Shown here piece by piece: positions 1-64,000 of a stretch of 64,000 nucleotides of DNA. The stretch covers positions 71,082 through 135,081 of the forward strand of contig JBKHKD010000002.1 of the NCBI GenBank assembly GCA_046537785.1. Reading direction: 5' to 3'. A program made the translations under genes and the position numbers. A model generated the notes under the pieces. The model was not told where the DNA came from. It worked only from the letters and a program-made list of their open reading frames with translations, and ran no database searches. Positions within the stretch are counted from its first letter, which is position 1. Every line of letters starts with the position of its first letter. The DNA is from Actinomycetota bacterium (GTDB lineage Bacteria > Actinomycetota > Acidimicrobiia > Spongiisociales > ZC4RG35).

Positions 1-1702
1 GAAACCACTTTTCCCAGTAGGCGTGGTCGGGCAGGTCGGCGTTGGTCAACCCCCGGGCCGCCCCGGTGGCATTGCCTCCGGGTACCCATTCGTCGTTTCT
101 CCATCCGAGGGTGGAGAACGGGACGATCCCGGCGTCGAGCCAGACGTCCCCCACCTCTTCGATGCGGGTGAGCTCGGTGTTGCCGCAGTGGTCGCAGCGG
201 ATGGTGACCCGGTCGATCCAGGGGCGGCGCAGCTCCTCGAGCTGGTCCATACCCGCGGTGGCCTTCGCTGCCAGCTCGCTCTTTGATCCGATGACGGTCA
301 TCTCGCCGCAATCGCAGACGTAGAAGGGCAGGGGGAGGCCGTAGTAGCGCCTTCGGGAGATGTTCCAATCTCCCATGTTGTTGAGCCAGTCGTCCATGAG
401 CTTGCCCATGTAGGGCGGGGTCCAGGCGACCTTCGCGTTGGCGTCCTTCAGGGGTTGTCGGATCTCGTCCACCGAGATGTACCAGTCGTCGGCCACCCTG
501 AAGATGAGAGGGGTGTCACAGCGCCAGCAGTGGGGGTAGGAGTGGGGATATTCGCCCACCTCGACGAGTACGCCCTTTTCTTCGAGGGCGTCGATGATGG
601 GCTGTTTGGCCTCGGTGGTGGTTATCCCGGCGAGCCATCCATATGCGGGGTAGAACTTGCCTTCTCCATCCACCGGGGCGAGGACTGGCAGTCCATGTTC
701 CCGTCCTAGTTCGAAGTCCTCGGCGCCGGCACCAGGAGCGATGTGGACGATCCCCGTGCCCTGCTCCATAGTCACCTCGTCCCAGGGGATGACGAAGTGG
801 TCGACGTCGGCGCCCGCCTCCAGATCCTCGAACGGTGCCCGGTACTTCCAACCCACCAGCTCACTGCCGGGTTTGGTGTCGGTGAACTCCTCTTCGGGGA
901 AGCGCTCCACTGCCACCCAGTCACCGTTCGGACGTTTCCCGTAGGTGTACTCGGGGTGGACCGCGGCGGCGACGTTCGCCGGGATCGTCCAGGGGGTCGT
1001 CGTCCAGATGACCAGCCCTTCCCCGGGGCGGTCGACCAGCGGCAACCGCACCTGGAGGGAGGGGTCGGTCTTCTCTTGATAGACGCCCGACTGCCCGGTG
1101 ATCTCATGCTGGGAGATCGATGTCCCGCATCGGGGGCACCACTCGGTGGCCCGTTCCCCCAGGTAGAGCCAGCCCCGCTCGTGGAGCGTCGCCAGGAATC
1201 GCCAGATGTACTCGATGTTGTTGTCGGCGAAAGTCAGATAGTCGTTGTCCCAGTCCATCCACATGCCGAGACGCTTCGAGCCGCGTCGTAGCTCCTTGAC
1301 TGACCAGGCGACCTTCTCCCGGCATTTGCGGGCGAAATCCTCGAGTCCGTACTCCTCGATCTCCTTCTTCGAGTTGAGGCCGAGATCCTGTTCGACCCCG
1401 ACCTCGATCCACAGCCCCTGACAGTCGAAACCGTTCTGATAGCGCAGGTCCTTGCCCCGGGCCGCCTGATAGCGCTGGATGACGTCTTTGAGGGTGCGTC
1501 CCCAGGCGGTGTGGACACCGAGTGTCTTGTTTGCGGTGACCGGTCCGTCGATGAAGCTGAACGGCTCTGCTCCCTGATTCTTCTCACGGAGCTTTTGGAA
1601 AGTGGCGTTGTCGTCCCACCACTCGAGGATGCGTCGCTCGAGGGCATCGTGGTCCGGCTGGTTCTCCAGTGGTGTGAACACCTGTCTCTCGGTCGGGGCC
1701 AT
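1..1702 (-). CDS. ileS: Isoleucine--tRNA ligase, N-terminal part; the 3' end runs off the window
   Basis: The minus-strand frame reads MAPTERQVF…EWWDDNATFQKLRE…WCPRCGTSISQHEITGQ…CWRCDTPLIF…NISRRRYYGLPLPFYVCDCGEMTVIGS. These are class-I aaRS and IleS zinc-knuckle motifs. ATG is at 1702..1700. The six-frame track does not list it because it has no in-window stop. Confidence 0.85.
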   Translation of the reverse strand, partial: MAPTERQVFTPLENQPDHDALERRILEWWDDNATFQKLREKNQGAEPFSFIDGPVTANKTLGVHTAWGRTLKDVIQRYQAARGKDLRYQNGFDCQGLWIEVGVEQDLGLNSKKEIEEYGLEDFARKCREKVAWSVKELRRGSKRLGMWMDWDNDYLTFADNNIEYIWRFLATLHERGWLYLGERATEWCPRCGTSISQHEITGQSGVYQEKTDPSLQVRLPLVDRPGEGLVIWTTTPWTIPANVAAAVHPEYTYGKRPNGDWVAVERFPEEEFTDTKPGSELVGWKYRAPFEDLEAGADVDHFVIPWDEVTMEQGTGIVHIAPGAGAEDFELGREHGLPVLAPVDGEGKFYPAYGWLAGITTTEAKQPIIDALEEKGVLVEVGEYPHSYPHCWRCDTPLIFRVADDWYISVDEIRQPLKDANAKVAWTPPYMGKLMDDWLNNMGDWNISRRRYYGLPLPFYVCDCGEMTVIGSKSELAAKATAGMDQLEELRRPWIDRVTIRCDHCGNTELTRIEEVGDVWLDAGIVPFSTLGWRNDEWVPGGNATGAARGLTNADLPDHAYWEKWF

Positions 1703-1764
1703 AGAAACCGGGAGGGTAACTGCGTGTATCGCCAAGTCCGTCGGATCGGTTAACTTCGCCCGCC

Positions 1765-2049
1765 ATGGCAGATGCTCCTCTCACGGCCACCGAGGACGGT
1801 GTCTCCATAGCGGTGTGGGTCGTTGCGGGATCGTCGCGGGCGTCCATCGACGGTCTCCACGGTGAAAGGGTGAAGATTCGAGTAACCTCCCCTGCTCGAC
1901 AAGGCAGGGCCAACGACGAGGTGGCGGGCATGCTGGCAGACGCACTGGGCGCCAAGGTGGTGCTCGAGGCGGGAATGCGCAGCCGCTCCAAGACGTTTCA
2001 CGTCTTCATCACCGACGTCGATCATGTCCGGGAGAAACTCGGTCTCTAG
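1765..2049 (+). CDS. DUF167/YggU family protein
   Basis: The 94-aa product contains RVKIRVTSPARQGRANDEVAGMLADALGAKVVLEAGMRSRSK, matching the YggU consensus (V.apP.dGkAN…G..sr.K). Confidence 0.7.
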   Translation: MADAPLTATEDGVSIAVWVVAGSSRASIDGLHGERVKIRVTSPARQGRANDEVAGMLADALGAKVVLEAGMRSRSKTFHVFITDVDHVREKLGL

Positions 2050-2094
2050 GACCGCGGTGTTTGGTAGGGTTCCCCGCCTTTTGTGAGGTGAATT

Positions 2095-2469
2095 GTGGCC
2101 AGAAAACTTGCTAAGAGCACCCTCGAGCGTTTCAGGAAGCGTCTCGAGGCCGAAAAGGAGCGGCTCGAAGAGCTGATCGCGGACTACGAGCGTGATCTCG
2201 AAGAGGCGCGGCTGACGGAGAGCTCCTCCGATCGCAGCCCCGATCCGGGGAATGCGGAGGCGAGCTCGATGAAGCTCGAATACGCCAAGGAGCTGTCGAT
2301 CGAGCAGAACACTCTCGACCTCCTCCGAAAGGCGGAACGCGCCCTCGAGCAGATCGATGCCGGCACGTACGGCACCTGTGAGTCCTGTGGGAAGGCCATC
2401 CCGGTGGAGCGGCTCGAAGTGCTCCCGTACTCGACGCTCTGTGTCGAGTGCGCCGGCCGCGCCACTTGA
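2095..2469 (+). CDS. DksA/TraR-family C4 zinc-finger protein
   Basis: Coiled-coil N-terminus followed by CESCGKAIPVERLEVLPYSTLCVEC, the four-Cys finger typical of DksA/TraR. Confidence 0.75.
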   Translation: MARKLAKSTLERFRKRLEAEKERLEELIADYERDLEEARLTESSSDRSPDPGNAEASSMKLEYAKELSIEQNTLDLLRKAERALEQIDAGTYGTCESCGKAIPVERLEVLPYSTLCVECAGRAT

Positions 2470-2921
2470 TCCGTCGTTATTCTGTCGGACTCGGCATTGC
2501 GGCCGTCCTGGTCGTCGTCGACCTCCTCACCAAGCGCTATGCGGCGCTGAACTTCGAAGGGGATCCCGTCGAGATCATCCCGGGATTCTTCGGTTTCACC
2601 TATCTGGAGAACCCCGGGGGAGCCTTCGGGATGTTCCAGAACGGGGGAGTGGTCATCGGTGTCGCCGCTCTCATCATCACGGTCGTGGTTCTCGTGGCCC
2701 TGGGGATGGAACGGCCGTTGCTCGAGACGGTGGCACTCGGCTTCGTCGTCGGAGGAGCGGTCGGCAATCTCGTCGACCGCTTTGCCCGCGGTCAGGGAAT
2801 CATCGACGGCAGGGTCATCGACTGGATCGAGCTCTGGATCATCCCCACCTTCAACATCGCCGACGCCTCGGTCACCGTGGCGGTCGCCCTGATCCTCGTC
2901 CAGGCATGGCGGACCAGGTAG
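2448..2921 (+). CDS. lspA: Lipoprotein signal peptidase (signal peptidase II)
   Basis: Motifs NPGGAFG, GGAVGNLVDR and PTFNIADASV; four TM segments; 157 aa. The true start may lie slightly downstream, since the ORF overlaps the dksA-like stop. Confidence 0.85.
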   Translation: MRRPRHLIRRYSVGLGIAAVLVVVDLLTKRYAALNFEGDPVEIIPGFFGFTYLENPGGAFGMFQNGGVVIGVAALIITVVVLVALGMERPLLETVALGFVVGGAVGNLVDRFARGQGIIDGRVIDWIELWIIPTFNIADASVTVAVALILVQAWRTR

Positions 2922-3811
2922 AGCTCCAGGTACCCGACGCGCTCGACGGCTCCCGGGTCGACAAGGCGATCGCCGAGTTGTTCGACGTGAGCCGGGCCGT
3001 GGCGTCGGGGGTGGTCGAAGAAGGGGTGCTGGTGGACGGATCGGAGGCAGCTGCTTCGGACAGGGTCCGGGCCGGGCAGGTGATCGTGTGTCGCAGGCCC
3101 AAGGACACCATGCGGCTGGCACCCGAGGCCGTCGACTTCGAGATCGTCTATGAGGACCAATCCGTGATCGTCGTGGACAAGCCTGCCGGTGTTGTCGTCC
3201 ATCCGGGGAGTGGACGCACCTCGGGCACTTTGGCCGCCGGGCTCCTCGACAGGTACCCGGAGCTGGAGGGAGTCGGTGCCGCCGACCGGTGGGGGCTCGT
3301 CCACCGTCTGGACAAGGACACTTCCGGAGTCATCGTCGTGGCACGGACGTCAGTAGCTTTCGACCAGCTCACCGCCGAGCTGCGACGCCGTGAGATCGAA
3401 CGGGTCTACGTGGCTTTGGTGGAGGGTCGGATGAGCGCTCCGACCGGGACGGTCGACGCACCCATCGGCAGGGATCCGTCACGGCCCACCCGGCGCGCCG
3501 TGGTTCCGGGTGGCAAGCACGCCCGCACCCACTACGAGGTGGTCCGTTATTACCAAGAGAGTGACGTTTCTTTGCTCGAGGTTCGACTGGAGACCGGGCG
3601 AACCCACCAGATCAGGGTCCATCTGGCGGCGATCGACCACCCCGTGGCCGGAGACGCCACTTACGGCGCCACGAGACGGGACCTGACTGTCCCCCGCACC
3701 TTTCTCCACGCTGCCAAGGTCGCATTCACCCACCCGACCACGGGCAAACGCCTGGAAGTAGAGGCCCCGCTCCCAGCAGACCTGGCTACGGTTCTGGACC
3801 GGCTGTCCTAA
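2906..3811 (+). CDS. rluD: RluA-family 23S rRNA pseudouridine synthase (RluD-like)
   Basis: S4-like N-terminus, HRLDKDTSGVIVVA catalytic Asp motif and HQIRVHL. The ATG at 2906 overlaps the lspA end. The longer ORF 2357..3811 is an upstream extension overlapping other genes. Confidence 0.85.
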   Translation: MADQVELQVPDALDGSRVDKAIAELFDVSRAVASGVVEEGVLVDGSEAAASDRVRAGQVIVCRRPKDTMRLAPEAVDFEIVYEDQSVIVVDKPAGVVVHPGSGRTSGTLAAGLLDRYPELEGVGAADRWGLVHRLDKDTSGVIVVARTSVAFDQLTAELRRREIERVYVALVEGRMSAPTGTVDAPIGRDPSRPTRRAVVPGGKHARTHYEVVRYYQESDVSLLEVRLETGRTHQIRVHLAAIDHPVAGDATYGATRRDLTVPRTFLHAAKVAFTHPTTGKRLEVEAPLPADLATVLDRLS

Positions 3812-3838
3812 TACCCGATACTCAATACTCTCTACTTC

Positions 3839-4669
3839 GTGACCCAGGAAGACACCACGGCGGCGCCGACCTGTTACCGGCACCCCGACCGTCACACACT
3901 TCTGCGTTGCAGCCGCTGCGATCGACCGATTTGCGCGGCATGCTCGATCGATGCCTCGGTCGGCCAGCGCTGCCCCGAGTGTGTCCGTTCCGAGGGCAGG
4001 CAGAAGGAGATCAGGACCGGCGCCCGCGCCATGTCCCGGGCGGGAGGCGCACCGGCGACGAAGGCCTTCATCGGGATCGCCGTTCTCTTCTGGCTGGGCA
4101 CCAACTTCGGCGGGATGCGTCAGCCGCTGTACGAGCTATTTGCCCAAGCCAACTTCCTGGTCGCCGAGGGAGAGTGGTGGCGCATCTTCACACCCGTTCT
4201 TCTCCACGCCCCCGGTTTTGCCCACATCCTGTTCAACATGTGGGCTCTTTGGGTGCTTGGCCCCCAGATCGAGAGGGGTGTGGGGACCGGACCGTTCGTG
4301 GGTCTCTTCCTGGCTTCGGCCGGGATGGGTGGAGCCTTCATGTACGTCCTGGGCGGCTTGGACGCTCCTATCGCGGTGGGGGCTTCGGGTGCGATCTTCG
4401 GTCTGTTCGGGATCTGGTTCAACTGGGCGGTCCGTCGCCGCAACACGGCGCATGGCCGGATGCTGCTGCGTCAGATCGGGTTCCTGTTGCTCCTGAACGG
4501 TGCCCTCCCGCTCCTCATCCCGAGCATCGCCTGGGAGGCCCACCTCGGCGGTCTCATCGCCGGTTTCGCTATTGGGGAACTCTGGTCGAGGGCCCGGAAC
4601 GAGACGGGACGTTTGGCGGTCACAGTGGCCGTCGCGGGTCTGGCCATCGTCGCGGTATTGGTCTTGTAG
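3839..4669 (+). CDS. Rhomboid-family intramembrane serine protease with N-terminal Cys-rich zinc ribbon
   Basis: N-terminal CYRHP…CSRCDRPICAACS…CPEC, then GASGAIFG (GxSG serine) and AHLGG (catalytic His) across multiple TMs. Confidence 0.8.
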   Translation: MTQEDTTAAPTCYRHPDRHTLLRCSRCDRPICAACSIDASVGQRCPECVRSEGRQKEIRTGARAMSRAGGAPATKAFIGIAVLFWLGTNFGGMRQPLYELFAQANFLVAEGEWWRIFTPVLLHAPGFAHILFNMWALWVLGPQIERGVGTGPFVGLFLASAGMGGAFMYVLGGLDAPIAVGASGAIFGLFGIWFNWAVRRRNTAHGRMLLRQIGFLLLLNGALPLLIPSIAWEAHLGGLIAGFAIGELWSRARNETGRLAVTVAVAGLAIVAVLVL

Positions 4670-4758
4670 GAGGACTTTTCGCGGAGTGGCTGACGCGAGA
4701 GCGGAAGCCATCTATGGTCACTACAGTGCCGGAAACTACACCGTTGTAACTAGGCGAA

Positions 4759-7700
4759 GTGTCCTTCTCTCATCTCCATCTCCACACCGAATACTCCCTC
4801 CTCGACGGTGCGGCGCGGATAGCCGACGTGGTGGGGGCGGCGGCTCGAATGGGCCAGCCCGCAATCGGGATCACCGACCACGGAAATCTCTACGGGGTGG
4901 TCGACTTCGTCAAGGCCGCTCGCCAGCATGACATCAAGCCGGTTATCGGCATCGAGGCCTACTTCACCGACGGTTCCCGGTTCGACCGACCCCCGGCCGA
5001 CCAGAACAAGCGGTATCACATGCTGTTGTTCGCCGAGAACGAGGTCGGGTACCGCAACCTCCTCCAGCTCTCCTCGAAGTCCTTTCTCGAGGGCTACTAC
5101 TACAAGCCCCGGATGGACTACGAGGTGTTGGCGGAGCACTCGGAGGGGATCATCGCCACGTCGGGTTGTCTCGGCGGGATCGTCCCCCAGCTTCTCGGAC
5201 CGGACGCGATGTCGGAGGAGGGCAACAAGGGCACCACCCGTGACTTCGACGCCGCGGTCGCCGCCGCGGCCAGGTTCCAGGACATCTTCGGCCGGGACAA
5301 TTTCTTCATCGAGCTCCAGGACCACGGTCTCGAGGCTCAGGACCGCATCATGGGGGATCTCCTGGATGTGGCGAGACGCATCGACGCTCCGCTGCTGGCC
5401 ACCAACGACGCCCACTACACCCGCAAGGAGGAGCATGACGCCCACGATGCTCTCCTCTGCATCCAGACCGGGTCGCTGCGCAACGAGACGGGTCGGCTCC
5501 GTTTCGAGGGCTCGGAGCACTATCTGAAGACCGCCGAGCAGATGCGCAGTCTCTTCCCCGAGGAGAGCTTCCCCGGGGCATGCGACAACACCCTTTGGAT
5601 CGCCGAGCGGGCCAGTGTCGACCTCGAGTTCGGGAACATCCTCCTGCCCAGCTTTCCCGTTCCCGAGGGCGAGACGGAGGTCACCTACCTGCGGAGACTC
5701 GTCGAGGAGGGCACCCGTGAGCGCTACGGGAGCGAGCCGGGCGCCGACGTCTGGGAGCGGGTCGAGCACGAGCTGAAGATCATCGAGGAGATGGGCTTCC
5801 CCGCCTACTTCCTCATCGTCTGGGACCTCATCCGACATGCCCGGGAGAACGGGATCCGGGTCGGGCCGGGTCGGGGCTCCGCCGCCGGTTCCATCGTCTC
5901 CTACGCGTTGCGGATCACCGACATCGACCCGCTCCGATATGGGCTCATCTTCGAGCGCTTCCTCAATCCCGCGCGCATGTCGATGCCCGACATCGACATG
6001 GACTTCGACGAGCGTTACCGCGGCGAGATGATCCGCTACGCCGCCGAGAAGTACGGCCACGACCGGGTGGCCCAGATCATCACCTTCTCTACGATCAAGG
6101 GGAAACAGGCCATCCGTGACTCGGCCCGGGTCCTCGGCCACCCCTACTCGCTGGGCGATCGCGTCGCCAAGGCAATGCCGCCGTCCATTCTCGGGAAGGA
6201 CCCGACCCTCGACCAGGTGCTCGAGGCACCCGACCCGAACTCACCCTCCGACGTCAAGGACTGGTACGCCAACGCCCACGGGCTCCGGGAGATGTACCAG
6301 TCGGATCCGGGGGTTAGAGAGGTGGTCGACGTCGCCCGCGGGTTGGAGGGGCTGCGCCGCCAGGACTCGATCCACGCTGCCGCGGTCGTCATCGCCCCGG
6401 AGCCGTTGACCAACATCGTCCCCGTCCAGCGCAAGGGGGAGGACGCCGAGGTCGTCACCCAGTTCGAGATGCACGGTGTCGAGGATCTGGGGCTGCTCAA
6501 GATGGACTTCCTGGGCCTGCGCAACCTCTCGATCATCGAACGCTGCCTCGAGTTGTTGGAGGAGAGCACCGGCGAGCGCATCGACATCGACAACATCCCC
6601 CTCGACGACCAGAAGACCTTCGAGCTCCTCCAGAGTGGCAACACCATCGGGGTGTTCCAGATGGAGGGGACAGCCATGCGGGCCCTGATCCGTTCACTGG
6701 CACCGGATACCTTCGACGACGTCATCGCCCTGGTGGCTCTCTATCGGCCCGGTCCGATGGGGGCCGACATGCACAACCTCTACGCCGATCGCAAGAACAA
6801 CAGGGCGCCGGTCGAGGAGCTGCACCCGGCCGTCACCGAGAGCCTGAGCGACACCTATCAGATCATGGTGTACCAGGAACAGGTGATGATGGTGGCCCAG
6901 GACCTGGCCGGTTACTCAATGGCCGACGCCGACAACCTGCGCCGGGCCATGGGCAAGAAGATCAAGTCGGTGATGGACGAGGAGGAGGAGAAGTTCGTCG
7001 CAGGGTGTCTTGCCCAGGGCCACACCGAAGAGACCGCCCGGGAGATGTTCCGGCTCATTGGCCACTTTGCCGGTTACGGATTCAACCGCAGCCATGCCGC
7101 CGGTTACGGCCTGGTTGCCTACCAGACGGCATATCTCAAGGCCCACTATCCGGCCGAGTATCTGGCGTCGCTGCTCACCGCCACGAAACGGGACAAGGAC
7201 CGCACCGCCATCTATCTCAACGAGTGCCGGCAGATGGGCATCGAGGTGCTCGTCCCCGACGTCAACGAGTCGGAGTCCGATTTCACAGTGAGAGACCGCC
7301 GCATCAGGTTCGGCCTGTCGGCAGTGCGCAACGTCGGCGAGGGCGTGGTGGAGAAGATCGCCGAGGCCAGGGAGGATGGACCCTTCGAGTCGTTTCTCGA
7401 CTTCGTCGACCGTGTCGACATCTCGGCTCTCAACCGCCGGACCGTGGAGTCGTTGATCAAGGCGGGTGCGTTCGACGCAATGGGACATTCCCGCAAGGGC
7501 CTGACCCTCATGCACGAGATGATCCTCGACACGACGCTCGAGCGTCGCCGCAACGAAGAGATGGGTCAGTACTCGCTGTTCGCCGGGGAGGAGGCCGGTG
7601 GCGAGGAGAAGGACTTCGAGATCCCTACAGAGGAGTGGGCGCAGAAGACGAAGCTGGCCTTCGAGAAGGAGATGCTCGGGCTATATGTCTCCGACCATCC

Positions 7701-8259
7701 GCTGCTCTCTGTGGGTGCATCACTGGCGTCCGCTACGACATCTACCATCTCCGAACTCGCCGAGCTCAACGACAGGACGTCGGTGGCCGTCGGCGGGATC
7801 GTGGGGACCATCACCAGACGGTGGACGAAGAACGGCGACCCGATGCTGTTCTTCCAGCTCGAGGATCTCGAGGGCTCGATCGAGGTGATCGTCTTCCCCA
7901 AGACGGTCCACGACTTCGGGCATCTGGTGGTGGAAGACGCCGTCGTGGTGGTCTCGGGCCACCTCGACCATCGTGGCGACGACGTGAAGGTGGTCGCCCG
8001 GGAGATCAAGGAGCTGGTAATCCGGGACGACTCGATGGTTCGTCTGGCGGTCCCCGCCCAGCGTCTCACCCCCGAGGTGGTATCCAGCCTCAAGGCGATC
8101 CTGCGGAACCATCCCGGGCCGGCGTCGGTCTTCCTCAACCTCTCCGACAGCGGCGATACCAAGACCCTCAAGCTGGGCGACGACCACAAGGTGGAGCCAC
8201 GCTCGGCCCTCTTCGCCGAGCTCAAGGAGCTGTTGGGCCCCCGCGCCATCCTCAACTAG
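4759..8259 (+). CDS. dnaE: DNA polymerase III alpha subunit
   Basis: 1166 aa. N-terminal PHP domain HLHLHTEYSLLDG, then polymerase core and OB-fold. GTG start. Confidence 0.95.
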   Translation: MSFSHLHLHTEYSLLDGAARIADVVGAAARMGQPAIGITDHGNLYGVVDFVKAARQHDIKPVIGIEAYFTDGSRFDRPPADQNKRYHMLLFAENEVGYRNLLQLSSKSFLEGYYYKPRMDYEVLAEHSEGIIATSGCLGGIVPQLLGPDAMSEEGNKGTTRDFDAAVAAAARFQDIFGRDNFFIELQDHGLEAQDRIMGDLLDVARRIDAPLLATNDAHYTRKEEHDAHDALLCIQTGSLRNETGRLRFEGSEHYLKTAEQMRSLFPEESFPGACDNTLWIAERASVDLEFGNILLPSFPVPEGETEVTYLRRLVEEGTRERYGSEPGADVWERVEHELKIIEEMGFPAYFLIVWDLIRHARENGIRVGPGRGSAAGSIVSYALRITDIDPLRYGLIFERFLNPARMSMPDIDMDFDERYRGEMIRYAAEKYGHDRVAQIITFSTIKGKQAIRDSARVLGHPYSLGDRVAKAMPPSILGKDPTLDQVLEAPDPNSPSDVKDWYANAHGLREMYQSDPGVREVVDVARGLEGLRRQDSIHAAAVVIAPEPLTNIVPVQRKGEDAEVVTQFEMHGVEDLGLLKMDFLGLRNLSIIERCLELLEESTGERIDIDNIPLDDQKTFELLQSGNTIGVFQMEGTAMRALIRSLAPDTFDDVIALVALYRPGPMGADMHNLYADRKNNRAPVEELHPAVTESLSDTYQIMVYQEQVMMVAQDLAGYSMADADNLRRAMGKKIKSVMDEEEEKFVAGCLAQGHTEETAREMFRLIGHFAGYGFNRSHAAGYGLVAYQTAYLKAHYPAEYLASLLTATKRDKDRTAIYLNECRQMGIEVLVPDVNESESDFTVRDRRIRFGLSAVRNVGEGVVEKIAEAREDGPFESFLDFVDRVDISALNRRTVESLIKAGAFDAMGHSRKGLTLMHEMILDTTLERRRNEEMGQYSLFAGEEAGGEEKDFEIPTEEWAQKTKLAFEKEMLGLYVSDHPLLSVGASLASATTSTISELAELNDRTSVAVGGIVGTITRRWTKNGDPMLFFQLEDLEGSIEVIVFPKTVHDFGHLVVEDAVVVVSGHLDHRGDDVKVVAREIKELVIRDDSMVRLAVPAQRLTPEVVSSLKAILRNHPGPASVFLNLSDSGDTKTLKLGDDHKVEPRSALFAELKELLGPRAILN

Positions 8260-8307
8260 ACGGCCGTCTGTAACGCGCTGGCCTAGTGCTCGTCTGGGCT
8301 GCATTCC

Positions 8308-8416
8308 GTCGCGTTTTCCGCCACGCTGTGCAGCGCGGTCGAGGTGCTCGCGGCGGCGTGGTCCTCTGCGCTGCGTTAGGTCGCGTTTTCCGCCACGCGG
8401 TGCAGCGCGGTCGAGG
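8308..8416. repeat. Two 37-bp direct repeats (one mismatch) separated by a 35-bp spacer in the convergent dnaE/HAD intergenic region
   Basis: Unit 1 at 8308..8344 is gtcgcgttttccgccacgctgtgcagcgcggtcgagg. Unit 2 at 8380..8416 is gtcgcgttttccgccacgcggtgcagcgcggtcgagg. Period is 72 bp. Confidence 0.6.
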
Positions 8417-8425
8417 ATCAGCGGC

Positions 8426-9229
8426 TCAGCGGCGCAGGCTTGACCGGGTCAGCTTCGCCAGGGCCGAGGTGTTGCCGTGCTTCCGCCCCAGGGCGTAGGC
8501 GCCGGCGGCGGCACCGACCGAGGCGGCTACAACGCTGCTGAGGGCCACCGCACGCCTCGTCCTCCTGGCGAAGATGACGATCGGCCAGCCCCGTTCATGG
8601 GCAATGCGATCGAGCTCCGAGTCCGGGTTGACGGCGACCGGGTGACCGACCAGTTCCATCATCGGGAGGTCGGAGATCGAATCGGAGTAGGCGTAACAGA
8701 GGTCCAGGTCGTAGCCCCGGTCCGACGCCAGCTTCCCGATGGCCTGGGCCTTGCCCTGCCCGTAGATGAACGGCCCCTCCAGACGTCCGGTGAGATATCC
8801 GTCGACGACCTCGCCCCTGGTGCCGATCGCCCCGGTCATCCCGAGGGATGCCGCCAGGGGCTCGACGATGTCGTGGGGGCTGGCGGAGACGATCCAGGTG
8901 TCCCGATCCGATTCGTGGTGCATGGTGATCAGCTTGCGTGACTCGGGCCGAACCCGGGAGACGAGCTTGGGCAGCACCGCCTGGCCGATTATCTCCAGAT
9001 CGGAGACCGGGACTCCCTCGATTCGGGAAAGGAACTCGGTCCTGATGTCGGTGGTCGATCCGTCCCCCTTGTCCCCGGCCAGGAGATAGGTGAGGGCGGC
9101 GACGGTCCATTTGGCGATGTCCTTTGAGTCGGCCAGACCCTGTCGCCACGCCTCGACGCCGAAGGGGAAAGCCGAGGCACCGGATATCAGGGTCCGGTCC
9201 AGGTCGAAGAATGCGGCTGCGTTTGCCAT
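8426..9229 (-). CDS. HAD-superfamily subfamily IB hydrolase (SerB-like phosphatase fold)
   Basis: N-terminal FFDLDRTL (DxDxT motif I) and the later HAD motifs; 267 aa. Confidence 0.75.
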   Translation of the reverse strand: MANAAAFFDLDRTLISGASAFPFGVEAWRQGLADSKDIAKWTVAALTYLLAGDKGDGSTTDIRTEFLSRIEGVPVSDLEIIGQAVLPKLVSRVRPESRKLITMHHESDRDTWIVSASPHDIVEPLAASLGMTGAIGTRGEVVDGYLTGRLEGPFIYGQGKAQAIGKLASDRGYDLDLCYAYSDSISDLPMMELVGHPVAVNPDSELDRIAHERGWPIVIFARRTRRAVALSSVVAASVGAAAGAYALGRKHGNTSALAKLTRSSLRR

Positions 9230-9256
9230 GGCTATCAGCCTATTTCGTGTCTGTGC

Positions 9257-10288
9257 TCAGGGAAGGAGGTCTGCCCAGGGAAGCCCTTCGGAGTCATCGA
9301 GGAGCCCGGCGAGTCCGGCGAGATCGTGAGGGGGGTTGGGATGCCACGGTACGGTGGCCACCCGGGCCCCGTAGCGGGCGGAGAATTCGTCGCGGGCGTC
9401 GGCCTGGCGGACGGTCTCGGCACTCCACTGCTGGACGACCCGGCCGAACTCCGTCGACAGACCCGGGTCCGGTTCCACTCCTGCCCACTCCTTGGGGAGG
9501 GCTCGGTTGAACACAACGGCAGCCGGGGTGGAAGCGAGATCAGGGAGTTGGCGAAAGAAGCGGACGGCCTCAGCGACCGGCGCCGGGTCGGCCGTGGTGA
9601 TCACCAGAGTGGCCGCGTCTCGCAATACTGTCTCGATCTCGCGTCCCCGGCGGGCAACACCGTCGTAGGTGGTGCGCAGGTCGAGCAGGAACTCCGATAC
9701 CCGCTGGAGCAGGTCGGAGCCGAGGACGGTGTCGGCCACCCGGAGCATCGGCCGGGCGGCGCGGTTGTAGAAAAAGCGGCGGCCGGGGAGTGGCCCACCG
9801 GTGATCCAGCGGAGGAGACGACCGCCGACGAGGTCGGCCATCTGTGCCGGAGCGGTGAAGAAGTCGATCCCTCCTCCGGATGGGGGTGTGTCGACCACTA
9901 CCAGGTCCCAGGCGCGCGCCTGGACGAAGGTGGCCGCCTGGTCGGCAGCGGCGTAGGACTGGGAGGCCGGGAAGTGCTCGGAGGCGGCCCGGAAGAACTC
10001 GTTGTCCGCCAGCCGGGTGGCGACCTCGGGGTCGGCATGACGCATGGCAACGGCGCGCCATGATGCCTGGGAGTCGAGCATCGCCGCCCACAGGTTCTCC
10101 TCGTGCTCGTGGGGCTGTGGTTCGTCGCCGAGGTCCTGGACTCCCAGGGCGGAAGCCAGTCGCCGGGCCGGATCGACGGTCACCACGAGAGTGCGCACGC
10201 CGGCTCGGGACGCCTTGACCCCGAGAGCGGCGGCGACTGTGGTCTTCCCCACACCGCCGGCTCCCGTCACGAGGATGGTCTGCGTCAC
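9257..10288 (-). CDS. ArsA/GET3-family anion-transporting ATPase homolog
   Basis: P-loop ILVTGAGGVGKTTVAAALG and an ArsA-like body. It overlaps the upstream paralog by 4 nt. Confidence 0.8.
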   Translation of the reverse strand: MTQTILVTGAGGVGKTTVAAALGVKASRAGVRTLVVTVDPARRLASALGVQDLGDEPQPHEHEENLWAAMLDSQASWRAVAMRHADPEVATRLADNEFFRAASEHFPASQSYAAADQAATFVQARAWDLVVVDTPPSGGGIDFFTAPAQMADLVGGRLLRWITGGPLPGRRFFYNRAARPMLRVADTVLGSDLLQRVSEFLLDLRTTYDGVARRGREIETVLRDAATLVITTADPAPVAEAVRFFRQLPDLASTPAAVVFNRALPKEWAGVEPDPGLSTEFGRVVQQWSAETVRQADARDEFSARYGARVATVPWHPNPPHDLAGLAGLLDDSEGLPWADLLP

Positions 10289-11130
10289 GTCAGAGCCTCC
10301 AGCTCGTCGCTGATGTGTGCGGCCACCTCCGCGGGGGTGAAGAGCCCGAAGAGGTAGGGGAGGGTGATGGCGGGCGGAAGCTCACGAAGCCACTTTTCCT
10401 GCTCGTCGTTCAGCGAGCGGTGGAGGGTCACCATGTCGCCCACCGGGCCATTCGGCGGGTCGCCGGGACCCACCTTCTCCAGGATCCGGTTGGCGACGAC
10501 GACGGGGTCGCCCACGACGCCGGTCTGTTTCACCCAGTCGATCGTCTCGGCAGTCTCGGTGGTGGGCAGCTCCTCGGCGAGAGTCACGAGCAACAGCTGG
10601 GTTATGTCCGGGTCGCCGAGTGTCTCCGCCATCCACTGCGACTGGCTGCGGATCCGTCCCGTTGTGACCAGTTCGGAGATCGAAGCTGGAGCTCGCAAGT
10701 AGGAGGCGATCTGGCCGGTCGGGGGAGCGTCGACCACGACGAGGTCCCAGCGGTCCTCCCGCACCTCCCAGAGGATCTTGCCGATGGTGACGATCTCGCG
10801 TACTGCGGGTGCGGCCGTCGCCAGGGCGTCGAAGGCACGCGCCATTGCCCCGAACCGGCCCATACCCGGAAGTCGGAGCTGAAGGGAGAGGTACTCCAGG
10901 AGAGCGTCGGAGCGGACGATCTGCATGGCGTGCAGCCCGGGCCGCACCTCGCGCGGTTCGAACTCGAGGGGTCCGGTCCCGAAGTGAGCGGAAAGACCGC
11001 CGCCGGACTCCATCTCCACGGCGAGGATGCGGAGGCCGTGACGTTGTCCCAGCAGGGCCAGGGCCGAGGCGACTGCCGACTTCCCCACGCCGCCCTTACC
11101 GGACACGATCGCCAGGCGCTTGTCGAGCAT
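10285..11130 (-). CDS. ArsA/GET3-family ATPase homolog, tandem paralog
   Basis: P-loop AIVSGKGGVGKSAVASALA and DAPPTGQ switch region; 281 aa. Confidence 0.8.
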   Translation of the reverse strand: MLDKRLAIVSGKGGVGKSAVASALALLGQRHGLRILAVEMESGGGLSAHFGTGPLEFEPREVRPGLHAMQIVRSDALLEYLSLQLRLPGMGRFGAMARAFDALATAAPAVREIVTIGKILWEVREDRWDLVVVDAPPTGQIASYLRAPASISELVTTGRIRSQSQWMAETLGDPDITQLLLVTLAEELPTTETAETIDWVKQTGVVGDPVVVANRILEKVGPGDPPNGPVGDMVTLHRSLNDEQEKWLRELPPAITLPYLFGLFTPAEVAAHISDELEALT

Positions 11131-11149
11131 CAGGAGCCCCGGCTTGTCG

Positions 11150-11368
11150 TCAGTTGTCGCCCTTGAGCGGAATCCTCAGCACCAGGTGGGCGTCGTCGAT
11201 CTCCCAGGATGCGCTGGCGACGAGAGCGAAGTCGGTGTAGTCGGTTTCCGCCTGATTTATGAACTTCTTCCGCTCCTCGCCGGCGACAGGAGGAAGCGGC
11301 CGATCCCGCACCGCCTCGGCGCGTTCTGCATAGCGTTTCAACATGGCATCTACATCGAATTGGGCCAT
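11150..11368 (-). CDS. Small conserved hypothetical protein, first gene of the ArsA-pair operon
   Basis: 72 aa, same strand and 20 bp upstream of the ArsA paralogs. No recognisable motif. Confidence 0.45.
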   Translation of the reverse strand: MAQFDVDAMLKRYAERAEAVRDRPLPPVAGEERKKFINQAETDYTDFALVASASWEIDDAHLVLRIPLKGDN

Positions 11369-11410
11369 GCCCGAACCCTAACCTCGTTCCGCGGGGATCC
11401 CCACGTTCCG

Positions 11411-11551
11411 GGTTGGAACCGCGTACCTCAGGTTGTATGGCTCACATATGAACCGAGAGCCTCGAGAACAACTCGAGGCTCTCGGTTCCATCTTTCTCGA
11501 GGCTGTGGGTTCCGGATATGAGTCACAGAACCTGAGGTACCGGGTTCCACC
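11411..11551. repeat. Composite imperfect palindrome of about 140 bp with a central perfect 17-bp stem and 5-nt loop hairpin
   Basis: 11450..11488 is gaaccgagagcctcgag-aacaa-ctcgaggctctcggttc. A third arm copy, ctcgaggctgtgggttcc, lies at 11497..11514. The outer arms ggttggaaccgcgtacctcaggttgt… and …acagaacctgaggtaccgggttccacc are imperfect inverted copies. Confidence 0.6.
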
Positions 11552-11622
11552 TGGTCGCGCGAGACCGGGAAAAGAAGGGATCGGTCTTACCGGGTGGTGT
11601 CGGGCCCCGGCGGTACGATGGC

Positions 11623-12420
11623 GTGGTGCGGCAATACCACGAGCTTCTCGAGAGGGTTCTGGACGAGGGAACCGAGAAGGGCGACCGGACGGGCACGGGG
11701 ACCCTGTCGGTGTTCGGGCACCAGATGCGGTTCGATCTGACCAAGGGTTTTCCCCTGGTGACCACCAAGAAGGTCCACCTGCGTTCCGTCATCGCCGAGC
11801 TGTTCTGGTTTCTCCGCGGCTCCACCAACGTCGGCTGGTTACAGGAGCGGGGTGTCAGCATCTGGGACGAGTGGGCAGACGACAATGGCGACCTTGGACC
11901 CATTTACGGCTATCAGTGGCGGTCGTGGCCGACTCCGAACGGCGACCACGTCGACCAGATCGAACGGGTGGTCAGCTCTATCAGAGAGAACCCGGACTCG
12001 AGACGGCACATCGTGAGTGCCTGGAACGTCGCCGATGTCGGTGAGATGGCCCTGCCTCCCTGTCACACCCTCTTCCAGTTCTATGTGGCAGACGGACGAC
12101 TGAGCTGCCAGCTCTACCAGCGGTCTGCGGACATCTTCCTCGGCGTTCCCTTCAACATCGCCTCCTACGCCCTCCTCACCCACATGGTGGCCCAGGTATG
12201 CGACCTGGAGGTCGGGGACTTCGTCCACACTCTCGGCGACGCCCACCTCTACCTCAACCATCTCGAGCAGGCCCGTCTTCAGATGGAGCGGGAGCCACGA
12301 GATCTCCCGACGCTCCGTCTCAATCCGGAACGCCGCGCCCTCGACGAGTTCGACATGGACGACGTCGAGGTGCTCGGCTACGACCCGCACCCGGCTATCC
12401 GGGCCCCGATCGCGGTCTAG
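11623..12420 (+). CDS. thyA: Thymidylate synthase
   Basis: Motifs [19 protein letters not shown] and LPFNIASY; 265 aa. Confidence 0.95.
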
Positions 12421-12443
12421 TGGGTTACTAAACCAGGTCACGG

Positions 12444-12911
12444 ATGCGGACCGTGATCGTGGCCGCCGTCGGAAGCAACGGCGTCATCGGCATCGATGAC
12501 CGTCTTCCGTGGAGCATCCCCGAAGACCTCGCCCGGTTCAAACGGATCACCATGGGAGGGGCCCTCGTGATGGGCAGGGCCACCTTCGAATCGATCGGGC
12601 GCCCACTTCCCGGCCGGACCAACATCGTCTTGACGCGCAATGAGGCGTGGAGTCACGAGGGGGTGGAAGTGGCCGGTTCTTTGGATGCGGCCCTAGAGAT
12701 CGCACGAGCCCGCGGCCAGGACGCATTCGTGATCGGCGGGGCGGAGGTCTACCAGACTGCCCTGGACGTTGCCGACATCCTGGAACTCACCGAGGTCGAC
12801 GCCGCTCCGGAGGGCGACACCTGGTTCCCGGCTGTCGACTGGTCGGAATGGCGGGAGACCGCACGAGAGTCACGCGAAGGGTTCAGCTTCGTCACCTACG
12901 AGAGGGCATGA
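12444..12911 (+). CDS. folA: Dihydrofolate reductase
   Basis: IGIDDRLPW, GRATFESIG and VIGGAEVY; 155 aa, immediately after thyA. Confidence 0.9.
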   Translation: MRTVIVAAVGSNGVIGIDDRLPWSIPEDLARFKRITMGGALVMGRATFESIGRPLPGRTNIVLTRNEAWSHEGVEVAGSLDAALEIARARGQDAFVIGGAEVYQTALDVADILELTEVDAAPEGDTWFPAVDWSEWRETARESREGFSFVTYERA

Positions 12912-12938
12912 CCTCGAATCGGAGCTGATTGCTCGGGA

Positions 12939-13250
12939 TTGAGCGCATGTGCTGTTTATCTAAAGGATGTTGTGGCCAAGTTTCTTGTCAGACTCGGAGT
13001 GTTCATCCTGGTGCTGGTGGCCGTCGGTATCGGTGTCGTTCCCATCCTCATCCTCATCGACCTGCTCGACGGGGGCACCGGCTACGGGCTGTGCCCCAAC
13101 GGTCTCGAAGCCTGCGACAAGCCGTACTCGACCGGGGCAGAGATGATCATCATTCTCGGCCTCGGGCTGTTCCTCACCGTTGTCGGTATCCGCCTTCTGA
13201 TACGACTCGCCCGGCGTTTGGACGACGACACCTACCAGGTGAGTCAGTGA
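12939..13250 (+). CDS. Small hydrophobic membrane protein (hypothetical)
   Basis: Two predicted TM helices. The TTG start is uncertain; an in-frame GTG near 12972 is an alternative. Confidence 0.35.
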   Translation: MSACAVYLKDVVAKFLVRLGVFILVLVAVGIGVVPILILIDLLDGGTGYGLCPNGLEACDKPYSTGAEMIIILGLGLFLTVVGIRLLIRLARRLDDDTYQVSQ

Positions 13251-14131
13251 GCGGGAGTCACGGCCTCGGCCTCGCGTGACGCCTCGTCGCGCTGACGGGT
13301 GACTACCACGTAGATGGCGACGACGACCAGCCCGGCTCCGATCCATCCCTGGGTGCCGAGCCTCTCTCCGAGGACCACCCATGCTGTGGCGACACCGAAC
13401 ACCGGCTCGCTGGATAGGACGATGGCGGCGGTGCCGGCACCCACCACGGTCTGTGACCAGATCTGGAGCAGGTAGGCGCCGACAGTCACACCGAGTGCGG
13501 TGAGGGCTATCGCCGGCCACACCGAGCGGTCGGGAATCCCGGGACCCGATTCGAACAGCGCGGACAGTGCTATCGACAGGACGGCAGTGATCGCAAGCTG
13601 AACGGTCGTGAACGGCACCACGGGATGACGGTGGGCGAAGCGGGCCAGGGTGACGATGTGGGTGGCGAAACCGAACGCACACCCGACGGTGAGGAGGTCG
13701 CCGAGCTCGAGACTCAGGCTGTCGACCCCGGTGACGAGGATCAATCCGCCGAAAGCGACGGCAGCGCCTGTCACTACCCACGGACTGGGCGCTCGCCGGG
13801 CCAGGAGCGCGGCGAGAAACGGGGTGATCACCACGTAGAGGCCGGTGATGAGCGCAGAGTTGGCCGCGGTCGTGAACTCGAGGCCGATCGTCTGTAACGC
13901 GTAGCCGCTGAACAAGGCGACGCCGGCCAGAGTCCCGTCGAGCCACAGGCTCTTCCCCTTGGGAATGGCCAGGGTCGCCAGGACGACGGCTCCGATGGCG
14001 AAGCGCCAGGCCACGAAGCTCAGCGGCTCGATGGAGTCGAGAGCGGATTTGACCACCACGAAAGTGGCCCCGAACAGGAACGCGGCGCCGGTCAGGGCAA
14101 GGACTGCCCGGCTCTGTCTGGAAGCAAACAC
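13244..14131 (-). CDS. DMT-superfamily (EamA-like) transporter
   Basis: Ten TM segments with two EamA-like halves. I placed the start at a GTG (14131) to avoid overlap with nth; the track ORF extends to 14230. Confidence 0.65.
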   Translation of the reverse strand: MFASRQSRAVLALTGAAFLFGATFVVVKSALDSIEPLSFVAWRFAIGAVVLATLAIPKGKSLWLDGTLAGVALFSGYALQTIGLEFTTAANSALITGLYVVITPFLAALLARRAPSPWVVTGAAVAFGGLILVTGVDSLSLELGDLLTVGCAFGFATHIVTLARFAHRHPVVPFTTVQLAITAVLSIALSALFESGPGIPDRSVWPAIALTALGVTVGAYLLQIWSQTVVGAGTAAIVLSSEPVFGVATAWVVLGERLGTQGWIGAGLVVVAIYVVVTRQRDEASREAEAVTPAH

Positions 14132-14159
14132 CGGCGGCAGCGTATATACCCTGCCCCGG

Positions 14160-14852
14160 ATGCCAGGGACAAGAGCCGACGGATCCACTCCCACTGCGGC
14201 CGAACGGGGCAAGGCGCGCGCCGTCCTCAACCGTCTCGAGAAGAGATATCCCAGGATGGGGACCGCTCTCGACTACGAGAACCCCTGGCAGCTGTTGGTC
14301 GTGACCGTCCTGTCTGCACAGACGACCGACGAGAACGTGAACAAAGTCGCTCCTGGTCTCTTCGCCCGCTACCCGACGCCCTCCGACCTGGCCGAGGCCA
14401 ACCCCGAGGACGTCGAGAAGCTCATTTTCTCTACCGGTTTCTATCGGCAGAAGACGAAATCGATCATCAGCCTCTCCCGGGATCTCGAGGACCTCTACGA
14501 CGGCGAGGTGCCCACCGACATCGACGACCTGGTGAAGCTCCGTGGCGTGGGGCGGAAGACGGCCTCGGTCGTCCTCGCCGAAGTGTGGGACGTGCCCGCG
14601 ATCGCGGTCGACACCCATGTGAAGCGGGTGGCGGGACGTCTAGGTCTGACCACCGAGACCGACCCCGTGAAGATCGAGACCGACCTCAAGGCGCTGTATC
14701 CCGCCGACGCCTGGTCGGGCCTGTCGATGCGGTTCATCCAGTTCGGTCGTGACGTCTGCGATGCCCGCCGGCCCGACTGTGGCGCATGCGAGCTGTTCAA
14801 TCTCTGCGAGTGGCCGCAGCGGTTTGAGATGGCCGCCAAGAAGACCCGGTGA
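14160..14852 (+). CDS. nth: Endonuclease III
   Basis: HhH-GPD core LVKLRGVGRKTASVVL and a C-terminal 4Fe-4S cluster motif C-x6-C-x2-C-x5-C (CDARRPDCGACELFNLC). Start at internal ATG 14160; the upstream part of ORF 13959 overlaps the transporter. Confidence 0.85.
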   Translation: MPGTRADGSTPTAAERGKARAVLNRLEKRYPRMGTALDYENPWQLLVVTVLSAQTTDENVNKVAPGLFARYPTPSDLAEANPEDVEKLIFSTGFYRQKTKSIISLSRDLEDLYDGEVPTDIDDLVKLRGVGRKTASVVLAEVWDVPAIAVDTHVKRVAGRLGLTTETDPVKIETDLKALYPADAWSGLSMRFIQFGRDVCDARRPDCGACELFNLCEWPQRFEMAAKKTR

Positions 14853-16156
14853 AGTCGCGGTTCCGTCCCACCGACCGGGAGATACTCGGTCTGGCCATAC
14901 CGGCACTGGGCGCCCTTGCCATAGATCCCCTCCTCACCCTGGCGGATACTGCGTTCGTGGCGCGGCTCGGCACCGTGGAACTGGCAGCCCTCGGTGTGGA
15001 CACAGCGATCTTCGGCTTCGCCTTCTTTGCCTTCAACTTCCTCGCTTATGTGGTCACCCCGCTGGTGGCCAGGGCAATCGGGGGTGGCCGGCCGGAGGAG
15101 GCGAGGCGCTGGGTGGGCGACGCCCTGTTTCTCGCTTTGACGCTGGGTGTGACGGTTGCCGTCGTCCTCGAGGTGGCGGCTCCGTTCTTCGTCGATCTGA
15201 TGGGCGCGGGCCCCGACATTGCGGGCCCGGCGGTCGACTATCTGCGCATCAGGGCATTGGCCGCGCCCGCAGTACTCATCGTCACCACGGGACACGGAGC
15301 CTTCCGCGGCCACAAGGACACCCGCACTCCGCTCAGAGTGGCCTTCGGGGTGAACCTGTTGAACCTGGTCCTTGACCCGTTGCTGATCTTCGGGCTCGGC
15401 TGGGGTCTCGAGGGGGCGGCGGTGGCAACCGTGGTCGCCCAGTATTTCGGAGCGGCGTGGTTCCTTCGGCTGATGATGAAGCGGAACATGGCTGCCCGGC
15501 CCCGGGGGCTCACCGAGAGCCTGCCGTCCCTGCTCGACCTGGGGCGAAACGGGGTGCTGCTGACGACACGCACCGGTCTTCTGTTGGCGACGCTCACCAT
15601 CGCCGCCGCCGTGGCTACCAGGCTCGGCCCGGCCGAGATCGCTGCCCACCAACTGGTGGCCCAGGTGTTCCTCCTGTCGGCGTTACTGGCCGACTCGTTC
15701 GCCATCGCCGCCCAGGCCATGGTCGGCGACACCGCCGGCCGCGGCGACATCCTCGAGCTTCATTCACTCAACCGCCGTCTGGTCGGTTGGGGTGTTGTCG
15801 CCGGGTTGATCCTCATGGTCGGTGTCGGACTGGGCAGGTTCGGGTTGGAGTATCTCGCCAGAGAAGAGGTGGTGGGCGCCCTCGCCGTGGATGCCGCCGG
15901 TGTCGTGGCTCTGGCCGAGCCCATCGCTGCGGTCATGTTCGTGGGCGACGGCATCTTTCTCGGTCTGCTCGCTCTGGGGACCATGGTGATCTCGACCGGG
16001 GCCGGGGGAGTTGCGGCCGTCGCCCTCATGCTGTTCACGCCGCTGGGTGACAGTGTCACCGGCATCTGGTGGGCGCTGGCGGTGATGCTCGTCGTGCGGG
16101 GAATCGTCCTCTTGGTGGGCTATCCGAGGTCGGCTCGCACCGCGGTGAGATCCTGA
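14849..16156 (+). CDS. MATE-family efflux transporter
   Basis: 435 aa with 12 TM segments and the MATE repeat pattern. ATGA overlap with the nth stop. Confidence 0.8.
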   Translation: MKSRFRPTDREILGLAIPALGALAIDPLLTLADTAFVARLGTVELAALGVDTAIFGFAFFAFNFLAYVVTPLVARAIGGGRPEEARRWVGDALFLALTLGVTVAVVLEVAAPFFVDLMGAGPDIAGPAVDYLRIRALAAPAVLIVTTGHGAFRGHKDTRTPLRVAFGVNLLNLVLDPLLIFGLGWGLEGAAVATVVAQYFGAAWFLRLMMKRNMAARPRGLTESLPSLLDLGRNGVLLTTRTGLLLATLTIAAAVATRLGPAEIAAHQLVAQVFLLSALLADSFAIAAQAMVGDTAGRGDILELHSLNRRLVGWGVVAGLILMVGVGLGRFGLEYLAREEVVGALAVDAAGVVALAEPIAAVMFVGDGIFLGLLALGTMVISTGAGGVAAVALMLFTPLGDSVTGIWWALAVMLVVRGIVLLVGYPRSARTAVRS

Positions 16157-17364
16157 CCTTTCGTCTCGTCGAGGGTGGCGGTGAGAAGCGCCGCGATCGC
16201 CACGCCGATCGATAGCAGGTAGACGGTGTTGGAGAGGCCGAAGGTGTCAATGGTGTAGATGCCCGAGATGAGCCCGAGGGCAGACCCGACGAGCCCCGAG
16301 TTGCTGGCCGCCGTGTTGGCACTGGAGCGGAGAGGCGTGGGAAACAACTCGGCGCGGTGCGACCCGCCGGAGGGGACGAAGGCGAAGGTGCCGAAGGCTG
16401 ACACCATGGCCGCCACCACGATCACCGGGATGGACGTCGACGAGTAGAGGGCAACCCCGCCCGCGATGGTGAGAAGAAGGCTGACGATCGAGGTCCGCTT
16501 CCGCCCCCACGAGTCCGAGAGGTGGCCGCCGACGAAGAATCCGACGGCTCCCATCGTGCCGCCGAGGAGAAGCACGACGACCGTGTCCCCCGTGCTCATT
16601 CCGACGTCCTGGATCAAACGTTCGGTGGAGAAGGCGGCACCCACTGCGCCATAGGCCGAGGCCAGCAGATTGATGACGATGACCGTCCAGAAACGCTTCG
16701 CCCATGGGCCCGTGGCTAGCTCCCTCCAGTGTCCCCCATCGGGGTCGTCCTCATAGACCCTGGTTTCGGGGACGAATTTCACCAGGAGAGGGAGGAGCAG
16801 GAATCCACCACCCACCAGGAGATGGGGGATGCGCCACGCCTGAGGTCCGCCGTCGGCCAGGGGCAGCACCATTAGGGCAATGCCGCTGCCCAGCGAGACG
16901 GCGGCGCCGAAGAACGAGATCGCATAGGCGCGGATCTTTGGGCTCACCGACTCGGCCAGGATCACCACGCCCAATGCCGACGCCGCAGCAGTACCCGTTC
17001 TGAGGAGCGCATGGAGAAGACCGAACTGCCAGGCCTCCACTACCAGCCCCGCGAAGGAGCCGCCGATCACCACGAGGGTCATGGCGATGAGAAACGGGCG
17101 TCGCCGCCCCCGGTGGTCGCCGAGCCAGCCGATGGGGAGAGCGGCGAATGCGGCGAGCCGGGCCAGGCCCAACATGAGGCTGATCTCGCCTTCGGTGAGC
17201 CCGAGACCCACCCTTGTGAACGGAAGGCTGGCGCTGGCCTGTGACTGGCCGAATCCCTGGATTACGCCTGCGACCCAGATTATGAGGACAATGCGCTTGT
17301 CGAAGGAGGTGAAGCGACCTACCGGCAGGATCGGGTCGAGGGCCCTTCGAAGGACAGATCGCAT
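16120..17364 (-). CDS. MFS transporter
   Basis: 414 aa with 12 TM segments and a GDHRGRRRP-type MFS loop motif. Confidence 0.8.
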   Translation of the reverse strand: MRSVLRRALDPILPVGRFTSFDKRIVLIIWVAGVIQGFGQSQASASLPFTRVGLGLTEGEISLMLGLARLAAFAALPIGWLGDHRGRRRPFLIAMTLVVIGGSFAGLVVEAWQFGLLHALLRTGTAAASALGVVILAESVSPKIRAYAISFFGAAVSLGSGIALMVLPLADGGPQAWRIPHLLVGGGFLLLPLLVKFVPETRVYEDDPDGGHWRELATGPWAKRFWTVIVINLLASAYGAVGAAFSTERLIQDVGMSTGDTVVVLLLGGTMGAVGFFVGGHLSDSWGRKRTSIVSLLLTIAGGVALYSSTSIPVIVVAAMVSAFGTFAFVPSGGSHRAELFPTPLRSSANTAASNSGLVGSALGLISGIYTIDTFGLSNTVYLLSIGVAIAALLTATLDETKGQDLTAVRADLG

Positions 17365-17426
17365 TTAGCGAGCGTAAACACGGCAACTAGGAAGATCGTG
17401 ACGACTTTGACTGTTGGTAGCCAGGA

Positions 17427-18197
17427 ATGTTCGAGAACGTCGCCGACGCAGCGCTGATAGTCCAACTGGTGGTCGCCTTCGGCGCCGGGGTGATCTCATT
17501 CGTGTCGCCGTGTGTGCTACCGCTGCTGCCCGGCTACCTGTCGATGATGTCGGGCTACTCGGCGACCCAGCTCGAAGAGGGTGTGGCTTCGCCGCGCCGC
17601 ATGCTCCGGGTGATCCTCCTCTTCATCCTCGGCTTCACGGTGGTGTTCGCCGCCCTCGGTGCGGGAGCCACTGCGGTCGGTGGCTTCCTCCGCTCCAACC
17701 TTCCCACCCTGACCCGGATAGCCGGTGTGCTGATCATCGTTTTCGGGGCGCTCATGGTGGCGATGGCGGTGTCGAATCGGGGCTTTCTTTCTACGCTCAA
17801 CCAGGAGCGCAAGGTGCATGTCCGCCCCTCCCGACTCGGCAAGTGGGCCCCGCCGGTGATGGGGTCGGCATTCGCCTTCGGCTGGACACCGTGTATCGGG
17901 CCCGTGTTGTCGGCCATCCTGTTGGCGGCGGCCACCAGGGAGACCCTCGGTGAGGGTGTCCTTCTTCTGGTGGTCTACTCCCTGGGGCTCGGCCTCCCCT
18001 TCCTCCTCGCCGGTTTGGGTCTGTTCAAGTTCTTCGGGAAGCTCAAGCCCTATCTACGGCCCATCAACATCGCCTCCGGCGTCCTCCTGTCTCTCTTCGG
18101 GGTCCTCATGGTGACCAACAACGTCGACACTCTCTCTCGCTGGTTCGTCAACGTCTTTGACTCCGTACCCTTCCTGAGAGAGCTCGCGAGGATCTGA
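17427..18197 (+). CDS. ccdA: Cytochrome c biogenesis protein CcdA (DsbD-family thiol-disulfide transporter)
   Basis: FVSPCVLPLLPGYL and a second Cys in WTPCIGP; 256 aa. Confidence 0.85.
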   Translation: MFENVADAALIVQLVVAFGAGVISFVSPCVLPLLPGYLSMMSGYSATQLEEGVASPRRMLRVILLFILGFTVVFAALGAGATAVGGFLRSNLPTLTRIAGVLIIVFGALMVAMAVSNRGFLSTLNQERKVHVRPSRLGKWAPPVMGSAFAFGWTPCIGPVLSAILLAAATRETLGEGVLLLVVYSLGLGLPFLLAGLGLFKFFGKLKPYLRPINIASGVLLSLFGVLMVTNNVDTLSRWFVNVFDSVPFLRELARI

Positions 18198-18198
18198 C

Positions 18199-18975
18199 AT
18201 GCCCTGGATCGCACCTGAACAACCCGACCTGGTCTGGTTCAGCGGGGCGGACGTCCTCCGTTTCCTCAACGACATCATCAGCCAGGAGCTGGGTGACATG
18301 TCCCCGGGGGAGACCCGTCGCTCGTTCCTCCTCGAACCACAGGGGAAGCTCCAGTTTCTCTTGTGGGTGATCCGGACCGAAGACCGCATCGGACTGGTCA
18401 CCGACCCCGGACGGGGCGACGACCTCGCCGGTGCCTTGAACCGTTACCGGATCAGGGTCGACGTCGACGTCACTCCCGAGGAGGAGGACCGGTGGGTCGT
18501 GGTGGGGGACTGCGACGGCTACGACATTTCCTGGCCGGGTGTCGAACGTCATCTCGTCATCGGCTCGAAACCCGACCTGGAGGAGGGTTCCGTCGAGGAC
18601 TACGAGAGGCTCCGGATACAAGCTGGCGAACCGCGATGGGGAGTAGATGTCGACGAGGGGACCATCCCCCACGCATCCGGGCTGGTTCCCGCCAGCGTGG
18701 ATTTCACAAAGGGATGCTTCCTCGGCCAGGAGCTCGTTGCCCGCATCGACAGCAGGGGTGGGAACACTCCCAAGAACCTGTTGCTGATCGAGACCGAAGG
18801 AGGGGTCAACCCCGGTGACCAAGTTGTCGCCGATGGCAAGGAGGTCGGTGAAGTGACTTCGGCTGCGGACGGGACCGGTCTGGCGATGATCAAGCGCTCC
18901 GTCTCGCCGGGAGACAGTGTCGAAGTGAACGGCACAGCGGCCGTTGTTAGAGAACTGCCAGCCAAAACAGGGTGA
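18199..18975 (+). CDS. YgfZ/GcvT-like folate-binding protein
   Basis: The conserved segment DFTKGCFLGQELVARIDSRGG matches the YgfZ signature KGCYxGQE. Confidence 0.7.
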   Translation: MPWIAPEQPDLVWFSGADVLRFLNDIISQELGDMSPGETRRSFLLEPQGKLQFLLWVIRTEDRIGLVTDPGRGDDLAGALNRYRIRVDVDVTPEEEDRWVVVGDCDGYDISWPGVERHLVIGSKPDLEEGSVEDYERLRIQAGEPRWGVDVDEGTIPHASGLVPASVDFTKGCFLGQELVARIDSRGGNTPKNLLLIETEGGVNPGDQVVADGKEVGEVTSAADGTGLAMIKRSVSPGDSVEVNGTAAVVRELPAKTG

Positions 18976-19017
18976 TTTCTCACCGGTTCTTAACAAGTGT
19001 GAGGCCAGACTGAGGAT

Positions 19018-19695
19018 ATGACCGCTAACCCGCGCGCGGTGCTGCTCGTCGAGGACGACGACGCGATAGCGGACATGCTGCGAACGTTCTTCGAGCGCGA
19101 CGGATATCGCTTCCTCCATGCCCTCACCGGCGAAGAGGCTGTGGAGCGTCTTCGGATCCGCCCGGTGTCAGCCGTTCTCCTCGACCTGAATCTGCCCGGG
19201 ATCGACGGCGTGGAGACCTGTCGGAGGATCAGGGAGTTCTCCAATACCCCGGTCATCATGCTCACCGCCCGCGATACCGAGGTCGACAAGGTGCTCGGTC
19301 TCGAGATGGGTGCGGACGACTATGTGACAAAGCCGTTTTCTCCCCGAGAGCTGCTGGCCCGGGTTAAAGCAGTTCTCCGTCGTTCCGAGGAGCCTCCTGC
19401 GAAAGCCCGGATCATCGAGATCTCCGGCTATGAGATCGACAGCGGCAAGCGATCGGTGGCGACTCCATCTGGCGAGGTGATAGAGCCGACTGCCAAAGAG
19501 TTCGACCTGCTCTGGTTCCTCGCCGAGAACGCCGGTCTCGCCCTCAGCCGCAACCAGATCCTCGAAGGGGTATGGGGTTACGAGTATTTCGGCGAGACGA
19601 GGACCGTTGATGTCCACATACGCCAGCTCCGCAAGAAGATCGAAGGCATCCCCATCGAGACCGTTTGGGGCGTCGGCTATCGCCTCGGCGATTGA
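19018..19695 (+). CDS. OmpR/PhoB-family response regulator
   Basis: REC domain (LLVEDDD … LLDLNLPGIDG) plus winged-helix (VHIRQLRKK…GVGYRL). Confidence 0.9.
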   Translation: MTANPRAVLLVEDDDAIADMLRTFFERDGYRFLHALTGEEAVERLRIRPVSAVLLDLNLPGIDGVETCRRIREFSNTPVIMLTARDTEVDKVLGLEMGADDYVTKPFSPRELLARVKAVLRRSEEPPAKARIIEISGYEIDSGKRSVATPSGEVIEPTAKEFDLLWFLAENAGLALSRNQILEGVWGYEYFGETRTVDVHIRQLRKKIEGIPIETVWGVGYRLGD

Positions 19696-19706
19696 GTGAC
19701 CCGACC

Positions 19707-21107
19707 ATGCGTCGCAGACTCTTCTGGACGATCGCCGGTGTGGCTACGGCCACCGGACTGCTCGTGCTGGCGGCGTCTGTGTTTTCCTCTCAGCGGGCCG
19801 CAGTCGATGCCACCTACCGCGAGCTCCAGGTGTCGGCCGAGGAGGCCGTGACCATCATCGACGACTTCCTGGAGAGTGAGGGACGGAGACCGGCAGCGGC
19901 CGTCGACCTGTTGCGCACGATTCAGGGTGACGAGCTCGCCACGCTATTCAGCAGAATCCGACGCAGTGCGGGAGGGTCCGAAATCGGTGTTGCCCTGCTC
20001 ACGAGCGACGGAACCATCCAGTCGGACGCGCCCATCTTCCGACGGGTCGACCTGGCCGGAGAGAGAGTGAGTACGGGAGAGAATCTTCGTACCACGTCAG
20101 AGGACGGCGAGTTGGTGGTGGTGACGCCGACGATCGTGGAGGTGGGATCCAACGAAGTCACCCTCCTGGTCGCCCTTGCCAGGGAGGCTCCGATCGTCCG
20201 TCTCCAGGACCAGGGTCCAAGTCTGGTCGTGCTGATCGCTGGCATCGCCCTGCTCGCCGGTCTCGGCGGCAGGCTGCTCTCTTCCCAGTTGGCGAAGCGT
20301 CTCGAGCCGCTTGCCGATGCCTCGAGACAGGTGGCCTCCGGTGACATGACCGCCAGGGTGCCCGCGGTGGGCGACCCCGACCTCGACCAGGTGGCCGGAG
20401 CGTTCAACGACATGGCGACCGACCTGGAGGCATCCCGGCAGCGGGAGCGGGAGTTCATTCTCGGTGTGGGCCACGACCTGCGGACTCCGCTGACCACGAT
20501 CGGCGGATATGCGGAGGCCTTGGAGCACGGTGATCTGGACCGGGAGGAGCTCGCCCGCATCGGTGGCGTTCTCGGGGTGCAGACCCGTCAGCTGGGCCGG
20601 TTGATCGACGACCTGTCGACGCTCGCCCGCCTGGAGCAGGCGGAGTTCAGCCTGCGGGAGGAGCCGGTCGATGTCGGCGCTCACGTAACAGAGATGGTTG
20701 AAGGGTTCGAGAGGCGGGCATCCGAGCTTGGCGTGGGTCTGAGTGTCGATGCCGATCGCGGTGTCTATCTCGACACCGACCCCGACCGGCTGGGACAGAT
20801 CGCTCAGAACCTGGTGGAGAACGCCCTCCGCCACACCCCGGAGGCCGGCTCGGTGAAAGTGACCGTCCGCGGCGAGCCGGAGGCCGTCGTCATCCGGGTT
20901 GAGGACACCGGGATCGGCATCTCGGAAGAAGACCTGCCCCACGTCTTCGATCGGCACTATGTGGGCAAGCGGCGCTCGATCCACAAAGAGGGGACCGGTC
21001 TGGGTCTTTCCATCGTCAAGGGTCTGGTCGACCAGATGGGCGGCACCGTCTCCGCCGACTCCAACCCCGGCAAGGGGACGACGATCACGGTCCGGTTGGA
21101 CCGATGA
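19707..21107 (+). CDS. Sensor histidine kinase with HAMP domain, partner of the preceding regulator
   Basis: H-box GHDLRTPLTTIGGY and an HATPase_c domain with N/G1/G2 boxes. Start taken at ATG 19707; the track ORF begins at 19665 and overlaps the regulator. Confidence 0.85.
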   Translation: MRRRLFWTIAGVATATGLLVLAASVFSSQRAAVDATYRELQVSAEEAVTIIDDFLESEGRRPAAAVDLLRTIQGDELATLFSRIRRSAGGSEIGVALLTSDGTIQSDAPIFRRVDLAGERVSTGENLRTTSEDGELVVVTPTIVEVGSNEVTLLVALAREAPIVRLQDQGPSLVVLIAGIALLAGLGGRLLSSQLAKRLEPLADASRQVASGDMTARVPAVGDPDLDQVAGAFNDMATDLEASRQREREFILGVGHDLRTPLTTIGGYAEALEHGDLDREELARIGGVLGVQTRQLGRLIDDLSTLARLEQAEFSLREEPVDVGAHVTEMVEGFERRASELGVGLSVDADRGVYLDTDPDRLGQIAQNLVENALRHTPEAGSVKVTVRGEPEAVVIRVEDTGIGISEEDLPHVFDRHYVGKRRSIHKEGTGLGLSIVKGLVDQMGGTVSADSNPGKGTTITVRLDR

Positions 21108-21150
21108 ATCGGGTCGCCCCCTATGCCTCCACCTCCAAATTCCGCAGGTC

Positions 21151-21309
21151 CTACGCAGGCCGGGCCATCGAGGCGGCCTGTTCTTGCGACATCTCCATGT
21201 CGTGAGTCTCCTTGGCGTGTGTCTGTGCCTGGGCCACCACGTCGTCGGTCGATTCCCCATTGATCACCGCGCCACAGGGGCACTCGATCACCTTTGCACT
21301 GTCCGTCAT
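21151..21309 (-). CDS. DUF1059-like small metal-binding protein
   Basis: 52-aa product MTDSAKVIECPCGAVINGESTDDVVAQAQTHAKETHDMEMSQEQAASMARPA. Strong SD (AGGAGG) 7 nt upstream. Not in the ORF track because it is under 60 aa. Confidence 0.55.
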   Translation of the reverse strand: MTDSAKVIECPCGAVINGESTDDVVAQAQTHAKETHDMEMSQEQAASMARPA

Positions 21310-21380
21310 TCCCGTACCTCCTGTCGATGGGATCTTCCGATACCGTATCCATCGAACGTTGGCGTCTGGTTGGAGGCCGA

Positions 21381-22133
21381 TTGGCGTACCGCATCTATCT
21401 GCTTGGAAGGGTCGGCATCGAGTCCGATACGGCCCTGATCGAAGCCGCCGCCTTCCCCGGTCGCCAGGGGCGGCTCGCCTTCGTCTTCCTCGCCAGCGAG
21501 CAGAGCCGTGTCGACCGTCACCGTCTCGCCGACGTGCTCTGGGATGAGGAGCTCCCCGACCAGTGGATGTCGGCGCTGGCCGCCATCACCTCGAAGCTGC
21601 GCAGGGTGCTGACCGACGCCGGCATGGACGGGGCCACGGTCCTCGACGGGAGAGACGGATCCTACGAGCTGCGGTTTCCGTCGGGCACCTGGATCGATCT
21701 CCAGACGGCGATCAACTCCCTCGACCGGGCCGAGGGGTTGTTGCGTCACGACCGGCCGGCGGAGGCATGGTCGGATGCCACCGTCGCCTCGAGCATCTTC
21801 AGGCGGTCGTTCCTCGCCGGCGAGTCGGGGGAGTGGGTGGAGCGGATGAGACGGGACATCCACGAGTACGAGGTGCGGACCTTCGATGCCCTCGCCCGGG
21901 TCTGGCTGGCTCTCAACCAGCCCGCCTCGGCTCTCCACGCGGCGCGGCGGGTGCTCGATCTCGCCCCGTTCCGGGAGTCGGCCCACACCCGGGTGATGGA
22001 GTGCCATCTGGCCGCCGGGGACCGCGCCGAGGCGGTGAGGGTCTATGACCGTCTGCGACAGATGCTGGAGGAGACGATGGGTCTCTCACCCAACGAGCAA
22101 ACCGAGGAGCTGTACGCCCGGGCCTTGGGGTGA
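21381..22133 (+). CDS. SARP-family (OmpR-like DNA-binding plus BTAD) transcriptional regulator
   Basis: YRIYLLGRVGIE…RLAFVFLA…LADVLW winged helix, then a BTAD/TPR-like tail (RVMECHLAAGDRAEAVRVYDRLRQMLEETMGLSP). Start chosen at a TTG preceded by GGAGG; the track ORF starts at 21294. Confidence 0.7.
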   Translation: MAYRIYLLGRVGIESDTALIEAAAFPGRQGRLAFVFLASEQSRVDRHRLADVLWDEELPDQWMSALAAITSKLRRVLTDAGMDGATVLDGRDGSYELRFPSGTWIDLQTAINSLDRAEGLLRHDRPAEAWSDATVASSIFRRSFLAGESGEWVERMRRDIHEYEVRTFDALARVWLALNQPASALHAARRVLDLAPFRESAHTRVMECHLAAGDRAEAVRVYDRLRQMLEETMGLSPNEQTEELYARALG

Positions 22134-22138
22134 ATCGG

Positions 22139-22222
22139 TGCGGGAGGTGGGACTCGAACCCACATGCCCTTGCGGGCAATGGCTTTTGAGGCCATCGCGT
22201 AAACCAGTTCCGCCACTCCCGC
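22139..22222 (-). tRNA. tRNA-Leu(CAA)
   Basis: Hand-folded cloverleaf: acceptor GCGGGAG/CTCCCGC, anticodon stem ATGGC/GCCAT with loop CTCAAAA (anticodon CAA), long variable arm, T-arm GGTTCGAGTCC. CCA is not encoded. Confidence 0.8.
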
Positions 22223-22242
22223 GGAGCCGTCAATTCTATCCG

Positions 22243-23031
22243 TCACCTTTTTGGACCGACAAAGGTGTCGAGGAAGGCCACGTCCTCGCGACGGGCGACC
22301 GAGATATCGCGTGGGGTGGTTTGTGTCCAATGGACGCCAAGCAAGTCCAGGGCATCGGTGAAGATCCCCAGGATGTCGGTCGAGGCATTGGTGAACATGT
22401 ATCGGATGTACCGGTAGCGTTTGATTCCGGACGAGACCTTTCTCGGTACCTCATTGATGTGTCGGTTCCCATCGGAGTGAATCAGACCTCGGATTAGCGC
22501 CTTGGGGTGAGTGGAGATGATCTCTTGCTGCCATGCGACTAGTTCTATGACGCGTTGGTGCTTCCTACCAGGGGCGTGCTGCGGAAAGACGCAGATCCAA
22601 TGCTTCCAGTAAGCAGAGACCTCGACACAGCCCTCCTTGGCGGTGAACCCCACCTCATCAACCCCACGCACGACGACGATGTGGGTGGCGATCTCATCGA
22701 TGATGTCCGGATACTTCAGATCGCAGGCGATCCGTAGCCGGTAGACCCCTCTTGGATGTGGAGACAAACACCCGTCACCCAGATAGACGCCCAGTAAGTA
22801 TGCGTAAGCCTCCTCGTCGATGAAGCCACCTGTGCATCGGAAGCAATTGTCCACATGCATACGGCGTTTCCCGGTCCACTCCTTCGTTCGGCCACCGCTT
22901 CTCGCTTCCAGGCCGACCCGCCAGTCACGGATCGTCCCGCGCGGGATCTCCAGTCTCCTGCCGATCTCGCAGTCGTTGACCCCCTCCTTGATCAGCTCCA
23001 AGGCCTCCTGATACTCCGATTCCGGTCTCAT
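22243..23031 (-). CDS. Free-standing double-motif LAGLIDADG homing-endonuclease-like protein with N-terminal HTH
   Basis: Motif 1 YLLGVYLGDGCL and motif 2 LIRGLIHSDGN, plus an N-terminal HTH (CEIGRRLEIPRGTIRDW). GC content is visibly lower than in the flanking genes. Confidence 0.65.
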   Translation of the reverse strand: MRPESEYQEALELIKEGVNDCEIGRRLEIPRGTIRDWRVGLEARSGGRTKEWTGKRRMHVDNCFRCTGGFIDEEAYAYLLGVYLGDGCLSPHPRGVYRLRIACDLKYPDIIDEIATHIVVVRGVDEVGFTAKEGCVEVSAYWKHWICVFPQHAPGRKHQRVIELVAWQQEIISTHPKALIRGLIHSDGNRHINEVPRKVSSGIKRYRYIRYMFTNASTDILGIFTDALDLLGVHWTQTTPRDISVARREDVAFLDTFVGPKR

Positions 23032-23092
23032 GGCTCGAACGTATCGGGCGGGTGTGACGGAAATGAGGCGGCGCCGATACCCTTAGCCACCC

Positions 23093-23365
23093 GTGAAACT
23101 CGTCCATCGCAGACTGTTCCGGATCAACGAGAAGATCTCCGACCTGGAGCGGGAAGCCGACCAGGTGGCGGCCGAACTCGACTATCACCGGTCGATCAAC
23201 GACGACGCCCAGGAAGACGCGGTCTACGGCAACTCCATCGATCGGGAGGAAGCCAGCCTGACCGCCGCCGACGTCCGTCGGTTCGAGAAAACCCTCGCCC
23301 GTCTCCAAGAGCAGCGCGCCAGGCTGGTGGCCAAACGGGACCGTCTCTTCGACCGCCTCGACTAA
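23093..23365 (+). CDS. Small coiled-coil hypothetical protein
   Basis: 90-aa charged helical protein with no recognisable motif. Confidence 0.35.
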   Translation: MKLVHRRLFRINEKISDLEREADQVAAELDYHRSINDDAQEDAVYGNSIDREEASLTAADVRRFEKTLARLQEQRARLVAKRDRLFDRLD

Positions 23366-23402
23366 AGAACGGGTGTGACTGCCAGGTAGTACCGTCGGGG
23401 GT

Positions 23403-26015
23403 GTGCCGACACTCGCGCTGATCGACGGCAATTCGATCGCCTATCGGGCGTTCTACGCCCTGCCCGAGGACCTGGCCACCAAGTCGGGCCAGGTCACCAA
23501 CGCCGTGTTCGGGTTCACCCGGATGCTGATCCGTCTGATGAAGGACTTTCATCCCGAAGGCGTGGCAGTTGCCTGGGATGTCTCGAGGAAGACCTTCCGC
23601 ACCGAGTCGTACCCCGAGTACAAGGCGAACCGGGAAAAGGCGCCCGACCACTTCCGCAGCCAGCTTCCGCTCATCGATGAAGTGCTCGAGTCCCTCCACA
23701 TCACCCAGCTCAAGGAGGAGGGCTACGAGGCGGATGACATCATCGCCTCGCTCACCCGTGAGGCGGTGGACGACGGCTGGGACGTTCTCATCGTCACCGG
23801 GGACCGGGACGCGTTCCAGCTCGTGGGAGGGCCGGTGAAGGTGCTCTACACCCGCCGTGGAATCAGCGACACGGTCCTCGCCGACAAAGAGTGGATCACC
23901 GAGAAGTACGGGATCTCGCCTTCCCAATACGTCGACTACGCCGCACTCCGGGGAGACAACTCCGACAACCTGCCCGGAGTCCCGGGAGTGGGGGAGAAGA
24001 CTGCCGCCAGGCTGATCTCCGAGTACGGGACCATCGAGGGGGTTTACACCGCCATCGCCGACCAGACTCCCAAGCTGCGGGAGAATCTCGCCGCCCACCG
24101 CGATCAGGTGTTTCTCAACAAGAAGCTGATGGCCCTGGTCGATGATCTCGACGTCCAATACGGCGCCAGCGACCTCGAGACACGGGAGTGGGATCGCAAA
24201 AGGGTCAAGGACCTTTTCGACAGTCTGGAGTTCCACACGATGTGGAACGACCTGGAGGAGGCGCTCCCGTCGACAGGCGGTGCCACCGAGATCCTGGACG
24301 TCGAATGTGAGTTGGTTACCACCGCCGAACGAATTTCCGAACTGGCCGACCGGGAGGAACTGGTCCTCAGTCTGGTCACCGACGCCGGCGAGAACTACGG
24401 CCTGGCGATCTCCACCGGAGATGACGAGGCGGTGGTCGTCCCGTTCGACAGCGCCGAGCCGATCCTCGTGGCGATCAGCGACGGGAAGGTGGCTGTTTCG
24501 GGCCATGACCTGAAGAGCCTCGCCAGGTCACTCCTCGAGATGGGCCACGACCTCACCACACCGGCAATGGACACCGCCCTTGCCTCGTATGTCGTCAACC
24601 CCAGCCAGCGCGACTACGGGCTCGAGGAGATCGCCGAGCGCCTCCTCGGCTTGGAGCTGGTGTCCCCGGACGACGAGGCAGAGGACGGCACCCTTCCCTT
24701 CGACCATGGGCCCGACGCCGACGTCGAGGGGAGACGGGTCGAGGCCACCCGCCGGCTGGTGGAACGGATGCGGAGCGAGCTGAAGGAACGCGACGAGCTC
24801 GACCTTTTCCTCACCTACGAGCTGCCGCTGGTACCGGTCCTCGCCAGGATGGAGCATGCCGGGATAGGAGTCGACCGGGATTATCTGGAGAAGATGGGCG
24901 CCGAGCTGCGGAGCCAGATCGCCGAGCTGGAGAAGAAGCTCCACGAGCTGGCCGGCGAGCCCTTCAACGTGAACTCCACCGACCAGCTGCGCACCATCCT
25001 CTTCGACGAGCTCGGGCTGCCGGTCATAAAGAAGACCTCCACCGGCAAACCGTCGACCGACGCGTCGGTCCTGAAGAAGCTGGACCACCCACTGGTGAGG
25101 ACCCTCCTCGAATACCGCGAGCTGGAGAAGCTCCGCTCCACCTATGTCGACGGATATCTGCCCCTCATCCACCCCGACGGGCGGATCAGGACCCGCTTCA
25201 ACCAGATGGCCGCCACGACCGGCCGTCTGTCGTCCGACAGCCCCAACCTCCAGAACATCCCGGTGCGTTCCGAGTCGGGTCGCACCATCCGCCGGGCGTT
25301 CATAGCCGGAGAGGGCAACGAGTTTCTCGTAGCCGACTACTCCCAGATCGAGCTGAGAGTGCTGGCCCATATGAGCGGGGACCCGTTCCTCATCGAGGCC
25401 TTCCAGTCGGGGCTCGACATCCACACCGCCACCGCCGCCAGGGTGTTCGGTGTCGGCACCGACGACGTCACCGCCGAGCAGCGTCGCCGGGCGAAGATGA
25501 TCAACTTCGGGCTTCTCTACGGGATGGAGGCCTTCGGGCTCGCCGACCGGCTGGGGATCAGCCGGGATGAGGCCCAGGAGCACATCGACGCCTACTTCGA
25601 CCAGTTCCAGGACGTCAAGGAGTACATGGCGTCGGTGGTGACCAGGGCACGCAACCAGGGCTACACGAAGACTCTCTTCGGGCGGAAGCGTTATCTCCCC
25701 GAGCTGAAGTCGGACAACTTCAGGATCCGCCAGATGGGAGAGAGGATGGCGCTCAACGCCCCGGTGCAGGGAACGGCCGCCGACATCATCAAATCGGCGA
25801 TGATCGAGCTCGACCGCATCCTCCGGGAGGAGAAGCTGGCCACCACTCTTTTGCTCCAGATACACGACGAGCTGATCCTCGAAGTCCCCTACGAGGAGAA
25901 GGAAATCGCCGAGAAACTCGTAGTGGAGACCATGGAGGGGGTCGCCGGCCTCGACGTCCCGCTGGTGGTCGACATCGGCTGGGGACCCGATCTCGCCTCC
26001 ATCGACAAGACATGA
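23403..26015 (+). CDS. polA: DNA polymerase I
   Basis: 870 aa with a 5'-3' exonuclease domain (IDGNSIAYRAFYAL) and polymerase motifs (DYSQIELR, QIHDEL). Confidence 0.95.
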   Translation: MPTLALIDGNSIAYRAFYALPEDLATKSGQVTNAVFGFTRMLIRLMKDFHPEGVAVAWDVSRKTFRTESYPEYKANREKAPDHFRSQLPLIDEVLESLHITQLKEEGYEADDIIASLTREAVDDGWDVLIVTGDRDAFQLVGGPVKVLYTRRGISDTVLADKEWITEKYGISPSQYVDYAALRGDNSDNLPGVPGVGEKTAARLISEYGTIEGVYTAIADQTPKLRENLAAHRDQVFLNKKLMALVDDLDVQYGASDLETREWDRKRVKDLFDSLEFHTMWNDLEEALPSTGGATEILDVECELVTTAERISELADREELVLSLVTDAGENYGLAISTGDDEAVVVPFDSAEPILVAISDGKVAVSGHDLKSLARSLLEMGHDLTTPAMDTALASYVVNPSQRDYGLEEIAERLLGLELVSPDDEAEDGTLPFDHGPDADVEGRRVEATRRLVERMRSELKERDELDLFLTYELPLVPVLARMEHAGIGVDRDYLEKMGAELRSQIAELEKKLHELAGEPFNVNSTDQLRTILFDELGLPVIKKTSTGKPSTDASVLKKLDHPLVRTLLEYRELEKLRSTYVDGYLPLIHPDGRIRTRFNQMAATTGRLSSDSPNLQNIPVRSESGRTIRRAFIAGEGNEFLVADYSQIELRVLAHMSGDPFLIEAFQSGLDIHTATAARVFGVGTDDVTAEQRRRAKMINFGLLYGMEAFGLADRLGISRDEAQEHIDAYFDQFQDVKEYMASVVTRARNQGYTKTLFGRKRYLPELKSDNFRIRQMGERMALNAPVQGTAADIIKSAMIELDRILREEKLATTLLLQIHDELILEVPYEEKEIAEKLVVETMEGVAGLDVPLVVDIGWGPDLASIDKT

Positions 26016-26185
26016 CCGACCGGCCAATGGGAGGTTTGCGGGGCGGCAGCTGCCGACCGACCGGCGTCTGTTTGGCCGACTTACGCAGGTCGTGACGGGC
26101 CGAACCGGCGTGGAATCCCGGGAGTGGCGAGAGTCGGCATGGCCCGGGAGACTGGCGGCCAAAGTCGGTCGGCCATCAAAACGGG

Positions 26186-26214
26186 TTGGCGAATGGTCCG
26201 TAGCTGCGTACACT
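26186..26214 (+). promoter_or_regulatory. Candidate sigma-70-like promoter for rpsA
   Basis: TTGGCG – 17 bp – TACACT about 60 bp upstream of the rpsA ATG. Visual match only. Confidence 0.3.
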
Positions 26215-26273
26215 TTCAATGCCTGCCGACCGGTGCGTTGGCAGAGATCTTCCCAAGAGGTAACTACCCACAC

Positions 26274-27788
26274 ATGTCCAACCCCCAAGAGAACGCGTCC
26301 GTAACCGCTCCGGATAACGAGGAGACGGTGGAGGCGCCCGAGACCCCGGCTGCTGACGAGGCCGCCGACGAAGCAGCCACCCCGGAGGAGTCAGTCGACA
26401 CTCCCACCCCCGAGTCTTCAGAGACAGACACCGAGGAGACCCCCGCCGAGTCGAGCGACGACGCCACAGCCGAGACGTCCGGAGACCCGGCCGGCGACTC
26501 CGGCCCCAGGTATCAGGAGCGAGAGGCCCTGGTCGCACCTGACCTGAGCGACCTTCCCGACGACATCGGCGACGACTTCGAGAAGGCCATCGAGGCCACC
26601 GTGCTCGAGTTCAAGGAAGGGGACATCGTCGAGGGGACCATCGTGAATGTCGACTCCGAGGGTGCCCTCGTCGACATCGGTTACAAGTCGGAGGGGTTCA
26701 TCCCCACCCGCGAGCTCTCCATCCGCAACAACATCGACCCCGAGGAGATGGTCTCCGTCGGAGACCGCGTGGAGTCGGTCGTTCTCGACAAGGAAGACGA
26801 CGAAGGCCGTCTCATCCTCTCCATGAAGCGGGCGATGTACGAGCGCGCCTGGGGTCGAATCCAGAAGGTGTCCGATGAGGAAGGCACTGTCGAGGGGACC
26901 GTCATCGAGGTCGTCAAGGGAGGTCTCATCGTCGACATCGGCCTGCGCGGCTTCCTTCCCGCCTCACTCGTCGACCTGAGACGGGTCCGGGATCTCGAGC
27001 CCTTCATCGGGCAGACGATCACCGCCAAGGTCATCGAGCTCGACCGGGCCAGGAACAACGTGGTCCTCTCCCGCCGGGCCCACCTCGAGGAGGCGCTCGC
27101 CGAGGAGCGGAACGAGTTCCTCGACAACCTCCAGGAGGGCGAGATCCGCGAGGGGAAGGTCTCGTCGGTGGTCAACTTCGGGGCCTTCGTCGACCTCGGC
27201 GGCATGGACGGCCTCGTGCACGTGTCCGAGCTCTCCTGGCAACACGTCAACCATCCGGGCGAGCTGGTGAGCGTCGGTGACGAGGTCAAGGTCAAGGTGC
27301 TCGAGGTCGACCGGGACCGTGAGCGCATCTCGCTGTCGATCCGCCAGACCACCGAGGACCCCTGGGATGTGTTCGCCAATGAGAACGAGGTCGGAGACAT
27401 CGTCGAGGGGACAGTCACCAAGACTGTGCCTTTCGGCGCGTTCGTATCGGTCGCCGACGGTGTCGAGGGACTGGTCCATGTGTCCGAGATCGCCATGCAT
27501 CGCGTCGAATCGCCGGAACTGGAGCTCTCCATCGGGCAGAAGGTCCGCGTGAAGATCACCGAAAAGGAAGACGAGCGGCGCCGGGTATCGCTCTCCATCA
27601 AGCAGGCTCTGCCCGACTACAACGAGAGGGCGGCTCAGACCGAGGAGAAGCGGAAGCCCCGCAAGGAGCGCGAGTTCGAGCGGGAGTTCGGTGCTGATGA
27701 TGAGGAAGAGCGTCCGCCGATGCCCGTGGATGCGTCCCTCGAGGCCATTCTCAAAGAACTGAAGGAACGTGGAATCGGTCGCCGGTAG
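26274..27788 (+). CDS. rpsA: 30S ribosomal protein S1 with an extended acidic N-terminus
   Basis: Four S1 repeats (GDIVEGTIVNVD…, GTVEGTVIEVVKGG…, GEIREGKVSSVVNFGAFV…, GDIVEGTVTKTVPFGAFV…). ATG 26274 is preceded by AAGAGG. About 110 aa of E/T/P/A/D-rich sequence precede the first S1 domain. Confidence 0.9.
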   Translation: MSNPQENASVTAPDNEETVEAPETPAADEAADEAATPEESVDTPTPESSETDTEETPAESSDDATAETSGDPAGDSGPRYQEREALVAPDLSDLPDDIGDDFEKAIEATVLEFKEGDIVEGTIVNVDSEGALVDIGYKSEGFIPTRELSIRNNIDPEEMVSVGDRVESVVLDKEDDEGRLILSMKRAMYERAWGRIQKVSDEEGTVEGTVIEVVKGGLIVDIGLRGFLPASLVDLRRVRDLEPFIGQTITAKVIELDRARNNVVLSRRAHLEEALAEERNEFLDNLQEGEIREGKVSSVVNFGAFVDLGGMDGLVHVSELSWQHVNHPGELVSVGDEVKVKVLEVDRDRERISLSIRQTTEDPWDVFANENEVGDIVEGTVTKTVPFGAFVSVADGVEGLVHVSEIAMHRVESPELELSIGQKVRVKITEKEDERRRVSLSIKQALPDYNERAAQTEEKRKPRKEREFEREFGADDEEERPPMPVDASLEAILKELKERGIGRR

Positions 27789-27809
27789 CTTCGATCGATA
27801 TGTCGACCT

Positions 27810-27842
27810 GAGAGCCCCCGGAATCGGAGTTCGGGGGCTCTC
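27810..27842 (+). terminator. GC-rich hairpin downstream of rpsA
   Basis: gagagcccccg – loop – cgggggctctc, an 11-bp perfect stem. No clear U-tract. Confidence 0.45.
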
Positions 27843-28062
27843 TGTAGATGAGGTGCCCGGAGCGTCTTTTCGGTCGGCAGTGGGCCTCGGTGCCCATAGA
27901 TTTGTGGGCCGAAAAACTCAAGACTGGCGTCTTCAGGTCCGACAATCACATGTGTTATCGAACCTGATAAGCAAGGCGGGTGCACGCTCGCCGTTACTAT
28001 GCCCTCTCTCCTCATCGCGGCAAGAGCGATGATCGAAGGAGGGGACAACCGAAGGGGACTCA

Positions 28063-28992
28063 ATGGGTAGGAGAGCAATAGTTCTTCTAGTGGCCTTGGT
28101 TTTGGCCGGATTGGCGGCTTGGGCCGTCTGGAACTTCATGCAGAACGTACGCGGTGAGGCCGAGGCCGGCCAGGAGCAGGTCACGGTTTTCCGCGCCGGC
28201 ACGGGTGGGGTCGCCGAAGGAACCGAAGGCAGCATCCTCCTGTCGGACTTCGAAGGTGGCGGAACACAGATCGTCGAGGGAACCGACGAGGTCGAGGACA
28301 CGCCCCCGGACGCCATCCAGTCCGAAGAGGAGCTTCGTAAGATACTCAGCGAACGCGTCGCGGCCGGCCCGATCTCCGAGCAAGCCATTCTGACCCGCTC
28401 CCAGTGGACCGAGGTGACCGTCGACGTGGAGCCTCTGGCCGATCAGATCGCATCGGGCAACCAGGCGATGACGATCTCGACCAGTGACGTCCAGGGCGTG
28501 AACGGTTTCGTCGAGGCCGGTGACCGGATCAACATGATCATCACCCTCGACATCGAGTTCGACAACATCCCGGTCGACGATGCCCCGGCTCTTCCCGACC
28601 CGGAAGACGAGGAAGAAGCGGAGGAGGAAGAGGAGACCGTCACCATTACCTACACCCGTTATGTGCTCCAGGGGCTCAACGTCCTTGCCGTGGGTCGTGA
28701 CGTCCGTGAAGAGGACGACGGTGACCAGACCGGTGAAATCGATGCCGACCAGGGTGCCGCCGAAGGCGAAGATGGCCAGGAGCAGGAAGGCGAAGAGCAG
28801 CAGGGCAACGACACGGTCTTCACTCTGGAGGTGACTCCGGACCAGGCCGAGCGTGTCGTCTACGCATTCCAGAATGGTTCGATCTGGCTTACCCTGGTGC
28901 CGGAAGATTTTGTTGAGATCGAGTCTGATGGTGTCACGATCGACAACCTGTTCGGGGGAGACCTCGTGGACTCGATCTTCGGAGACAACTAG
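28063..28992 (+). CDS. cpaB: Flp pilus assembly protein CpaB/RcpC-like (SAF domain) with acidic inserts
   Basis: N-terminal TM (AIVLLVALVLAGLAAWAVWNF), a SAF-like region, and a C-terminus VFTLEVTPDQAERVVYAFQNGSIWLTLVP typical of CpaB. D/E-rich low-complexity inserts. Confidence 0.7.
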   Translation: MGRRAIVLLVALVLAGLAAWAVWNFMQNVRGEAEAGQEQVTVFRAGTGGVAEGTEGSILLSDFEGGGTQIVEGTDEVEDTPPDAIQSEEELRKILSERVAAGPISEQAILTRSQWTEVTVDVEPLADQIASGNQAMTISTSDVQGVNGFVEAGDRINMIITLDIEFDNIPVDDAPALPDPEDEEEAEEEEETVTITYTRYVLQGLNVLAVGRDVREEDDGDQTGEIDADQGAAEGEDGQEQEGEEQQGNDTVFTLEVTPDQAERVVYAFQNGSIWLTLVPEDFVEIESDGVTIDNLFGGDLVDSIFGDN

Positions 28993-29010
28993 TTAGAGGA
29001 CAGATTTCTC

Positions 29011-30201
29011 ATGTCAATGGCCGAGCACAACCTCCTGGTCGTCGACCAGGACGACGACTTCGTCGCCAGCGCTAAGGAGCTGTTCGACGGAAGTCTTCCG
29101 GTTGCGCGCTCTCTCGAAGAGGCGAGTCAGACCGTGGCGTCCGGTGACGTCAGGATGATTCTCGTCGGCCCGTCCTACACCTCCGACGAAGCCATGGAAC
29201 AGATCCGTGAGCTCCACAATCAAGACCCGTCCCTGGTCTTGATGGTCGTGGCTGAGGAGGTGACGGCCGATCTGCTCCGCAAAGGCATGCGCTGTGGGGT
29301 CTCGGACGTGATCGAGTCGCCGCTGGACGAGGAGAAGATCGAGGCCGCTATCGAGCAGTTCGCCCACGACGTGCTTCACAGACGTTCGCCAGCGACGGCC
29401 GCACCACAGCCTTCAGGCGAAGAAGAGGGTGCCGAAGGCCGGATCATCACCGTGAGCTCGGCGAAGGGTGGCTCGGGCAAGACCGTTCTGGCAACGAATC
29501 TGGCTCTCGTGCTTCAGCGTCTGCCGGACACGAAAGTGTGTCTGGTCGACGCCGACCTCCAGTTCGGAGACGTCTGTCTGGTACTCCAGCTCGAGCCCCG
29601 CTTCACGATGGTCAACGCGGCCCACGAGTTGCATCATCTCGACGGTGAGCTGCTCGACTCCCTCCTCACCGAACATCCCAGCGGGCTGAAAGTGCTGGCC
29701 GCACCGTTGGAGCCGGCCTTCGCCGACGACATCACCACCGCCGGTCTGATGCAGATGCTCGACATCCTGAAGGAGAACTACGACTACGTGATAGTCGACA
29801 CGGCGGCGATGCTCGACGAGTTGATCCTGTCACTCATTGAGAAGTCCGACGACGTGCTCATGCTCGTCGACATGGACCTGCCTTCAGTCAAAAACGCCAA
29901 GCTCGCGCTCGAGACCCTCCGCCTCCTCAAGTTCTCCACCTCGAACGTGCAGTTGGTGATGAACAGGTCGAACTCCAAGGCCAAGCTGGACAACAAGGAA
30001 ATCGAAGGGGCCCTCAAGATGGAGATTGCAGCGTCGATACCTTCAGATGCGATCGTCGCCGCCTCGGTCAACGAGGGGCGTCCGGTCGTGGAAACGGATC
30101 CAAAATCTAAAGTAGCAAAGGGCTTCGAGTCAGTTGCCGAGCTGATCGCAGGCAAGATTCCAGAAGCCCAGTCAAAGTCCGGATTGTTCGGACGTAAGTA
30201 G
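29011..30201 (+). CDS. cpaE: Flp pilus assembly protein CpaE/TadZ
   Basis: N-terminal degenerate receiver-like domain plus a MinD/ParA-type ATPase. Deviant Walker A IITVSSAKGGSGKTVLATNLA. Confidence 0.8.
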   Translation: MSMAEHNLLVVDQDDDFVASAKELFDGSLPVARSLEEASQTVASGDVRMILVGPSYTSDEAMEQIRELHNQDPSLVLMVVAEEVTADLLRKGMRCGVSDVIESPLDEEKIEAAIEQFAHDVLHRRSPATAAPQPSGEEEGAEGRIITVSSAKGGSGKTVLATNLALVLQRLPDTKVCLVDADLQFGDVCLVLQLEPRFTMVNAAHELHHLDGELLDSLLTEHPSGLKVLAAPLEPAFADDITTAGLMQMLDILKENYDYVIVDTAAMLDELILSLIEKSDDVLMLVDMDLPSVKNAKLALETLRLLKFSTSNVQLVMNRSNSKAKLDNKEIEGALKMEIAASIPSDAIVAASVNEGRPVVETDPKSKVAKGFESVAELIAGKIPEAQSKSGLFGRK

Positions 30202-30215
30202 GGAAGGGGCCAGCA

Positions 30216-31571
30216 TTGCCATCACTATCTGAAAGAGTTGCAGCAGCCCGACAGACCGAGTCGTCAGACACGACCGTCAACAGGAGCGATGCGCTCAGTG
30301 ATTTGCGCGGCCGTCTCCACTTCAAGGTGGTCGAGGAACTCGGACCGACCCTGTACGACAGGGGGATGTCCGACGCCGAGCTTCGTCTCCGCGTGTTGGA
30401 GATGCTCGAGTGGGCGGTCGACCAGGAGCAGGGTCTTCCCCTCACCTCCGCCGACCGGCGCGCCCTCCTCAACGAGATCGCTTCGGACGTACTCGGCTAC
30501 GGTCCCATCGACCCGCTGCTCAACGACCCGGACGTCACCGAGGTCATGGCCAACGGGCCCTACGACATCTACTACGAGAAGAACGGCCGCATCCTGAAGT
30601 CGGATGTCCGGTTCGTGGACGAGACCCACCTGCGGCGCATCATCGACAAGATCGTCGGCCAGATCGGTCGTCGTGTCGACGAGGCGACCCCTATGGTGGA
30701 CGCCCGTCTCCCCGACGGCTCCCGTGTCAACGCCATCATCGCCCCGCTGGCGATCGGCGGGCCGTTCCTGACGATTCGTAAGTTCTCCGTCGACCCGTTC
30801 CAGGAGGCCGACCTGATCAGCTTCGGCACGCTGACCCAGCGTGTCGCCGACTTCCTACGGGCCTGTGTCCGGGGACGTCTCAACATCATCATTTCAGGCG
30901 GTACTGGCTCCGGTAAGACCACCACTCTCAACGTGGTGTCGGCATACATCCCCGGCGATGAGCGCATCATCACCGTGGAGGACGCCGCCGAGCTCCAGCT
31001 CCACCAGGAGCACGTGCTTTCGCTCGAGTCCCGCCCGGCCAACATCGAGGGCAAGGGTGCGGTGGAGATCCGTGACCTGGTGAAGAACTCCCTGCGTATG
31101 CGTCCCGACCGCATCGTCGTCGGTGAGGTTCGTGACGCCGCCGCCCTGGACATGCTCCAGGCCATGAACACCGGTCACGACGGGTCGCTGACCACCATCC
31201 ACTCCAATACCCCTCGTGACACCCTGTCCCGTATCGAGACCATGGTCATGATGGCCGGCTACGACCTGCCGGTCCGGGCCATTCGCGAGCAGGTGTCTTC
31301 GGCGGTCGACCTGATCGTCCACGTCTCCCGTCTCAAGGACGGCACCCGTAGGGTCACCCACGTGACCGAGGTGGAAGGCATGGAGGGCGAAGTCATCACC
31401 CTTCAGGACCTGTTCCTCTTCGACTACGGCATGGGCGTCGACGACGATGGCGTCTACAAGGGTCGCCTCAAGGCCACGGGAATCCGCCCCAGCTTCTCCG
31501 AGGACCTGGAGAACCAGGGCATCCGGCTTCCCGCCGACCTGTTCGACCCCGAGCCGTTCGCCCGCAGATGA
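30216..31571 (+). CDS. cpaF: Tad secretion ATPase CpaF/TadA
   Basis: Walker A GGTGSGKTTTLN, an Asp box, Walker B and a His box (TIHSNTPRDTL). TTG start with a GGGAAGGGG SD. Confidence 0.9.
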   Translation: MPSLSERVAAARQTESSDTTVNRSDALSDLRGRLHFKVVEELGPTLYDRGMSDAELRLRVLEMLEWAVDQEQGLPLTSADRRALLNEIASDVLGYGPIDPLLNDPDVTEVMANGPYDIYYEKNGRILKSDVRFVDETHLRRIIDKIVGQIGRRVDEATPMVDARLPDGSRVNAIIAPLAIGGPFLTIRKFSVDPFQEADLISFGTLTQRVADFLRACVRGRLNIIISGGTGSGKTTTLNVVSAYIPGDERIITVEDAAELQLHQEHVLSLESRPANIEGKGAVEIRDLVKNSLRMRPDRIVVGEVRDAAALDMLQAMNTGHDGSLTTIHSNTPRDTLSRIETMVMMAGYDLPVRAIREQVSSAVDLIVHVSRLKDGTRRVTHVTEVEGMEGEVITLQDLFLFDYGMGVDDDGVYKGRLKATGIRPSFSEDLENQGIRLPADLFDPEPFARR

Positions 31572-33523
31572 AGAAGCTCCTCGCGGTTGTCGCCGCGCTG
31601 TTCCTGGTCGCTCTACCCGCCTGGGGACAGACCGAATCCCAGGAAATCGAGATCGTCGACATCAACGGGTCGCGCTACCCCGAGGGTGGTCAGACCCAGA
31701 TGGTCATCGAGTTCCGCGACTTCGCCGAAGAGCCCGATCCCGAGGCTCTCGAGGTGACCGCCAACGGCGAGCCGGTGTCCGATCTGGTCGTCGAGCCCGT
31801 GGGCGCCTCCGCCGTGCCTGTCGGTGTGGTGCTGGCGATCGACACTTCCGGGTCGATGGAAGGCGAGCCCATAGCTGCGGCCATCAGCGCCGCGCAGAGC
31901 TTCGTCGACCAGGCCAGGGCCGAAGACCGCATTGCCCTGGTCACCTTCAATGATGAGGTGCAGGTTCTCTCCGGTTTCACCAACAACAAGCAGTCCCTCA
32001 ATTCCACTCTCGAGTCGATAACCGCCGAGGGTGAGACCGCATTCAACGACGGGGTAATCCGCGGCATCGAGATGTTCGAGGAACCCGGGGCGTCCAGCCT
32101 TCTCCCCAACATGATCGTTTTGACCGATGGCGAGGACACCGCTTCGGAGTCGTCTCTAGACGATGCCCTGGCGGCCGTCGACGGCACCGACGTACGTACT
32201 TTCTCCGTCGCCCTCGAGGGGTCTGATTTCAACCCCGAGGCTGTGGAGCAAGTGGCTACGGCTGGTGGCGGATTGTTCCTGTCGACACCCGATCCCGAGC
32301 AGCTTTCCCAGCTCTACACCGAGATCAGCCGGGAGATCAGCAACACCCTCGTGGCACGGTTCGTGTCGCCCATCTCGACACCGGGCGAGGTCGACTTCGA
32401 AGTCGGCTACGAGGGGCTGAGCTCGGCAGAGGTCTTCCCCGTCTCGGGCTATGAGGTCACGACTACAACGAGCGAGCCGGGCGAGACGACGACCACCACA
32501 TTGGCCCCATTGACGGGGACTGTCGTGGAGGGTGGGGCCGCACTGCCTCTGGATACTTTGATCCTGATCGGTGCGGCAGGTCTGGGCCTAACGTTGTTCC
32601 TGTTCCTGGTCATCCTGTTTGGCCGGGAGGAGGAAGACGAGCCCGGTCGTTTCGCCGCTCGTCTCCAGGCCTATGGGCGACGTGGCCAGCAGGAAGGGGA
32701 GGAGGAGAGGTCCTTACTGGAGCGCATCCCTCTGCTGAATCGATTCACCCAGGCGGCCGAGGAAGAGGTGCGGAGACGGGGGCTCCTATCCGGAGTCAAC
32801 TCGACGCTGGAGCAGGCAAACATTCCCATGACCGCCGGCGAGGCGATCCTCGGAATGATCGGGCTCTCCGCCGTGGGTGGGATCCTCGTCGGGATCTTCA
32901 ACGGCGCCATCACCGGGGCCATCGCTTTCGGCTTGTTCCTTATGTTGTCGGTGTTCCTGATCCGTTTCGCCGGCTCCCGGGAGAAGAGGAAGTTCGAGAA
33001 TCAGCTGCCCGACACTCTCACCCTCATGTCGACGTCGTTGCGGGCCGGTTACTCGCTGTTGCAAGCTACCGAGGCGGTGTCCAAGGAGTCGCCTAACCCC
33101 ACAGCCCGGGAGTTCGGCCGGGCCATCGCCGAGGCCCGGCTTGGCCGCTCGGTGACTGAGGCGTTGGAGGGGGTGGTGGAGCGGACCCAGTCAGAGGACT
33201 TCCAGTGGGCCGTCATGGCCATCGAGATCCAGCGTGAGGTCGGCGGTAACCTCGCCGAGGTGCTTCAGACCGTGGCCGACACCATGCGGGCACGAAACCG
33301 TCTCAAGGGCGAGATCAGGGCTCTCACTGCAGAGGGACGCATCTCCGCATTCGTCCTTGGGTCACTCCCATTCGCCATGTTTCTGTTCTTGTGGACCTCA
33401 AACCGTGACTATTTGCTTCCGCTGCTAGAGAACACCTTCGGAATCATTGCGATAATCATCGGAGTGATGCTGATGGCCGGTGGGATCTTCTGGCTCAAGA
33501 AGATCGTGGATATCGAGATATGA
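31568..33523 (+). CDS. Signal peptide plus von Willebrand factor A domain fused to a TadB-like inner-membrane platform protein
   Basis: N-terminus: signal peptide MKKLLAVVAALFLVALPAWGQ, then vWA with a MIDAS motif (VLAIDTSGSMEG … LTDGEDT). C-terminal roughly 320 aa: TM plus a GspF/TadB-like domain (PMTAGEAILGMIGL…, QLPDTLTLMSTSLRAGYS…). ATGA-coupled to cpaF. Confidence 0.75.
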   Translation: MKKLLAVVAALFLVALPAWGQTESQEIEIVDINGSRYPEGGQTQMVIEFRDFAEEPDPEALEVTANGEPVSDLVVEPVGASAVPVGVVLAIDTSGSMEGEPIAAAISAAQSFVDQARAEDRIALVTFNDEVQVLSGFTNNKQSLNSTLESITAEGETAFNDGVIRGIEMFEEPGASSLLPNMIVLTDGEDTASESSLDDALAAVDGTDVRTFSVALEGSDFNPEAVEQVATAGGGLFLSTPDPEQLSQLYTEISREISNTLVARFVSPISTPGEVDFEVGYEGLSSAEVFPVSGYEVTTTTSEPGETTTTTLAPLTGTVVEGGAALPLDTLILIGAAGLGLTLFLFLVILFGREEEDEPGRFAARLQAYGRRGQQEGEEERSLLERIPLLNRFTQAAEEEVRRRGLLSGVNSTLEQANIPMTAGEAILGMIGLSAVGGILVGIFNGAITGAIAFGLFLMLSVFLIRFAGSREKRKFENQLPDTLTLMSTSLRAGYSLLQATEAVSKESPNPTAREFGRAIAEARLGRSVTEALEGVVERTQSEDFQWAVMAIEIQREVGGNLAEVLQTVADTMRARNRLKGEIRALTAEGRISAFVLGSLPFAMFLFLWTSNRDYLLPLLENTFGIIAIIIGVMLMAGGIFWLKKIVDIEI

Positions 33524-34455
33524 GCGCCTTCGACCCAATCCTCATCGCCGTTGTGGCCGTCTTCGCCCTGGTCCTGTTCGTGGTCGTCTGGGTGGGGATG
33601 GGTGTTACCCAAGCGCGTGAGGACATGGCCAACCGGTTGGAGCTCTACGGCCGGGACACCGTCGCTGGCGCCCGCGAGGACGAGTTGGCCAAACCTCTGG
33701 CGCAGCGGACTGTAGGCCCTGTCGTCATCAGGTTGGGCAACTTCCTGAAGCGATTCACCCCGGTCGGGTATCTGGAAAAAAAACAGCGCAAGCTGATGCT
33801 CGCGGGCTATCCGGGTAATCTAGATGCTCCGGCATTCACGGTGGTGAAGCTGCTTACCACTGCCCTCGGTCTGGGTGCGGCGTTTGTTCTTATCGATCTT
33901 GGCGCCGATGCGCTCCAGCAGGTCGTGTTATTCGCTTTGCCCATCGCCCTTGGATTCTTCGGACCCGACGCATGGTTAGAACGCAAAGTCGGTGATCGGC
34001 GACAGGCGATGTTGCGTTCACTACCCGACATACTCGACTTGTTAGTGATTTCGGTTGAGGCGGGTCTCGGTTTCGACTCTGCGCTGGCCCGTGTCGTCGC
34101 GACAGTTCCGGGGCCGTTGTCGGAGGAGTTCTACAGAATGCTCCAGGAGACTCGAGTCGGTGTTAGTCGTCGCGACGCAATGAGACACCTCTCGGAACGG
34201 ACCGACCTCGAGGAACTGAGATCGTTCCTCTTGGCCATGATCCAGGCGGAGGCTTTCGGTGTCACCATCGCCAGAGTTCTGCGGGTGCAGGCCGACGAGA
34301 TGCGTGTCAAGAGGCGGCAGCGGGCGCAGGAGAAGGCGTTCGCCGCTCCGGTGAAACTGGTTTTCCCTCTCGTGTTCTGCATCTTTCCGTCGTTGTTCAT
34401 AGTTCTTCTCGGTCCGGCTGCGATCCAGATCGCTGAAGCCTTCGCTTCGACATGA
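33520..34455 (+). CDS. tadC: TadC-like platform protein (GspF-family)
   Basis: 311 aa. TM, then a GspF-like domain (LPDILDLLVISVEAGLGFDSALARV), then TMs. ATGA-coupled. Confidence 0.75.
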   Translation: MSAFDPILIAVVAVFALVLFVVVWVGMGVTQAREDMANRLELYGRDTVAGAREDELAKPLAQRTVGPVVIRLGNFLKRFTPVGYLEKKQRKLMLAGYPGNLDAPAFTVVKLLTTALGLGAAFVLIDLGADALQQVVLFALPIALGFFGPDAWLERKVGDRRQAMLRSLPDILDLLVISVEAGLGFDSALARVVATVPGPLSEEFYRMLQETRVGVSRRDAMRHLSERTDLEELRSFLLAMIQAEAFGVTIARVLRVQADEMRVKRRQRAQEKAFAAPVKLVFPLVFCIFPSLFIVLLGPAAIQIAEAFAST

Positions 34456-35798
34456 CCGGGACGGCCGCGCACGGGGCGCGGCGTCTCTCCATTTCTCATC
34501 TCGCCCTCCTGGTCCCTTGGGTGGCGCTGGTCATCGACGCGTTTCAGCCGATCGGGGACAATTCGTTCCTCTGGCACGTTCGTGCGGGCACCTTGCAGGC
34601 AGGACGCGCAGAAGTTCTCACGTCGGACCCCTTCTCATTCACGATGTCGGGAGAGCCATGGCGTACTCAGAGCTGGCTGGCGGAGCTCCTCTATGGGTGG
34701 GGAGAGAACATGTTCGGATTGGGTTACGTCCCCTACATGATCCTTCTCGTTGGGACGCTCACATTCATTGGCATTGGCCTGCTCGCCTATCTCCACTCGA
34801 GGAGCGTGCCTGCGACCGCGTTTGTTCTGGTTCTGGCTGTCCTGGCCTTGATCAGTTTCCTGGTGCCGCGGCCCGTCATTCTCTCCTATCTTCTCATGGT
34901 GCTGGTGATCCTCGCCTGGGATCAACCGGCCACGCGATGGACAATTCCCTTGCTGTTTTGGATTTGGGCCTCGGTTCACGCCAGTTTCGTCATAGGTCTC
35001 CTATACGTGGGTGTGACGCTCATCATGAGGAAGAATTGGCGTCTGCTTCCCGTAGCGGTGGTTGGTGGGGTGGCAACGCTGGCAACAGCGCACGGTCTCG
35101 GGGTGGTGTCGTTCCTTCTCGACTTCGGGCAGAACAGCGACGTCCTCCAGTATCTGACCGAGTGGCGCGATCCCGAGTTGTTCGAGCCGGTGTTTCTCCC
35201 CTTTGCCGGTTCAATCGTCTTTATTGTCATCGGGGCGTTTCGGGACCGGATCTCGCCCCGCCATCTCTGGTTGTTGGTCCCGTTCCTAGCTCTAGGGCTG
35301 AGTTCGGTCCGTGCCATACCTCCGGCATTTCTCGGCCTGATTCCGCTGGTAGCCATCTCTCTGTCAGGCCTTCAGATTGGCACGCGAGCGGGTCTACGCC
35401 CTCAGCTGGCTGCGATATTTGCCCTCGTGGTTCTGTTCATACCATGGCTGTTGACTTCAGGCACCGGTCTATCCGAAGAACGGTTTCCTCTGGAAGCCAC
35501 TGCGAGTCTGGGCGCCGTGCCCACATTCCACGATGATCGCGTGGGCGGCTATCTGATATGGGCGCTTGGCCCGGACCGGAAGGTCTACATCGATGACCGG
35601 GCCGAGCTCTATGGCGGTCGGATGGCCGAATTCGTTGCTGTGCGGCGCGGGGAGACTCCTTGGGAGCCCGTCTTCGAACGTGATGGAATCGAACAGGCCG
35701 TGCTAGCGAACGGCGAACGGTTGGTGGATGAGCTGCGTTCGTCGGGGTGGATTGAAGTGCACGCCGATGAGCATTTCACGGTCCTTCGCCCAGGGTGA
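34452..35798 (+). CDS. Polytopic membrane protein of unknown function, last gene of the tad operon
   Basis: 448 aa with 10 or more TM helices and a roughly 100-aa soluble C-terminal domain. ATGA-coupled to tadC. No family recognised by eye. Confidence 0.55.
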   Translation: MTGTAAHGARRLSISHLALLVPWVALVIDAFQPIGDNSFLWHVRAGTLQAGRAEVLTSDPFSFTMSGEPWRTQSWLAELLYGWGENMFGLGYVPYMILLVGTLTFIGIGLLAYLHSRSVPATAFVLVLAVLALISFLVPRPVILSYLLMVLVILAWDQPATRWTIPLLFWIWASVHASFVIGLLYVGVTLIMRKNWRLLPVAVVGGVATLATAHGLGVVSFLLDFGQNSDVLQYLTEWRDPELFEPVFLPFAGSIVFIVIGAFRDRISPRHLWLLVPFLALGLSSVRAIPPAFLGLIPLVAISLSGLQIGTRAGLRPQLAAIFALVVLFIPWLLTSGTGLSEERFPLEATASLGAVPTFHDDRVGGYLIWALGPDRKVYIDDRAELYGGRMAEFVAVRRGETPWEPVFERDGIEQAVLANGERLVDELRSSGWIEVHADEHFTVLRPG

Positions 35799-35825
35799 GC
35801 CAGCAAGGCCACGTTGGTGGTGACA

Positions 35826-35860
35826 AGAAAAAGGGGCCCGGCTAAGCGGGCCCCTTTCCG
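35826..35860. terminator. Bidirectional intrinsic terminator between the tad operon and the flp genes
   Basis: aaaaaggggcccg-gctaa-gcgggcccctttcc: a GC stem flanked by an A-tract on one side and a T-tract on the other. Confidence 0.6.
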
Positions 35861-35873
35861 TCTAGTTGGTTGA

Positions 35874-36053
35874 CTACGTCTGGTCGAGACCAGAAGCGAT
35901 GTCACTGAACGTTCCGGACACCTCTTCACCGGCGAGTGCGACGGCGACGAGAGCGATGATGGCGATCAGCACCACGAGTAGAGCGTACTCCACCATGGAA
36001 GCGCCCTTCTCATTGTCCATCCAGGTCTTTACCTTGGTCCACAGAGCAAGCAT
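35874..36053 (-). CDS. flp: Flp-family type IVb prepilin
   Basis: 59-aa product MLALWTKVKTWMDNEKGAS|MVEYALLVVLIAIIALVAVALAG…: Flp motif G/(A)SxxEY followed by a hydrophobic stretch. SD AAGGAGG lies 5 nt upstream of ATG 36053. Confidence 0.75.
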   Translation of the reverse strand: MLALWTKVKTWMDNEKGASMVEYALLVVLIAIIALVAVALAGEEVSGTFSDIASGLDQT

Positions 36054-36147
36054 TGACCCCTCCTTGGGTTGTCGTACATGGGCTTGCAGTGGGCAAATTA
36101 GCCCACAAGTATCCGGAGACAATGGGTCTCCGGAATCATGAGAAATG

Positions 36148-36333
36148 TCAAGGACCGGCTTCCACCAGGCCGGAGCCGATCTCCGAGTAGGTCGAAGAGA
36201 GCTCGGTACCTGCCAGTTCCACTGCCACGAGGGCAACGATGGCTATGAGAACCGCGAGCAGCCCGTATTCGGCCATCGAGGCGCCCCGGTCATCGAATCG
36301 AAGCTTCTGATATAGACGTATCAACAAACTCAA
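36148..36333 (-). CDS. flp: Flp-family type IVb prepilin, tandem paralog
   Basis: …RFDDRGAS|MAEYGLLAVLIAIVALVAVELAG… The TTG start is uncertain by two or three codons. Confidence 0.7.
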   Translation of the reverse strand: MSLLIRLYQKLRFDDRGASMAEYGLLAVLIAIVALVAVELAGTELSSTYSEIGSGLVEAGP

Positions 36334-36409
36334 ACCTCTGTTATTGCTGTTGTCAGCGTAAGACCGAACGCGGGCGTTGCTGATAGGTCGCAGGGCTTAT
36401 TGGTTTCGG

Positions 36410-37048
36410 TCAATGCGGTCGGGCGATTCCGAGCTTGATCGCTTCGATCGCGGCCTGAGTGCGATCACTTACTGCCAGTTTCTGGAATATCGAGGCCAAA
36501 TGATTCTTGACGGTCTTCTGCGATATGTACAGCCGATCGGCCAGCTCGTCGGTGGCAGAGACGCCTATGGCGAGTAGCTGGAGGATTTCCCGCTCCCGCG
36601 GGGTGAGAGAGGCGGCGCCAGGATCGAGTTCCGCTTCCCCGTAGCTCTCCAGCAAGGAGTCGCGTTCCTCGTCATTCAGTTCGATGAGGTTCTGTCCGTC
36701 GGCAACGGCACGGACGGCGGATGCCAGAGTGCCGAGGGGGACAGCCTTGGAGAAGAAGCCGACGGCTCCCGCCTCGACTGCTCGCTTCTTCTGCTCGTCG
36801 TTGGCGTACATGGAGACGACGATCGCCTTGGATCGCCGTCCCAGTTTGGCAATCGTCTCGATTCCGTCTCCGCCGGGCATCTCGATGTCCACGATGGAGA
36901 CCTCGGCGGGCTGGCTCTCCAGAAGGGAATCGAGCTCAGGACCTGAATTGACGACACCCACCACCCTGGCGTCGGGGAGACTGTTGAGAGCCTGACTAAG
37001 GCCTTCAGCAAACAGTTGATGATCGTCGGCGATCATGACTCGAATCAT
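36410..37048 (-). CDS. NarL/LuxR-family response regulator
   Basis: REC domain (IADDHQLF…DIEMPGGDG) plus a LuxR HTH (LTPREREILQLLAIGVSATDELADRLYISQKTVKNH). Start at MIRVMIADD gives a 4-nt ATGA-type overlap with the kinase stop. Confidence 0.85.
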   Translation of the reverse strand: MIRVMIADDHQLFAEGLSQALNSLPDARVVGVVNSGPELDSLLESQPAEVSIVDIEMPGGDGIETIAKLGRRSKAIVVSMYANDEQKKRAVEAGAVGFFSKAVPLGTLASAVRAVADGQNLIELNDEERDSLLESYGEAELDPGAASLTPREREILQLLAIGVSATDELADRLYISQKTVKNHLASIFQKLAVSDRTQAAIEAIKLGIARPH

Positions 37049-38547
37049 CGCGACCCCCATTCAACCGTCACCGCGGTGCCAACCCCCGGCTTTGAGTCGA
37101 ATTTGATGGTTGCACCGATCTTCGACGCTCTTTCCCTCATCCCCATGAGGCCGTAATGGCCCTCAGGCTCGTGTTCGGGGTCGAATCCGACACCGTCGTC
37201 AACGACGGAACAGGAACCGTATGCACGATCGATCTGCCCTGAGATCACCACCATGGTTGCTTCAGAGTGCTGATGGGCGTTGCGGGCTGCTTCGGCGATG
37301 ATCGAGGTCAGGTCTCCGATCAGTGTCGGGCGGGGTGGGCGACGTTCCTCTAAGTCGACGATTACCGGAGGATCGCCATCGAGAGTCGAAGAGGCCTGGA
37401 GTACCCTTGCTGTCAAGGTTGGGCCTGGGGCATTCCGGAGATCTGCAACGGAGGCGCGGACGTCTTCGACCAGCTTGGTGACGTTGGACCGGAGCACCTG
37501 GAGGTCGGCCGCCACCTCGGGGTGGTCGGATTGCTGCATCGCTGTCATGTCGAGTGCGAGGCCCAGGGATGCGAGTGACGGGCCGATCTCGTCGTGCATT
37601 TCCCGGGCGAGCCTGACTCGCTCCTCGGCCACCGCAGACCCGACGATTTCCTGAAGCAGTTGCAGATTGGCGAAAGCGACACTCACAGGGTGGATGATCG
37701 CCGCCACCTGGGCGAGATCGCCAGGGGACATAGCGTGTGGTGTGGTCAGTTCCAGGTTCCCGACCTTTGTGTCGGAAGTGGAAAGCGGTAGGTCGTAGAC
37801 GTGTCCGTTCTCCTCCGGGATTCCACGAGCGGCGAGGACGACTGTCCCTTGGTCTCCTTCGATGGCGAGCTTGCCGGCAGATCCGGGGAAGCGCTCGAGA
37901 ATCGTCTCGAGCGTGTCGGCTCCTACCTCCGTCGCATTGAGGCGCCCCGCCGACACGTCCTCCGAAAGTCGGAGCAGAACACTGTGAATCTCCTCGAGTC
38001 GCTCCAGACGCTTGGTCGCTGACTCCTTTTCCTCGGCCAGGCTGGTGGCCTGCGCGTGGATGTCCTCGAGGAGACGGCGAATGACGCCTACCAATAGGAC
38101 GAAGATCAGATAGAGAGCGATGGCTGGAGCCGTGCCTACGAGCGAATCTCCATTCGCCAGGCTCACGAGAGCTAGGAGCGCTCCGGCCAGAACACCCGTG
38201 GTCAGGCCAGTACGGAGCCCGCCATAGATGGTTGCGAAAACCGGGGGCCCCATAGAGAGGAGCAGGTAGGCGCTGTTGGCGCCTCCGGTGAGAGTCATGG
38301 CGATGAGCACGACCACGGCGCTCAGCAGGCAGATCGCTTCGACTCCGAAACGACGCCAGAACCATGCTTCCGGGATGAGTGTGGTGCCGATAACGTAGGC
38401 GCCCGCGATGCCCATTGCAGCCAGTGATTGGGCGGAACCGCTGCTCTGGACGAGTGAGGAGACGATGCCGACGGTGAGGGCCACCCATTGGCCGATTACT
38501 ACGGTGCGATGGACGCGGGTCTCCCAGGGAGCCGGTGTGGCTAGCAT
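37045..38547 (-). CDS. Sensor histidine kinase (HisKA_3 type) with a multi-TM N-terminal sensor
   Basis: About 6 TM segments, then LAREMHDEIGPSLASL (HisKA_3 H-box) and an HATPase_c domain. Confidence 0.85.
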   Translation of the reverse strand: MLATPAPWETRVHRTVVIGQWVALTVGIVSSLVQSSGSAQSLAAMGIAGAYVIGTTLIPEAWFWRRFGVEAICLLSAVVVLIAMTLTGGANSAYLLLSMGPPVFATIYGGLRTGLTTGVLAGALLALVSLANGDSLVGTAPAIALYLIFVLLVGVIRRLLEDIHAQATSLAEEKESATKRLERLEEIHSVLLRLSEDVSAGRLNATEVGADTLETILERFPGSAGKLAIEGDQGTVVLAARGIPEENGHVYDLPLSTSDTKVGNLELTTPHAMSPGDLAQVAAIIHPVSVAFANLQLLQEIVGSAVAEERVRLAREMHDEIGPSLASLGLALDMTAMQQSDHPEVAADLQVLRSNVTKLVEDVRASVADLRNAPGPTLTARVLQASSTLDGDPPVIVDLEERRPPRPTLIGDLTSIIAEAARNAHQHSEATMVVISGQIDRAYGSCSVVDDGVGFDPEHEPEGHYGLMGMRERASKIGATIKFDSKPGVGTAVTVEWGSR

Positions 38548-38571
38548 GATCGAAGGCTACCGTCCTGCCTC

Positions 38572-39150
38572 GTGACTTATCAGGAGCATCGTTGGATCCT
38601 CAGTGGTGGTCTCGCCTCCGGCAAGAGCCAGGTGAGGCGGTTGCTCGAGGAGCACGGATTTCACACGATCGACGCGGATCGGGTCGGTCACGACGTCCTG
38701 CGATCCGAGGGTCCTGCTTTCGACGAGGTCGTCACTCGCTGGCCCGACATTGTCGCGGACGGCGAGGTCGACCGCCGCGCCCTGGCTGCGGTCGTGTTCA
38801 ACGATCCAGTGGAACTCGCTGCGTTGGAGGCGATTACACACCCTCATATCTTCGACATGATCAATGCCCGGGTGGAGGATGTTGACGAAGCCGTGGTGGT
38901 CGAGGTTCCGGTTCTCGGGCACTCACTTGGCCCCGATTGGCGCAGGATCGTCGTCGATTGCCGGGACGAAATCCGTCTCGAGCGCGCAATCAGCCGTGGA
39001 ATGGCCGCGGCAGATGCTCAGGCGAGGATGGCATCTCAGCCGTCCCGAGCCGAATGGCTTGCGGTGGCGGACGTCGTGCTGCCGAACACCGGCACACTCC
39101 TGGACCTCCGACACACGGTGGACCGATGGACGAGCGTGACAGGTGTTTAG
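38572..39150 (+). CDS. coaE: Dephospho-CoA kinase
   Basis: P-loop GGLASGKS followed by a CoaE-like body; 192 aa; GTG start. Confidence 0.8.
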   Translation: MTYQEHRWILSGGLASGKSQVRRLLEEHGFHTIDADRVGHDVLRSEGPAFDEVVTRWPDIVADGEVDRRALAAVVFNDPVELAALEAITHPHIFDMINARVEDVDEAVVVEVPVLGHSLGPDWRRIVVDCRDEIRLERAISRGMAAADAQARMASQPSRAEWLAVADVVLPNTGTLLDLRHTVDRWTSVTGV

Positions 39151-40655
39151 TCGGGCCCGGCCAGATCGCCTTCGGCAAGTCGGGTTGCAATCGACAAGAC
39201 TCGTTCTGAGGTCACCTGCACCGGCTGGTCTGCTCCGACCAGGAAGCCAACAGGTTCCTTCGGCAGATCGGCGATGACCGTGCACTCCATGATCGCGCGC
39301 ATGGCATAGACATTCGTAGGTTCGTCCGGTCCGTCACATCCTCCGGGAATCCTGTAGGCGAGAAGGGCGCCGAGACGCTCGGCTATGTCGGCGTTGCTCC
39401 AGGTTTCTGAGGGGGACCCGACCTGTCCTCCCTCGCCGGTGCCGTGGTCGCCGGCGATGAGCACGGCGACATCGCGATCCAGGCTTGCAACGACATCCAG
39501 AAGGAGCGAGTCGACACATGAGAGTTGTTGGCGCAGGCGGTGATAGTCATCATCTGAGTCTGGGCGGGTTTCCGTTGCCACCACTTCGCATTTGGAGTCT
39601 ACGACGTACGGGGCATGAGGCAGGAACATGTGGGCGAATACCACATACGGTTCGTCATCGTCGAAGGCGTCGAGATTCGCGAGATGGTCGACTACGGGGA
39701 TGGTGTTGACTGCTGCCATCGAACCGTGTCTCTCCTCGATGATGTCCGCAAAGATGCTGGGCGCTAAGAGGTTCCAGTTGGCTTCACTCAACCAGGAGCT
39801 CTCAAGACATACGTCGGCACGGATACATGTTGACCCATCCCAACCACCCTCGATGTGGATGTATTGGAATCCGGCACTCCGCAGCGTCTCAACGACGAGA
39901 TTCTCTCCCCCGATTATGTCGTAGCTGCTTCGACGGTTACCCCATTGTCCCTTCGGAGAGTCGTCTGCTATCTGGTTTAGTTGAAGGATGCTGGGCACCG
40001 CAAGGCCGGTGAATGTGTTGTGGGACCATGAGACTTCGGGAACCTCGAACCCAGCTTCCATGAGGCCTTCTTGGAGTGGTTCGGTGTCGTGTCCGAACCA
40101 CTGGTCCGCGACCGACAACATGGGATAGCCATCAACGATGAGCACGAGAACATCTTCGACAGCCTCGGTGGGTCTCGCATCGACTGAGGAGTGGGCCTCG
40201 GATAGCGGGTAAGGGACACGGTGCGACACGTGCTGCGTTACGACCTGGAGCGCGGGAGCAAGCAGCGTCAAGGCCAGAATCACAACCACGAGATAGGTGT
40301 TGGTTCGATCCGAAACAGCCCAGTGGAGAAGTGCCCCAACCGCAGCGACCAAGACGAGCCACACGACTCCGGGTACCAGGAGAGTGGTGTGATAGTTGAG
40401 CAGGACGAAGAGGGTCCCGAAGACGATGAATCCGGCCGGGATCTGCCGGACTTCGAACGCGATCAAGGCGAAGAACACCAAAATGCCAATCGCCAACCCG
40501 ATCGACGACGTGAGGAAAACGTCCAAGGGGTTGGCGAGATCCCATGGATTCGCAGCCCAGAAGACGAGCGGCCTATAGAAGCTCCCTGCCACGACAAGCG
40601 AGATTCCCATCCATATCCGCTTTGTCTTCGATCGCTCGCTTCTCACGTTTCTCAT
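39147..40655 (-). CDS. Membrane-anchored alkaline-phosphatase-superfamily enzyme (sulfatase/LtaS/phosphodiesterase-like), paralog 1
   Basis: Four or five N-terminal TM segments plus an extracytoplasmic domain with [28 protein letters not shown] and IAGDHGT. Confidence 0.7.
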
Positions 40656-40705
40656 CCGACTCCATCGTTGAGAATCAGTCTCACCCCCTCGCTACTCTGC
40701 GGAGA

Positions 40706-42712
40706 GTGCCCCGATTCGAAGTGGTATCCGACTTTCAGCCAGCCGGCGATCAACCTAGAGCCATCGACTCGCTCGCCACGGGACTTGAGCGCGGCGACCG
40801 CTATCAGACCCTCCTTGGCATAACCGGGTCGGGAAAGTCAGCAACAATTGCATGGACGATCGAGAGGGTCCAGAAACCCACCCTGGTCCTCGCTCCCAAC
40901 AAGGCGCTGGCGGCACAGCTCGCCAACGAGTTCCGCCAGTTCTTCCCCAGCAACCGGGTCGAGTACTTCGTCTCCTACTACGACTACTACCAGCCGGAGG
41001 CGTACATCCCCCAGACCGACACTTTCATCGAAAAGGACGCCACCATCAACGACGAGATCGACCGGTTGCGTCACTCGGCCACCGCGGGCCTGCTGGTTCG
41101 GGACGATGTGATCATCGTTGCCTCGGTGTCGGCGATCTACGGCCTGGGGTCGCCAGAGCAGTACGAAGGACAGCTGCTAAGGCTCGTCCAGGGCGTCGAG
41201 TATCCGATGCAGGAGGCGATCAAGCGTCTCGTCGACATCCAGTACGAGCGCAACGAGGTGAACCTGGTTAGGGGCAAATTCCGGGTGAAGGGAGACACCC
41301 TGGAGGTCTTCCCTTCCTACGAAGAGACCATCATCAGGGTCCAGTTCTGGGGCGACGAAGTGGAGCGCATCGTCCGGCTCAACCCGGTCACCGGAGAGGT
41401 CGTCGAGGAGATGTCGGAGCTGTTCATCTTTCCGGCCACCCACTACGTGACCGAGCGGGAGCGGCTGCTGCGAGCCATCGCTGGCATCGAGGAGGAGTTG
41501 GAGGAGCGGCTGGTCGAGTTGGAGAAGAGCGGGAAGCTGCTGGAGGCGCAGCGGCTTCGCATGCGCACCAACTACGACCTGGAGATGATGCGGGAGGTCG
41601 GATTCTGCTCCGGCATCGAGAACTACTCACGGCATCTCGACGGTCGTAATCCCGGTCAGGCCCCCTACACCTTGCTGGACTACTTCCCCGACGACTATCT
41701 GACGGTCATCGACGAGTCCCACGTGACGGTGCCTCAGATCGGGGGCCAGTACGAGGGCGACCGTTCGAGGAAGGAAGTGCTGGTCGACCACGGGTTCAGA
41801 CTCCCTTCGGCGAAGGACAACCGGCCGCTTCGTTTCGACGAGTGGCTGGAGCGGGCCAACCAGGTGATCTTCATGTCCGCCACGCCGTCCGATTTCGAGG
41901 TCAGCCATTCCACCCAGGTGGTCGAACAGATCATCAGGCCCACCGGCCTGGTCGACCCCGAGGTGCGGATCAAGCCCACTAAAGGCCAGATCGACGATCT
42001 GCTGGACGAGATCAAGGAGCGTGCCCTCAAGGAGCAGAGGATCCTGGTCACAACCCTCACCAAGAAGATGGCCGAAGACCTCACCGACTACCTGTTGGAG
42101 ATGGGGGTCCGGGCCCGATACATGCACTCGGAGATCGACACCCTGGAGCGTGTCCAGATCATGAGGGAGCTTCGTCTGGGGGAGTTCGACGTGCTCGTCG
42201 GTATCAACCTGCTGCGTGAGGGACTCGACCTACCGGAGGTGTCCCTGGTGGCCATCCTCGATGCCGACAAAGAGGGCTTCCTCCGCTCAGAGACCTCACT
42301 CATCCAGATCATTGGTCGTGCCGCCCGAAATGTCGACGGCCAGGTGGTCATGTATGCCGACGACATAACCGACTCGATGCAGCGCGCCATCTACGAGACC
42401 AACAGGCGTCGGCAGGCGCAGCAGGAGTGGAATGCCGAGCATGGCATCGATCCTCAGACTGTGCGCAAGAGGGTCTCCGACATCCTCGAACTGGTTCAGA
42501 CTGATGCCCCCTCGGCTGATAGACGGAGGAGAGAGGTCGAGAAGCGGGCGCCACTCGATCTCGAGGGAGAGGACCTGGCACGTCTCGTCATGAGTCTCGA
42601 AGAGGAGATGCACGAGGCGGCCAAAGACCTTCGGTTTGAGTATGCGGCTCGATTACGAGACGAGGTGAACGAACTGAAGCGGGAGTTACGCGAGGTAGCG
42701 GAGGCGGGCTGA
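40706..42712 (+). CDS. uvrB: Excinuclease ABC subunit B
   Basis: [20 protein letters not shown], Walker A GITGSGKS, helicase motifs and a C-terminal UVR domain. GTG start 40706; the upstream part of track ORF 40544 overlaps the divergent gene. Confidence 0.95.
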
Positions 42713-42746
42713 GCAGTCCGAAGCGTCGACGGCTGGTCTAACGGTG

Positions 42747-42935
42747 CTAGTTGGATTCGCTCGATGCAGGCTGATCACCATCTGGAATGGGCGCACCATT
42801 CTTCCGCACCTTCGCCCACACTGCTCTCGAACCTTTGCGTACGTACTGCCAGCCAAGCCCGACTGCGGCCAATGCGGCAAGACCAGCTTGGAGCAATGCA
42901 CTCCCCGTTACCGGATCCAGATAACCAAAGACCAT
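42747..42935 (-). CDS. Possible small single-TM protein in a low-GC patch downstream of paralog 2
   Basis: MVFGYLDPVTGSALLQAGLAALAAVGLGWQYV… Only a weak case. Confidence 0.25.
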   Translation of the reverse strand: MVFGYLDPVTGSALLQAGLAALAAVGLGWQYVRKGSRAVWAKVRKNGAPIPDGDQPASSESN

Positions 42936-42957
42936 ATGACACCTCTTCAAACTGCGT

Positions 42958-44532
42958 TCAGCCGGCGTCATTCTGTAGGAAAGGTTCCATCCTGACAATA
43001 GGTCCACCGAACCCCGCCGCGTAATGACGTGTATCGAGTGTCGGGATTGGCTTTCCTGAGAGACACGACATGACCTCCCGGAATATGTTGACGGTAGTGA
43101 TGTCGTCAGGAAGCTCGCCGCGGCACGGCTCAGGAAGGCGGACGGCGCTTATCGTCGAGAATCGTTCTCTCAGTGCCGCATCAGGATTCTTGGAATCTAG
43201 AACCCAGTAGGAGTCTGGTCCGTGATCAGAGAGGATCACTACGATGGCGTCTGGGTCTACCTGACTCAGAAACGCTCGAAGGGTCTGGTTTGCGCATCGA
43301 ACTTGGTCCACCCACGCGTCTCGACGACGTTCCAACTGTTCCTCGGACATGTTTCCATCGTTCATGATGCGACCACCGAGATCAGGGTTGATACGCAAGT
43401 CGCAGTCGGCGTCCAGGAACAGCGGAGGATGTGGCAATGGAATGTGCAAGAAGACGAATTTCGGCGGCCCACGGCGCCAGTCCCTGACGAAGTCGTTCCA
43501 GTGTTCTAGCTGATCGATTCTCGCCAGGTTCAGGGCTGTCGTCGGGTTGTTGGCTTCCGGGTAGAAGAGACCGCCCGCCGGCGTGTTGAGGAGCAGCGCG
43601 TGTCCGGTGATGTCGAGGCCTGGACCAGGCACGCAGATATCGACCTCACCACCGCATTGGTTGTGCCAGTGGTCAGCTTCGGCATGTATGTACGTGTAGC
43701 CATTCGCTTTCAAGAGATTGACCAGGTCATTCTCACCAGCGACTTGACTCGCCAGATATGCGAGGTCTCGATTAGCGAACTCTGCTCCCTCTTGGTGTAC
43801 ATACGACATATTCAAGAGAGCGGGGAGCGAAAAGTGTGTGACTGAGTAATTGGCGACCGACTCGCGGGCGACATCGAATCCCAGGGCTCGGAGGTCATTT
43901 AGGAACGGCTCGTTGTCGTAGCCATAGAGATCTCGAATCACATCGGATCTCCCGTACCCGTCGAGAACTATCAAGACGATGTCTGGCTTCTCGACGAGCG
44001 TTTCGATCTCGATCGGTGTCTGGACACCTACCGATCGTTCCGGAGCCAGGATCGTGCTCGTCGCCGCATACAGCGACAGCGCTCCCGAATATGCCACAGA
44101 AATCACGAAGACGAGAAGCTTGAAGTAGTGCTGGTTGCCATACTTGATTGCCGCTGACAACACGAGTAGGAACACGATTAGGGATGTCGCGGCAGGATCA
44201 AGAGGACCGAAACCCTCTCCAGCGGACCAATGCCAGAAGGAGAGCAGCGTGACAGAAACTGCGGCGAGCGCCCTCCAGCTGGACACATCACGACGGGCAA
44301 ACGGAAGATACAGCCCTGTTGAGATGACGGTGAGTGCGGTACCGATGATGAAAACGCCCTCCACTGAAGCAAGAGCGGCCTGAGTGCCAGTCATGACAGC
44401 CAAGGGGCGATGGAACGACAGGGCGGTCAACTGCAAGAGAGCCCACCAAAGCGAAGGGCGAGCCCGGCTGGTTAATGAAGAGCCAACTCTCGCTGGTGGT
44501 GCGAGAGACTTCCGGTTACCCGCGACAGTCAT
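42958..44532 (-). CDS. Membrane-anchored alkaline-phosphatase-superfamily enzyme, paralog 2
   Basis: N-terminal TM segments; KPDIVLIVLDGYGRSD, SVTHFSLP, FVFLHIPLPHPP and ILSDHGPDS. Noticeably lower GC. Confidence 0.7.
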   Translation of the reverse strand: MTVAGNRKSLAPPARVGSSLTSRARPSLWWALLQLTALSFHRPLAVMTGTQAALASVEGVFIIGTALTVISTGLYLPFARRDVSSWRALAAVSVTLLSFWHWSAGEGFGPLDPAATSLIVFLLVLSAAIKYGNQHYFKLLVFVISVAYSGALSLYAATSTILAPERSVGVQTPIEIETLVEKPDIVLIVLDGYGRSDVIRDLYGYDNEPFLNDLRALGFDVARESVANYSVTHFSLPALLNMSYVHQEGAEFANRDLAYLASQVAGENDLVNLLKANGYTYIHAEADHWHNQCGGEVDICVPGPGLDITGHALLLNTPAGGLFYPEANNPTTALNLARIDQLEHWNDFVRDWRRGPPKFVFLHIPLPHPPLFLDADCDLRINPDLGGRIMNDGNMSEEQLERRRDAWVDQVRCANQTLRAFLSQVDPDAIVVILSDHGPDSYWVLDSKNPDAALRERFSTISAVRLPEPCRGELPDDITTVNIFREVMSCLSGKPIPTLDTRHYAAGFGGPIVRMEPFLQNDAG

Positions 44533-44640
44533 GCGTTTCTATTCTGATAGGGAACCATCAAGGAAACTGGCGATTCGGTCGTTAGAGAGTTTGGTGAGTT
44601 TCGGGATCAGGCCACGTTTGTTGCCAACCAGGGAGATCTG

Positions 44641-45951
44641 ATGGTGGAGCCGAGTCCGACGAACGACGTCGTTTACGTGGCGATGAGTGCAGACATCGTG
44701 CACCCCGGCCACATCAATCTGCTGGACAGAGCCGCTGAGCTGGGCCCGGTCACTGTCGGGCTGCTGACTGACGCAGCGATCGCCAGTTATAAGAGGCTGC
44801 CGCTGATGACTTATGAGGAGCGTCGTGCCGTCGTGGCACAGTTGCGACAGGTGAGTGAATTGATTCCGCAGGAGACCTTGGATTACGAGCCCAATCTTCG
44901 AACCCTGAGGCCGCGTTATGTCGTTCATGGCGACGATTGGCGGGAAGGGGTGCAGGCAAAGGTTCGCCAGCGGGTGATCGAAGTGTTATCCGAATGGGGA
45001 GGCGAGCTAGTCGAGCCCCGCTATACGCCAGGGATCTCCTCGACGAGGGTTCATCAGGCTCTGCTCGAGGTGGGGACCACTCCTGACATTCGCCGACGCG
45101 CCCTTCGCCGGCTTTTGGCCGTGCAGCCGATGACGCGAGTGTTGGAAGCGCACAACGGGTTGACTGGGCTCATCGTTGAACACACCACGGTCACTCAGGC
45201 CGAACGCCAGGTGGGTTTCGACGGTATGTGGCTCTCCAGCCTGACGGATTCGACGATCAAGGGGCGACCGGACACCGAGTACGTGGATCTGACGTCTCGA
45301 AGTGCCACTCTCCAAGAGATCCTCGAGGTCACGACGAAACCGATCCTCTATGACGCGGACACCGGCGGTCTCATCGATCACTTTCAGCTCAAGGTCAAGA
45401 CCCTGGAGCGTCTTGGAGTGTCCGCTGCAGTCATCGAAGACAAGGTCGGGCCGAAGAAGAACTCGCTCTTTGGCACCGATGTCGACCAAACCCAGGACGA
45501 TACCGCCTCGTTCGCTGAGAAGATCCGGGCTGGCAAGGAGGCTCAGGCTACCGAGGATTTCATGGTGATTGCCCGGATCGAGTCGCTGATCCTGGGAAAA
45601 GGTGTGGGCGACGCCCTGGAACGAGCGAGGATCTACGAGGAAGCCGGCGCCGATGCCCTCCTGATTCACTCCCGTGACCCGGACACCTCAGACTTGTTCA
45701 AGGTCCTGGGCGAGCTCGCCGGGTCGATTCCGCTGGTTGCAGTCCCATCTGGCTACTCGCATGTCTACGAGGACGCGCTCTCCCAAGCAGGAGCCTCCCT
45801 CGTCATCTATGCGAACCATCTGTTGCGGGCCGGGTATCCGGCGATGGTCGCCACGGCCAGCTCCATCCTGGAACACGGTCGCGCCAAAGAAGCCGAAGAA
45901 TGCTTACTTCCGATCAGCAACGCTCTCGAGCTCATCCCAGGTAACCGATGA
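44641..45951 (+). CDS. ppm: Bifunctional cytidylyltransferase / phosphoenolpyruvate phosphomutase fusion
   Basis: N-terminal roughly 130 aa TagD-like cytidylyltransferase ([19 protein letters not shown] … VHGDDWREG). C-terminal PEP mutase ([49 protein letters not shown]). Confidence 0.85.
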
Positions 45952-47057
45952 TCGAGGGCCAGGAGGCCATCCGGCTGTTGGAAGGGGCGGGGGCACGACT
46001 GTTCGTCGGAGTGCCCGATTCGCTCATGAAGGGCTTTTGCAGTGCCCTGGGTGACCATCGAGGTCCGGGTCGTCATGTGGTGGCCGCCAACGAGGGAGGG
46101 GCGGTGGCGACTGCGGCGGGCCATTATCTGGCGACAGGACGGCCGGCTGTGGTCTACATGCAGAATTCCGGCTTGGGAAACGCAGCGAGCCCCCTCGTCT
46201 CGCTGGCGAGCCGGCGGGTTTATGGGATCCCGATGCTGCTGATCATCGGATGGAGGGGTGAGCCCGGGACCGTGGATGAGCCGCAGCATGATCACCAGGG
46301 TGATATCACGACTCAGCAGCTCGAGCTTTTGGAGATATCGATATCGGTGGCGGAGCCCGACGACGATGGTTCCGTGTTCGTAGCTGCATACGAGAGGGCC
46401 CTGTCGGGTCAGGTACCCGTGGCAGTTCTGGTCCGCAAAGGAGTATTCGTTCCGCCACCCGAGATCGCTCCCGGTGGCGGATTGACACGGATGTCTGCGA
46501 TGGAGATGCTTCTCCAGCAGCTTCCGACAGACACCGCCTACGTAGCGACAACCGGATACACGGGACGCGAGTTGGCCCTCCTCCGCGCGAAGAGGGAAGA
46601 GAGTTGGTCCTCGGATCTGCTGATGGTGGGATCGATGGGACACGCCGCAGCGATCGCGCTCGGCATCGCCGTAGGGACCCCCGGACGACTCGTTTGCTGT
46701 TTCGATGGAGACGGAGCCGTGGTGATGCATATGGGGACGCTCGCCGCCGTTGGCGCCGAGCAACCTGCGAATCTCCTCCACGTGGTCATGAACAATGGAG
46801 TCCATGAGTCGGTTGGGGGACAACCGTCGGCTCTGAGGGATGCCGACATCCCCGCTTTGGCGCGCAGCTTGGGTTATGTCAGCGCGGAGGTAGCGACAGA
46901 TAAGGACGAATTGGCCAGCGCCGTCGACCGTCTTCACACAGATTCCGGCCCGAATCTGATCGAGGTGAGGATCAGTTCCGGGACGGTGGACGGCTTGCCG
47001 CGACCGTCGAGTCTCCGTGAGCGTGTCGTCGACATGAGGGATTGGTTGAGTGGCTGA
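45948..47057 (+). CDS. ppd: Phosphonopyruvate decarboxylase (ThDP-dependent)
   Basis: 369 aa; ThDP-binding [13 protein letters not shown]…NNG. ATGA-coupled to ppm. Confidence 0.8.
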
Positions 47058-48165
47058 GGTAACCCGAGGCATTGGCGCGCTCGAGACAAGCTTCAGGTCA
47101 GTCGATGGTTCGCCGTGGATCGTGATGAGTGGGAGGACTTCTTTCTCCGCGTCAGGCGCAGAGGCTTCTCTCGAGGATTTCCTCCAATCGGGGGCCAGAC
47201 GCCTGGTTGTCGAAGGGCCGCTTCCGACGACCGACGAGGTCGACCGTCTGGCGGCGGAGGTCGGGTCGAGTAGACCGCGAGCCATACTCGCCGTTGGGGG
47301 CGGACTGGTCATCGACACGATGAAGGCGCTTGCTCTTGCCCTGAGCACAGGAGGGAGTGCGCAGTCATTGCTCAACGGGAGCGCCGTACCGAGCGATGTC
47401 GAGATCCACACAGTTGCTGCCCCCACGACGGCCGGCTCAGGGGCAGAGCGCACGCCATTCGCGGTGCTGTACCACGATGGTGTCAAGCACTCGGTCGACG
47501 ATCCTCGTCTTCTACCGGATCATTCAATAATCGACCCGGCGTTGAGCAGTTCGGCACCTCGCCACGTGGCAGCCTCTGCGGCACTCGACGCTTTGGCTCA
47601 CTCCGTCGAGTCGATGTGGGCATGCCGGTCGACCGTCGAATCTATTGAGGTTGCGGCTCAGGCCCTAGGGCAAATCGTGGACAACATCGAAACTGGCGTT
47701 GTGGGTGAGTCGGCCCCTGCCCGGGAGACCCTCATGTATGCGGCTTCGGACGCGGGCTCCGCCATCGCGGTGTCGAGGACCACCGCGGCCCACGCCCTCT
47801 CGTACCACCTCACCGCTCGACATGGCGTACCTCATGGCCACGCCGTGGCGCTCATGTTGGGACGGGTCATTGCTTTCAACGGTGAAGTCGACGAGTCAAC
47901 CGTGCTTGATCAGCGCGGTCTGGCCCACGTAGCGTCCGTCGCAGCGCGGATCTCTGCTCTTCTCGGCATCGATGAACCGGTCGACGCCCCAGAGCGATTG
48001 CGTGACCTCGTCGCATCGCTGGGTTTGGCGCCGCGAGCGGATGAGGCGGCAGGCGCCATGGTCGATAGGGAGCGATGGATGACTGAAGTGAATGAGCAGC
48101 GACTCGGCAACAATCCACGACGTATCAACCGTGACGATCTATTAGCAATCGTGTGTGACGCATGA
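47050..48165 (+). CDS. Group III iron-containing alcohol dehydrogenase, putative phosphonoacetaldehyde reductase (PhpC/FomC-like)
   Basis: Fe-ADH fold (AVGGGLVIDTMKA … His-rich metal ligands ALAHSVESMWACRSTVESIEVAAQALGQIVDN…AAHALSYHLTARHGVPHGHAV). The GTG start overlaps ppd. Confidence 0.7.
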   Translation: MAEVTRGIGALETSFRSVDGSPWIVMSGRTSFSASGAEASLEDFLQSGARRLVVEGPLPTTDEVDRLAAEVGSSRPRAILAVGGGLVIDTMKALALALSTGGSAQSLLNGSAVPSDVEIHTVAAPTTAGSGAERTPFAVLYHDGVKHSVDDPRLLPDHSIIDPALSSSAPRHVAASAALDALAHSVESMWACRSTVESIEVAAQALGQIVDNIETGVVGESAPARETLMYAASDAGSAIAVSRTTAAHALSYHLTARHGVPHGHAVALMLGRVIAFNGEVDESTVLDQRGLAHVASVAARISALLGIDEPVDAPERLRDLVASLGLAPRADEAAGAMVDRERWMTEVNEQRLGNNPRRINRDDLLAIVCDA

Positions 48166-49316
48166 GAAAACTTCTCGAGCGCACCCGTCTGGCCATGGCG
48201 GAATCCAACAACATGGGCAAGTTGCTCACCCTCCCCAATGATGACCGTGCGGTCGTTGTCTACGCCGAAGATACGTTTAGCTACATCCAGCTCAAGGGAT
48301 ACCTGCGTGCCCTCTGGGTGAACCACGGGGTGCCTTATCAATACGTGACCTCGGCTCCCGATGATCCTCTTCTCGAAGATCCTCCCCCCGGGGCCACCAC
48401 CTGGTTCATTCGCGAACAACTGGCACGGATGATGAGCTCACTCGAGTGTGGCATCTTCATCACAACCATGCCCGATCTGGGAAACTTCCAGGTTCCCCGG
48501 CCGAAGTCTGGGAGGGCTTTGTATGTCTTCCACTCGCTCAACAGCACTCATACCGCCTATCGCTCTGGCGCATTCGACAACTATGACCAATTCATGTGCA
48601 CGGGACCGCATCACATCGAGGAGTTGGGTCGACTGCGGCCCGACTCGAATCCGGTGCTTTCTGAGGTGGGCTACTACAAGCTCGACCTGATCAGGGAAGA
48701 ACACGCAGATTGGCTTGAACGTGACGCGATCGAGGAGGATCTCGTCCTCCTTGCCCCATCGTGGGGGCGCCATAATCTTCTCGAGGCACACGGAAGTGAG
48801 ATCATCGCCTCGCTGGTAACTTCCGGTTTCCGGGTGATCGTCCGGCCCCATCCGCAATTCTTTCACTCGCTCTATCCCGAAGGCGCCGGGGTGATCGGGC
48901 GCCTCCAAGAGGAGTTTGGCGTCGACCATTCGGTCGAATTCGAGCTCAACATCGACTCTCAAGACTCATTCCATCGCAGCGCCCTGATGATCAGCGACTG
49001 GTCCGGTGCCGCCTACGAGTACGCGCTGGGGACACATCGGCGGGTCCTGTTCATCGATACCCCACAGAAGATCTTCAACCCGGGCTGGGAGCAGATCGGT
49101 CTCGCCAGCTTCGAGGGAGAGATGCGAGACCAGGTGGGTGAAGTGCTGGCCACCGATTCGGTGCATTCCACCGGGAACGTTGCCTACGACGTGATCCGAC
49201 GAAGCCGCTACTCCCGCTCCGACCTCGCGGAATTGGCGAGCCAAAAAATCTTCAACCTGGATGAGAGCGCCAGGGTCGGTGCCGAAGTAATCGCAGATAC
49301 CCTCTCTCGCTCATGA
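48162..49316 (+). CDS. TagF/TagB-like CDP-alcohol phosphotransferase family protein
   Basis: LLAPSWG (compare the TagF YAPTWR motif), VIVRPHP and ISDWSGAAYEYA (compare DYSS). ATGA-coupled upstream and downstream. Confidence 0.6.
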   Translation: MRKLLERTRLAMAESNNMGKLLTLPNDDRAVVVYAEDTFSYIQLKGYLRALWVNHGVPYQYVTSAPDDPLLEDPPPGATTWFIREQLARMMSSLECGIFITTMPDLGNFQVPRPKSGRALYVFHSLNSTHTAYRSGAFDNYDQFMCTGPHHIEELGRLRPDSNPVLSEVGYYKLDLIREEHADWLERDAIEEDLVLLAPSWGRHNLLEAHGSEIIASLVTSGFRVIVRPHPQFFHSLYPEGAGVIGRLQEEFGVDHSVEFELNIDSQDSFHRSALMISDWSGAAYEYALGTHRRVLFIDTPQKIFNPGWEQIGLASFEGEMRDQVGEVLATDSVHSTGNVAYDVIRRSRYSRSDLAELASQKIFNLDESARVGAEVIADTLSRS

Positions 49317-50860
49317 CTTTCCGAGACCCGGATCTGTCCGTGCCTCCGCGGCGGCTTCACTGGGTGGACTTTGCCCTCATCGCGATACCGGCCTTCCAAT
49401 TGCCACTTTTGGTCGTCGCTGAGAATGGTATCGGTATTGGACATCCGGAGCTTCTGTTGTTCTTCGGCGGTCTGGTATGGGGGTTAGGAGCGCTCATTCT
49501 CGTTGTCGTGCGCCGGCTCGGTGTCCCTGGCTCGGTCTCGGTACTCGGAGCGTGGCTCTGTGTCTACCTGTTCATGAACACTGGGGCGATTCCCGATAGG
49601 TTCGGATATCCACTCGGGCTGCTCGTGACTCTCGGGACTCTCACCATCTTGCTCTATCTGGTGTCTCAGAGGCCAGAGATCCGTAGTCGGCTCGTCCTAG
49701 GTCTAGCGAGTGTCCTGCTGCTGGCCGAGATACTCATCACCGGGTATGCGACCTTCGCCGACTTTGGGGAAAGTCGGGTCGCTTCTAGTCCGAGCTCGGT
49801 CGACGTCGAACTCGAGCAGAAGCCCGACGTGGTGATGATCATTGCGGACGCTTACGCGGGCGTAGATGGCTTGAGTCGATATTTCGACGTCGATTCACGA
49901 GTGAAGAACACGTACTCGATGAGCGGATTCTGGGTTCCAGACTTGGCATTCTCTCCATACGCAAGTACCGACACCGCACTCTCGACGATGCTGGACATGA
50001 GCTATCCCCTTACTGCCGGACCGGGCATAACTCGTGCGACAAGGCGGGATCTGTACAGGCTGATCGGAGGCGACAACCGCGTGGTCGATGTCTTTCGACA
50101 AAACGAATACCAGGTCACCATGATCGAATCCGGTTGGAGCGGATCGACCTGTGGTGATGTGATCGATACCTGTCCGAGCCCATTTATCGATGAGAGTGTT
50201 TATATCATGCTCGCCGAGACTTGGATTGGCGATCTCGTCCTAGACAGGTTTGGCTACGCGTTCACGGTGGGTACTCGGTCGTCGATGTCATGGCTGGATG
50301 ACAATCTCGTCGAACTGGCGACCGACGAGAAGCCGGACTTCGTTTTTGCCCATCTCGGTATACCGCATCCACCAATGTTCCTCGACTCGGATTGTGAGCT
50401 GCAGGTGACCCCGGACCGGAACGGTGTGACCATGCAGCGACGAGACGTTCCAACCGACGACAGGAAGAAGCTCTATCTCGAGCAGGCAGCGTGTGTCGAT
50501 TCGTTCGTCACGTCACTCGCCGACTCATTGCCGAATGATGTTGTGTTGATACTGACCGGCGACCATGGGACCGACTCGCACCACCAACTGGCAGAGCATC
50601 CGGAGGATTGGTCGACTGACATGATTCGCGAACGATTGAACACGATGTTTGCCTTTCGCGGTCCCGAGGAATGCCGACCGCCCGAGCCCGTTCTCACGGC
50701 CGACCTCTTCCGGCATCTGTTCACCTGCCTGAGTGACGAATCATTGCCGGTGCCACCGCAACAGTTGTACATCTATGCCGCTCTGGAGATCGATGGGGCA
50801 CCCTCACCGATCGTCGAGGTGGAGCCATCGGTGATCGCTGAACTTGTCGGTGGGAGCTGA
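49313..50860 (+). CDS. Membrane-anchored alkaline-phosphatase-superfamily enzyme, paralog 3
   Basis: N-terminal TM segments; KPDVVMIIADAYAGVDG, FVFAHLGIPHPPMF and ILTGDHGTDS. Last gene of the phosphonate operon. Confidence 0.7.
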   Translation: MTFRDPDLSVPPRRLHWVDFALIAIPAFQLPLLVVAENGIGIGHPELLLFFGGLVWGLGALILVVVRRLGVPGSVSVLGAWLCVYLFMNTGAIPDRFGYPLGLLVTLGTLTILLYLVSQRPEIRSRLVLGLASVLLLAEILITGYATFADFGESRVASSPSSVDVELEQKPDVVMIIADAYAGVDGLSRYFDVDSRVKNTYSMSGFWVPDLAFSPYASTDTALSTMLDMSYPLTAGPGITRATRRDLYRLIGGDNRVVDVFRQNEYQVTMIESGWSGSTCGDVIDTCPSPFIDESVYIMLAETWIGDLVLDRFGYAFTVGTRSSMSWLDDNLVELATDEKPDFVFAHLGIPHPPMFLDSDCELQVTPDRNGVTMQRRDVPTDDRKKLYLEQAACVDSFVTSLADSLPNDVVLILTGDHGTDSHHQLAEHPEDWSTDMIRERLNTMFAFRGPEECRPPEPVLTADLFRHLFTCLSDESLPVPPQQLYIYAALEIDGAPSPIVEVEPSVIAELVGGS

Positions 50861-51289
50861 AGAGCTTGGACTTGACCACGGCGGTCTGACGTAAGGGCGC
50901 TACCTAGGGCACGCGGTCTACAAGATCCATCCGGATCATAGGTTCCCCCTGTCGCATGGGGTGTCTGCCGGGAGATACCCATCCCTTTGGGCGACCTGAG
51001 CAATAGGACGGCCACCCGGCGGATCGGTTCACACAGGATCCTCCGGCCAGCTGGCGTCAGCGGAGCGTTAGCGCGCATGACAAGCCTCCTTTTGGGTGTT
51101 GGTTGCGTGCAAGCACCGCACAACCAGGGAGGCTCAAACCCTCACAACGTCAACAACCTCTCTTAATCAGAACACCTAGCCGTTCTTGAGCGTGAGCCCG
51201 GGCTGTGGACAGGAGTGCAGGAAGCGGGATTGCTTCATGGGTGGAAGAGTCCTTTGGAAACAAGGGTTCCCGTTCGATAATGACGAGTT

Positions 51290-52672
51290 GTGAACAAGTT
51301 GTCCGTCCTCATGCCCGTCTACAACGAGTCGCGCACCTTGCGGACGATTGTCGCCAAGGTGCTTGCCTCACCGGTCGACGCTGAGATCGAGTTGGTCTGT
51401 GTAGATGATTGCTCGAAAGATGATTCTCTTGCGATTCTTCACGAGCTGGCAGAGGCCGATTCCCGGATCAGGGTCATTGCCCAGTCGGTGAACTTGGGCA
51501 AGGGCAAAGCGATCCGTACCGCTATCGGGCACATGACCGGCGATGTCGGGATCATCCAGGACGCCGACTTGGAGTATGACCCGAATGAGTACCCGCTCGT
51601 TCTGGCGCCGCTCCTGGAAGGACGAGCCGACGCAGTGTACGGCTCCCGGTTCGCCTCCAGCGAGCAGCGTCGTGTCCTCTTCTTCTGGCACGCGCTAGGC
51701 AACAAGCTGCTCACGCTCATGTCGAATATGGCCAACGACCTCAATCTCACCGACATGGAGACCTGCTACAAGGCGGTTCGCGCCGACGTTCTCAAGGAGC
51801 TTCGACTCACCAGCGACCGGTTCGGGCTTGAGCCGGAGATCACCGCTCGCCTCGCCCAGTGGGGCGCCCGTATCTACGAGGTGCCGATCAGTTATCACGG
51901 ACGCACCTACGCCGAAGGCAAGAACATCGGTTGGAGAGACGGAATGGAAGCACTCTGGCTCATCTTTAAGTTCCGGCTTCTCGACACTCGAGCGACGAAC
52001 GAAGACTCGGTCGTCACGAGGCAGAGCCTGGGGAGTGCCCCCCGCTTCCGCCGCTGGATCCTGTCATCGTTTGACGACTACCTGAGAGACACCGTGCTCG
52101 AGATCAATGCCGGGCCGGGGCACACTACTAGCCATCTGCTCGACGCAAGGAGACTGATCGTCTCTGATGAGGAGCTGGTCCACGTCGAATCGCTGCGTCG
52201 TCGTTTCGGTCACTTGGAGAACGTCGAGGTGATGACGAGCGAAGAGTTGGATCACTCAGACGTGCGGGTCTCGTCGGCTCTGGTGTTCGACGGGTTACAA
52301 CGTGCCGGCGAGCCCAAGGAGTTCTTGGCCTCGGTAGCGTCTCATGTCGAGTCGGGCGGTCATGTTCTCATCCAGGTGCCCGCGGGCCCTGAGCTCTTCG
52401 GACCCACCGACAGGGCCGCTGGGCATGTGAAACGCTTCGACCGCCAAGATATCGAAGATGTCGTTCGCGCCGCCGGGTTGGAGCTCGTGGATATTGCCGA
52501 GGTGAACCGTCTCGGAGCCCTCGGCTGGAGGCTCCATCATTGGCTGGGGAAGGGGCGCATCACGACGTCGGAGGCTCGTCTCTTCGACCTCCTGGTTCCG
52601 CTGGTACGCTCGCTCGACCCCATCTTCCCCGGCCGTGGCCTCAGTCTGCTGGTGGTGGCTCGATCGCCTTGA
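51290..52672 (+). CDS. GT2 (DPM1/GtrB-like polyprenyl-phosphate glycosyltransferase) fused to a C-terminal class-I SAM methyltransferase-like domain
   Basis: LSVLMPVYNE, CVDDCSKD and IQDADLEYDP (GT-A DxD), then VLEINAGPGHTT, a Rossmann-type MTase motif I. Confidence 0.7.
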   Translation: MNKLSVLMPVYNESRTLRTIVAKVLASPVDAEIELVCVDDCSKDDSLAILHELAEADSRIRVIAQSVNLGKGKAIRTAIGHMTGDVGIIQDADLEYDPNEYPLVLAPLLEGRADAVYGSRFASSEQRRVLFFWHALGNKLLTLMSNMANDLNLTDMETCYKAVRADVLKELRLTSDRFGLEPEITARLAQWGARIYEVPISYHGRTYAEGKNIGWRDGMEALWLIFKFRLLDTRATNEDSVVTRQSLGSAPRFRRWILSSFDDYLRDTVLEINAGPGHTTSHLLDARRLIVSDEELVHVESLRRRFGHLENVEVMTSEELDHSDVRVSSALVFDGLQRAGEPKEFLASVASHVESGGHVLIQVPAGPELFGPTDRAAGHVKRFDRQDIEDVVRAAGLELVDIAEVNRLGALGWRLHHWLGKGRITTSEARLFDLLVPLVRSLDPIFPGRGLSLLVVARSP

Positions 52673-52743
52673 CCGAAGTCCCTGTGGAACGGGCGCTCAG
52701 GCTCAAGTCGGCCTTGCCCCTGCCGATGGCATAACAGAGTCCT

Positions 52744-53484
52744 TTGCGTTGGGAGCACGCAATGTATCGAAATCTGAGAGTCATGGGCTTAGTACCTGTG
52801 CTCGATGAGGAGAAGAAGGTCGGTCTCGTTCTCGAGCGAGTCCCCACCGACGTCGTCGACCTGACCCTGGTGATCGATGACGGATCGACCGACGCCTCAG
52901 CTCAGGTAGCGCGCTCCAAAGGTGCCAAAGTGATCGAACTCGGGGCCACTGTCGGTGTCGGAGCAGCGATCAGGACCGGGTTCCAGTACGCGATCGCAGA
53001 AGGGTTCGATGTGGTCGTCGTGATGGCGGGAAATAACAAGGACTCCCCGGAGGAGATCCCGCTGCTCTTGGACGAATTGACCGATCGCCCGGCGGACTTG
53101 GTTCAGGGCTCCAGATGGTCGGGCGATGCTAGTGACTTCGGAGAGATGCCGGCCTATCGCAAGGTGGCCACACGCCTTCACCCGATGCTGTTCAATCTCA
53201 TCTCCCCCGTCAAGCTGACAGACACGACCAACGGCTTTCGGGCTGTCCGTACCAGCCTCCTCGCCGATGAGGACCTGAATCTCGATCAGAGCTGGCTCGA
53301 CGACTACGAACTCGAGGTCTATCTGCTCTATAGGGCGGCCCAGCTCGGGTACGAGCTCTCCGAGGTCGGCGTCACCAAGAGATACCCTCCGAAGGCATTG
53401 GGGCAGACAAAAATGAAGCCGATATCGGGATGGTGGTCGATCCTTCGTCCGCTGGTTCTGCTGGCCGTACGGCTCAAGAGGTGA
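52744..53484 (+). CDS. GT2 family glycosyltransferase (DPM1-like)
   Basis: LVIDDGSTD and VVVVMAGNNKDSPEE…LVQGSRW. Confidence 0.75.
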   Translation: MRWEHAMYRNLRVMGLVPVLDEEKKVGLVLERVPTDVVDLTLVIDDGSTDASAQVARSKGAKVIELGATVGVGAAIRTGFQYAIAEGFDVVVVMAGNNKDSPEEIPLLLDELTDRPADLVQGSRWSGDASDFGEMPAYRKVATRLHPMLFNLISPVKLTDTTNGFRAVRTSLLADEDLNLDQSWLDDYELEVYLLYRAAQLGYELSEVGVTKRYPPKALGQTKMKPISGWWSILRPLVLLAVRLKR

Positions 53485-53499
53485 GGAAGTGACTCGAAA

Positions 53500-54531
53500 A
53501 TGATGACAGGAATCGGAGTCGTGGGTGCCGGTCATTGGGGTCCCCACCTGATACGAAACTTCAACGATCATCTGTCCAGTCAGGTCCTCTGGGTAGCGGA
53601 GAGGGATGAGCGTCGCAAGAAGGGCATCTCGGAACGGTTTCCGGGGACGGCAGTCACTGCTGATGTGGATGAGATTCTGTCGGATGACCGGGTCGATGCC
53701 GTCATCGTGGCGACACCGACTTCTACCCACGCTGCGATTGTTCAAGATGCGCTGGAAGCCGACAAGCACGTACTAGTGGAAAAGCCCATCGCCTATGGTC
53801 TTGAGGACTCCATCGCCCTTTGCGAGATGGCCGACAGCCGAGGTCTCACGTTGATGGTGGGGCACGTGTTCCTGTTCAACCCAGCGTTCCGTGCCGCACG
53901 GGATTACATCCACCGGGGCGACTTGGGGCTCATCAGATACCTGTCAATGGTTCGTACCAATCTGGGTCCGGTTCGCACCGACGTGAACGCTGCTTGGGAC
54001 TTGGCCAGCCACGACGTTTCCATCGCGAACTATTGGCTGGATGCGCTGCCTAAGAGTGTCAGTGCAAGAGGAGGGAGTTGGCTGAACGAAGGGATCGACG
54101 ACGTCGTCTTTGCGACTCTCTCCTATCCGGATGATGTGCTCGTGCACATCGAAGCTTCGTGGCTGAATCCGAGAAAGCGACGTCTGGTGGCGGCTATCGG
54201 GTCTGATCGCATGTTGACGGTGGACGACATGGATCTGAACGAGCCAATTCGCCTTTATGACAAGGGGGTCCTAGAGCGCCCGAAGGAGGACTTCTCTGAT
54301 ACCTTCGCCGGTTTCCGCAATCAGATCAGAGAGGGAGAGGTGCGTATCCCCCATGTCACCGGAGGCGAGCCCTTGCGAACCGAGTGTGACGAGTTTTTGC
54401 GCCGCATCGCGGGCAGCGATGACACCCTTTCCGATGGATGGGAGGGAGCACGGGTCGTCGCGGTACTCGACGCGATTGACCGATCGATCGTTGAGGGCGG
54501 TGCCTCCATCGTCGTGGAGAAGATTCGATGA
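53500..54531 (+). CDS. Gfo/Idh/MocA-family NAD(P)-dependent sugar oxidoreductase (WbpB-like)
   Basis: GIGVVGAGHWGPHLIRNF Rossmann motif plus a Gfo/Idh/MocA C-terminal domain. Confidence 0.85.
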   Translation: MMTGIGVVGAGHWGPHLIRNFNDHLSSQVLWVAERDERRKKGISERFPGTAVTADVDEILSDDRVDAVIVATPTSTHAAIVQDALEADKHVLVEKPIAYGLEDSIALCEMADSRGLTLMVGHVFLFNPAFRAARDYIHRGDLGLIRYLSMVRTNLGPVRTDVNAAWDLASHDVSIANYWLDALPKSVSARGGSWLNEGIDDVVFATLSYPDDVLVHIEASWLNPRKRRLVAAIGSDRMLTVDDMDLNEPIRLYDKGVLERPKEDFSDTFAGFRNQIREGEVRIPHVTGGEPLRTECDEFLRRIAGSDDTLSDGWEGARVVAVLDAIDRSIVEGGASIVVEKIR

Positions 54532-55631
54532 AGGTTCCCCTGGTCGATCTGGCCTGGCAACACCGGCAGATCGCGGATGAGGTCGAGCGGGGCCTGCATG
54601 AGGTGATGGAGACCACTGCCTTCATTCACGGGCCACAACTACATTCGTTCGAGGAGGCGTTCGCGTTGTTTCTCGGAGTCGAGCACTGTGTCGGTGTGGG
54701 GAGCGGGACCGATGCCCTCGAGTTGACGGTGAGAGCCCTCGACATCGGGCCCGGAGATGTCGTTGTGGTCCCGGCCAACAGCTTCATCGCCAGCGCCCTC
54801 GGCATCCTCCGGGCCGGAGCCGACGTCGTCCTGGTCGATTGCCATCCCGACACCTACCTGATGGACGTGGCGCGGGTGGCCGACCTCATCGACTCCAAGG
54901 TGAGGGCGATCATGCCCGTCCATCTCTACGGTCAGATCGCGCCGATCGAGGACATGCCCGACTTGCCTGAGAGGGTGGTGGTCATCGAGGATGCCGCGCA
55001 ATCGCAAGGAGCCACCCGTAACGGGGAAGGGTCAGGCTCGTTCGGTGTGGCGGCTGCGACGAGCTTCTATCCCGGTAAGAACATCGGGGCCTACGGCGAC
55101 GGGGGGGCGGTGCTGACGGACGATGACGCCCTCGCCGCCCAGGTGAGGAAGTTGGGCAACTGGGGGTCGGCCGAGAAGTACCACCATCCCGAGTTGGGGT
55201 TCAACTCCCGACTCGACACCGTTCAGGCGGTCATCCTCCAGGCGAAGTTAAGCCGCCTCGCGGAGTGGAACGGGATGCGCCGCGCCGCCGCCGAGTGGTA
55301 TCGAGAGGCTCTCCACGACGTGGAGAAGGTGTTGCTTCCACTCACACTGGAGGGGAACGAGCACATCTGGCATCTCTTCGTGATTCGGGTACCAAACCGG
55401 GATGCGGTGTTGGCGCGGTTACATGGGCGTGGTGTGGGCGCCGGCATCCATTATCCGGTTCCAATGCACCTCCAGGGAGCGCTATCTGATCTGGGCTATC
55501 GCAGAGGTGACTTTCCGGTAACAGAGAGAGTTGCCGGTGAGATCCTTTCACTGCCCATCTACCCGGGCATCACCGAAGCCCAGCAACAGTACGTGGTCGA
55601 GTCCCTGAAAGAGGCATTGGCGTTCTCCTGA
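54528..55631 (+). CDS. DegT/DnrJ/EryC1/StrS-family PLP sugar aminotransferase (WbpE-like)
   Basis: VPLVDL…, GVGSGTDAL and the family Lys region; 367 aa; ATGA-coupled. Confidence 0.9.
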   Translation: MKVPLVDLAWQHRQIADEVERGLHEVMETTAFIHGPQLHSFEEAFALFLGVEHCVGVGSGTDALELTVRALDIGPGDVVVVPANSFIASALGILRAGADVVLVDCHPDTYLMDVARVADLIDSKVRAIMPVHLYGQIAPIEDMPDLPERVVVIEDAAQSQGATRNGEGSGSFGVAAATSFYPGKNIGAYGDGGAVLTDDDALAAQVRKLGNWGSAEKYHHPELGFNSRLDTVQAVILQAKLSRLAEWNGMRRAAAEWYREALHDVEKVLLPLTLEGNEHIWHLFVIRVPNRDAVLARLHGRGVGAGIHYPVPMHLQGALSDLGYRRGDFPVTERVAGEILSLPIYPGITEAQQQYVVESLKEALAFS

Positions 55632-55632
55632 C

Positions 55633-56199
55633 ATGGCCACGGACTATTTCGCCCACCCCACTGCTCTGGTCGAGACCGACGACGTCGGTTCGGGGAGCAG
55701 AGTCTGGGCTTTTGCCCACGTGATGGAAGGTGCGATCCTAGGACGGCATTGCAAGGTCGGAGACCATTCGTTCATTGAGGGCGGTGCGTCGCTGGGTGAT
55801 CGTGTGACTGTCAAGAACGGGTGTCTCATCTGGCACGGAGTACACATCGGCGACGATGTCTTCGTTGGTCCGAATGTCGTGTTCACCAACGACATGAGAC
55901 CTCGGGTTCGGTATCAGACGACTTCTCAGGAATGGCTGGACACCGAGGTAGGGGAGAGAGCTTCAATCGGGGCGAACTCGACGATCCTCTGCGGAATCCG
56001 CATCGGACGCAACGCGATGGTCGGGGCGGGGTCCGTCGTAACCAAGAGTGTGAAAGACCACGCCATGGTCGTGGGCAATCCGGCCCGACAGGTCGGCTGG
56101 GCGTGTGACTGCGGTGAGTCTCTCGATGGGGACCTTACATGTGCGGCATGCGGCCGCTTCTATCGAAAGGGCTTGAAGGGTTTGGAGGAAATCGAATGA
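55633..56199 (+). CDS. Hexapeptide-repeat (left-handed beta-helix) sugar N-acetyltransferase (WbpD-like) with C-terminal Cys4 ribbon
   Basis: Hexapeptide repeats (IGDDVFVGPNVVFTND…) and a CDCGESLDGDLTCAACGRFY tail. Confidence 0.8.
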   Translation: MATDYFAHPTALVETDDVGSGSRVWAFAHVMEGAILGRHCKVGDHSFIEGGASLGDRVTVKNGCLIWHGVHIGDDVFVGPNVVFTNDMRPRVRYQTTSQEWLDTEVGERASIGANSTILCGIRIGRNAMVGAGSVVTKSVKDHAMVVGNPARQVGWACDCGESLDGDLTCAACGRFYRKGLKGLEEIE

Positions 56200-57299
56200 A
56201 GCGATCGCTTGCTCTCCTGGCCCTCGTGGCCATGATCCTCAGCGCATTGGTGGTCGTTCGGCTCTTGGCGCTTCACGATTTCAACCCGACCACGACGATC
56301 AAGTTCGGCGAAGTCTTCGAAGAGCACAACGAGTATGCCGAGGAGTTGCTCGGTGAGGTGGTTCTTGCTCCTGAGGCCGGCCACGATGGCAAGTTCTTCT
56401 TCTCTCAGGCGATGGATCCGTTCTATCTGGAGCCTGAGGATCATGCGATCTATCTGGATCGCCCGAGTTACCGGGCGCAGAGGATGGCTTATCCCACCTT
56501 GGCCTCTTTGGGAGGGACTCTGGGGGCGCTTGGCACCGCTTGGGGTTTGATCGCGGTCAACATTGTGGCGATGGTGGTTGGCTCGGTGTATACGGGCCTC
56601 GCCGCCACCCGAATGAATCTGTCTCCATGGTTTGGCCTCGCCTTTCTCTTCAATCCAGGGATGATCGTCGAACTCGGCATCGACGGCGGTGGGGTAGTGG
56701 CCATGGCGGGGATGATGGCCGGCGTCTATTACATGCTCCAGGATCGAGTCTGGCTTGCTGCCGTTGCCCTCTCCATCGCGGCATTGGCCCGTGAGACGAT
56801 GCTCATCGCGGCGATAGGGCTGGCAGCCTTCATCCTCTTCCGCTGCCGAAGACTGGAGTGGAAGCTGGCGATGCCCGTAACCGTCGTTGGTGCTTGGTGG
56901 GTATACGTCCGCGCGCGACTCGACGAAGCGCTCGCCCAGGACACCCAGGCTCTGGCCCTCCCGTTTCAGGGTATTGCCGGAGCCTTCCGAGGGTGGGTGA
57001 GTTCGTCCGGAGATGCTCTCGACCTCGTGGTCGGATGTGTCGTTCTACTGGTCGCGCTTATGGTGGTCGTCCGGTCGGCAATATCACCCACTGCTCTCGG
57101 TTGGGCGGCGGCAGGCTTTGCCCTACTTGGCGTGATACTCTCCGAACCGGTCTGGGCAAAGTGGTTTGACTCGACCCGAGCCCTCGCCCCTGTTCTCACC
57201 GCCTACATCCTGATGGTGCCTGCCACCTCGCGGACCACCGCCACTCCTGAGGAGTTGCGTGAGTCGGAGATTCCCCTCTCCTCATCATCTTCGTCTTGA
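56196..57299 (+). CDS. Polytopic membrane protein, paralog A (possible GT-C-like glycosyltransferase or polymerase)
   Basis: Signal/TM MKRSLALLALVAMIL, then a periplasmic loop with GHDGKFFFSQAMDPFYLEPEDHAIYLDRPSYRAQRMAYP, then about 8 TM segments. ATGA-coupled to the acetyltransferase. Confidence 0.55.
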   Translation: MKRSLALLALVAMILSALVVVRLLALHDFNPTTTIKFGEVFEEHNEYAEELLGEVVLAPEAGHDGKFFFSQAMDPFYLEPEDHAIYLDRPSYRAQRMAYPTLASLGGTLGALGTAWGLIAVNIVAMVVGSVYTGLAATRMNLSPWFGLAFLFNPGMIVELGIDGGGVVAMAGMMAGVYYMLQDRVWLAAVALSIAALARETMLIAAIGLAAFILFRCRRLEWKLAMPVTVVGAWWVYVRARLDEALAQDTQALALPFQGIAGAFRGWVSSSGDALDLVVGCVVLLVALMVVVRSAISPTALGWAAAGFALLGVILSEPVWAKWFDSTRALAPVLTAYILMVPATSRTTATPEELRESEIPLSSSSSS

Positions 57300-57348
57300 T
57301 GCGTGAGTCAGGCATCGACAGGTCCGCCCATAGAGAGTCGGGTATCGC

Positions 57349-58452
57349 ATGACGTCCAATACGCCCGCGGGGCGCGTTCGAGGAGTGTTGGTGCTGGTTG
57401 CTCTGGTTGGGATCCTGTTGCCCCTGATGAGCGTCTTTAACGTACTCGAGCAGACAGGTTGGGACCCTTCGATACTCGTGTCCTTCGGTGAAGATGCCAG
57501 CCCCACGACCGAGTATGGAAAGGAGCGCCTCGGAGACGTCTCCCTCCGGGCGGGCCAAGGCCACGACGGCAAGTTCTTTTTCGTCCAGGCCAACGATCCG
57601 TGGGTGCTTGACCCCCAAGCCAACGCAATGGTCCTTGACCGTCCTCTTTACCGCAGCCAGCGAATGCTCTACCCAGTGCTGGCCGGTGGGGCGGGTTTGT
57701 TCGCGCCTGGGATGATCGTCTGGTCGATGCTGATCTTGAACCTGCTCGCCATGGGAGTGGGCACCTGGGTGGTTAGCCTCATCGCCATGGAGATGGGTGG
57801 CTCGCCTTGGGGTGGCCTCGCCTTCGCCTTGAACATCGGCTTCTTCAGCGAGATCAACATCGGGGGGGCAGGCGTCGTAGCGGCGGTCGCAGCCTTCGGC
57901 GCGGTGCTGATGTTTATGCGTCGTCGGACCGCGGCCGGGGTCGGTCTGCTCGTTGCAGCCGTTCTGGCTCGCGAGGCAATGTTGATTGCCGCTGCCGGAA
58001 TCGCCTTCTGGTTGTGGCTGAGGGGCCGACGCAAGCCGGCGATGATGACCGCCCTAATCCCGGGTCTTTGCGTCATCGCATGGGCCGGGTATTTGCGGCT
58101 CCGGATACGGGACGGTGCCGTCGCCTCTGAGGTGCAGGAGATCGGCTGGCCGTTCGTCGGCTTCGTCGAGGCCTTCGAGAGTTGGGTCGGCGACCCGATC
58201 GATCTGGCCGTCGGAGTCTCCATGATGTTGCTATTCGTCCTGTTCGCCCGTCGTGTTTTCATGAGCGGACACGTCGTGGGATGGGCGTTCCTAGGCTTTG
58301 TGTTTCTGGGTGTGGTATTCACCGAACAGGTTTGGCACTCGTACTTCGACATCACCCGGGCAGTGGCGCCCATCATCACGTCGTTCGTGCTACTGGTGTT
58401 TGTCGGAACCCGACACCACGACAGGCCACTGACTGCTTCAAAAGCCAAATAG
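57349..58452 (+). CDS. Polytopic membrane protein, paralog B
   Basis: Same architecture; loop GHDGKFFFVQANDPWVLDPQANAMVLDRPLYRSQRMLYP. Confidence 0.55.
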   Translation: MTSNTPAGRVRGVLVLVALVGILLPLMSVFNVLEQTGWDPSILVSFGEDASPTTEYGKERLGDVSLRAGQGHDGKFFFVQANDPWVLDPQANAMVLDRPLYRSQRMLYPVLAGGAGLFAPGMIVWSMLILNLLAMGVGTWVVSLIAMEMGGSPWGGLAFALNIGFFSEINIGGAGVVAAVAAFGAVLMFMRRRTAAGVGLLVAAVLAREAMLIAAAGIAFWLWLRGRRKPAMMTALIPGLCVIAWAGYLRLRIRDGAVASEVQEIGWPFVGFVEAFESWVGDPIDLAVGVSMMLLFVLFARRVFMSGHVVGWAFLGFVFLGVVFTEQVWHSYFDITRAVAPIITSFVLLVFVGTRHHDRPLTASKAK

Positions 58453-59625
58453 GGCACAGTCGAGATTAGCTGTTCCTATTCCTGCGCAGTCAGCGATGAA
58501 AATATATGAGAATTGAAGGAATATAGATACGAAGCCAGCGATATATATGAGAGTTCGGTATACCAGATCGGAGTGCGCCGCACGGCACGAGACTAGCCCC
58601 ACCGGGGTAAGAAGTGCAACTGCTTCGATAGCATAGCGATATCCATAGGGAAGCCCTCCCGAACTTCTGTTTAAGGTGACGTGGACGAGCAAATACAGGG
58701 CAGCTGCAAGCGGAGTCCATTTCACCCAATGCTCCTGAGCAGACCAGGCCTTGGGTAACAATAGCAAAGCTATTAGTAGCCATAAAGACCAGATAAGAAC
58801 GCCGTAGCGGGGTGAAAAGAGGGCAGTCCATAGATTCGGCAGGAACTCCGGCGCTCGTTCAGCTGACCCCAACGCTCCAGGTTGCCCACCACCGTACGCT
58901 GCCAAAGGGTTGAACGAGCCCCACAAGATTCGATTGTATGTGACGAGTAATAGGGCTCCGACGAAGGAGGGAATGCCTAATCGGATGAGCGGATGCCACG
59001 ACCGTCGGCTCCAACCGATACCGAGTCCAATGACAGCGACTATTACCGCGATGGGAGGGCGAATGAGGATCCCGATTCCAAATGCGATGCCTGCCCACCA
59101 AAGCCGAAGTTCTGTCAAGGCCCACACCCCCATGGCTACAGCGAGGACTGCTGGTCCATGCGGCCAGATCTGATCAGCCGCTATCGACCATATTGGGGTC
59201 CCCAAGCCCACCAGGACGAGAGTGGGCATGCCAAGCTTGGGATCGATCTTGATCATCGACTTTGCCAGAACCAGGACGGCTATGGCTGATGTAATGACGG
59301 CTAACAGGGTGGCAGGCCAGACAACGAACTCGGTAACTAGGGGCGATACCAGGGCGTACGCCAAGGCAGTCAGCCCAACCAACCCAGGCGCCCGATTGCT
59401 GTAAAGCCCTCCGATCTCAGCTTCGTATACCCACGGTCCTTGCGTGATTGTTTGTGAGAGGTCGAGATCTCCATGCTCCACCAGATGCCATGCAGGGAAG
59501 GCAGTTGCTATGGAATCTGCAGTCTGGGATGCCTGATTCCACGACGCCGATAGAGCGAACAGGAGTGTGAGCAGGAGCCATCCGGCCCACAACGATCGGC
59601 GCATCGAGGGGAGTGTGGCAGTCAT
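58438..59625 (-). CDS. Polytopic membrane protein, GT-C-like (hypothetical)
   Basis: About 10 TM segments. Start chosen at an internal ATG (MTATLPSMRRSLWAGWLLL…) to avoid antisense overlap with uvrA. Confidence 0.5.
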   Translation of the reverse strand: MTATLPSMRRSLWAGWLLLTLLFALSASWNQASQTADSIATAFPAWHLVEHGDLDLSQTITQGPWVYEAEIGGLYSNRAPGLVGLTALAYALVSPLVTEFVVWPATLLAVITSAIAVLVLAKSMIKIDPKLGMPTLVLVGLGTPIWSIAADQIWPHGPAVLAVAMGVWALTELRLWWAGIAFGIGILIRPPIAVIVAVIGLGIGWSRRSWHPLIRLGIPSFVGALLLVTYNRILWGSFNPLAAYGGGQPGALGSAERAPEFLPNLWTALFSPRYGVLIWSLWLLIALLLLPKAWSAQEHWVKWTPLAAALYLLVHVTLNRSSGGLPYGYRYAIEAVALLTPVGLVSCRAAHSDLVYRTLIYIAGFVSIFLQFSYIFIADCAGIGTANLDCALFGF

Positions 59626-59754
59626 CGGAGGGACATAAAAGCGCGTGATCTCTTCCGACGACCGACATATCAGTCGTGCAGTTGTTAGGATCAGAACATG
59701 TGTTCGAAGGTGATGCGCATTACACTTGCGTAACTTCCGACCACCAGGCGAGCT

Positions 59755-62577
59755 TTGTCCACCGAATCGATACTCATCAGGGGCGCCCGTGAGCACAACC
59801 TCAAGGACCTCACGGTCGAGCTGCCCCGTGAGAAGCTGATCCTCTTCACGGGGATCTCCGGATCCGGGAAGTCGTCTCTGGCCTTTGACACCATCTATGC
59901 CGAAGGCCAGCGCCGTTATGTCGAGTCGCTTTCCGCGTACGCCCGGCAGTTCCTCGGGCAGATGGACAAGCCCGACGTCGACTTCATCGACGGGCTATCG
60001 CCAGCGATATCGATCGACCAGAAGACGGCATCACGGAACCCGCGGTCGACGGTGGGCACCGTCACCGAGGTCCACGACTACCTCCGCCTCCTCTACGCCA
60101 GAATCGGCACCGCCCACTGTCCCAACGACGGGACACCGGTGGAAAGACAGACACCCCAGCAGATCGTCGACCGGATCCTTGAGCTGGAGGAGGGGACCAA
60201 GTTCCAGGTGCTTGCACCCGTGGTGCGCGGCCGCAAAGGCGAGTACGAGGGGCTGTTGAAGGAGCTGAGCGAGAAGGGCTTCGCCCGGGCCCGCATCGAC
60301 GGGGAGGTGCGAGACCTCACCGAGGACATTCGCCTCGACCGCTACTACCAGCACACGATCGAGGTCATCGTCGACCGTCTCGTGCGCAAAGACGGGATGG
60401 AGCAGCGGCTCACCCAGTCACTGGAGACGGCGCTGTCGCTCACCGAAGGCGTCGCCGACATCGAGATCGTCGACGGCTCCACGCTCACCTTCTCCCAGCA
60501 CCTGGCCTGCTCGGAGTGCGGGCTGTCCTTCGAGGACCTCCAGCCCCGCAACTTCTCATTCAACAGCCCCTACGGGGCGTGCCCTGAGTGCTCCGGGATC
60601 GGCACCAGGTTCCAGGTCGACGCCGACCTGGTGATCGCCGACCCCGACCTGGCGCTCAGCGAAGGCGCCATCCCCATGTGGTCTTCCAACCGAATGCGCT
60701 ACTACCACCGGCTGCTCAACGGTCTGGCGGGGGCCCTCGGGTTCTCCATGGACACGCCGTGGAAGGACCTGTCTGAGGACATGAGGGAGAAGATCCTCTA
60801 CGGGCTGGGCGAGGAGAAGATCACCGTGGAGTACACCAACAGGTTCGGGAGGAAGCGCCGCTGGGACGCCAACTTCGAAGGAGCCATTCCGTTCCTCAAC
60901 AGGAGGCACGAGTCGGCCGAGACGGACAACGCCCGGGAGTACTACCAGGAGTTCATGGCCGAGGTGCCCTGTGATGCATGTAACGGCGGGCGCCTCAACC
61001 CTATCTCGCTTGCGGTCACCATCGAGGAGCGCAACATCGCCGAGGTCTCCGACCTCAGTCTTGCCGAGGCACACGAGTTCTTCGATCGGTTGGAGCTGTC
61101 GGAGCGTGACGCCCACATCGCCGAGCGGGTGCTGAAAGAGATTCGGTCGCGGATCAAGTTCCTCCTCGACGTAGGTCTCGACTACCTGACTCTGTCCCGC
61201 TCGGCCGCCACGCTCGCCGGGGGCGAGGCGCAGCGGATCCGTCTCGCCACCCAGATCGGGTCCGGCCTCGTGGGTGTCCTCTACATCCTGGACGAGCCCT
61301 CGATCGGCCTCCACCAGCGAGACAACAAACGGCTCATCGAGACCCTGCTCCGTCTCCGCGACCTGGGCAACACGCTCATAGTGGTGGAGCACGACGAGGA
61401 AACGATCAGGGTTGCCGATCACATCGTCGACATCGGCCCGGGCGCAGGAGAGCACGGCGGGCACGTCGTAGTGCAGGGAACACTCGAAGACGTGAAAGAC
61501 AACTCCGACTCGCTCACCGGGGACTATCTGGCGGGGCGTCGTCAGATCGAGACCCCGCTGCTCCGTCGACAGGGAAATGGGAGCTCCATCAACGTTTTCG
61601 GCGCCTCAGAGCACAACCTGCAGGGGATCGACGTCGAGTTCCCTCTCGGCGTCTTCACCGCCGTCACCGGCGTGTCAGGGTCGGGAAAATCGACACTGGT
61701 GGAGGAAATCCTCTGGAAGACCCTCGCGGCCAAGGTGAACCGGGCCAGGGTCGTGCCCGGGCGGCACAAGAAGATCGAGGGCATCGACCTCATCGACAAG
61801 GCCATCGACATCGACCAGTCGCCCATCGGACGGACACCACGTTCCAACCCGGCCACATACACCAAGGTCTTCGATCACATCAGGAGTCTTTTCTCCCAGA
61901 CCCAGGAGGCCCGGGCCCGGGGTTACAAGCCGGGACGGTTCTCCTTCAACGTCTCCGGAGGGCGCTGCGAGGCCTGCAAGGGGGACGGGACCATCAAGAT
62001 CGAGATGCACTTCCTCCCCGACGTCTACGTGCCCTGCGAGGTGTGCGGGGGGAAGCGGTACAACCGGGAGACCCTCGAGATCCTGTGGAAAGGGCACAAC
62101 ATCTCCGACGTTCTCGAAATGTCCGTCGAGGATGCCCTCGAGTTCTTCGAGAACCAGCCCAAGATAATCCGGGTGCTCCAGACCCTCTACGACGTTGGTC
62201 TCGGCTATATCCGGCTCGGCCAGCCGGCGACGACACTGTCCGGTGGCGAAGCGCAGCGGATCAAGCTGGCGTCGGAGCTGGGCAAGCGTTCGACGGGCAA
62301 GACCCTCTACATCCTCGACGAGCCGACCACGGGCCTCCACTTCGAGGACATCAGGAAGTTGTTGCAGGTGCTGCAGCGTCTCGTGGACGCCGGCAACACA
62401 GTCATCGTCATCGAGCACAACCTCGACGTGGTGAAGTCGGTCGACCACATCATCGACCTCGGGCCCGAAGGGGGCAGCGGGGGAGGGCGGATAGTGGCCA
62501 TCGGCAGTCCCGAGGAAGTGGCCTCCGTCACCGAGAGCTACACCGGCAAATTCTTGCGGGAGATGGTGGGTACTTAG
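59755..62577 (+). CDS. uvrA: Excinuclease ABC subunit A
   Basis: 940 aa with two ABC ATPase modules ([25 protein letters not shown]), zinc fingers (CxxC) and YARQF. TTG start. Confidence 0.95.
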
Positions 62578-62624
62578 GCCGGCCAATCCATGGCCCGGCA
62601 CGGGAACACGATGAGAATGGGAGC

Positions 62625-63587
62625 ATGACCCGCAAGCACCGTCTTGAGATAGCGCTGGTCGTGCTCATCGTCATCACGGCCGCCTTCTACCTGCGATGGG
62701 ATGTGATCCCTTCCTTCCCCGAACGCCACGTCGATGCGTTCGAGGAGAACTACGAGGTTGACGTCGGTGATCCGGGACGCTGGTTCTCTGCCTGGGCGTT
62801 GGGAGACGGGCAGGCCTACGCACTGATCGGCGTTGACCCGACCGGTCGTACTCTCGCACAGAGGATTCCGGAGGCTGGCTATCGGTTCGCCCGGGCCGGA
62901 TATGGGTGGGCGGTTTGGGCAGTTGCGCTGGGCCAGCCCGACGTCGTGCCTTACGTCCTGGCCGCCGTTGGTGCGCTCGCTGTCATGGGTGTCGTGTTCC
63001 TGGCGATCCGACTTCGCGATCGTCTGGGTCCTCGCTCATGGTTGATAGTCCTCAACCCAGCGTTGTATATCGGATTTGCTGCTGACACGTCCGAACCCAT
63101 GGGGATCCTCCTACTCGCGGCGGTGTTGGCAGGCCGGGGATGGTTGGCTGCCGGCCTCATCGGATTGACGCGCCCAACGTTCCTGGTGGCACTCTGGGGC
63201 CGGCGCAGACACCTTGCCACCGGGGTCGCCGCCGCCCTCGCTCTCGCCTTCTACAGCTTCCTGGCGTTTGGAGTCGACGCGATGATCCCATCAGGTGGTC
63301 GCCTCGGGCTCCCACTCCACGCGTATTTGCAACACCTCAGTGTCGGCGGGCTCCTTCTTGCGATTGCCGCCATCGGCACTTTGGCGATCGGGGTGAGAGT
63401 CCGGGACTGGGCCTGGATCCTTGCTGGGACGTTTGTCCTCTGTTTCGGCCTCGACGTTCTCCGGGATCCGGTCAACGCCTGGAGAGCCGCCGGCTTTCTC
63501 CCAGTCCTCTGGGCCTTTGGAGTCCACTATCGAATCGGCTCGAAGGGATCGCTTCAACCGGAACCGACAGCTGCCGATGTAGCCTGA
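62625..63587 (+). CDS. Hypothetical polytopic membrane protein
   Basis: 320 aa with about 8 TM segments. Start at internal ATG 62625; track ORF 62043 is an upstream extension overlapping uvrA. Confidence 0.5.
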   Translation: MTRKHRLEIALVVLIVITAAFYLRWDVIPSFPERHVDAFEENYEVDVGDPGRWFSAWALGDGQAYALIGVDPTGRTLAQRIPEAGYRFARAGYGWAVWAVALGQPDVVPYVLAAVGALAVMGVVFLAIRLRDRLGPRSWLIVLNPALYIGFAADTSEPMGILLLAAVLAGRGWLAAGLIGLTRPTFLVALWGRRRHLATGVAAALALAFYSFLAFGVDAMIPSGGRLGLPLHAYLQHLSVGGLLLAIAAIGTLAIGVRVRDWAWILAGTFVLCFGLDVLRDPVNAWRAAGFLPVLWAFGVHYRIGSKGSLQPEPTAADVA

Positions 63588-63609
63588 GAGCGTTTTGGAA
63601 GGCAACCCG

Positions 63610-64000
63610 ATGTTCGACATGCGTAGAACCGCCCTTGGTGGGTTTCAGGAGTTTGAGGGCAAGCACGCCGTAGTTCTCGGTGGTGCCGGCTTCCTCGGCT
63701 CCCACGTGTGCACCTGGCTCCTCTACTCGGGTGCCCAGGTCACCTGTCTCGACAACCTGATCACCGGGAACGCCGGCAACGTGACCCACCTGATGGGCGA
63801 CAAGAGATTCCGCCTCATCGACTACGACGTCACCGACTACATGCATGTCCCCGGCGACGTCGACTACGTCCTCAACTTCGCCTCCCCTGCGTCGCCCGTC
63901 GACTATCTCAAGTGGCCGATCCACACTCTCAAGGTCGGCGCTTTCGGCACTCACAAAGGCCTGGGGCTGGCGCTCGACAAGGGAGCCACTTTCATGCTCG
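63610..64000 (+). CDS. NAD-dependent epimerase/dehydratase, UDP-glucuronate decarboxylase-like; N-terminal part, 3' end outside the window
   Basis: VVLGGAGFLGSHVCTWLL…VTCLDNLITGN…RFRLIDYDVTD, the UXS/RmlB-type Rossmann N-terminus. Partial CDS: no in-window stop; 3' end runs off the window. Confidence 0.8.
   Translation, partial: MFDMRRTALGGFQEFEGKHAVVLGGAGFLGSHVCTWLLYSGAQVTCLDNLITGNAGNVTHLMGDKRFRLIDYDVTDYMHVPGDVDYVLNFASPASPVDYLKWPIHTLKVGAFGTHKGLGLALDKGATFML

Follow-up and report, generated by a model that had tools for sequence, protein, structure and literature searches.

Several kinds of short palindromic DNA are known from the intergenic regions of bacteria. The ERIC (IRU) elements of enterobacteria and the Correia (NEMIS) elements of Neisseria are non-coding, imperfect palindromes of about 100 to 150 bp, bounded by terminal inverted repeats. 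A genome carries such a family in tens to hundreds of copies, which are usually co-transcribed with neighbouring genes; Correia elements also have defined TA target duplications and carry promoter or RNase III functions. Each REP unit, the building block of BIMEs and REPINs, is a short palindrome in its own right and has a conserved GTAG-type head; hundreds of copies are present, accompanied by the gene of the RAYT transposase that mobilises them. Long palindromes have been studied in E. coli, where they form cruciforms, show SbcCD-dependent instability, and are stabilised by central asymmetry. Asymmetric insertion and central deletion are the classical routes by which a long palindrome becomes stable.

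We analysed a stretch of 64,000 nucleotides (64 kb) of DNA from an uncultured member of the Acidimicrobiia, placed in that class by its ThyA relatives; the stretch is called the window below. The spacer between thyA and a divergent small-protein gene contains a nested palindrome of 136 bp, at positions 11414 to 11549, to which, as to its parts, no strand is assigned. The initial annotation had placed this palindrome at 11411 to 11551; the structure is real, with slightly narrower limits, and by eye the sequence past 11414 and 11549 does not fit a further outer palindrome layer. At its centre is a hairpin (11450..11488) with arms at 11450-11466 (unit U2) and 11472-11488 (U3') and the 5-nt loop AACAA at 11467-11471; the stem pairs perfectly over 17 of 17 bp, exactly as had been claimed. 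The imperfect outer inverted repeats were also recognised correctly. They are 34 nt each, the left arm (11414..11447) consisting of unit U1 and the tail GGCTCACAT, the right arm (11516..11549) of unit U5' in reverse orientation, and they are 82% complementary (81-82%). An additional arm of 24 nt, U4' (11494..11517), repeats the right hairpin arm in tandem; it is 71% identical to 11470-11493 and makes the palindrome asymmetric. Within it lies the third arm copy of the initial annotation (11496-11512, 15 of 17 positions identical), which begins 7 nt past the hairpin rather than 9; the 19-nt arm 11494-11512 is 89% complementary to 11450-11468. The element may equally be described as five repeats of the unit GGAACC-N5-CCTCRRG, of which two (U1, U2) run forward and three (U3', U4', U5') in reverse.

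The palindrome is far above chance expectation. Folded as DNA, the 136 nt reach -42.7 kcal/mol, against -17.8 +/- 2.7 for shuffled sequences (z = -9.2), and in an inverted-repeat scan of the whole 64 kb the top-ranked repeats belong to this element. Folding of both strands as RNA, a check that had been proposed at the outset, gave z = -6.35 (plus strand) and -8.5 (minus strand) for the wider region. G+C content is 54% in the element, compared with 62% in the window and 69% in the remaining spacer. There is no credible ORF within the 136 bp, and the termini, TGGAACC and GGTTCCA, extend into the 34-nt arms. With up to two mismatches allowed, the unit matches 17 places in the window against 6.7 expected, and five of these 17 are inside the element. 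A stricter pattern, GAACCN{4,5}CCTCG, has five matches in the window (0.75 expected per 64 kb), four of them in the spacer. One unit-like sequence stands outside the palindrome as a sixth match, U0 (GAACCCTAACCTCG, 11373..11386, plus strand), and overlaps the inferred -10 box of the small gene; the chance probability of this overlap, about 0.001, was computed post hoc. An origin from, or pairing with, the 5' coding region of thyA, with which CTCGAG / GGAACCGAGA is shared, was considered and rejected: the best local alignment score is 21, which 9% of equal-sized chunks of the window equal. By eye, no fit was found to CRP-type TGTGA-N6-TCACA sites, to integron attC sites (R''/R' cores), or to NrdR boxes.

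On the plus strand, thyA (11626..12420) encodes 264 amino acids from GTG 11626 and is followed 3' by dfrA (12444-12911). On the minus strand, a conserved gene for a 72-residue protein (11150..11368) opens the divergent operon, followed by two ArsA-like ATPase genes (10285-11130 and 9257-10288) and a HAD hydrolase. The 254-bp spacer first reported is correct for the first in-frame thyA start codon, GTG 11623. That codon is not conserved, being GTC or CCG in three related loci (L002, L015, and L003), so translation probably begins at GTG 11626, which gives a spacer of 257 nt; 264 residues is also the length of most ThyA homologues, and the NCBI annotation of a metagenome-assembled genome (MAG) gives the same 264-residue product.

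The position of the element relative to transcription bears on most readings of it. Actinobacterial -10 boxes have the form TANNNT, are centred 7 to 12 nt 5' of the start site, and are often preceded by CGN (PMC3898074). Both genes have a conserved candidate of this kind close to the start codon, and neither has a Shine-Dalgarno sequence. For thyA, the predicted box is TACGAT (11614..11619, plus strand) within CGGTACGAT, 6 nt before GTG 11626; it matches the CGN-TANNNT form (PMC3898074), and CGGTACGATGGC is invariant in all eight loci compared (the window, L002, L003, L004, L005, L006, L007, and L015). For the small gene, the predicted box is TAGGGT (11375..11380, minus strand), 6 nt before ATG 11368; it obeys the TANNNT rule (PMC3898074), and GGTTAGGGT/GGTTATGGT is conserved 6 to 8 nt 5' of the ATG in the window, L003, L004, L005, L006, and L015. 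Because these conserved boxes stand 6 to 8 nt before the start codons, both genes are probably leaderless. The element would then lie at -46 to -181 of the small gene and at -77 to -212 of thyA, 5' of both core promoters and within neither transcript. This placement would remove the reading as a structured thyA 5' leader, and a terminator or insulator would have no transcription unit to end; all these roles were offered in the initial annotation. Outward promoters, suggested there as well, are not evident either: a sigma-70 consensus scan of 11100-11900 found no promoter-like site, a result that is uninformative for actinobacterial promoters with a -10 box only.

Several other features of this neighbourhood were observed. 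A C-to-T change at 11379-11384 on the plus strand (TAACCC to TAACCT) is seen only in two element-bearing lineages, those of the window and L015; it creates a TANNNT -10-like hexamer pointing into the palindrome, and the same change completes GAACCCTAACCTCG. At about -55 relative to the start of thyA stands a box, CGGGAAAAGAA (11564-11574), which the window, L002, L007, L015, L003, and L004 share, although silent sites are near saturation between some of these lineages, and which L005 and L006 lack; it is a candidate regulatory site for thyA-dfrA. After it, GGGATCGGTCTTACCGGGTGGTGTC is also conserved in the close lineages (region 11564-11600).

The 72-residue protein has no Pfam match and is always encoded 5' of the ArsA-like ATPase pair; it has 1153 homologues at E <= 1e-10, and those with a named source are all labelled Acidimicrobiia. 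We take this arrangement to resemble the mycobacterial small gene with Rv3679/Rv3680. On the other side, 3' of dfrA, a conserved hydrophobic protein of 92 to 103 residues without a Pfam match (12939-13250, plus strand) has a gene whose 3' end overlaps by a few bases the 3' end of a convergent EamA transporter gene (13244-14230, minus strand). This overlap recurs wherever both genes were called: in the window, L002, L003, L004, L007, L008, L015, and one further related contig.

Gene order across the locus (HAD, ArsA, ArsA, and 72-residue protein genes; thyA, dfrA, small gene, and EamA) is conserved in relatives, and against this constant background the element is present in some and absent from others. 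It is absent from L003, L004, and L005, whose ThyA proteins are 90-92% identical and whose spacers measure 82, 82, and 121 nt, whereas the element-bearing spacers measure 230 nt (L015) and 257 nt (window). The initial suggestion of a MITE- or REP-like insertion is borne out to the extent that the element is lineage-specific and that relatives with conserved gene order lack it. At four-fold degenerate sites, identity to the relatives with 90-92% identical ThyA is 44-50%, so that silent sites are nearly saturated, insertion and ancient loss would both fit, and no clean empty site is visible in such diverged element-free sequence. The only flanking direct repeat is an imperfect one of 6 bp, CCGGGT / CCTGGT. 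Another relative, L006 (ThyA 91% identical), has a 268-nt spacer (L006 256-523) in which an insert of about 190 nt, unrelated in sequence, forms a palindrome of its own from nested inverted repeats, with 37-nt arms at 73% and a core of CTGGGCTGCACA / TGTGCAGCCCAG. Spacer length varies between 82 and 268 nt in the relatives, and palindromic DNA seems to collect there.

Among the lineages that carry the element, three structural versions are found at the one locus, which indicates that the element was inherited and not re-inserted. The window version reads U1 U2, then U3' U4' U5'. In L002 and L007 (ThyA 97% identical), where the right half is covered, U3' is joined straight to U5' and U4' is missing. 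L015 (small protein 96% identical) has U1, the tail of U3', U4', and U5', and is without the 37 nt that form the perfect hairpin. When reverse-complemented, the left arm of L015 matches the right arm of L002 over 24 contiguous identical nucleotides and in 31 of 36 alignment columns overall; the ancestral palindrome was therefore nearly perfect. Arm-to-arm match today is 81-82% in the window and 76-77% in L015. Outer arms of the window and L015 are 83-91% identical, compared with 76-89% at four-fold sites in the flanking genes, a roughly neutral level. Of the 34 arm pairs, one has undergone a compensatory change between window and L015, one has been gained, and three have been lost (our own reading of the alignment), with no clear sign of selection for pairing in these sequences. 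The right outer arm alone is 91% identical between the two, and on sequence comparison is derived and common to both. The cores ACCTCAGGT and GGAACC are retained in the outer units of the window, L015, and L002. The inner right arm with the adjoining CAT is identical at 20 of 20 positions between the window and L002/L007, where neighbouring four-fold sites are 79% identical; under neutrality this has p about 0.01-0.08, and it hints at constraint on the hairpin or at arm-to-arm correction of it. As a separate observation, the loop is AACAA in the window (11467-11471) and TTTTT in L002 (4-8). Flipped, the window loop reads TTGTT, one base from that of L002, which suggests loop inversion by recombination between the perfect arms.

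Searches for further copies were made at several scales. No second copy was found in the 64-kb window by mismatch search, short-word BLASTN, or inverted-repeat scan, nor do the termini recur elsewhere in it, and none was found in about 60 kb of related loci. In the large collections, the scans registered exact matches to the hairpin core and would pass over copies that had diverged or that consisted of just the outer arms; the outer arms were scanned in viral contigs only. With a degenerate form of the hairpin core, a scan for exact matches in 596 Gb of GTDB species genomes, a set to which the source genome does not belong, returned a single hairpin (L009). It lies at a junction of convergent genes, partly in coding sequence and without the outer arms, and was rejected as unrelated. 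An exact search of JGI metagenomes with a 20-mer common to both hairpin-bearing lineages returned two matches (L010 and L011); these lone 20-mers in apparent coding sequence, without the hairpin partner, were rejected as chance. Plasmids and phages (BLASTN) and viral contigs (two pattern scans) gave no match. Rfam 15, folate-related families included, gave nothing in the element region at the gathering threshold in a search of the whole window; at E <= 10 on 1 kb it gave sub-threshold, spurious matches only, for example to miRNA models and to the DnaX frameshift element, which scored 16 to 22 bits against cut-offs of 35 to 100.

The part of the MITE suggestion that implies a repeated family is therefore without a second copy in the data searched. 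The initial annotation had itself named a single copy, lack of conservation in close relatives, and a thyA transcription start downstream of the structure as findings that would point to an incidental palindrome; within the searched data, and with the thyA start at its predicted place, this is essentially the outcome, and it points to that conclusion.

Assemblies of the same species bear on copy number as well. Two of them, a MAG contig (L012) and a k=31 Logan contig (L013), read through the element, making a near-identical second copy in that genome less likely. Three other, independent short-read assemblies, of which two are Logan contigs and one is MAG GCA_046538615.1, break inside it, at 11427 (L019), 11450 (L014/L018), and 11501 (L001/L008), and leave 11428-11500 unassembled. 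Such breaks suggest, but do not prove, either hairpin-related loss of coverage or co-existing structural or population variants.

We consider it probable that the element is an orphan, single-locus palindrome, either a MITE-like insertion or a local inverted duplication, which is restricted to one lineage, is decaying, and has no sequence-specific regulatory role. What is directly observed is how the element is built, that more distant relatives lack it, that the searched data hold no further copy, and that it exists in several structural variants. On this explanation, a palindrome of about 110 bp with almost perfect arms (U1-U2 / U3'-U5') would have entered, or arisen in, a non-transcribed spacer, whether by insertion of a palindromic MITE-like element or by local inverted duplication, both of which fit the data. 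The 24-nt arm duplication would then have occurred in the branch leading to the window and L015, breaking the symmetry; subsequently the 37-nt centre would have been lost in L015, while the outer arms drifted. Arm duplication, loss of the centre, and arm drift are the outcomes expected of palindrome instability. A cruciform could extrude in the negatively supercoiled zone that, under the twin-domain model, would form behind two diverging polymerases. Any effect on the genes would at most be passive, the core promoters having moved apart from about 82 nt to 257 nt. Three observations sit less easily with this explanation: the 20 of 20 identity of the inner right arm and CAT between the window and L002, even though L015 has no hairpin left; the overlap of U0 with the small-gene -10 box, which chance predicts poorly; and the unrelated palindrome in the spacer of L006.

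Other explanations give the element a function or a family. The units could be an array of binding sites, at which a regulator binds cooperatively and represses or couples the small-protein/ArsA-like operon and thyA-dfrA. Five units in the element with a sixth, U0, exactly over the small-gene -10 box, the concentration of the strict pattern in the spacer at four of its five window matches where 0.75 are expected, and the retention of ACCTCAGGT and GGAACC cores in the outer units of three lineages are what such an array would leave, but a palindrome built by duplication yields repeated units automatically. Moreover, unit number and order vary among close lineages, relatives with the same operons have 82-nt spacers and no array (it is absent from L003 through L006), no regulator gene is adjacent to the locus, and the motif does not occur in any other intergenic region of the window, where near-matches at 10963, 38901, and 54705 fall within long ORFs. 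We regard this reading as unlikely. That the element works through a transcribed RNA, whether as a small RNA, as an antisense-blocking terminator at the 17-bp hairpin, or as a long thyA leader starting from TAACCT, we regard as quite improbable. New TANNNT motifs often give rise to new start sites in M. tuberculosis (PMC3898074), a precedent for the TAACCT created by the C-to-T change in the window and L015 only; that change is nonetheless a single evolutionary event, and the conserved -10 box immediately before thyA favours a main transcript without a leader. The folds of both strands are very stable, but every DNA palindrome folds well as RNA, and no Rfam model matches this one. On the plus strand, the hairpin with CATCTTTCTC scores as terminator-like, yet L015 has lost the hairpin, and what follows it in L002 is ATATGTGAG, which contains no T-tract.

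It is likewise unlikely that the element belongs to a MITE- or REP-like family that is still mobile and present in multiple copies in this genome, possibly supplying outward promoters. Size, palindromic build, TG...CA termini, intergenic site, lower G+C, and an insertion-like distribution all fit this explanation, and the imperfect 6-bp flanking repeat can be counted with them, but there is neither a clean target-site duplication nor an empty site, and occupation of the same locus in three lineages speaks for inheritance. The three short-read assemblies that break inside the element (L001/L008, L014/L018, and L019) also count in its favour; against it, two assemblies, including a k=31 Logan contig, read through, and no other copy turned up in the window, the related loci, or the scanned collections. 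No promoter-like site was seen inside the element. We give very little credence to a last possibility, in which the cruciform is a functional DNA-topology device that buffers or uncouples the two promoters, with selection acting on shape and not on sequence. Selection for palindromic shape would explain both the perfect inner hairpin in two lineages and the unrelated palindrome in the same spacer of L006, where a palindrome as such could be favoured. A variant of this possibility would have the lineage-specific TAACCT -10 box fire a structured RNA through the element.

If the orphan-palindrome explanation is correct, the biological import of the locus is small. It would offer a natural snapshot of the birth of a palindrome in a bacterial intergenic spacer and of its subsequent taming by asymmetry and central deletion. 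The practical lesson is a warning, since short-read assemblies break at the hairpin and the locus invites over-reading as a riboswitch or an operator. Wider interest would follow only if the palindromic shape is under selection, with a cruciform truly coupling the divergent leaderless promoters.

Compared with described systems, the element resembles intrinsic (Rho-independent) terminators in its G+C-rich 17-bp stem, 5-nt loop, and partly T-rich plus-strand stretch; it differs in that it ends no transcription unit, all genes upstream of it being on the opposite strand, in that its T-tract is weak, and in that L015 lacks the hairpin and L002 the tail. A place among curated cis-regulatory RNAs or riboswitches is disfavoured by the Rfam 15 result and by a position 5' of what is probably a leaderless promoter. 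With REP, BIME, and REPIN sequences it shares short inverted units that jointly form a long hairpin, but its units have no GTAG head and the 64 kb contain zero further units or elements of this kind. Likeness is greater to the ERIC/IRU and Correia elements, with which it has in common its size class, non-coding and imperfectly palindromic build, and terminal inverted repeats, and also an intergenic site near promoters, presence or absence between relatives, and internal insertions and deletions. Unlike them, it occupies one locus, apparently 5' of both promoters, with no target duplication visible. We therefore file it as behaving like an orphan member of the palindromic intergenic elements, outside any named family, because the window holds one copy, neither a target-site duplication nor a parent IS is visible, and REP features are absent. 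The long palindromes of E. coli provide the closest parallel to its history, with a near-perfect ancestor of about 110 bp, a central deletion in L015, and an asymmetric U4' in the window and L015. Those palindromes are laboratory constructs or rare rearrangements, whereas this one is natural and is fixed in an uncultured lineage of Acidimicrobiia.

Follow-up and report, generated by a model that had tools for sequence, protein, structure and literature searches.

In the window (the whole stretch of DNA that was analysed, 64,000 nt), we found that there is a single tRNA gene, a tRNA-Leu(CAA) at 22137..22222, and that a free-standing gene for a predicted HTH and double-LAGLIDADG endonuclease lies next to it on the same strand. 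The stop codon of the endonuclease gene is at 22245-22243 and the tRNA 5' end is at 22222, which leaves a gap of exactly 20 nt, as the initial annotation had described. The features of the locus are as follows.

22137..22222, minus strand: tRNA-Leu(CAA), class II with a long variable arm (ARAGORN; Rfam RF00005, 61 bits)
22262..22233, minus strand: candidate sigma-70-like tRNA promoter, TTGTCG-18 nt-TAGAAT, which overlaps the 3' end of the endonuclease gene (last codons and stop)
22243..23031, minus strand: free-standing gene for the predicted HTH and double-LAGLIDADG endonuclease, 262 aa, ATG start, with the TGA stop inside the end coordinate
22465..22503, minus strand: LAGLIDADG motif 2, KALIRGLIHSDGN, residues 177-189, with the Asp187 codon at 22473-22471
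22558..22587, minus strand: family-specific conserved motif FPQHAPGRKH, residues 149-158, between the LAGLIDADG halves
22771..22809, minus strand: LAGLIDADG motif 1, AYAYLLGVYLGDG, residues 75-87, with the Asp86 codon at 22776-22774
22906..23022, minus strand: N-terminal helix-turn-helix of the AF2 model, residues 4-42
23032..23092: divergent intergenic region of 61 nt between the endonuclease start and the 90-aa ORF
23093-23365, plus strand: conserved 90-aa ORF preceding polA, used as a syntenic anchor
23403-26015, plus strand: polA, used as a syntenic anchor

The further neighbours of the endonuclease gene are BTAD, DUF1059 and histidine kinase genes. When we searched 21500-23900 with Rfam (E<=1), the tRNA was the only RNA family found and there was no intron; the endonuclease ORF runs from its own ATG to its own stop within the interval between the 90-aa ORF and the tRNA. 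A group I intron or intein context is therefore rejected, and the gene is free-standing as first proposed. At a single odd locus among the relatives (L084), an ARAGORN search for an intron was likewise negative. The 262-aa ORF is a real gene because it has more than 2,245 homologs and evolves at dN/dS 0.09-0.25. Its GC content is 57.9% as compared to a window mean of 62.3% (SD 3.1), which ranks it in the bottom ~10% of segments of its size though others are lower still, and its GC3 is 72% as compared to 80-87% in the adjacent genes; the lower GC that had been noticed at the outset is real, though modest.

To describe the protein, we combined an AF2 model (pLDDT 83.4, pTM 0.74) with profile searches and a family alignment. 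The model has an N-terminal HTH of three helices (residues 4-15, 20-27 and 31-42) followed by two alpha-beta-beta-alpha-beta-beta-alpha halves with the LAGLIDADG helices at their interface. The order of secondary structure is H73-85/E/E/H108-122/E/E and then H176-187/E/E/H218-230/E/E, so that the second half opens with helix 176-187. In Foldseek searches, more than 50 LAGLIDADG structures matched at probability 1.00 with TM up to 0.64, and the top matches were all monomeric LAGLIDADG enzymes: I-Tsp061I (E=2.4e-7), I-AniI, I-DmoI, bI3 maturase and the I-OnuI family, all at probability 1.00. The two LAGLIDADG motifs are ~101 aa apart. Motif 1 contains an invariant YLLGxYLGDG in the family alignment and aligns residue for residue with motif 1 of I-AniI. 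The double LAGLIDADG architecture with an N-terminal HTH, proposed from the letters of the sequence, is thus borne out by the predicted fold. The aspartates that end the two motifs, D86 and D187, are invariant in 91/91 aligned relatives, and the count for D86 includes members from viral contigs; the initial annotation had asked whether these acidic residues might be missing, and they are present in both motifs. Between the halves, F149, P150, Q151, H152, G155, K157 and H158 of the FPQHAPGRKH motif are each at least 95% conserved among the 91 sequences, and this motif may help to form the active site or to contact DNA.

Profile searches gave weaker signals. The window protein scores 14.5 bits against the 22.5-bit gathering cutoff of Pfam LAGLIDADG_3, so that the Pfam scan suggested at the outset fell short for this copy; a Streptomyces venezuelae homolog exceeds the cutoff at 25.4 bits, and the family appears from these scores to sit at the margin of the LAGLIDADG_3 model. 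The match to known LAGLIDADG enzymes in PDB profiles is weak (E=0.013), and Pfam HTH_23 reaches E=1.2e-3 on the window protein, under its cutoff, while many homologs carry a precomputed PF13384 annotation. We base the LAGLIDADG assignment on the predicted fold and on the one homolog that passes the Pfam cutoff. No Pfam or NCBIfam model reached threshold on the window protein and there was no NCBIfam match at all, WhiA models included, so membership of WhiA or of another curated family is rejected; an anti-phage defence system is rejected as well, with no PADLOC family at E<=0.01. By its modelled fold and its motif-end acidic residues, the window protein is of the monomeric two-motif LAGLIDADG type. 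We propose that the N-terminal HTH is an additional DNA-binding module of the predicted endonuclease.

We then asked how widely this protein occurs and where its genes lie. The family comprises 3,592 clusters at 50% identity, whose members are labelled in databases as 'HTH protein', 'transcriptional regulator' or 'hypothetical', and at least 120 intact relatives are 66-86% identical to the window protein. In 88 of the 90 loci of relatives, a tRNA-Leu gene lies at most 300 nt away, and it is the sole neighbour in common across Acidimicrobiia, Streptomyces, other actinomycetes and phage-like contigs. The tRNA is usually tRNA-Leu(CAA) and more rarely UAA or CAG; on the same strand it lies upstream in 67 of these 88 loci and downstream in 12, 8 loci have it on the opposite strand and 1 has it within the ORF. 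The other neighbours vary by lineage (polA in Acidimicrobiia, pdtaR/pyk in Streptomyces). Judged from these loci, this large uncharacterised family has its niche directly beside a tRNA-Leu gene, a linkage seen across phyla and on phage-like contigs. The family tree agrees with taxonomy at large scale and the pdtaR/polA neighbourhood appears to be ancestral, as though the gene had resided there for a very long time. Among the carriers, only IMG/VR contigs (putatively viral) look mobile; they are phage-like, bear tRNA arrays and also have the endonuclease homolog adjoining tRNA-Leu(UAA/CAA); a weak 'endonuclease' match in PHROGs was obtained for these viral-contig homologs only. A tblastn search of 50,697 phage genomes gave no match and neither did one of 72,556 plasmids; therefore, no vehicle is evident. 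A search of the literature found nothing on this family or on a homing endonuclease at an actinobacterial tRNA-Leu.

To determine whether the gene is a stable part of the locus, we sampled the window's clade through polA (74-85% identical), independently of the endonuclease gene itself. Among these relatives, one has an intact copy (L098), one has an internal deletion with both ends retained (L103), four keep just the last ~10-23 codons with differing end points (L100, L101, L102 and L104) and three are without any trace (L105, L107 and L108). Relatives without the gene keep the sequence from ~23076 onward and have lost 22279-22929 or more, and the right-hand edge of the variable segment is the intergenic region 23032..23092. 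Two genome-derived Acidimicrobiia copies (L006 and L008) are frameshifted. The tRNA persists where the endonuclease gene is lost or decayed. Thus, a comparison of the tRNA-Leu flank in related genomes, as had been recommended, finds the gene present, deleted or reduced to a remnant at the same site, and it is not fixed in synteny. We saw no gain of the gene among the polA-anchored relatives. With respect to relatives, the endonuclease is 71, ~70, 56 and 53% identical, which roughly tracks polA (81, 75, 58 and 63%), and all informative differences in this clade can be explained by vertical descent and loss. There was no systematic difference between the tRNAs of carriers and those of non-carriers or deletion derivatives in the clade, so an 'immune' tRNA allele in carriers is rejected.

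The window copy itself is intact and not a remnant. Against L098 it has dN/dS 0.09, at saturated dS.

The positions of the deletions also bear on how the tRNA is expressed. No promoter-like site other than the candidate at 22262..22233 occurs in 21900-23500 (shuffles have a mean of 0.3). The candidate ends 10 nt short of the tRNA and is kept in L098 and in every deletion derivative with a 3' remnant (L100-L104). We infer that it drives the tRNA. The suggestion that the tRNA is co-transcribed from the endonuclease gene loses weight, since the candidate promoter is kept in all remnant-bearing deletions; read-through is possible. In the arrangement of the window, a tRNA promoter within the last codons of the endonuclease gene would halt deletions before the promoter and leave 3' remnants, and a host promoter lodged in a selfish gene would in this way constrain how the gene can be lost.

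In Streptomyces, we sampled eight groups anchored on PdtaR, again independently of the endonuclease gene, and found that the gene is present in 3/8 and absent in 5/8. Upstream of the gene, Streptomyces has a conserved palindrome, GTTCAC...GTGAAC. One pair (L052 and L188) has Pyk and PdtaR 97-98% identical and differs by a clean 892 bp. The variable segment is just the ~0.8-0.9 kb gene. An integrase-based island at the tRNA is rejected on account of this small size and because no integrase was found; a second copy of the tRNA 3' part, searched for with up to 3 mismatches, was likewise not found in the 64-kb window. In a comparison of 888 Streptomyces-level pairs, the identity of the endonuclease shows no correlation with that of Pyk (rho 0.01), as compared to a rho of 0.45 for PdtaR with Pyk. 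In the pair L017/L067, for example, Pyk is 97% identical and the endonuclease 53%. Nucleotide identity is 91-99% in the flanks and drops to 42-65% over the tRNA, the spacer and two-thirds of the gene at its 5' end, and nowhere else. The dS of the endonuclease gene is 2.4-5x that of the adjacent pyk in 4/5 close genome pairs and about equal in the fifth, while its dN/dS of 0.09-0.25 indicates purifying selection and, as read from substitution rates, a functional protein. We did not rely on a Kribbella pair (L024/L033) in which amino-acid identity is 48% at 64-84% nucleotide identity, as the ORF extraction is possibly off. By these comparisons, the tRNA-endonuclease segment of Streptomyces is a divergence island decoupled from its flanks. 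The similarity of tRNA alleles is weakly correlated with that of endonuclease alleles (rho 0.11); strict co-evolution, with the two moving as one fixed pair, is rejected. The island is mosaic and takes in the tRNA, which would be compatible with co-conversion of the flanking tRNA.

Together, the loci bear the signature expected of a mobile gene, with presence and absence at a fixed site, decay and loss, and a history unlike that of the flanks. Our preferred reading, to which we give a probability of roughly 0.6, is that the gene is a free-standing homing endonuclease resident beside the tRNA-Leu gene region and probably targeting that region. The window gene, which is intact, would then encode a probably active LAGLIDADG homing endonuclease. 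In chromosomes without the gene, or with a different allele, such an enzyme would recognise a long site within the tRNA-Leu gene or next to it and would make a double-strand break there; if carrier DNA is present after conjugation, transformation or transduction, repair would copy the gene and a variable flank including the tRNA. Without such spread, the endonuclease gene would decay and be deleted.

The initial annotation had offered a domesticated endonuclease or regulator as well as the remnant of a mobile element. As for the latter, a mobile gene fits the data better than a fixed one, and the word remnant does not apply to an intact copy under purifying selection. The former would be a WhiA-like LAGLIDADG/HTH DNA-binding factor at tRNA-Leu(CAA) that tunes its transcription or another host process and is inherited vertically while being dispensable in some lineages. 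We consider this unlikely. Known domesticated relatives have lost their catalytic acidic residues, as in bI3 maturase and in WhiA, which has a C-terminal HTH and is near-universal in its lineages; in contrast, both Asp are invariant (91/91) in the window's family. An N-terminal HTH would suit a regulator, as would strong purifying selection, broad congruence with taxonomy in an old pdtaR/polA neighbourhood, and tRNA adjacency maintained through several rearrangements, and the same can be said of the lack of any phage or plasmid carriage in our searches. However, most of the closest relatives in the unbiased samples lack the gene or hold a decayed copy and yet retain the tRNA, Streptomyces has deep allelic lineages uncoupled from the flanks, and homologs on phage-like contigs occupy the same position. 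A regulatory role for the protein would also fit the overlap of the tRNA promoter candidate with the gene end and the accumulation of S. coelicolor tRNALeu(CAA) in the manner of the developmentally regulated bldA tRNA (PMC6614811). We favour a mobile gene over a fixed regulator because relatives carry the gene, have lost it or hold swapped versions of it, and because its Asp residues are invariant and it is not fixed in synteny.

It is quite unlikely, and more so than domestication, that the window gene is a stranded former homing endonuclease, intact and vertically carried, that no longer spreads and is heading for loss. Losses alone were seen in the window's clade, the two frameshifted Acidimicrobiia copies would belong to the same process, and no vehicle is evident. 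This is hard to reconcile with dN/dS 0.09 against L098 (again with saturated dS), with the at least 120 intact relatives at 66-86% identity, which point to continued selection on the protein, and with exchange in Streptomyces independent of the flanks. An RNA-directed role, with the tRNA-Leu(CAA) transcript as the target of a LAGLIDADG protein that resembles maturases or binds tRNA, is very improbable: the tight linkage to one tRNA species and the fold match to the I-AniI and bI3 maturases would agree with it, but neither an intron nor another structured RNA lies in the locus, deletion of the endonuclease gene leaves a tRNA that presumably still functions, and the weak allele covariation (rho 0.11) speaks against a specific protein-RNA partnership.

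The window protein shares its predicted fold and the acidic residue ending each LAGLIDADG helix with I-Tsp061I, I-AniI, I-DmoI and the I-OnuI family. The genes of those enzymes lie within introns (group I or archaeal) or inteins, for the most part in archaea and organelles, whereas the window gene is free-standing, belongs to bacterial chromosomes and encodes an N-terminal HTH and a family motif (FPQHGPGRKH). To our knowledge, free-standing LAGLIDADG homing endonucleases in bacterial chromosomes have rarely been described. T4 SegB is a free-standing homing endonuclease of the GIY-YIG type in a tRNA gene cluster; its site includes a conserved tRNA T-arm motif and its homing co-converts neighbouring tRNA genes (PMC2330249). 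The window gene resembles SegB in being free-standing beside a tRNA, and co-conversion like that of SegB would fit the mosaic tRNA/endonuclease island. The likeness is one of function and not of membership, as the folds differ (LAGLIDADG as compared to GIY-YIG), and SegB acts between phages in co-infection, whereas the window family is mainly chromosomal in Actinomycetota, with a putative target and putative homing. WhiA (DUF199), which regulates sporulation in Gram-positive bacteria, is described as a domesticated LAGLIDADG and HTH protein (Knizewski & Ginalski 2007, Kaiser et al. 2009, as cited in PMC4255298 and PMC3878966). Like WhiA, the window protein is a bacterial chromosomal protein that unites a LAGLIDADG scaffold and an HTH; unlike WhiA, it has its HTH at the N-terminus, keeps both Asp invariant and is patchily distributed among close relatives. 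The near-obligate linkage to one essential tRNA would provide a well-delimited system in which homing from one bacterial chromosome to another can be tested, and the family is a candidate source of new long-site nucleases.

[quoted passage not shown] 2019, PMC6614811). The window's own tRNA is an ordinary class II tRNA. We hypothesize that the endonuclease is linked to the type I/II tRNA-Leu polymorphism. A tentative and rather doubtful extension is that recurrent cycles of cutting and repair at the tRNA-Leu(CAA) locus drive the unusual evolution of this essential tRNA. If so, it would explain the hypervariability of tRNA-Leu(CAA) within Streptomyces, the alternation of class I and class II tRNA-Leu(CAA) among related actinomycetes and why this locus is a recombination island; it would answer the question of patchy type I tRNALeu left open by Fan et al. 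2019, and a selfish nuclease would have reshaped a core translation component across a phylum. Travel of a type I tRNA-Leu with the endonuclease on the phage-like contigs is rejected, since other tRNA-Leu isoacceptors there are also short. In Streptomyces, the mean pairwise identity of tRNA-Leu(CAA) is 0.80 beside carriers as compared to 95-100% in 4/5 non-carrier groups. At three Solirubrobacterales loci used as a control, the score of tRNA-Leu(CAA) is 0.72-0.77 and that of other tRNAs 0.73-0.95, and these ranges overlap.

We found that the endonuclease gene, first recognized from two LAGLIDADG motifs and an adjoining tRNA-Leu(CAA), is confirmed at 22243-23031, with both motifs and the tRNA at the following positions:

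23031 to 22243, minus strand: endonuclease ORF, ATG start, TGA stop, 262 aa
22222-22137, minus strand: tRNA-Leu(CAA), class II (long variable arm), Rfam tRNA 61 bits
Residues 75-87 of the endonuclease: LAGLIDADG motif 1, AYAYLLGVYLGDG
Residues 177-189 of the endonuclease: LAGLIDADG motif 2, KALIRGLIHSDGN

The gap from the TGA stop to the tRNA 5' end is exactly 20 nt, on the same strand. The gene had also been described as lying in a region of lower GC, which holds for the ORF (57.9% as compared to a window mean of 62.3%), but the difference is modest (about the 10th percentile); GC3 is 72% in the endonuclease gene and 80-87% in neighboring genes. The lowest-GC stretch of the window (53-55%) is 58050-58550, the junction of two convergent ORFs, 57349-58452 (+) and 58438-59796 (-), both of which resemble polytopic membrane proteins. 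A convergent BTAD/TPR regulator gene at 21294-22133 (+), also kept in the relative's locus L104, stops 3 nt short of the tRNA 3' end, and a 52-aa DUF1059 ORF (21151-21309, -) is found just upstream of it. The exact 12-nt direct repeat GCCTTGGGGTGA, present at 22122-22133 (next to the tRNA 3' end, at the BTAD stop) and 22499-22510 (the interior of the endonuclease gene), is probably due to chance. Directly upstream of polA, there is a 90-aa ORF (23093-23365, +) that has no Pfam match and is conserved in all close relatives (41-72% identity), whether the endonuclease is present or not.

Despite weak matches to curated profiles, the LAGLIDADG fold is clear in the predicted structure. The Pfam scan proposed in the initial annotation was divided: the window protein matches HTH_23 (E=1.2e-3) and LAGLIDADG_3 (E=0.042) below the cutoff in both cases, whereas the Streptomyces venezuelae homolog is above the LAGLIDADG_3 cutoff. 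An NCBIfam search with the window protein gave no match, and a PDB sequence search detected I-AniI at E=0.75 with the single sequence and E=0.013 with the family profile. In an AlphaFold2 model built from 29 homologs (pLDDT 83.4, pTM 0.74), the protein is predicted to consist of an N-terminal domain of three helices, a linker with little order and two alpha-beta-beta-alpha-beta-beta-alpha halves. When this model was compared to the PDB with Foldseek, only monomeric LAGLIDADG enzymes and maturases were matched, at probability 1.00; the best match was I-Tsp061I (E=2.4e-7), followed by I-AniI, I-DmoI, bI3 and the I-OnuI family.

The window gene is intact and belongs to a large, uncurated family of free-standing LAGLIDADG endonuclease genes that are fused to an HTH and associated with tRNA-Leu. 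We found more than 2,245 homologs of the window protein. The top 120 share 66-86% identity with it; most of these derive from MAGs of Acidimicrobiia, and their database names are 'helix-turn-helix domain-containing protein', 'transcriptional regulator' or 'hypothetical'. Searching 1.84 billion cluster representatives with a profile recovered 3,592 clusters at E<=1e-3, of which 713 reach E<=1e-30, and the HTH is absent from some clusters of the family. Scanning one genome per species gave at least 585 loci; those listed come from Acidimicrobiia, Streptomyces (including S. venezuelae ATCC 10712), Kitasatospora, Kribbella, Actinomadura, Nonomuraea, Solirubrobacterales, Thermoleophilia and one Dormibacterota MAG. 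In 91 aligned members, including homologs on putatively viral contigs, the acidic residues at the ends of both motifs (Asp86 and Asp187) are invariant, and a family-specific FPQHGPGRKH segment between the LAGLIDADG halves is conserved. Literature searches found no published description of the family or of its linkage to tRNA-Leu.

To that linkage there are few exceptions. A tRNA-Leu directly adjoins the endonuclease gene in 79 of 80 genome loci (CAA in 76, CAG in 3) and lies within 300 nt in 88 of 90 loci when 10 real IMG/VR relatives are included, in these arrangements:

tRNA-Leu upstream, same strand, median gap 106 nt: 67 loci
tRNA-Leu(CAA) downstream, same strand, as in the window: 12 loci
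tRNA-Leu on the opposite strand: 8 loci
tRNA-Leu inside the endonuclease ORF: 1 locus

The downstream same-strand gap has a median of 21 nt over 13 loci, a set that includes L085, a putatively viral contig on which the family member is beside tRNA-Ala(UGC). The linkage is not due to chance, because random placement within 300 nt of one given tRNA in a multi-megabase genome is expected in about 1 in 10,000 cases. Other neighbors vary: the 90-aa ORF and polA are found only in close Acidimicrobiia, and in Streptomyces the genes run livG-livF-pdtaR / tRNA / endonuclease / pyk. Homologs on IMG/VR contigs with tRNA arrays and tmRNA lie 4 nt after tRNA-Leu(UAA) (L082) and 5 nt before tRNA-Leu(CAA) (L087). 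The tRNA-Ala neighbor of L085 and the tRNA-Leu(CAG) neighbors (not CAA or UAA) of L029, L041 and L073 are possible target switches. In L190 (ENA ERZ25039530 contig_49324), ARAGORN detected no tRNA-Leu in the interval from the endonuclease gene to pdtaR; in L191, which has identical PdtaR and Pyk and a 97% identical endonuclease, the tRNA-Leu is present. In L084 (IMG/VR UViG_3300035698_014118), the endonuclease ORF (5933-6763) contains a complete, in-frame, 74-nt class I (short variable loop) tRNA-Leu(CAA) at 6127-6200 (Rfam 51 bits), exactly at the HTH/core linker, and the ORF flanks resemble fragments of another tRNA (5' part, GCCGGTGTGGCGGAATTGGCATAC; 3' part, GAGGGTTCGATTCCCTCCACCGGTA); this arrangement may be a frozen insertion or conversion intermediate.

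To compare the tRNA-Leu flank in related genomes, as had been proposed, we sampled loci independently of the endonuclease gene through PolA and PdtaR anchors, and found the gene present, decayed or absent. The N-terminal 320 aa of the window PolA recovered 80 metagenome loci, 11 of them with polA 74-85% identical, and the 9 that extend far enough upstream to be informative share the order tRNA-Leu(CAA)(-) / 90-aa ORF(+) / polA(+). The gene is intact in L098 (71% identity to the window's); an internal deletion of ~650 bp in L103 leaves ~34 codons at the start and ~12 at the end; L100, L101, L102 and L104 retain just the final ~10-23 codons, with different end points (window equivalents 22311, 22288, 22271 and 22278); and L105, L107 and L108 have no recognizable endonuclease sequence. 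Two genome-derived Acidimicrobiia copies (L006, L008) are frameshifted. Among eight protein groups of syntenic Streptomyces loci found through PdtaR orthologs, three carry the gene (the P0390 group, S. formicae and S. hygroscopicus) and five do not (S. clavuligerus, S. olivaceus, S. qinzhouensis, the P0358 group and a DRR221920 assembly with a PdtaR named for S. vietnamensis). L188 and S. venezuelae L052, with Pyk and PdtaR 97-98% identical, differ cleanly by 892 bp, a segment beginning 19 nt past the tRNA 3' end. Thus, the endonuclease gene is dispensable and has been repeatedly lost.

All 3' remnants end beyond a sigma-70-like site on the tRNA strand, TTGTCG-18-TAGAAT (22262..22233), the sole such site in 21900-23500. 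It spans the FVGPKR codons and the stop of the endonuclease gene, 10 nt before the tRNA, and is conserved in L098 and every derivative with a 3' remnant. We infer that the tRNA is transcribed from a promoter of its own within the end of the gene, which would explain the 3' stubs left by deletions. The initial annotation had suggested co-transcription of the tRNA with the endonuclease gene; given this candidate promoter, such dependence need not be obligatory.

In 888 Streptomyces locus pairs with Pyk >=84% identical, endonuclease identity averages 0.64 (minimum 0.48) and shows no correlation with that of Pyk (Spearman 0.01), as compared to 0.45 for PdtaR against Pyk. Between L017 and L067, the flanks are 91-99% identical in nucleotide sequence as compared to 42-65% across the tRNA/endonuclease segment, which begins slightly upstream of the tRNA and extends about two-thirds into the endonuclease gene before identity recovers. 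Endonuclease synonymous divergence is 2.4-5x that of adjacent pyk in four of five close pairs and about equal in the fifth (L040/L062), while dN/dS is 0.11-0.18 in all five; for the window lineage, comparison to L098 gives 0.09 and to L001 0.25. Low dN/dS together with excess synonymous divergence indicates that the protein is under selection and that its alleles either predate the surrounding chromosome or have been exchanged independently of it. The tRNA beside carriers is unusually diverse (mean pairwise identity 0.80, minimum 0.56) and one allele, 95-100% identical, is common to four of five non-carrier groups, in a small sample comparing the tRNA-Leu neighbor alone. In a control on three Solirubrobacterales loci, the scores of tRNA-Leu(CAA) (0.72-0.77) and of other tRNAs (0.73-0.95) overlap. 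Alleles of tRNA and endonuclease covary weakly (rho 0.11), which implies breakpoints between them.

Taken together, these data suggest, with a probability of roughly 0.6, a free-standing homing endonuclease whose target would lie within or next to the tRNA-Leu gene. This reading is based on the intact catalytic-type LAGLIDADG scaffold, the strict site preference across phyla and phage-like contigs with Leu isoacceptor switches, the presence, decay and absence at one site, the divergence island centered on the tRNA/endonuclease junction and the purifying selection on the protein. T4 SegB, whose site contains a tRNA T-arm motif and whose homing carries neighboring genes of the phage tRNA cluster along (PMC2330249), may be the closest functional precedent, in working and not in family (GIY-YIG as compared to LAGLIDADG). 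We found no relative in 50,697 sequenced phage genomes or 72,556 plasmids.

A domesticated DNA-binding or regulatory protein would fit the HTH domain and the long residence near pdtaR/polA; it is unlikely, and repeated loss is not the behavior of a fixed lineage-wide regulator. The initial annotation had reasoned that a vertically inherited regulator would lack the catalytic residues in both motifs and be conserved in synteny; instead, both Asp residues are kept and the gene is polymorphic among syntenic relatives. Because these residues are kept, the HTH is N-terminal and the distribution is patchy, in contrast to WhiA-type domesticated proteins, we ruled out a protein of that type. Within the window's clade, where endonuclease identity to relatives roughly follows polA identity, the sequences require only vertical descent and loss. 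A stranded but still intact relic is less probable again than a host role, and an RNA-directed role is very improbable. We also ruled out an intron- or intein-encoded gene (Rfam detected the tRNA alone in 21500-23900, and an ARAGORN intron search on L084 was negative). Neither an integrase island at the tRNA-Leu locus (the window has no second copy of the tRNA 3' part at up to 3 mismatches) nor a listed defense gene (PADLOC, E<=0.01) was found.

In S. coelicolor, tRNALeu(CAA) is of type I, could not be deleted and is the sole Leu isoacceptor of that type, and some Streptomyces lack it, for which no explanation was offered (Fan et al., PMC6614811). Of 81 tRNA-Leu(CAA) loci beside the endonuclease, 53 are class I and 28 class II. 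That nuclease-driven conversion caused this polymorphism is an attractive idea, if a rather doubtful one. In carriers as well as non-carriers, Streptomyces class I tRNAs have a short T-arm-like hairpin on either side (for example, L052 5780-5795, ccttcgtttcgaagg, upstream, and 5871-5890, ccTTCGATTCCaagg, downstream), and the endonuclease insertion begins right behind the downstream hairpin. The spacer preceding the endonuclease gene (5' UTR ~5890-5960 in L052) contains a GTTCAC-N(6-8)-GTGAAC palindrome in many Streptomyces alleles; in class II alleles, this palindrome is part of a terminator-like hairpin. The hairpins and palindrome may serve as an operator or processing signal, or belong to the target. 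The class I form (74-78 nt, 5-nt variable loop, ~100-200 nt upstream of position 6001) is found at L009, L010, L024, L033, L035, L055, L063, L080 and most Streptomyces loci, and beyond Streptomyces in Kribbella, Nonomuraea, Nocardiopsis, Yinghuangia, Embleya and some Actinomadura; the related taxa Kitasatospora, other Actinomadura, Streptosporangium, Planotetraspora, S. alboflavus and S. formicae have class II at the same locus.

Follow-up and report, generated by a model that had tools for sequence, protein, structure and literature searches.

Of the core parts of type IV filament machines, the platform proteins (PilC, GspF and TadB-TadC) are understood least, and drawings of them usually leave the outer face of the membrane almost bare. 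The von Willebrand factor A (VWA) modules described so far in type IV filament systems belong to proteins carried on the pilus tip, namely PilY1, PilB and CpaL/TadG. Those of PilY1, PilB and CpaL act in priming, adhesion or sensing (PMC12607857). Within characterised Tad systems the module sits on TadG/CpaL-type pseudopilins (PMC12607857, PMC13170226), as a sequence-only reading of the present locus had stated. In Caulobacter, the VWA-bearing CpaL has been modelled together with CpaJ/K on a (CpaG-CpaH)3 platform before extension (PMC13170226, PMC12607857), and a TadA6:B3:C3 stoichiometry has been reported (PMC12307814). Here we describe, from a 64-kb stretch of DNA (the window) of a Gram-positive-type actinobacterium of the class Acidimicrobiia, a Tad operon in which a VWA domain is covalently tethered to TadB. 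This raises the possibility that the VWA does at least part of its work at the base of the pilus. The host group, monoderm Actinomycetota, carries secretin-less Tad machines that are almost unstudied.

The fused gene encodes a signal peptide, a VWA domain, a flexible tether and a complete TadB. It is one uninterrupted ATG-to-TGA open reading frame occupying exactly positions 31568-33523 of the window, with a product of 651 amino acids and an AF2 model of mean pLDDT 87. Its features are as follows.
31568..33523, + strand: vwa-tadB, the entire fused gene (651 aa plus stop), from the open reading frame, Pfam, full-length homologues and the AF2 model
31568..31627, + strand: Sec-type signal peptide, residues 1-20 (MKKLLAVVAALFLVALPAWG), predicted cleavage before Q21, from hydropathy analysis and the (-3,-1) heuristic
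31628..31822, + strand: beta-strands ahead of the VWA domain, residues 21-85, probably half of a beta-sandwich that flanks it
31823..32323, + strand: VWA domain, residues 86-252
31841-31855, 32036-32038 and 32126-32128, + strand: MIDAS codons for D92/S94/S96, T157 and D187, respectively
32324..32455, + strand: beta-strands behind the VWA domain, residues 253-296, probably the other half of that sandwich, from AF2 strands (E260-266, E273-281, E284-292)
32456..32539, + strand: Thr/Pro-rich flexible linker, residues 297-324, from sequence and pLDDT below 50
32540..32623, + strand: TM1, residues 325-352, a stop-transfer anchor, from hydropathy and AF2 helix H328-351
32624..33520, + strand: TadB core, residues 353-651, from Pfam T2SSF, hydropathy, charge bias and the AF2 model

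Profile matches identify both halves of the protein. Residues 87-251 match Pfam VWA (E 2e-17, 64 bits, cut-off 23.8) with a Rossmann-like alpha/beta fold, and the MIDAS is intact in sequence, with the complete DxSxS...T...D signature (D92-T-S94-G-S96, T157, D187). The domain is a candidate binder of a divalent cation and a ligand carboxylate. A single T2SSF domain lies above the gathering threshold at residues 484-608 (E 5.7e-22, 78.5 bits, cut-off 25.2) within a core that runs from a cytoplasmic loop through a TM2-TM3 hairpin (426-474) and a cytoplasmic T2SSF bundle (475-590) to two C-terminal TMs. The halves are joined by the linker, whose Thr-rich stretch TTTTSEPGETTTTT (residues 297-310) is predicted to be disordered, and by TM1, which corresponds to the N-terminal TM of canonical TadB. 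In support of the TadB identity, canonical TadB relatives begin exactly at the TM behind the linker, as does the unfused relative P0163. The scan thus upholds the earlier description of an intact MIDAS VWA domain joined through a Thr-rich linker and a TM to a full TadB-like domain.

The VWA domain of vwa-tadB is predicted to lie outside the cell, a placement supported by TM parity, charge bias and a conserved signal peptide. Three membrane crossings separate it from the cytoplasmic T2SSF domain in hydropathy and AF2 helices, with a concordant positive-inside charge bias, and alignment with P0163 likewise gives the TadB-type topology of an outside N-terminus and a cytoplasmic T2SSF bundle. The N-terminus, MKKLLAVVAALFLVALPAWG/Q, combines a basic n-region and a hydrophobic core with small residues at -3 and -1 (PAWG/Q), and the heuristic features, (-3,-1) site and basic n-region, recur in 134-137 of 138 relatives, 134 of which are signal peptide-like. 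The prediction therefore agrees with the Sec signal peptide and the extracytoplasmic VWA proposed from sequence, and not with the cytoplasmic location named there as a refutation; the term "secreted" holds for export, but the domain should remain membrane-tethered rather than be released. Because ArnB gives the best match among PDB sequences, a cytoplasmic, ArnB-like VWA was considered; it was rejected in view of the charge bias, the three crossings that precede the cytoplasmic T2SSF domain and the conservation of the signal peptide. Lipoprotein or Tat export of the query was also rejected, there being no lipobox Cys and no twin-Arg motif. A loose regular expression flagged twin-Arg-like n-regions in 29 of the 138 relatives.

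The gene lies inside a Tad operon ordered cpaB-cpaE-cpaF-[vwa-tadB]-tadC. ATGA overlaps join the genes from cpaF onward; in the junction sequences the cpaF stop overlaps the vwa-tadB start, and the tadC start overlaps the vwa-tadB end. The neighbouring features are these.
28063..28992, + strand: cpaB/rcpC, alignment-complex protein, first operon gene (Pfam RcpC E 2.4e-21; NCBIfam pilus_cpaB 81 bits, cut-off 71)
29011..30201, + strand: cpaE/tadZ, ParA/MinD-type ATPase with an N-terminal REC-like domain (Pfam AAA_31, ParA, CbiA)
30216..31571, + strand: cpaF/tadA motor ATPase (Pfam T2SSE E 8.4e-64; NCBIfam TadA-family 329 bits)
33520..34455, + strand: tadC, paralogous platform subunit (Pfam T2SSF E 5.7e-20)
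34452..35798, + strand: mem448, unannotated polytopic membrane protein (no family match; ATGA overlap with tadC)
35874..36107, - strand: flp pilin 1, G/ASMVEY processing motif (Pfam Flp_Fap 36 bits; motif scan)
36148..36333, - strand: flp pilin 2, G/ASMAEY motif (Pfam Flp_Fap 35 bits; motif scan)
36410..38547, - strand: two-component pair, a LuxR/GerE-type response regulator (36410-37060) and a histidine kinase (37045-38547)

The CpaF ATPase, paralogous TadC, two flp genes, CpaE/TadZ and CpaB/RcpC near vwa-tadB mark this as a Tad locus. The Response_reg match of CpaE covers residues 9-115 at 25 bits, below the cut-off, and the true start of flp pilin 1 is probably the ATG near 36053. cpaB/rcpC is syntenic in loci L001-L012. 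The two-component pair takes its domain calls (Response_reg plus GerE, HisKA_3 plus HATPase_c) from its orthologues at the syntenic position in L018. Synteny of the pair extends over L001-L009; in L013 and L015, too, GerE-type regulator/kinase pairs lie beside the operon, and none is adjacent in L016 and L017. mem448 has no Pfam, NCBIfam or PDB-sequence match, and its single-sequence AF2 model (pLDDT 45) is too low for use. It is conserved 3' of tadC in L001-L007, and homologues follow tadC in L018 (453 aa, 42% identity) and in the distant locus L016 (27% identity), making it a probable accessory gene of the operon. TadE/TadG were found neither in the operon of the window clade nor in the 64 kb by tblastn with Egicoccus TadE/TadG, class III motif scan or Pfam, and Pfam scans of about 55 window ORFs returned neither these nor a prepilin peptidase. 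The two Flp genes are the only candidate pilins from the class III motif scan; a third match, at 62931, falls inside an unrelated ORF.

vwa-tadB is a real gene fusion and a conserved one. Over 120 clusters of full-length proteins (90% identity clustering) are 69-90% identical to the query, and at 50% identity 137 of the best 150 representatives have lengths of 600-700 aa, nearly all aligning over the full query length in one stretch. Hundreds of independent assemblies, produced in different studies and with different technologies, contain the co-linear fusion as one continuous ORF in which neither a separate start nor a stop lies at the junction, and the same synteny occurs in at least 10 Acidimicrobiia MAGs, one complete chromosome included. 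It is also present in cultured Egicoccus halophilus and in Euzebyales; the architecture spans two classes of Actinomycetota, Acidimicrobiia and Nitriliruptoria. Because full-length homologues and synteny recur across so many independent genomes, isolate and complete chromosome among them, and because purifying selection acts on both halves in one frame, there is next to no chance that a sequencing frameshift or misassembly joined a secreted VWA gene to an adjacent tadB, the artefact against which the sequence-only reading had cautioned. The fusion it reported is confirmed by the Pfam VWA and T2SSF matches in a single ORF and by its recurrence among the homologues surveyed. Three entries with one half only (P0126, P0139 and P0043) appear to be truncated gene calls. 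Among plasmid-borne Tad loci in PLSDB, tblastn found the fused form in 0 of 325 matching records, which held only unfused TadB. A full-text literature search found no description of the architecture, in line with the suspicion that it was undescribed; it is nevertheless not rare, forming a large family in Acidimicrobiia and Nitriliruptoria that carries only generic names in databases.

The fused protein retains features of canonical TadB/CpaG and differs from the VWA carriers of type IV filament systems compared here. It shares with TadB/CpaG the single T2SSF domain, a gene that lies between those for the CpaF/TadA ATPase and the paralogous TadC, and the succession of N-out TM, cytoplasmic loop, TM hairpin, cytoplasmic helical bundle and C-terminal TMs; unfused actinobacterial TadB proteins are 37-39% identical to it over residues 389-651. 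Canonical TadB is about 300-320 aa long and starts directly at the TM, whereas vwa-tadB adds the signal peptide, a VWA/beta-sandwich of about 275 residues and the tether. By analogy with published models, it would form part of a TadB3-TadC3 platform under the CpaF hexamer. With CpaL/TadG-type proteins (Caulobacter CpaL; the TadG-like protein of Arthrobacter pYA7-1b) it shares a MIDAS-type VWA on the extracytoplasmic side of a Tad machine. Those proteins, however, have a pilin-like N-terminus (PF13400, class III signal) and presumably depart on the tip of the pilus, while vwa-tadB has a Sec signal peptide, no pilin module and a VWA that stays tethered to the platform for good. A large beta-rich insert moreover interrupts the VWA of CpaL, in contrast to the compact VWA seen here. 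Membership of vwa-tadB in the TadG/CpaL group was rejected, since it has no PF13400 or PF07811 match and a Sec-type N-terminus. PilY1 and Streptococcus sanguinis PilB belong to other machines (T4aP), where a protein or pilin at the tip bears the module instead of the platform protein PilC. Catenulispora 4fx5, archaeal ArnB/VWA2, ITIH1/ITIH4, integrin beta subunits and BatB resemble the VWA-plus-beta-sandwich in fold only: none sits in a pilus platform, ArnB is cytoplasmic, and ITIH proteins and integrins are eukaryotic. The NCBIfam BatA and acidobacterial VWFA profiles stay far below their cut-offs (VWA_BatA_Lepto 28 bits against 380; acidobact_VWFA 53 against 81), and the likeness to 3ibs is at fold level. 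Fold searches gave no specific tie of this VWA to the pilus-tip VWAs SpaC, RrgA, Mfa5 and PilB.

Related operons place the VWA domain differently. In all four fused-TadB operons with a TadG-like gene, the TadG-like protein has no VWA, while the nearest actinobacterial operon with an unfused TadB, that of Arthrobacter, encodes a TadG-like protein that bears one. A Pseudarthrobacter operon has the same gene order and an unfused TadB, with no VWA match among the scanned proteins (TadE, TadG-like, TadB and downstream gene). A strict rule that the VWA moved from TadG to TadB is weakened by this operon, in which neither TadB, TadE nor the TadG-like protein bears one. Since the scanned proteins of the Pseudarthrobacter operon show no VWA and the relative P0234 has lost it while keeping the signal peptide, the module is accessory and not essential to the machine type.

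Conservation is concentrated in the metal site and the TadB half. Across 138 family members, MIDAS residues are conserved at 100% (D92), 95% (S94), 95% (S96), 91% (T157) and 93% (D187), and the T2SSF part averages 60% identity to the query in an alignment of 69 homologues spanning the family (A3). Both halves are under purifying selection, with dN/dS of about 0.14-0.28 in the faster-evolving ectodomain and about 0.10-0.15 in the TadB half. The sandwich and the linker are the least conserved parts, the post-VWA strands reaching 21% identity; linkers across the family are rich in P/A/V/T/S and vary in length (29% of linker alignment positions gapped). The ectodomain surface outside the MIDAS changes fast, the metal site alone being strongly conserved. 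Module number varies naturally between two, one and none: forms of about 890 aa contain a tandem duplication, in most cases with the MIDAS signature in both modules. With its metal site, detachable ectodomain and natural variants, the family offers a handle on what the platform touches outside the membrane, and cultured Egicoccus halophilus makes it testable. The fusion overturns no known mechanism; it is an unreported architectural variant whose value is as an experimental entry point.

We tentatively propose, with a probability of roughly 0.4, that the VWA of vwa-tadB, tethered to the platform, serves at the pilus base as a docking module that binds a component of the pilus in a metal-dependent way. 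Such a metal-dependent catcher is suggested because the module cannot travel on the pilus and only its metal site is strongly conserved, whereas the rest of the surface, tether length and copy number vary. The module, with its cleavable Sec signal peptide, VWA and tether of about 28 residues and its predicted export, replaces the short extracytoplasmic N-terminus of TadB/CpaG, and three TadB-TadC heterodimers would leash three VWA modules around the pilus exit point. There, the MIDAS ion would coordinate a carboxylate of some part of the pilus, either the Flp fibre or a TadE/TadG priming/tip complex, and the catcher could hold or position this component over the platform at initiation and after retraction. 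The platform side would thereby supply the VWA function that CpaL/TadG, PilB or PilY1 provide elsewhere. A tip-complex ligand cannot be assumed in the window clade, given that TadE/TadG are missing from its operon and the 64 kb, and Egicoccus Flp pilins have no acidic residue after Glu5, which argues against a conserved acidic MIDAS ligand on exposed Flp. A long flexible tether and tandem module duplication suit a diffuse target (wall polymer) equally well.

An envelope anchor or spacer is a rather unlikely explanation. The metal site would here bind peptidoglycan, a teichoic-acid-like polymer or another wall glycopolymer and so fix or space the secretin-less machine, a job done in diderm bacteria by the secretin/RcpC connection. 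No secretin gene was found in any Tad locus examined, while CpaB/RcpC was always present. The flexible, length-variable Pro/Thr-rich tether, the extended reach that tandem duplication would give the ~890-aa forms, the rapid evolution of surfaces outside the MIDAS and the strongly acidic ectodomain (55 D+E vs 9 K+R) are all consistent with it. However, known VWA/MIDAS ligands are mostly protein carboxylates, Pfam finds no LysM, SLH or PG_binding domain, and one module, with a tether of about 28 residues, may be too short to bridge the inner zone of the wall. If the platform rotates while the pilus is assembled, as it does in current models of type IV pili, a static anchor on TadB would wind it up or block it.

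A role as sensor or regulator, in which the VWA reports pilus tension, a retracted tip or external divalent cations to TadB and onward to CpaF, CpaE and the two-component system, seems less probable again. It would be akin to the mechanosensing that has been proposed for the PilY1 and CpaL VWA domains. Surface sensing has been linked to both of these domains, CpaE carries a REC-like N-terminal domain, and a GerE-type regulator/kinase pair is adjacent in the window clade and at least two other subclades, though not universally (L016, L017). A beta-sandwich flanks the VWA as in integrin beta subunits and ITIH1, where the arrangement relays conformational change, but the disordered tether between sandwich and TM1 is a poor allosteric conduit that leaves only tension to be sensed. 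The ectodomain also offers no Cys pair like that making PilY1 force-sensitive, with no Cys in the query and a family mean of 0.06 per ectodomain.

We regard as quite improbable that the platform-borne VWA replaces the minor-pilin/tip-adhesin priming complex altogether, three modules nucleating, capping or re-capturing the Flp fibre. This more radical reading arises because the 64-kb window holds no TadE/TadG and yet a MIDAS-VWA under purifying selection; if true, type IV filament assembly would be primed from the platform side without dedicated pseudopilins. Finally, a free-standing surface adhesin for which TadB is a mere membrane anchor, without a pilus role, is very improbable: VWA/MIDAS domains are common bacterial adhesin modules and the ectodomain evolves faster than the TadB half, but one module of about 270 residues with a short tether is not long enough to get past a Gram-positive wall, the start and stop of the gene overlap its operon neighbours, and across at least 12 subclades below 35% identity the partner of the VWA is always TadB, never TadC or an unrelated anchor.

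The vwa-tadB gene (31568-33523, plus strand) reads directly from the window as a single unbroken ORF of 651 codons, and its product has every testable feature of both a TadB-type platform subunit and a MIDAS VWA. Pfam matches VWA to residues 87-251 (E 2e-17; VWA_2, E 1.4e-15) and T2SSF once only, to residues 484-608 (E 5.7e-22); both scores clear the gathering thresholds by a wide margin. The full MIDAS signature is present (D92-T-S94-G-S96, T157 and D187). Hydropathy analysis indicates a signal-like N-terminal segment, MKKLLAVVAALFLVALPAWG/Q, a strong transmembrane segment (TM) at about residues 325-352, a pair at about 426-470 and two at the C-terminus. The linker run TTTTSEPGETTTTT spans residues 297-310. 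An earlier sequence-only reading had described a signal peptide, MIDAS VWA, Thr-rich linker, TM and TadB domain; each is found where it was placed, and the domain scan it proposed recovers Pfam VWA and T2SSF in one ORF.

The AF2 model of the product, based on an alignment of 70 sequences, has a mean pLDDT of 87 and a pLDDT > 93 over residues 26-292, where a classical alpha/beta VWA is flanked by beta-strands at 26-77 and 260-292. Disorder at 300-325 (pLDDT < 50) is followed by TM1, a helix at 328-351. Helices 423-445 and 447-492 pair as a hairpin that leads into the cytoplasmic T2SSF bundle, and helices 562-611, 613-621 and 623-647 make up the bundle end and the C-terminal membrane part. Three membrane crossings are predicted between VWA and T2SSF, and T2SSF, as the domain that engages the ATPase, has to lie in the cytoplasm. 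The N-terminal domain (304 residues) contains 55 D+E versus 9 K+R and no Cys, and K/R are plentiful in the predicted cytoplasmic loops. Crossing parity, signal peptide and charge bias agree and therefore place the VWA domain, by prediction, on the extracytoplasmic side, in line with the earlier proposal. P0163 (339 aa), the nearest unfused relative, is 52% identical over residues 334-651 and begins about 14 residues ahead of the TM equivalent to TM1, so the fusion lengthens an N-terminus already facing outward. Fold searches returned generic VWA matches; the module's origin is not revealed by fold alone.

The fusion is found in a large family of full-length proteins. A search of 5.8 billion proteins gave 614 matches, and the 120 listed share 69-90% identity with the query, derive from NCBI, JGI, ENA and Logan assemblies and, apart from one partial entry, are about 640-655 aa long with both Pfam VWA and T2SSF. 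An exhaustive scan with HMMER covered 1.84 billion 50%-identity representatives; of the best 150 matches, 137 are 600-700 aa long, nearly all of these with one continuous match along the whole query at 30-45% identity. At least 12 subclades are present at 35% average identity, the query's own clade being small. Twelve species-representative genomes carry the fused gene; all are MAGs of Acidimicrobiia or Actinomycetota, one of them a complete 2.3-Mb chromosome. They share the conserved order polA-rpsA-cpaB-cpaE-cpaF-vwa_tadB-tadC-(mem448)-flp-flp-RR-HK-coaE-uvrB, which is kept even around an orthologue of only 47% identity. The cpaF/vwa-tadB, vwa-tadB/tadC and tadC/next gene junctions are each 4-nt ATGA overlaps. 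These junctions, the many co-linear homologues and the synteny across independent assemblies exclude for practical purposes a frameshift or assembly artefact, the concern raised by the sequence-only reading, and leave it a negligible probability. The survey of TadB homologues that it suggested shows N-terminal VWA fusions to be recurrent, and we consider the exported VWA-TadB architecture itself practically certain.

Named carriers are the cultured Egicoccus halophilus, two more Egicoccus strains and one Euzebyales MAG, with many further Acidimicrobiia/Acidimicrobiales and unclassified Actinomycetota MAGs. The fused form is absent from all 325 PLSDB plasmids having a TadB match. Database names for the fused proteins are "type II secretion system F family protein", "VWA domain-containing protein" and "tight adherence protein B". 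One MAG (L018; GCA_011682695.1, JAACED010000004.1) encodes a 54% identical fused protein labeled "Gammaproteobacteria bacterium" in a locus whose synteny is exactly the actinobacterial order of the window; the label probably reflects an error in binning or labelling. In proteins of about 860-900 aa (P0136, P0132 and P0321-P0324), one of them from a Euzebyales MAG, the whole beta-sandwich-VWA module is present twice in tandem before the TM, and most of these proteins retain both MIDAS signatures. P0321 (locus L019, 3404-6073), the sole variant whose context was examined, occupies the usual operon position of the fused gene. A single sequence, P0234 (353 aa, 46% identity to the query's TadB half), has no VWA, and its TM is preceded by a signal peptide and a stub of some 12 residues. 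The protein appears to have lost the VWA module secondarily, in which case some lineages could do without VWA.

Conservation among 138 family members is high at the MIDAS residues D92 (100%), S94 (95%), S96 (95%), T157 (91%) and D187 (93%), and G188, D190 and S193 are other conserved VWA residues. Hydropathy tests detect a signal-like N-terminus in 134 of the 138 sequences and a TM separating VWA from the TadB core in 137; by a permissive heuristic, 137 of 138 relatives have small residues at -3 and -1 and 134 a basic n-region. Mean identity to the query is 60% for the T2SSF bundle, 38% for VWA, 26% and 21% for the pre- and post-VWA strands and 16% for the linker, where 29% of alignment positions have gaps. 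Pairwise dN/dS values against six orthologues, rough because dS is near saturation, range from about 0.14 to 0.28 in the ectodomain and from about 0.10 to 0.15 in the TadB half. These comparisons indicate purifying selection on both halves, with ectodomain constraint concentrated at the metal site.

The Tad locus (28063-38547) lies within a housekeeping block, polA-rpsA ... coaE-uvrB (23403-42712), an arrangement shared by every related Acidimicrobiia genome examined. Given these recurring flanks, the locus looks like a stable chromosomal feature of the lineage and not a mobile island. Genes following tadC are:

34452-35798, plus strand: mem448, a 448-aa polytopic membrane protein whose start ATGA-overlaps the tadC stop
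35874-36333, minus strand: two Flp pilin genes with G/ASMVEY and G/ASMAEY motifs, downstream of the assembly operon and in the opposite orientation
36410-38547, minus strand: LuxR/GerE-type response regulator and HisKA_3-type histidine kinase, after the flp genes

A GerE-type regulator/kinase pair is likewise found beside the fused-TadB operon of Egicoccus (L013) and that of locus L015, which suggests dedicated regulation. CpaE/TadZ (29011-30201, plus strand) has an N-terminal receiver-like domain (Response_reg 25 bits, below threshold); in L015 a REC + ParA architecture is called confidently. Mem448 contains about 10 hydrophobic segments and a soluble C-terminal part and has no match in Pfam, NCBIfam or PDB sequences. 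It is kept after tadC throughout the window's clade, a homologue (27% identity) follows tadC in a distant subclade (locus L016, 12852-14372), and the gene probably has an accessory role in these Tad operons that has gone unrecognised. In Arthrobacter, one Tad operon is followed instead by GT2/GtrA and GT39 (PMT_2) glycosyltransferases, which hints at a possible glycosylation role.

Known systems place VWA elsewhere. Caulobacter CpaL joins a pilin-like module to a MIDAS VWA (PMC12607857, PMC13170226); the vwa-tadB product lacks the pilin-like N-terminus that defines the TadG/CpaL family and was not assigned to it. A type IV filament survey describes TadB and TadC each with a single T2SSF domain, reports many actinobacterial systems without identifiable minor pilins and does not mention a VWA fusion (PMC6668835); a full-text literature search found no paper describing VWA on a platform protein. 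The fused protein represents a widespread variation in the architecture of a known component and does not define a new kind of system. On Arthrobacter plasmid pYA7-1b, where TadB is unfused, VWA sits on a 489-aa TadG-like protein. Pseudarthrobacter pACHL01 has the gene order of the fused family, yet its TadB is unfused (309 aa) and none of the proteins scanned (TadE, TadG-like, TadB and one downstream gene) gives a VWA match. Egicoccus halophilus and three further subclades share the operon order flp(-flp)-TadE-TadG-like-RcpC-CpaE-CpaF-VWA_TadB-TadC; the TadG-like proteins (343-541 aa) have a pilin-like PF13400 N-terminus only, with no VWA even at E <= 0.1. No secretin gene was found in any locus examined.

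Taken together, the sequences point to an exported, membrane-tethered MIDAS-VWA maintained by selection on the Tad platform subunit of a Gram-positive-type lineage. A TadA6:B3:C3 stoichiometry is reported in Pseudomonas (PMC12307814); each machine would carry three VWA copies, unable to leave with the pilus. The most likely mechanism (probability about 0.4) is metal-dependent docking or capture at the pilus base, for which the Flp fibre or the TadE/TadG priming complex would be the partner; the platform would then provide a VWA function that in other systems is carried by a pseudopilin. The three states of related operons, VWA on TadG, on TadB or none, support docking in this small sample. Two observations count against its simple versions: Egicoccus Flp pilins have no exposed acidic residues, and the window's clade lacks operon-encoded pseudopilins. 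Tblastn, a motif scan and Pfam scans of about 55 ORFs found no TadE, TadG-like protein or prepilin peptidase in the operon or the whole 64 kb. Strong constraint is confined to the metal site, and tether and copy number vary. That VWA serves as a wall anchor or spacer is unlikely, a sensor or regulator slightly more so, and an independent adhesin highly improbable. The fused protein is open to direct tests in an organism already in culture and should be relevant to pilus specialists.

Beyond the Tad locus, about 17 kb of glycan/phosphonate genes (about 42958-59796) lie between uvrB (40544-42712) and uvrA (59755-62577):

42958-44532, minus strand: sulfatase-family membrane protein 1
44641-45951: cytidylyltransferase-PEP mutase fusion
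45948-47057: TPP-dependent decarboxylase
47050-48165: Fe-alcohol dehydrogenase
49313-50860: sulfatase-family membrane protein 2
51290-53484: GT2 glycosyltransferases
54528-55631: DegT aminotransferase
55633-56199: hexapeptide acyltransferase

The block also holds a GFO/IDH oxidoreductase and several proteins without a family match, and its product is probably a phosphonate-decorated surface glycan. Between coaE and uvrB, a 502-aa membrane protein (39147-40655, minus strand) has weak PigN/DUF6057/phosphodiesterase-like matches only; it is present in locus L001 and undetected in other syntenic loci and is thus an insertion that varies between loci. This ORF and the annotated start of uvrB overlap, and uvrB probably begins further downstream.

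Follow-up and report, generated by a model that had tools for sequence, protein, structure and literature searches.

The 64 kb stretch of DNA from an uncultured actinobacterium analysed here (the window) carries three paralogous membrane-anchored enzymes of the alkaline phosphatase (AP) superfamily, par1, par2 and par3, and the clades of two of these, par2 and par3, are genetically linked to a phosphonate biosynthesis cassette. We assign a probability of roughly 40% to the reading that par2 and par3 perform an EptA/LtaS-style extracellular transfer of a 2-hydroxyethylphosphonate (HEP) head group from a lipid-linked donor. The three ORFs are present at exactly the coordinates given in a preliminary description made from the sequence alone, and the bracketing of uvrB and the phosphonate operon reported there is correct, the gene order being coaE, par1(−), uvrB, par2(−), phosphonate operon, par3. 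The features of the region are:

39147..40655, minus strand: paralog 1 (par1), predicted five-TM anchor and extracytoplasmic AP-superfamily domain; D175, T216, H342/H347, D403-H404
40544..42712, plus strand: uvrB, conserved landmark; the true start probably lies some 45 codons after 40544, the alignment with relatives beginning near residue 46
42958..44532, minus strand: paralog 2 (par2), architecture as par1 and par3; PF00884 at 41.7 bits; divergent from the phosphonate operon
44641..45951, plus strand: cytidylyltransferase-PEP mutase fusion (CT-Ppm, Fom1-like); PF01467 and PF13714; TIGR02320
45948..47057, plus strand: phosphonopyruvate decarboxylase (Ppd); TIGR03297; TPP_enzyme_N and TPP_enzyme_C
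47050..48165, plus strand: Fe-dependent alcohol dehydrogenase (Fe-ADH); PF00465, PF25137
48162..49316, plus strand: TagF/TagB-like GT-B phosphotransferase, 384 aa; soluble, no TM helix
49313..50860, plus strand: paralog 3 (par3); D179, T219, H347/H352, D417-H418; 4 bp overlap with the TagF-like gene
51290..59796: rest of the surface-glycan island, from domain searches and hydropathy, comprising the next five entries
51290-52672: GT2-methyltransferase fusion
52744-53484: GT2
53500-56199: GFO/DegT/hexapeptide sugar-modification trio
56139-57299 and 57349-58452: two AZOBR_p60025-family membrane proteins
58438-59796, minus strand: multi-TM protein
59755..62577, plus strand: uvrA, conserved landmark closing the island

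The paralogy is real, pairwise BLASTP having returned 24% identity for par1/par2 (E 1e-30), 27% for par1/par3 (E 1e-44) and 28% for par2/par3 (E 1e-43), and a search of the 64 kb window with the family HMM recovered these three copies only. The family is large and unnamed, with 3,414 representatives at E ≤ 1e-30; NCBI names par1 a ‘hypothetical protein’ and par3 a ‘sulfatase-like hydrolase/transferase’, and thousands of 50%-identity representatives make up this group of LtaS/EptA architecture. Each paralog falls into a clade of its own (NJ bootstrap 90 for par1, 86 for par2 and 99 for par3), and at 24-28% identity these are ancient, separate clades of the family, not the products of a recent triplication; the earlier suggestion of a triplication tied to the phosphonate pathway was not borne out.

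An N-terminal multi-TM anchor followed by an outward-facing AP-superfamily domain, as originally described, was confirmed for all three paralogs by hydropathy and by the AF2 model of par3 (pLDDT 90), in which five N-terminal helices span residues 12-38, 45-68, 73-97, 99-118 and 122-149. The loops of the paralogs, as read from the sequence, obey the positive-inside rule with five predicted TM helices in an N-in/C-out topology, a pattern which, with six conserved Cys residues, fits an extracytoplasmic catalytic domain. The motifs were partly as reported: the first reads LIVDGY in par1 and IVLDGY in par2 but IIADAY in par3, with Ala for Gly; ‘HxPHxP’ is corrected to H-x3-P-H-x-P; and the last, given as (G/S)DHG(T/P)DS, holds for par2 (SDHGPDS) and par3 (GDHGTDS) but becomes GDHGTGE in par1. 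The loss of the nucleophile or metal ligands, against which the proposal was to be checked, is not seen, since the Asp, the Thr nucleophile, the PHxP His and the Asp-His pair are kept in all three along with the six Cys. Over an alignment of 169 family members (par3 numbering), D179 occurs in 168, residue 219 is a Thr in 161 and a Ser in the remaining 8, H352, D417, H418 and G419 are found in 169/169, and so are five of the six Cys, with C454 in 167.

In the AF2 model, D179 lies just after strand 173-178, T219 opens helix 219-228 and D417-H418 follows strand 411-416, the layout of the AP superfamily, in which an Asp follows strand 1, the nucleophile starts a helix and an Asp-His pair comes behind a late strand; a predicted metal site (the Asp after strand 1 plus the Asp-His pair) and a putative Thr nucleophile are hence placed in the ectodomain. 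The fold search found in par3 the alpha/beta core common to sulfatases, LtaS and EptA, and Foldseek returned full-length matches to EptA, PbgA and MCR-1 (including 5fgn and 9nww). Together with the conservation over 169 members, these matches bear out the LtaS/EptA-type membrane-anchored AP-superfamily architecture; the search does not tell transferases from hydrolases, S1 sulfatases matching EptC and LtaS in score. PF00884 (threshold 25 bits) is matched by par2 (41.7 bits) and par3 (28.4 bits), and par1 has no PF00884 hit and only a sub-threshold Phosphodiest match of 12.9 bits in Pfam, despite which it is clearly homologous to the other two. Not one residue of the TM region is conserved at ≥80% across the 169 sequences, so no obvious lipid-binding signature is visible there.

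The first product of the cassette, CT-Ppm, matches TIGR02320 at 353.4 bits (cutoff 319.55), with the PF01467 domain at its N-terminus (E 3.4e-14) and the EDKX5NS motif at residue 266, and probably makes phosphonopyruvate as well as activating a phosphonate as its CMP conjugate. Ppd scores 395 bits against TIGR03297 (cutoff 312.5), and Fe-ADH, whose best NCBIfam match is Phn_Fe-ADH TIGR03405 at 145 bits, below the cutoff of 423.7, is probably a phosphonoacetaldehyde reductase yielding HEP. The role of a PhpC-type enzyme has been described (PMC8942020), and the precedent for CMP-HEP formation by a CyTase-Ppm fusion is Fom1, which makes CMP-HEP and is the same PF01467-PF13714 fusion (PMC6697681). 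In contrast to the Fom1/PntC systems, the present cassette would feed a surface glycan instead of an antibiotic, and a TagF-like transferase stands next in place of LicD-like or radical-SAM enzymes. This TagF-like gene (48162-49316) was overlooked in the preliminary description. Its product has a GT-B fold closest to TagF and scores 11.1 bits against PF04464 (E 0.18; gathering threshold 22.1 bits), a family matched at E ≤ 0.01 by 21 of its 24 aligned homologs (best 7.5e-10); some homologs are named ‘CDP-glycerol glycerophosphotransferase family protein’ by NCBI. The protein is a candidate CMP-HEP:acceptor phosphonyl transferase, and because it is the most obvious user of a CMP-activated phosphonate, phosphonylation need not fall to the AP-type enzymes.

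Synteny was compared over 54 related loci, almost all from Acidimicrobiia MAGs, whose counts are not an unbiased statistic because the sampling was seeded from par3 and the TagF-like protein. In Acidimicrobiia, family members regularly occur in a hypervariable glycan island running from coaE/uvrB to uvrA, whose gene content between uvrB and uvrA varies among relatives and often includes no phosphonate genes (L002, L003, L007, L020, L023, L025 and L032, all with family members). The par1 clade occupies the coaE|uvrB junction, has members in L020 and L023, where no cassette lies between uvrB and uvrA, and is independent of the phosphonate cassette. The par2 clade, on the other hand, is the usual neighbour of the cassette, being divergent-adjacent to CT-Ppm in six loci (the window, L006, L012, L017, L050 and L051), with a fragment in L014 and an exception in L001/L020/L021, where a par2-clade member occurs without the cassette; in L051 the two moved together, the five-gene unit of par2-like gene and cassette having been relocated between a histidine kinase gene and coaE. 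Members of the par3 clade occur in the window, L012 and L014-L019, with the cassette in all except the truncated L019, and are absent from L050 and L051, both of which have a par2-clade member and the cassette. Among distant lineages, a multi-TM PHxP/DHG-type AP-superfamily gene lies within a few genes of the cassette in 7/8 sampled loci; in L052 and L054 the divergent pairing recurs, with AP-superfamily genes that are only distantly related, and at L046 no AP-superfamily gene lies within 10 kb of the cassette. The functional link to the phosphonate pathway that had been proposed for all three paralogs is therefore favoured by synteny for the par2 and par3 clades but not for the par1 clade.

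The GC content is 0.584 for par1, 0.567 for par2, 0.573 for par3 and 0.559 for positions 42713-43100, with 0.623 for the window. The low GC earlier singled out in par2 and 42713-43100 is weakly true relative to the window average, but other island genes are equal or lower, such as 58438-59796 at 0.550, so par2 is not distinct in this respect and its separate acquisition is not supported by GC. The case for separate acquisition of par2 rests on synteny, not composition.

The analysis shows that the genes are paralogs with a common fold and topology and intact catalytic residues, what the cassette consists of and how it is genetically linked to them; the donor, the acceptor, the direction of the reaction (transfer as opposed to hydrolysis) and the order of steps in the HEP proposal are inferred. 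LtaS, EptA/MCR-1, OpgB, GacH and BcsG draw on phospholipid donors and work through a Thr intermediate on the outside of the membrane; enzymes of the present family may likewise transfer phospho-type head groups from lipid-linked donors to a surface polymer at the membrane's outer face, via a covalent Thr intermediate. HEP would be the head group of par2 and secondarily of par3, and par1 probably acts on an ordinary group of phospholipid origin. HEP would be produced by PEP mutase, phosphonopyruvate decarboxylase and Fe-alcohol dehydrogenase and then converted by the fused cytidylyltransferase into CMP-HEP; the TagF-like enzyme would next attach HEP as an ester to a membrane-bound acceptor on the inner side and, after flipping, the AP-type enzyme would move the HEP-bearing group to the glycan. 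It is possible, if doubtful, that the five-gene module across lineages (multi-TM AP enzyme, CyTase-PEP mutase, Ppd, Fe-ADH and TagF-like protein) constitutes a two-compartment phosphonylation system, in which the TagF-like enzyme makes a lipid-linked HEP donor from CMP-HEP inside the cell and the LtaS/EptA-type enzyme transfers the C-P head group outside via a phosphonyl-Thr. Such a donor could be a phosphonylated phosphatidylglycerol or a short teichoic-acid-like poly-HEP chain. Counting against the HEP proposal are the islands that have family members (in L001/L020 even one of the par2 clade) but no cassette, the lone cassette of L046, the lack of a par3-clade member in L050/L051, the blindness of the fold search to transferase versus hydrolase and the missing lipid-binding signature in the TM region.

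An external phosphonyl transferase would be unnecessary if the TagF-like enzyme alone attached HEP to a lipid-linked glycan within the cell, as it could. We consider it rather unlikely that this enzyme is the sole phosphonyl transferase, acting on cytoplasmic lipid-linked precursors, and that the AP paralogs are ordinary LtaS/GacH/EptA-like glycerol-phosphate or phosphoethanolamine transferases with PG/PE donors, their proximity to the cassette reflecting a shared surface polymer and not shared chemistry. The routine presence of the family in the islands without phosphonate genes listed above, the unlinked par1 clade and the L046 cassette are in keeping with this explanation, which is nonetheless weakened because the cassette linkage is tighter than a shared polymer would predict: the par2-like gene and the cassette act as one five-gene unit relocated together in L051, the pairing recurs around the distant cassettes (7/8), in L052 and L054 divergently and with distant AP-superfamily genes, and the par3 clade with its bootstrap of 99 is tied to cassette-bearing loci, the truncated L019 apart.

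It is improbable, in our judgement, that the paralogs are instead extracytoplasmic phosphodiesterases or phosphonate-monoester hydrolases, trimming, remodelling or releasing a polymer that carries phospho or phosphonate groups in the way a phosphorylcholine esterase acts on teichoic acid. Thr-nucleophile AP-superfamily enzymes such as the NPPs do hydrolyse diesters and phosphonate monoesters, and the TM domain is devoid of residues conserved at the above level; the removal of phosphonates from glycans by AP-family enzymes has also been proposed (PMC8931226). However, a conserved N-terminal domain of five TM helices typifies lipid-dependent transferases (EptA, MCR-1, LtaS and PbgA), where a signal peptide or single anchor would suffice for a hydrolase, and the paralogs lie within biosynthetic operons, par3 overlapping the TagF-like gene by 4 bp, with several in one island. 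Very improbable indeed is that they merely bind lipids or glycolipids in the membrane, without catalysis, as PbgA/YejM-type proteins do, or that they are true formylglycine sulfatases. The best structural matches do include PbgA (6vat, 6xlp) and S1 sulfatases and the matched Pfam domain is named ‘Sulfatase’, but the nucleophile and metal ligands are essentially invariant over the 169 members, which argues for catalysis. Formylglycine sulfatases were rejected given that the nucleophile position holds Thr (e.g., in the segment YASTDTALST), the C/S-x-P-x-R motif is absent there from all three paralogs and no FGE or anSME maturase domain was found in any major ORF of the window, leaving no sign there of the sulfatase-maturase association that had been raised as a counter-indication. 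Maturases can be encoded elsewhere, so a neighbouring maturase gene is not strictly required of sulfatases.

In EptA/MCR-1/EptC (and Neisseria PptA), as in the paralogs, five N-terminal TM helices lead into a periplasmic AP-superfamily domain, the Thr nucleophile begins a helix, there is an Asp-His metal pair and the ectodomain is rich in disulfides; for the paralogs, the combination of five-TM and Thr-nucleophile catalytic domains is supported by hydropathy, AF2, Foldseek and T219 conservation. No PF08019 (EptA_B_N) or NCBIfam hit was obtained for them, a PDB search with the family profile retrieved neither EptA nor MCR chains at E ≤ 10, identity is only 9-14% and the first metal ligand is Asp, as opposed to Glu in the EptA type. 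As the host is an actinobacterium, their acceptor would not be lipid A, unlike that of EptA; to our knowledge, a phosphonate head group has never been shown for this enzyme class. The predicted five-TM and extracellular AP-domain architecture, the putative Thr nucleophile, a predicted single-metal site (in LtaS, Mn bound by Glu, Asp and His) and the proposed role in surface-glycopolymer decoration would be shared with LtaS/LtaP and GacH/OpgB, as is, for the LtaS type, the presence of several paralogs per genome, multiple copies being found in some Firmicutes. The PDB profile search gave no sequence-level match to LtaS/LtaP or GacH/OpgB, and genetic linkage to a C-P biosynthesis cassette, seen for two of the three paralog clades, is known to us for none of LtaS, GacH and OpgB. 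The Ppm, Ppd and Fe-ADH route to HEP beside glycan genes is in turn shared with the Glycomyces/Stackebrandtia HEP phosphonoglycan clusters and with ‘sulfatase’-rich ppm neighbourhoods (Selenomonas GCF 400, ‘Group 4 phosphonolipids’). HEP esterified to exopolysaccharide is known from Stackebrandtia, and sulfatase-family genes beside ppm were mentioned in passing (PMC8942020); the reports on such neighbourhoods give these genes no role and describe no TagF-like partner.

The attachment of phosphonates to cell-surface glycans was called ‘enigmatic’ in the paper that established their nucleotidyl activation (PMC6697681). The recurring compact module of AP-type membrane enzyme, CT-Ppm, Ppd, Fe-ADH and TagF-like protein offers two concrete candidate transferases for this step and opens it to direct testing through heterologous expression with 31P NMR. 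The family itself, large, unnamed and of LtaS/EptA architecture, has also been characterised and is seated, in the sampled loci, in a hypervariable surface-glycan island. Should the phosphonate link fail, the paralogs would be ordinary-looking surface-polymer phosphotransferase homologs of modest interest; if the two-compartment module is true, it would provide the first phosphonyl-transferring member of the LtaS/EptA enzyme class.

All three genes that the preliminary description had assigned to membrane-anchored enzymes of the alkaline phosphatase (AP) superfamily were recovered exactly at the positions and on the strands proposed there, and a search with a family HMM detected no fourth copy in the 64-kb window.

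39147-40655, minus strand: par1, 502 aa
42958-44532, minus strand: par2, 524 aa
49313-50860, plus strand: par3, 515 aa

Pairwise BLASTP demonstrated homology over almost the whole length of the proteins, with 24% identity between par1 and par2 (E 1e-30), 27% between par1 and par3 (E 1e-44), and 28% between par2 and par3 (E 1e-43). Hydropathy and an AlphaFold model of par3 (pLDDT 90, pTM 0.89) revealed five membrane helices at the N-terminus (approximately residues 12-149) ahead of an alpha/beta domain. As read from the par3 sequence, basic residues occupy the N-terminus and the second and fourth loops and an acidic linker lies past helix 5, a charge pattern that an N-in, C-out topology would fit; the six cysteines invariant across the family are likewise consistent with an extracytoplasmic AP domain.

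The paralogs belong to the PF00884 branch of the AP superfamily as an unnamed family, referred to here as the AP-type family. In Pfam, PF00884 ("Sulfatase") was matched by par2 and par3 just over the threshold and par1 was missed, and no NCBIfam model matched any of the three; the NCBI names are "sulfatase-like hydrolase/transferase" for par3 and "hypothetical" for par1. An exhaustive profile search showed a large family, with cluster representatives numbering 15,424 at E<=1e-3, 10,946 at 1e-10, and 3,414 at 1e-30, and most of the 150 best matches listed were ~500 aa long with a near-full-length alignment; no residue of the TM domain was conserved to 80% in the family alignment. The top Foldseek matches were the full-length membrane proteins EptA (5fgn), PbgA (6xlp, 6v8q), and MCR-1 (9nww), in alignments of 571-640 columns that included the membrane domain. 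In the par3 model, Asp179 is found directly past strand 1, Thr219 opens a helix, His347 and His352 sit in the H-x3-PHxP motif, and Asp417-His418 follow a late strand, so that the catalytic positions appear to be located as the AP superfamily expects. These positions are essentially invariant among 169 family members (position 219 being Thr in 161 and Ser in eight), and both the Thr nucleophile and the metal ligands of the paralogs are intact. The motifs named in the preliminary description all exist, with small corrections to their wording: the first motif of par3 is DAY, not DGY; the histidine motif of the paralogs is H-x3-P-H-x-P; and the DHG motif of par1 ends in GTGE. Asp-Ala-Tyr follows strand 1 in 10 of 11 close relatives within the par3 clade (DAL in one), Asp-Gly-Tyr occupying the same site in par1, par2, and more distant relatives; this clade-specific Ala at position 180, beside the metal-binding Asp, could be linked to substrate choice. 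The closest systems in probable mode of action are EptA/MCR-1/EptC and LtaS/GacH/OpgB, although at the sequence level the paralogs fall outside the EptA and LtaS families.

Between par2 and par3, four tightly packed genes form an operon, hereafter the cassette. The cytidylyltransferase-PEP mutase fusion (CT-Ppm) scored 353 bits against TIGR02320 (cutoff 319.55) and carries a 10-residue motif (letters not shown), the phosphonopyruvate decarboxylase (Ppd) scored 395 bits against TIGR03297 (cutoff 312.5), and the Fe-alcohol dehydrogenase (Fe-ADH) had the phosphonate-associated Fe-ADH model as its top match. The fourth gene had been overlooked in the preliminary description.

48162-49316, plus strand: TagF/TagB-like GT-B phosphotransferase, 384 aa, between Fe-ADH and par3

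The window's TagF-like protein itself had no match in Pfam; PF04464 was matched by 21 of its 24 aligned homologs, and some homologs are annotated as "CDP-glycerol glycerophosphotransferase family protein". There are 688 homologs at E<=1e-3, many of which are mislabelled by JGI as "YidC/Oxa1 family membrane protein insertase". By analogy with Fom1 for CMP-HEP formation (PMC6697681) and with PhpC-type reductases for the Fe-ADH step (PMC8942020), the cassette should make 2-hydroxyethylphosphonate (HEP) and activate it as CMP-HEP. The TagF-like enzyme is then a natural candidate for the transfer of activated HEP. A scan for promoters and terminators over 42600-51400 gave signals no higher than shuffle expectation.

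The distribution of these genes was followed in related loci. Genome and metagenome scans with par3-like seeds yielded 42 loci, nearly all of them in MAGs of Acidimicrobiia, and look-ups of individual homologs added 12 more. A 19-sequence alignment (A2) held no stretch conserved enough for a locus query; a narrower one (A3) was usable and skews the sampling to par3-like sequences. Given this seeded, non-random sampling, the counts below describe the loci found and carry no significance test. The window proteins mapped onto these loci showed a response regulator, a histidine kinase, coaE, uvrB, and uvrA as conserved landmarks (74-96% identical), between which the content of the coaE/uvrB-uvrA interval varies (window 38572-62577; L001-L044, L050, and L051) in its complement of GT2, GT2-methyltransferase, sugar-modification, AZOBR_p60025-family, and AP-type genes. 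In MAGs of Acidimicrobiia, this interval constitutes a hypervariable surface-glycan island. Between one and four AP-type genes are present per island, and phosphonate genes are often entirely lacking; in seven loci (L002, L003, L007, L020, L023, L025, and L032), the uvrB-uvrA interval has AP-type genes and is devoid of cassette genes, which means that the AP-type family is not in itself phosphonate-specific.

A neighbour-joining tree built from 68 family members (100 bootstrap replicates) placed the window's copies in three clades with bootstrap values of 90 (par1), 86 (par2), and 99 (par3). The "triplication" of the preliminary description is thus not a recent event, given 24-28% identity and the orthologs of each copy in a well-supported clade of their own; the genes are three ancient paralogs. 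Members of the par1 clade lie between coaE and uvrB and are also found in the cassette-free islands L020 and L023. In the window, L006, L012, L017, L050, and L051 (with a fragment in L014), the par2-clade gene is oriented divergently from CT-Ppm; a single species (L001/L020/L021) has a gene of this clade and no cassette. L051 holds its par2-like gene together with all four cassette genes at a different site, flanked by the histidine kinase gene and coaE, and the five have thus been relocated as one unit. The par3 clade is restricted to cassette-bearing loci (the window, L012, L014, L015, L016, L017, and L018; L019 ends too early to judge), and the cassette is present with the par3-clade gene missing in L050 and L051, making par3 an optional addition. 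The par2 and par3 clades are thus tightly coupled genetically to the cassette and the par1 clade is not, so that the proposed link between the paralogs and phosphonate metabolism has comparative support for the first two only. Fragmented cassettes were seen in L014 (729-1317), where CT-Ppm and Fe-ADH are short fragments and Ppd is missing beside an intact TagF-like gene and par3 ortholog, and in L048 (3486-5884), where the cassette genes are broken into several small ORFs; either cassette decay or assembly/sequencing error would account for them.

The TagF-like protein led to eight distant loci, one in a Planctomycetota MAG and the rest on metagenome contigs. Seven of them hold the four-gene cassette, which ranges over Acidimicrobiia, a Planctomycetota MAG, and metagenome contigs; in the eighth, L053, the TagF-like gene and Fe-ADH stand beside a different nucleotidyltransferase, with Ppm and Ppd not matched. 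In seven of the eight, a PF00884 gene stands only a few genes away from the TagF-like gene, in L052 and L054 with the divergent orientation seen in the window; in L046 none was found within 10 kb. The neighbours whose sequences were inspected (L045, L047, L048, and L049) have multi-TM N-termini, a D(E/G)(F/W/Y) motif past strand 1, a PH motif in the form of PHxP or a variant, and a DHG motif, and lack CxPxR; they scored 13-37 bits against the family HMM, a remote relation to the window's family. In L047, the gene call for Ppd (12469-14100) takes in, by fusion or read-through, a secreted N-terminal domain of the Phosphodiest (NPP) type, and the locus further encodes a periplasmic phosphonate-binding protein and has three more PF00884 genes, one with a weak PASTA-domain match.

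The window covers part of the core chromosome, with dnaE, polA, rpsA, a Tad pilus locus, and two-component system genes, followed by coaE, uvrB, the island, and uvrA. The uvrB ORF is listed from 40544; alignments with most relatives begin only near residue 46, and the 45 residues before that point appear non-native. It is probably over-extended, in which case the starts of uvrB and of par1 (40655, minus strand) would nearly abut in divergent orientation, with at most a short spacer between them. Downstream of par3, the island continues as follows.

51290-52672, plus strand: GT2-methyltransferase fusion
downstream of par3: second GT2
53500-56199, plus strand: GFO/IDH/MocA oxidoreductase, DegT aminotransferase, and hexapeptide acetyltransferase in a row
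56139-57299 and 57349-58452, plus strand: two tandem multi-TM genes, AZOBR_p60025-family "cell surface glycopolymer formation" (NF046093)
58438-59796, minus strand: convergent multi-TM protein, lowest GC (0.550) and GC3 (0.558) of the region

The GT2 domain of the fusion resembles the polyprenyl-phosphate sugar synthases AglJ, PgfS, ArnC, and PpgS, all below cutoff, and the fusion is 57-84% identical across many islands, with the cassette present or absent; speculatively, it may be connected to O-methylated sugars in the polymer. The oxidoreductase-aminotransferase-acetyltransferase trio, the usual WbpB/E/D-like set for a 2,3-diacetamido sugar nucleotide, is limited to a subset of related islands. 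The tandem genes scored 128 and 103 bits against NF046093, under the cutoff of 150, and the convergent gene has homologs in several related islands. Base composition was also considered as a sign of separate par2 acquisition, as suggested in the preliminary description. The low GC of par2 is weakly borne out (0.567 vs 0.623 for the whole window), but par3 (0.573), the TagF-like gene (0.583), and par1 (0.584) are similar and the convergent gene is lower still; with the three paralogs and several island genes 3-7 points below the window mean in GC/GC3, base composition was rejected as evidence for such an acquisition.

To our knowledge, all characterised enzymes of the paralogs' architecture (LtaS, EptA/MCR-1, OpgB, GacH, and BcsG) move a head group from a membrane lipid onto an envelope acceptor by way of a Thr intermediate. 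Three ancient paralogs with an AP fold, intact catalytic residues, a five-TM anchor, and an outward domain are established here, together with a complete HEP/CMP-HEP cassette that includes a TagF-like transferase. Since CMP-HEP is confined to the cytoplasm, the AP domain faces outward, and the known enzymes use lipid donors, a lipid-linked HEP model is the most economical, and we give it tentatively a probability of about 0.4. At the inner face of the membrane, the TagF-like enzyme would esterify HEP to a membrane-bound acceptor, the HEP-bearing acceptor would be flipped to the outer face, and par2 (with par3 where present) would then move the HEP-bearing group to the surface glycan; par1 and the cassette-independent clades would perform the same reaction with ordinary phospholipid head groups.

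It is also conceivable, if rather unlikely, that the TagF-like enzyme performs all phosphonylation inside the cell and that the AP-type enzymes place ordinary phosphodiester groups on the same polymer; AP-type genes in cassette-free islands sit comfortably with this division of labour, and the close linkage of the cassette to the par2 and par3 clades sits better with lipid-linked HEP transfer. Less probable again is a role as esterases trimming or releasing the decorated polymer, the characterised enzymes of this architecture being transferases. That the AP-type proteins are non-catalytic binders or true sulfatases, as the PbgA structural match and the PF00884 name might suggest, is very improbable and largely excluded by the residue data: with essentially invariant catalytic residues, no trace in any of the three paralogs of the C/S-x-P-x-R formylglycine motif that defines sulfatases, and no sulfatase maturase gene in the 64-kb window, they are most probably neither sulfatases nor degenerate PbgA-like binders. 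The remaining probability falls to other roles.

Stackebrandtia nassauensis and Glycomyces sp. NRRL B-16210 produce HEP-glycans that have been characterised chemically. HEP-decorated exopolysaccharide is known from Stackebrandtia, and sulfatase-family genes near ppm were mentioned in passing for Selenomonas GCF 400 (PMC8942020). Neither a TagF-like partner nor a role for the AP-type genes was found described in the searchable literature, and a search for TagF-type enzymes with PEP mutase returned nothing relevant. Partial hydrolysis of HEP phosphonoglycans is reported to yield a glycerol ester of HEP, and these phosphonoglycans reportedly contain O-methylated galactose; both features would fit a glycerol-linked donor and the window's GT2-methyltransferase fusion and are not used as evidence here. 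The observation of the preliminary description is thus confirmed and its interpretation upheld in part. The main source of interest, which is moderate, is that the attachment step of HEP-glycan biosynthesis may now be framed as a compact hypothesis with two candidate enzymes.
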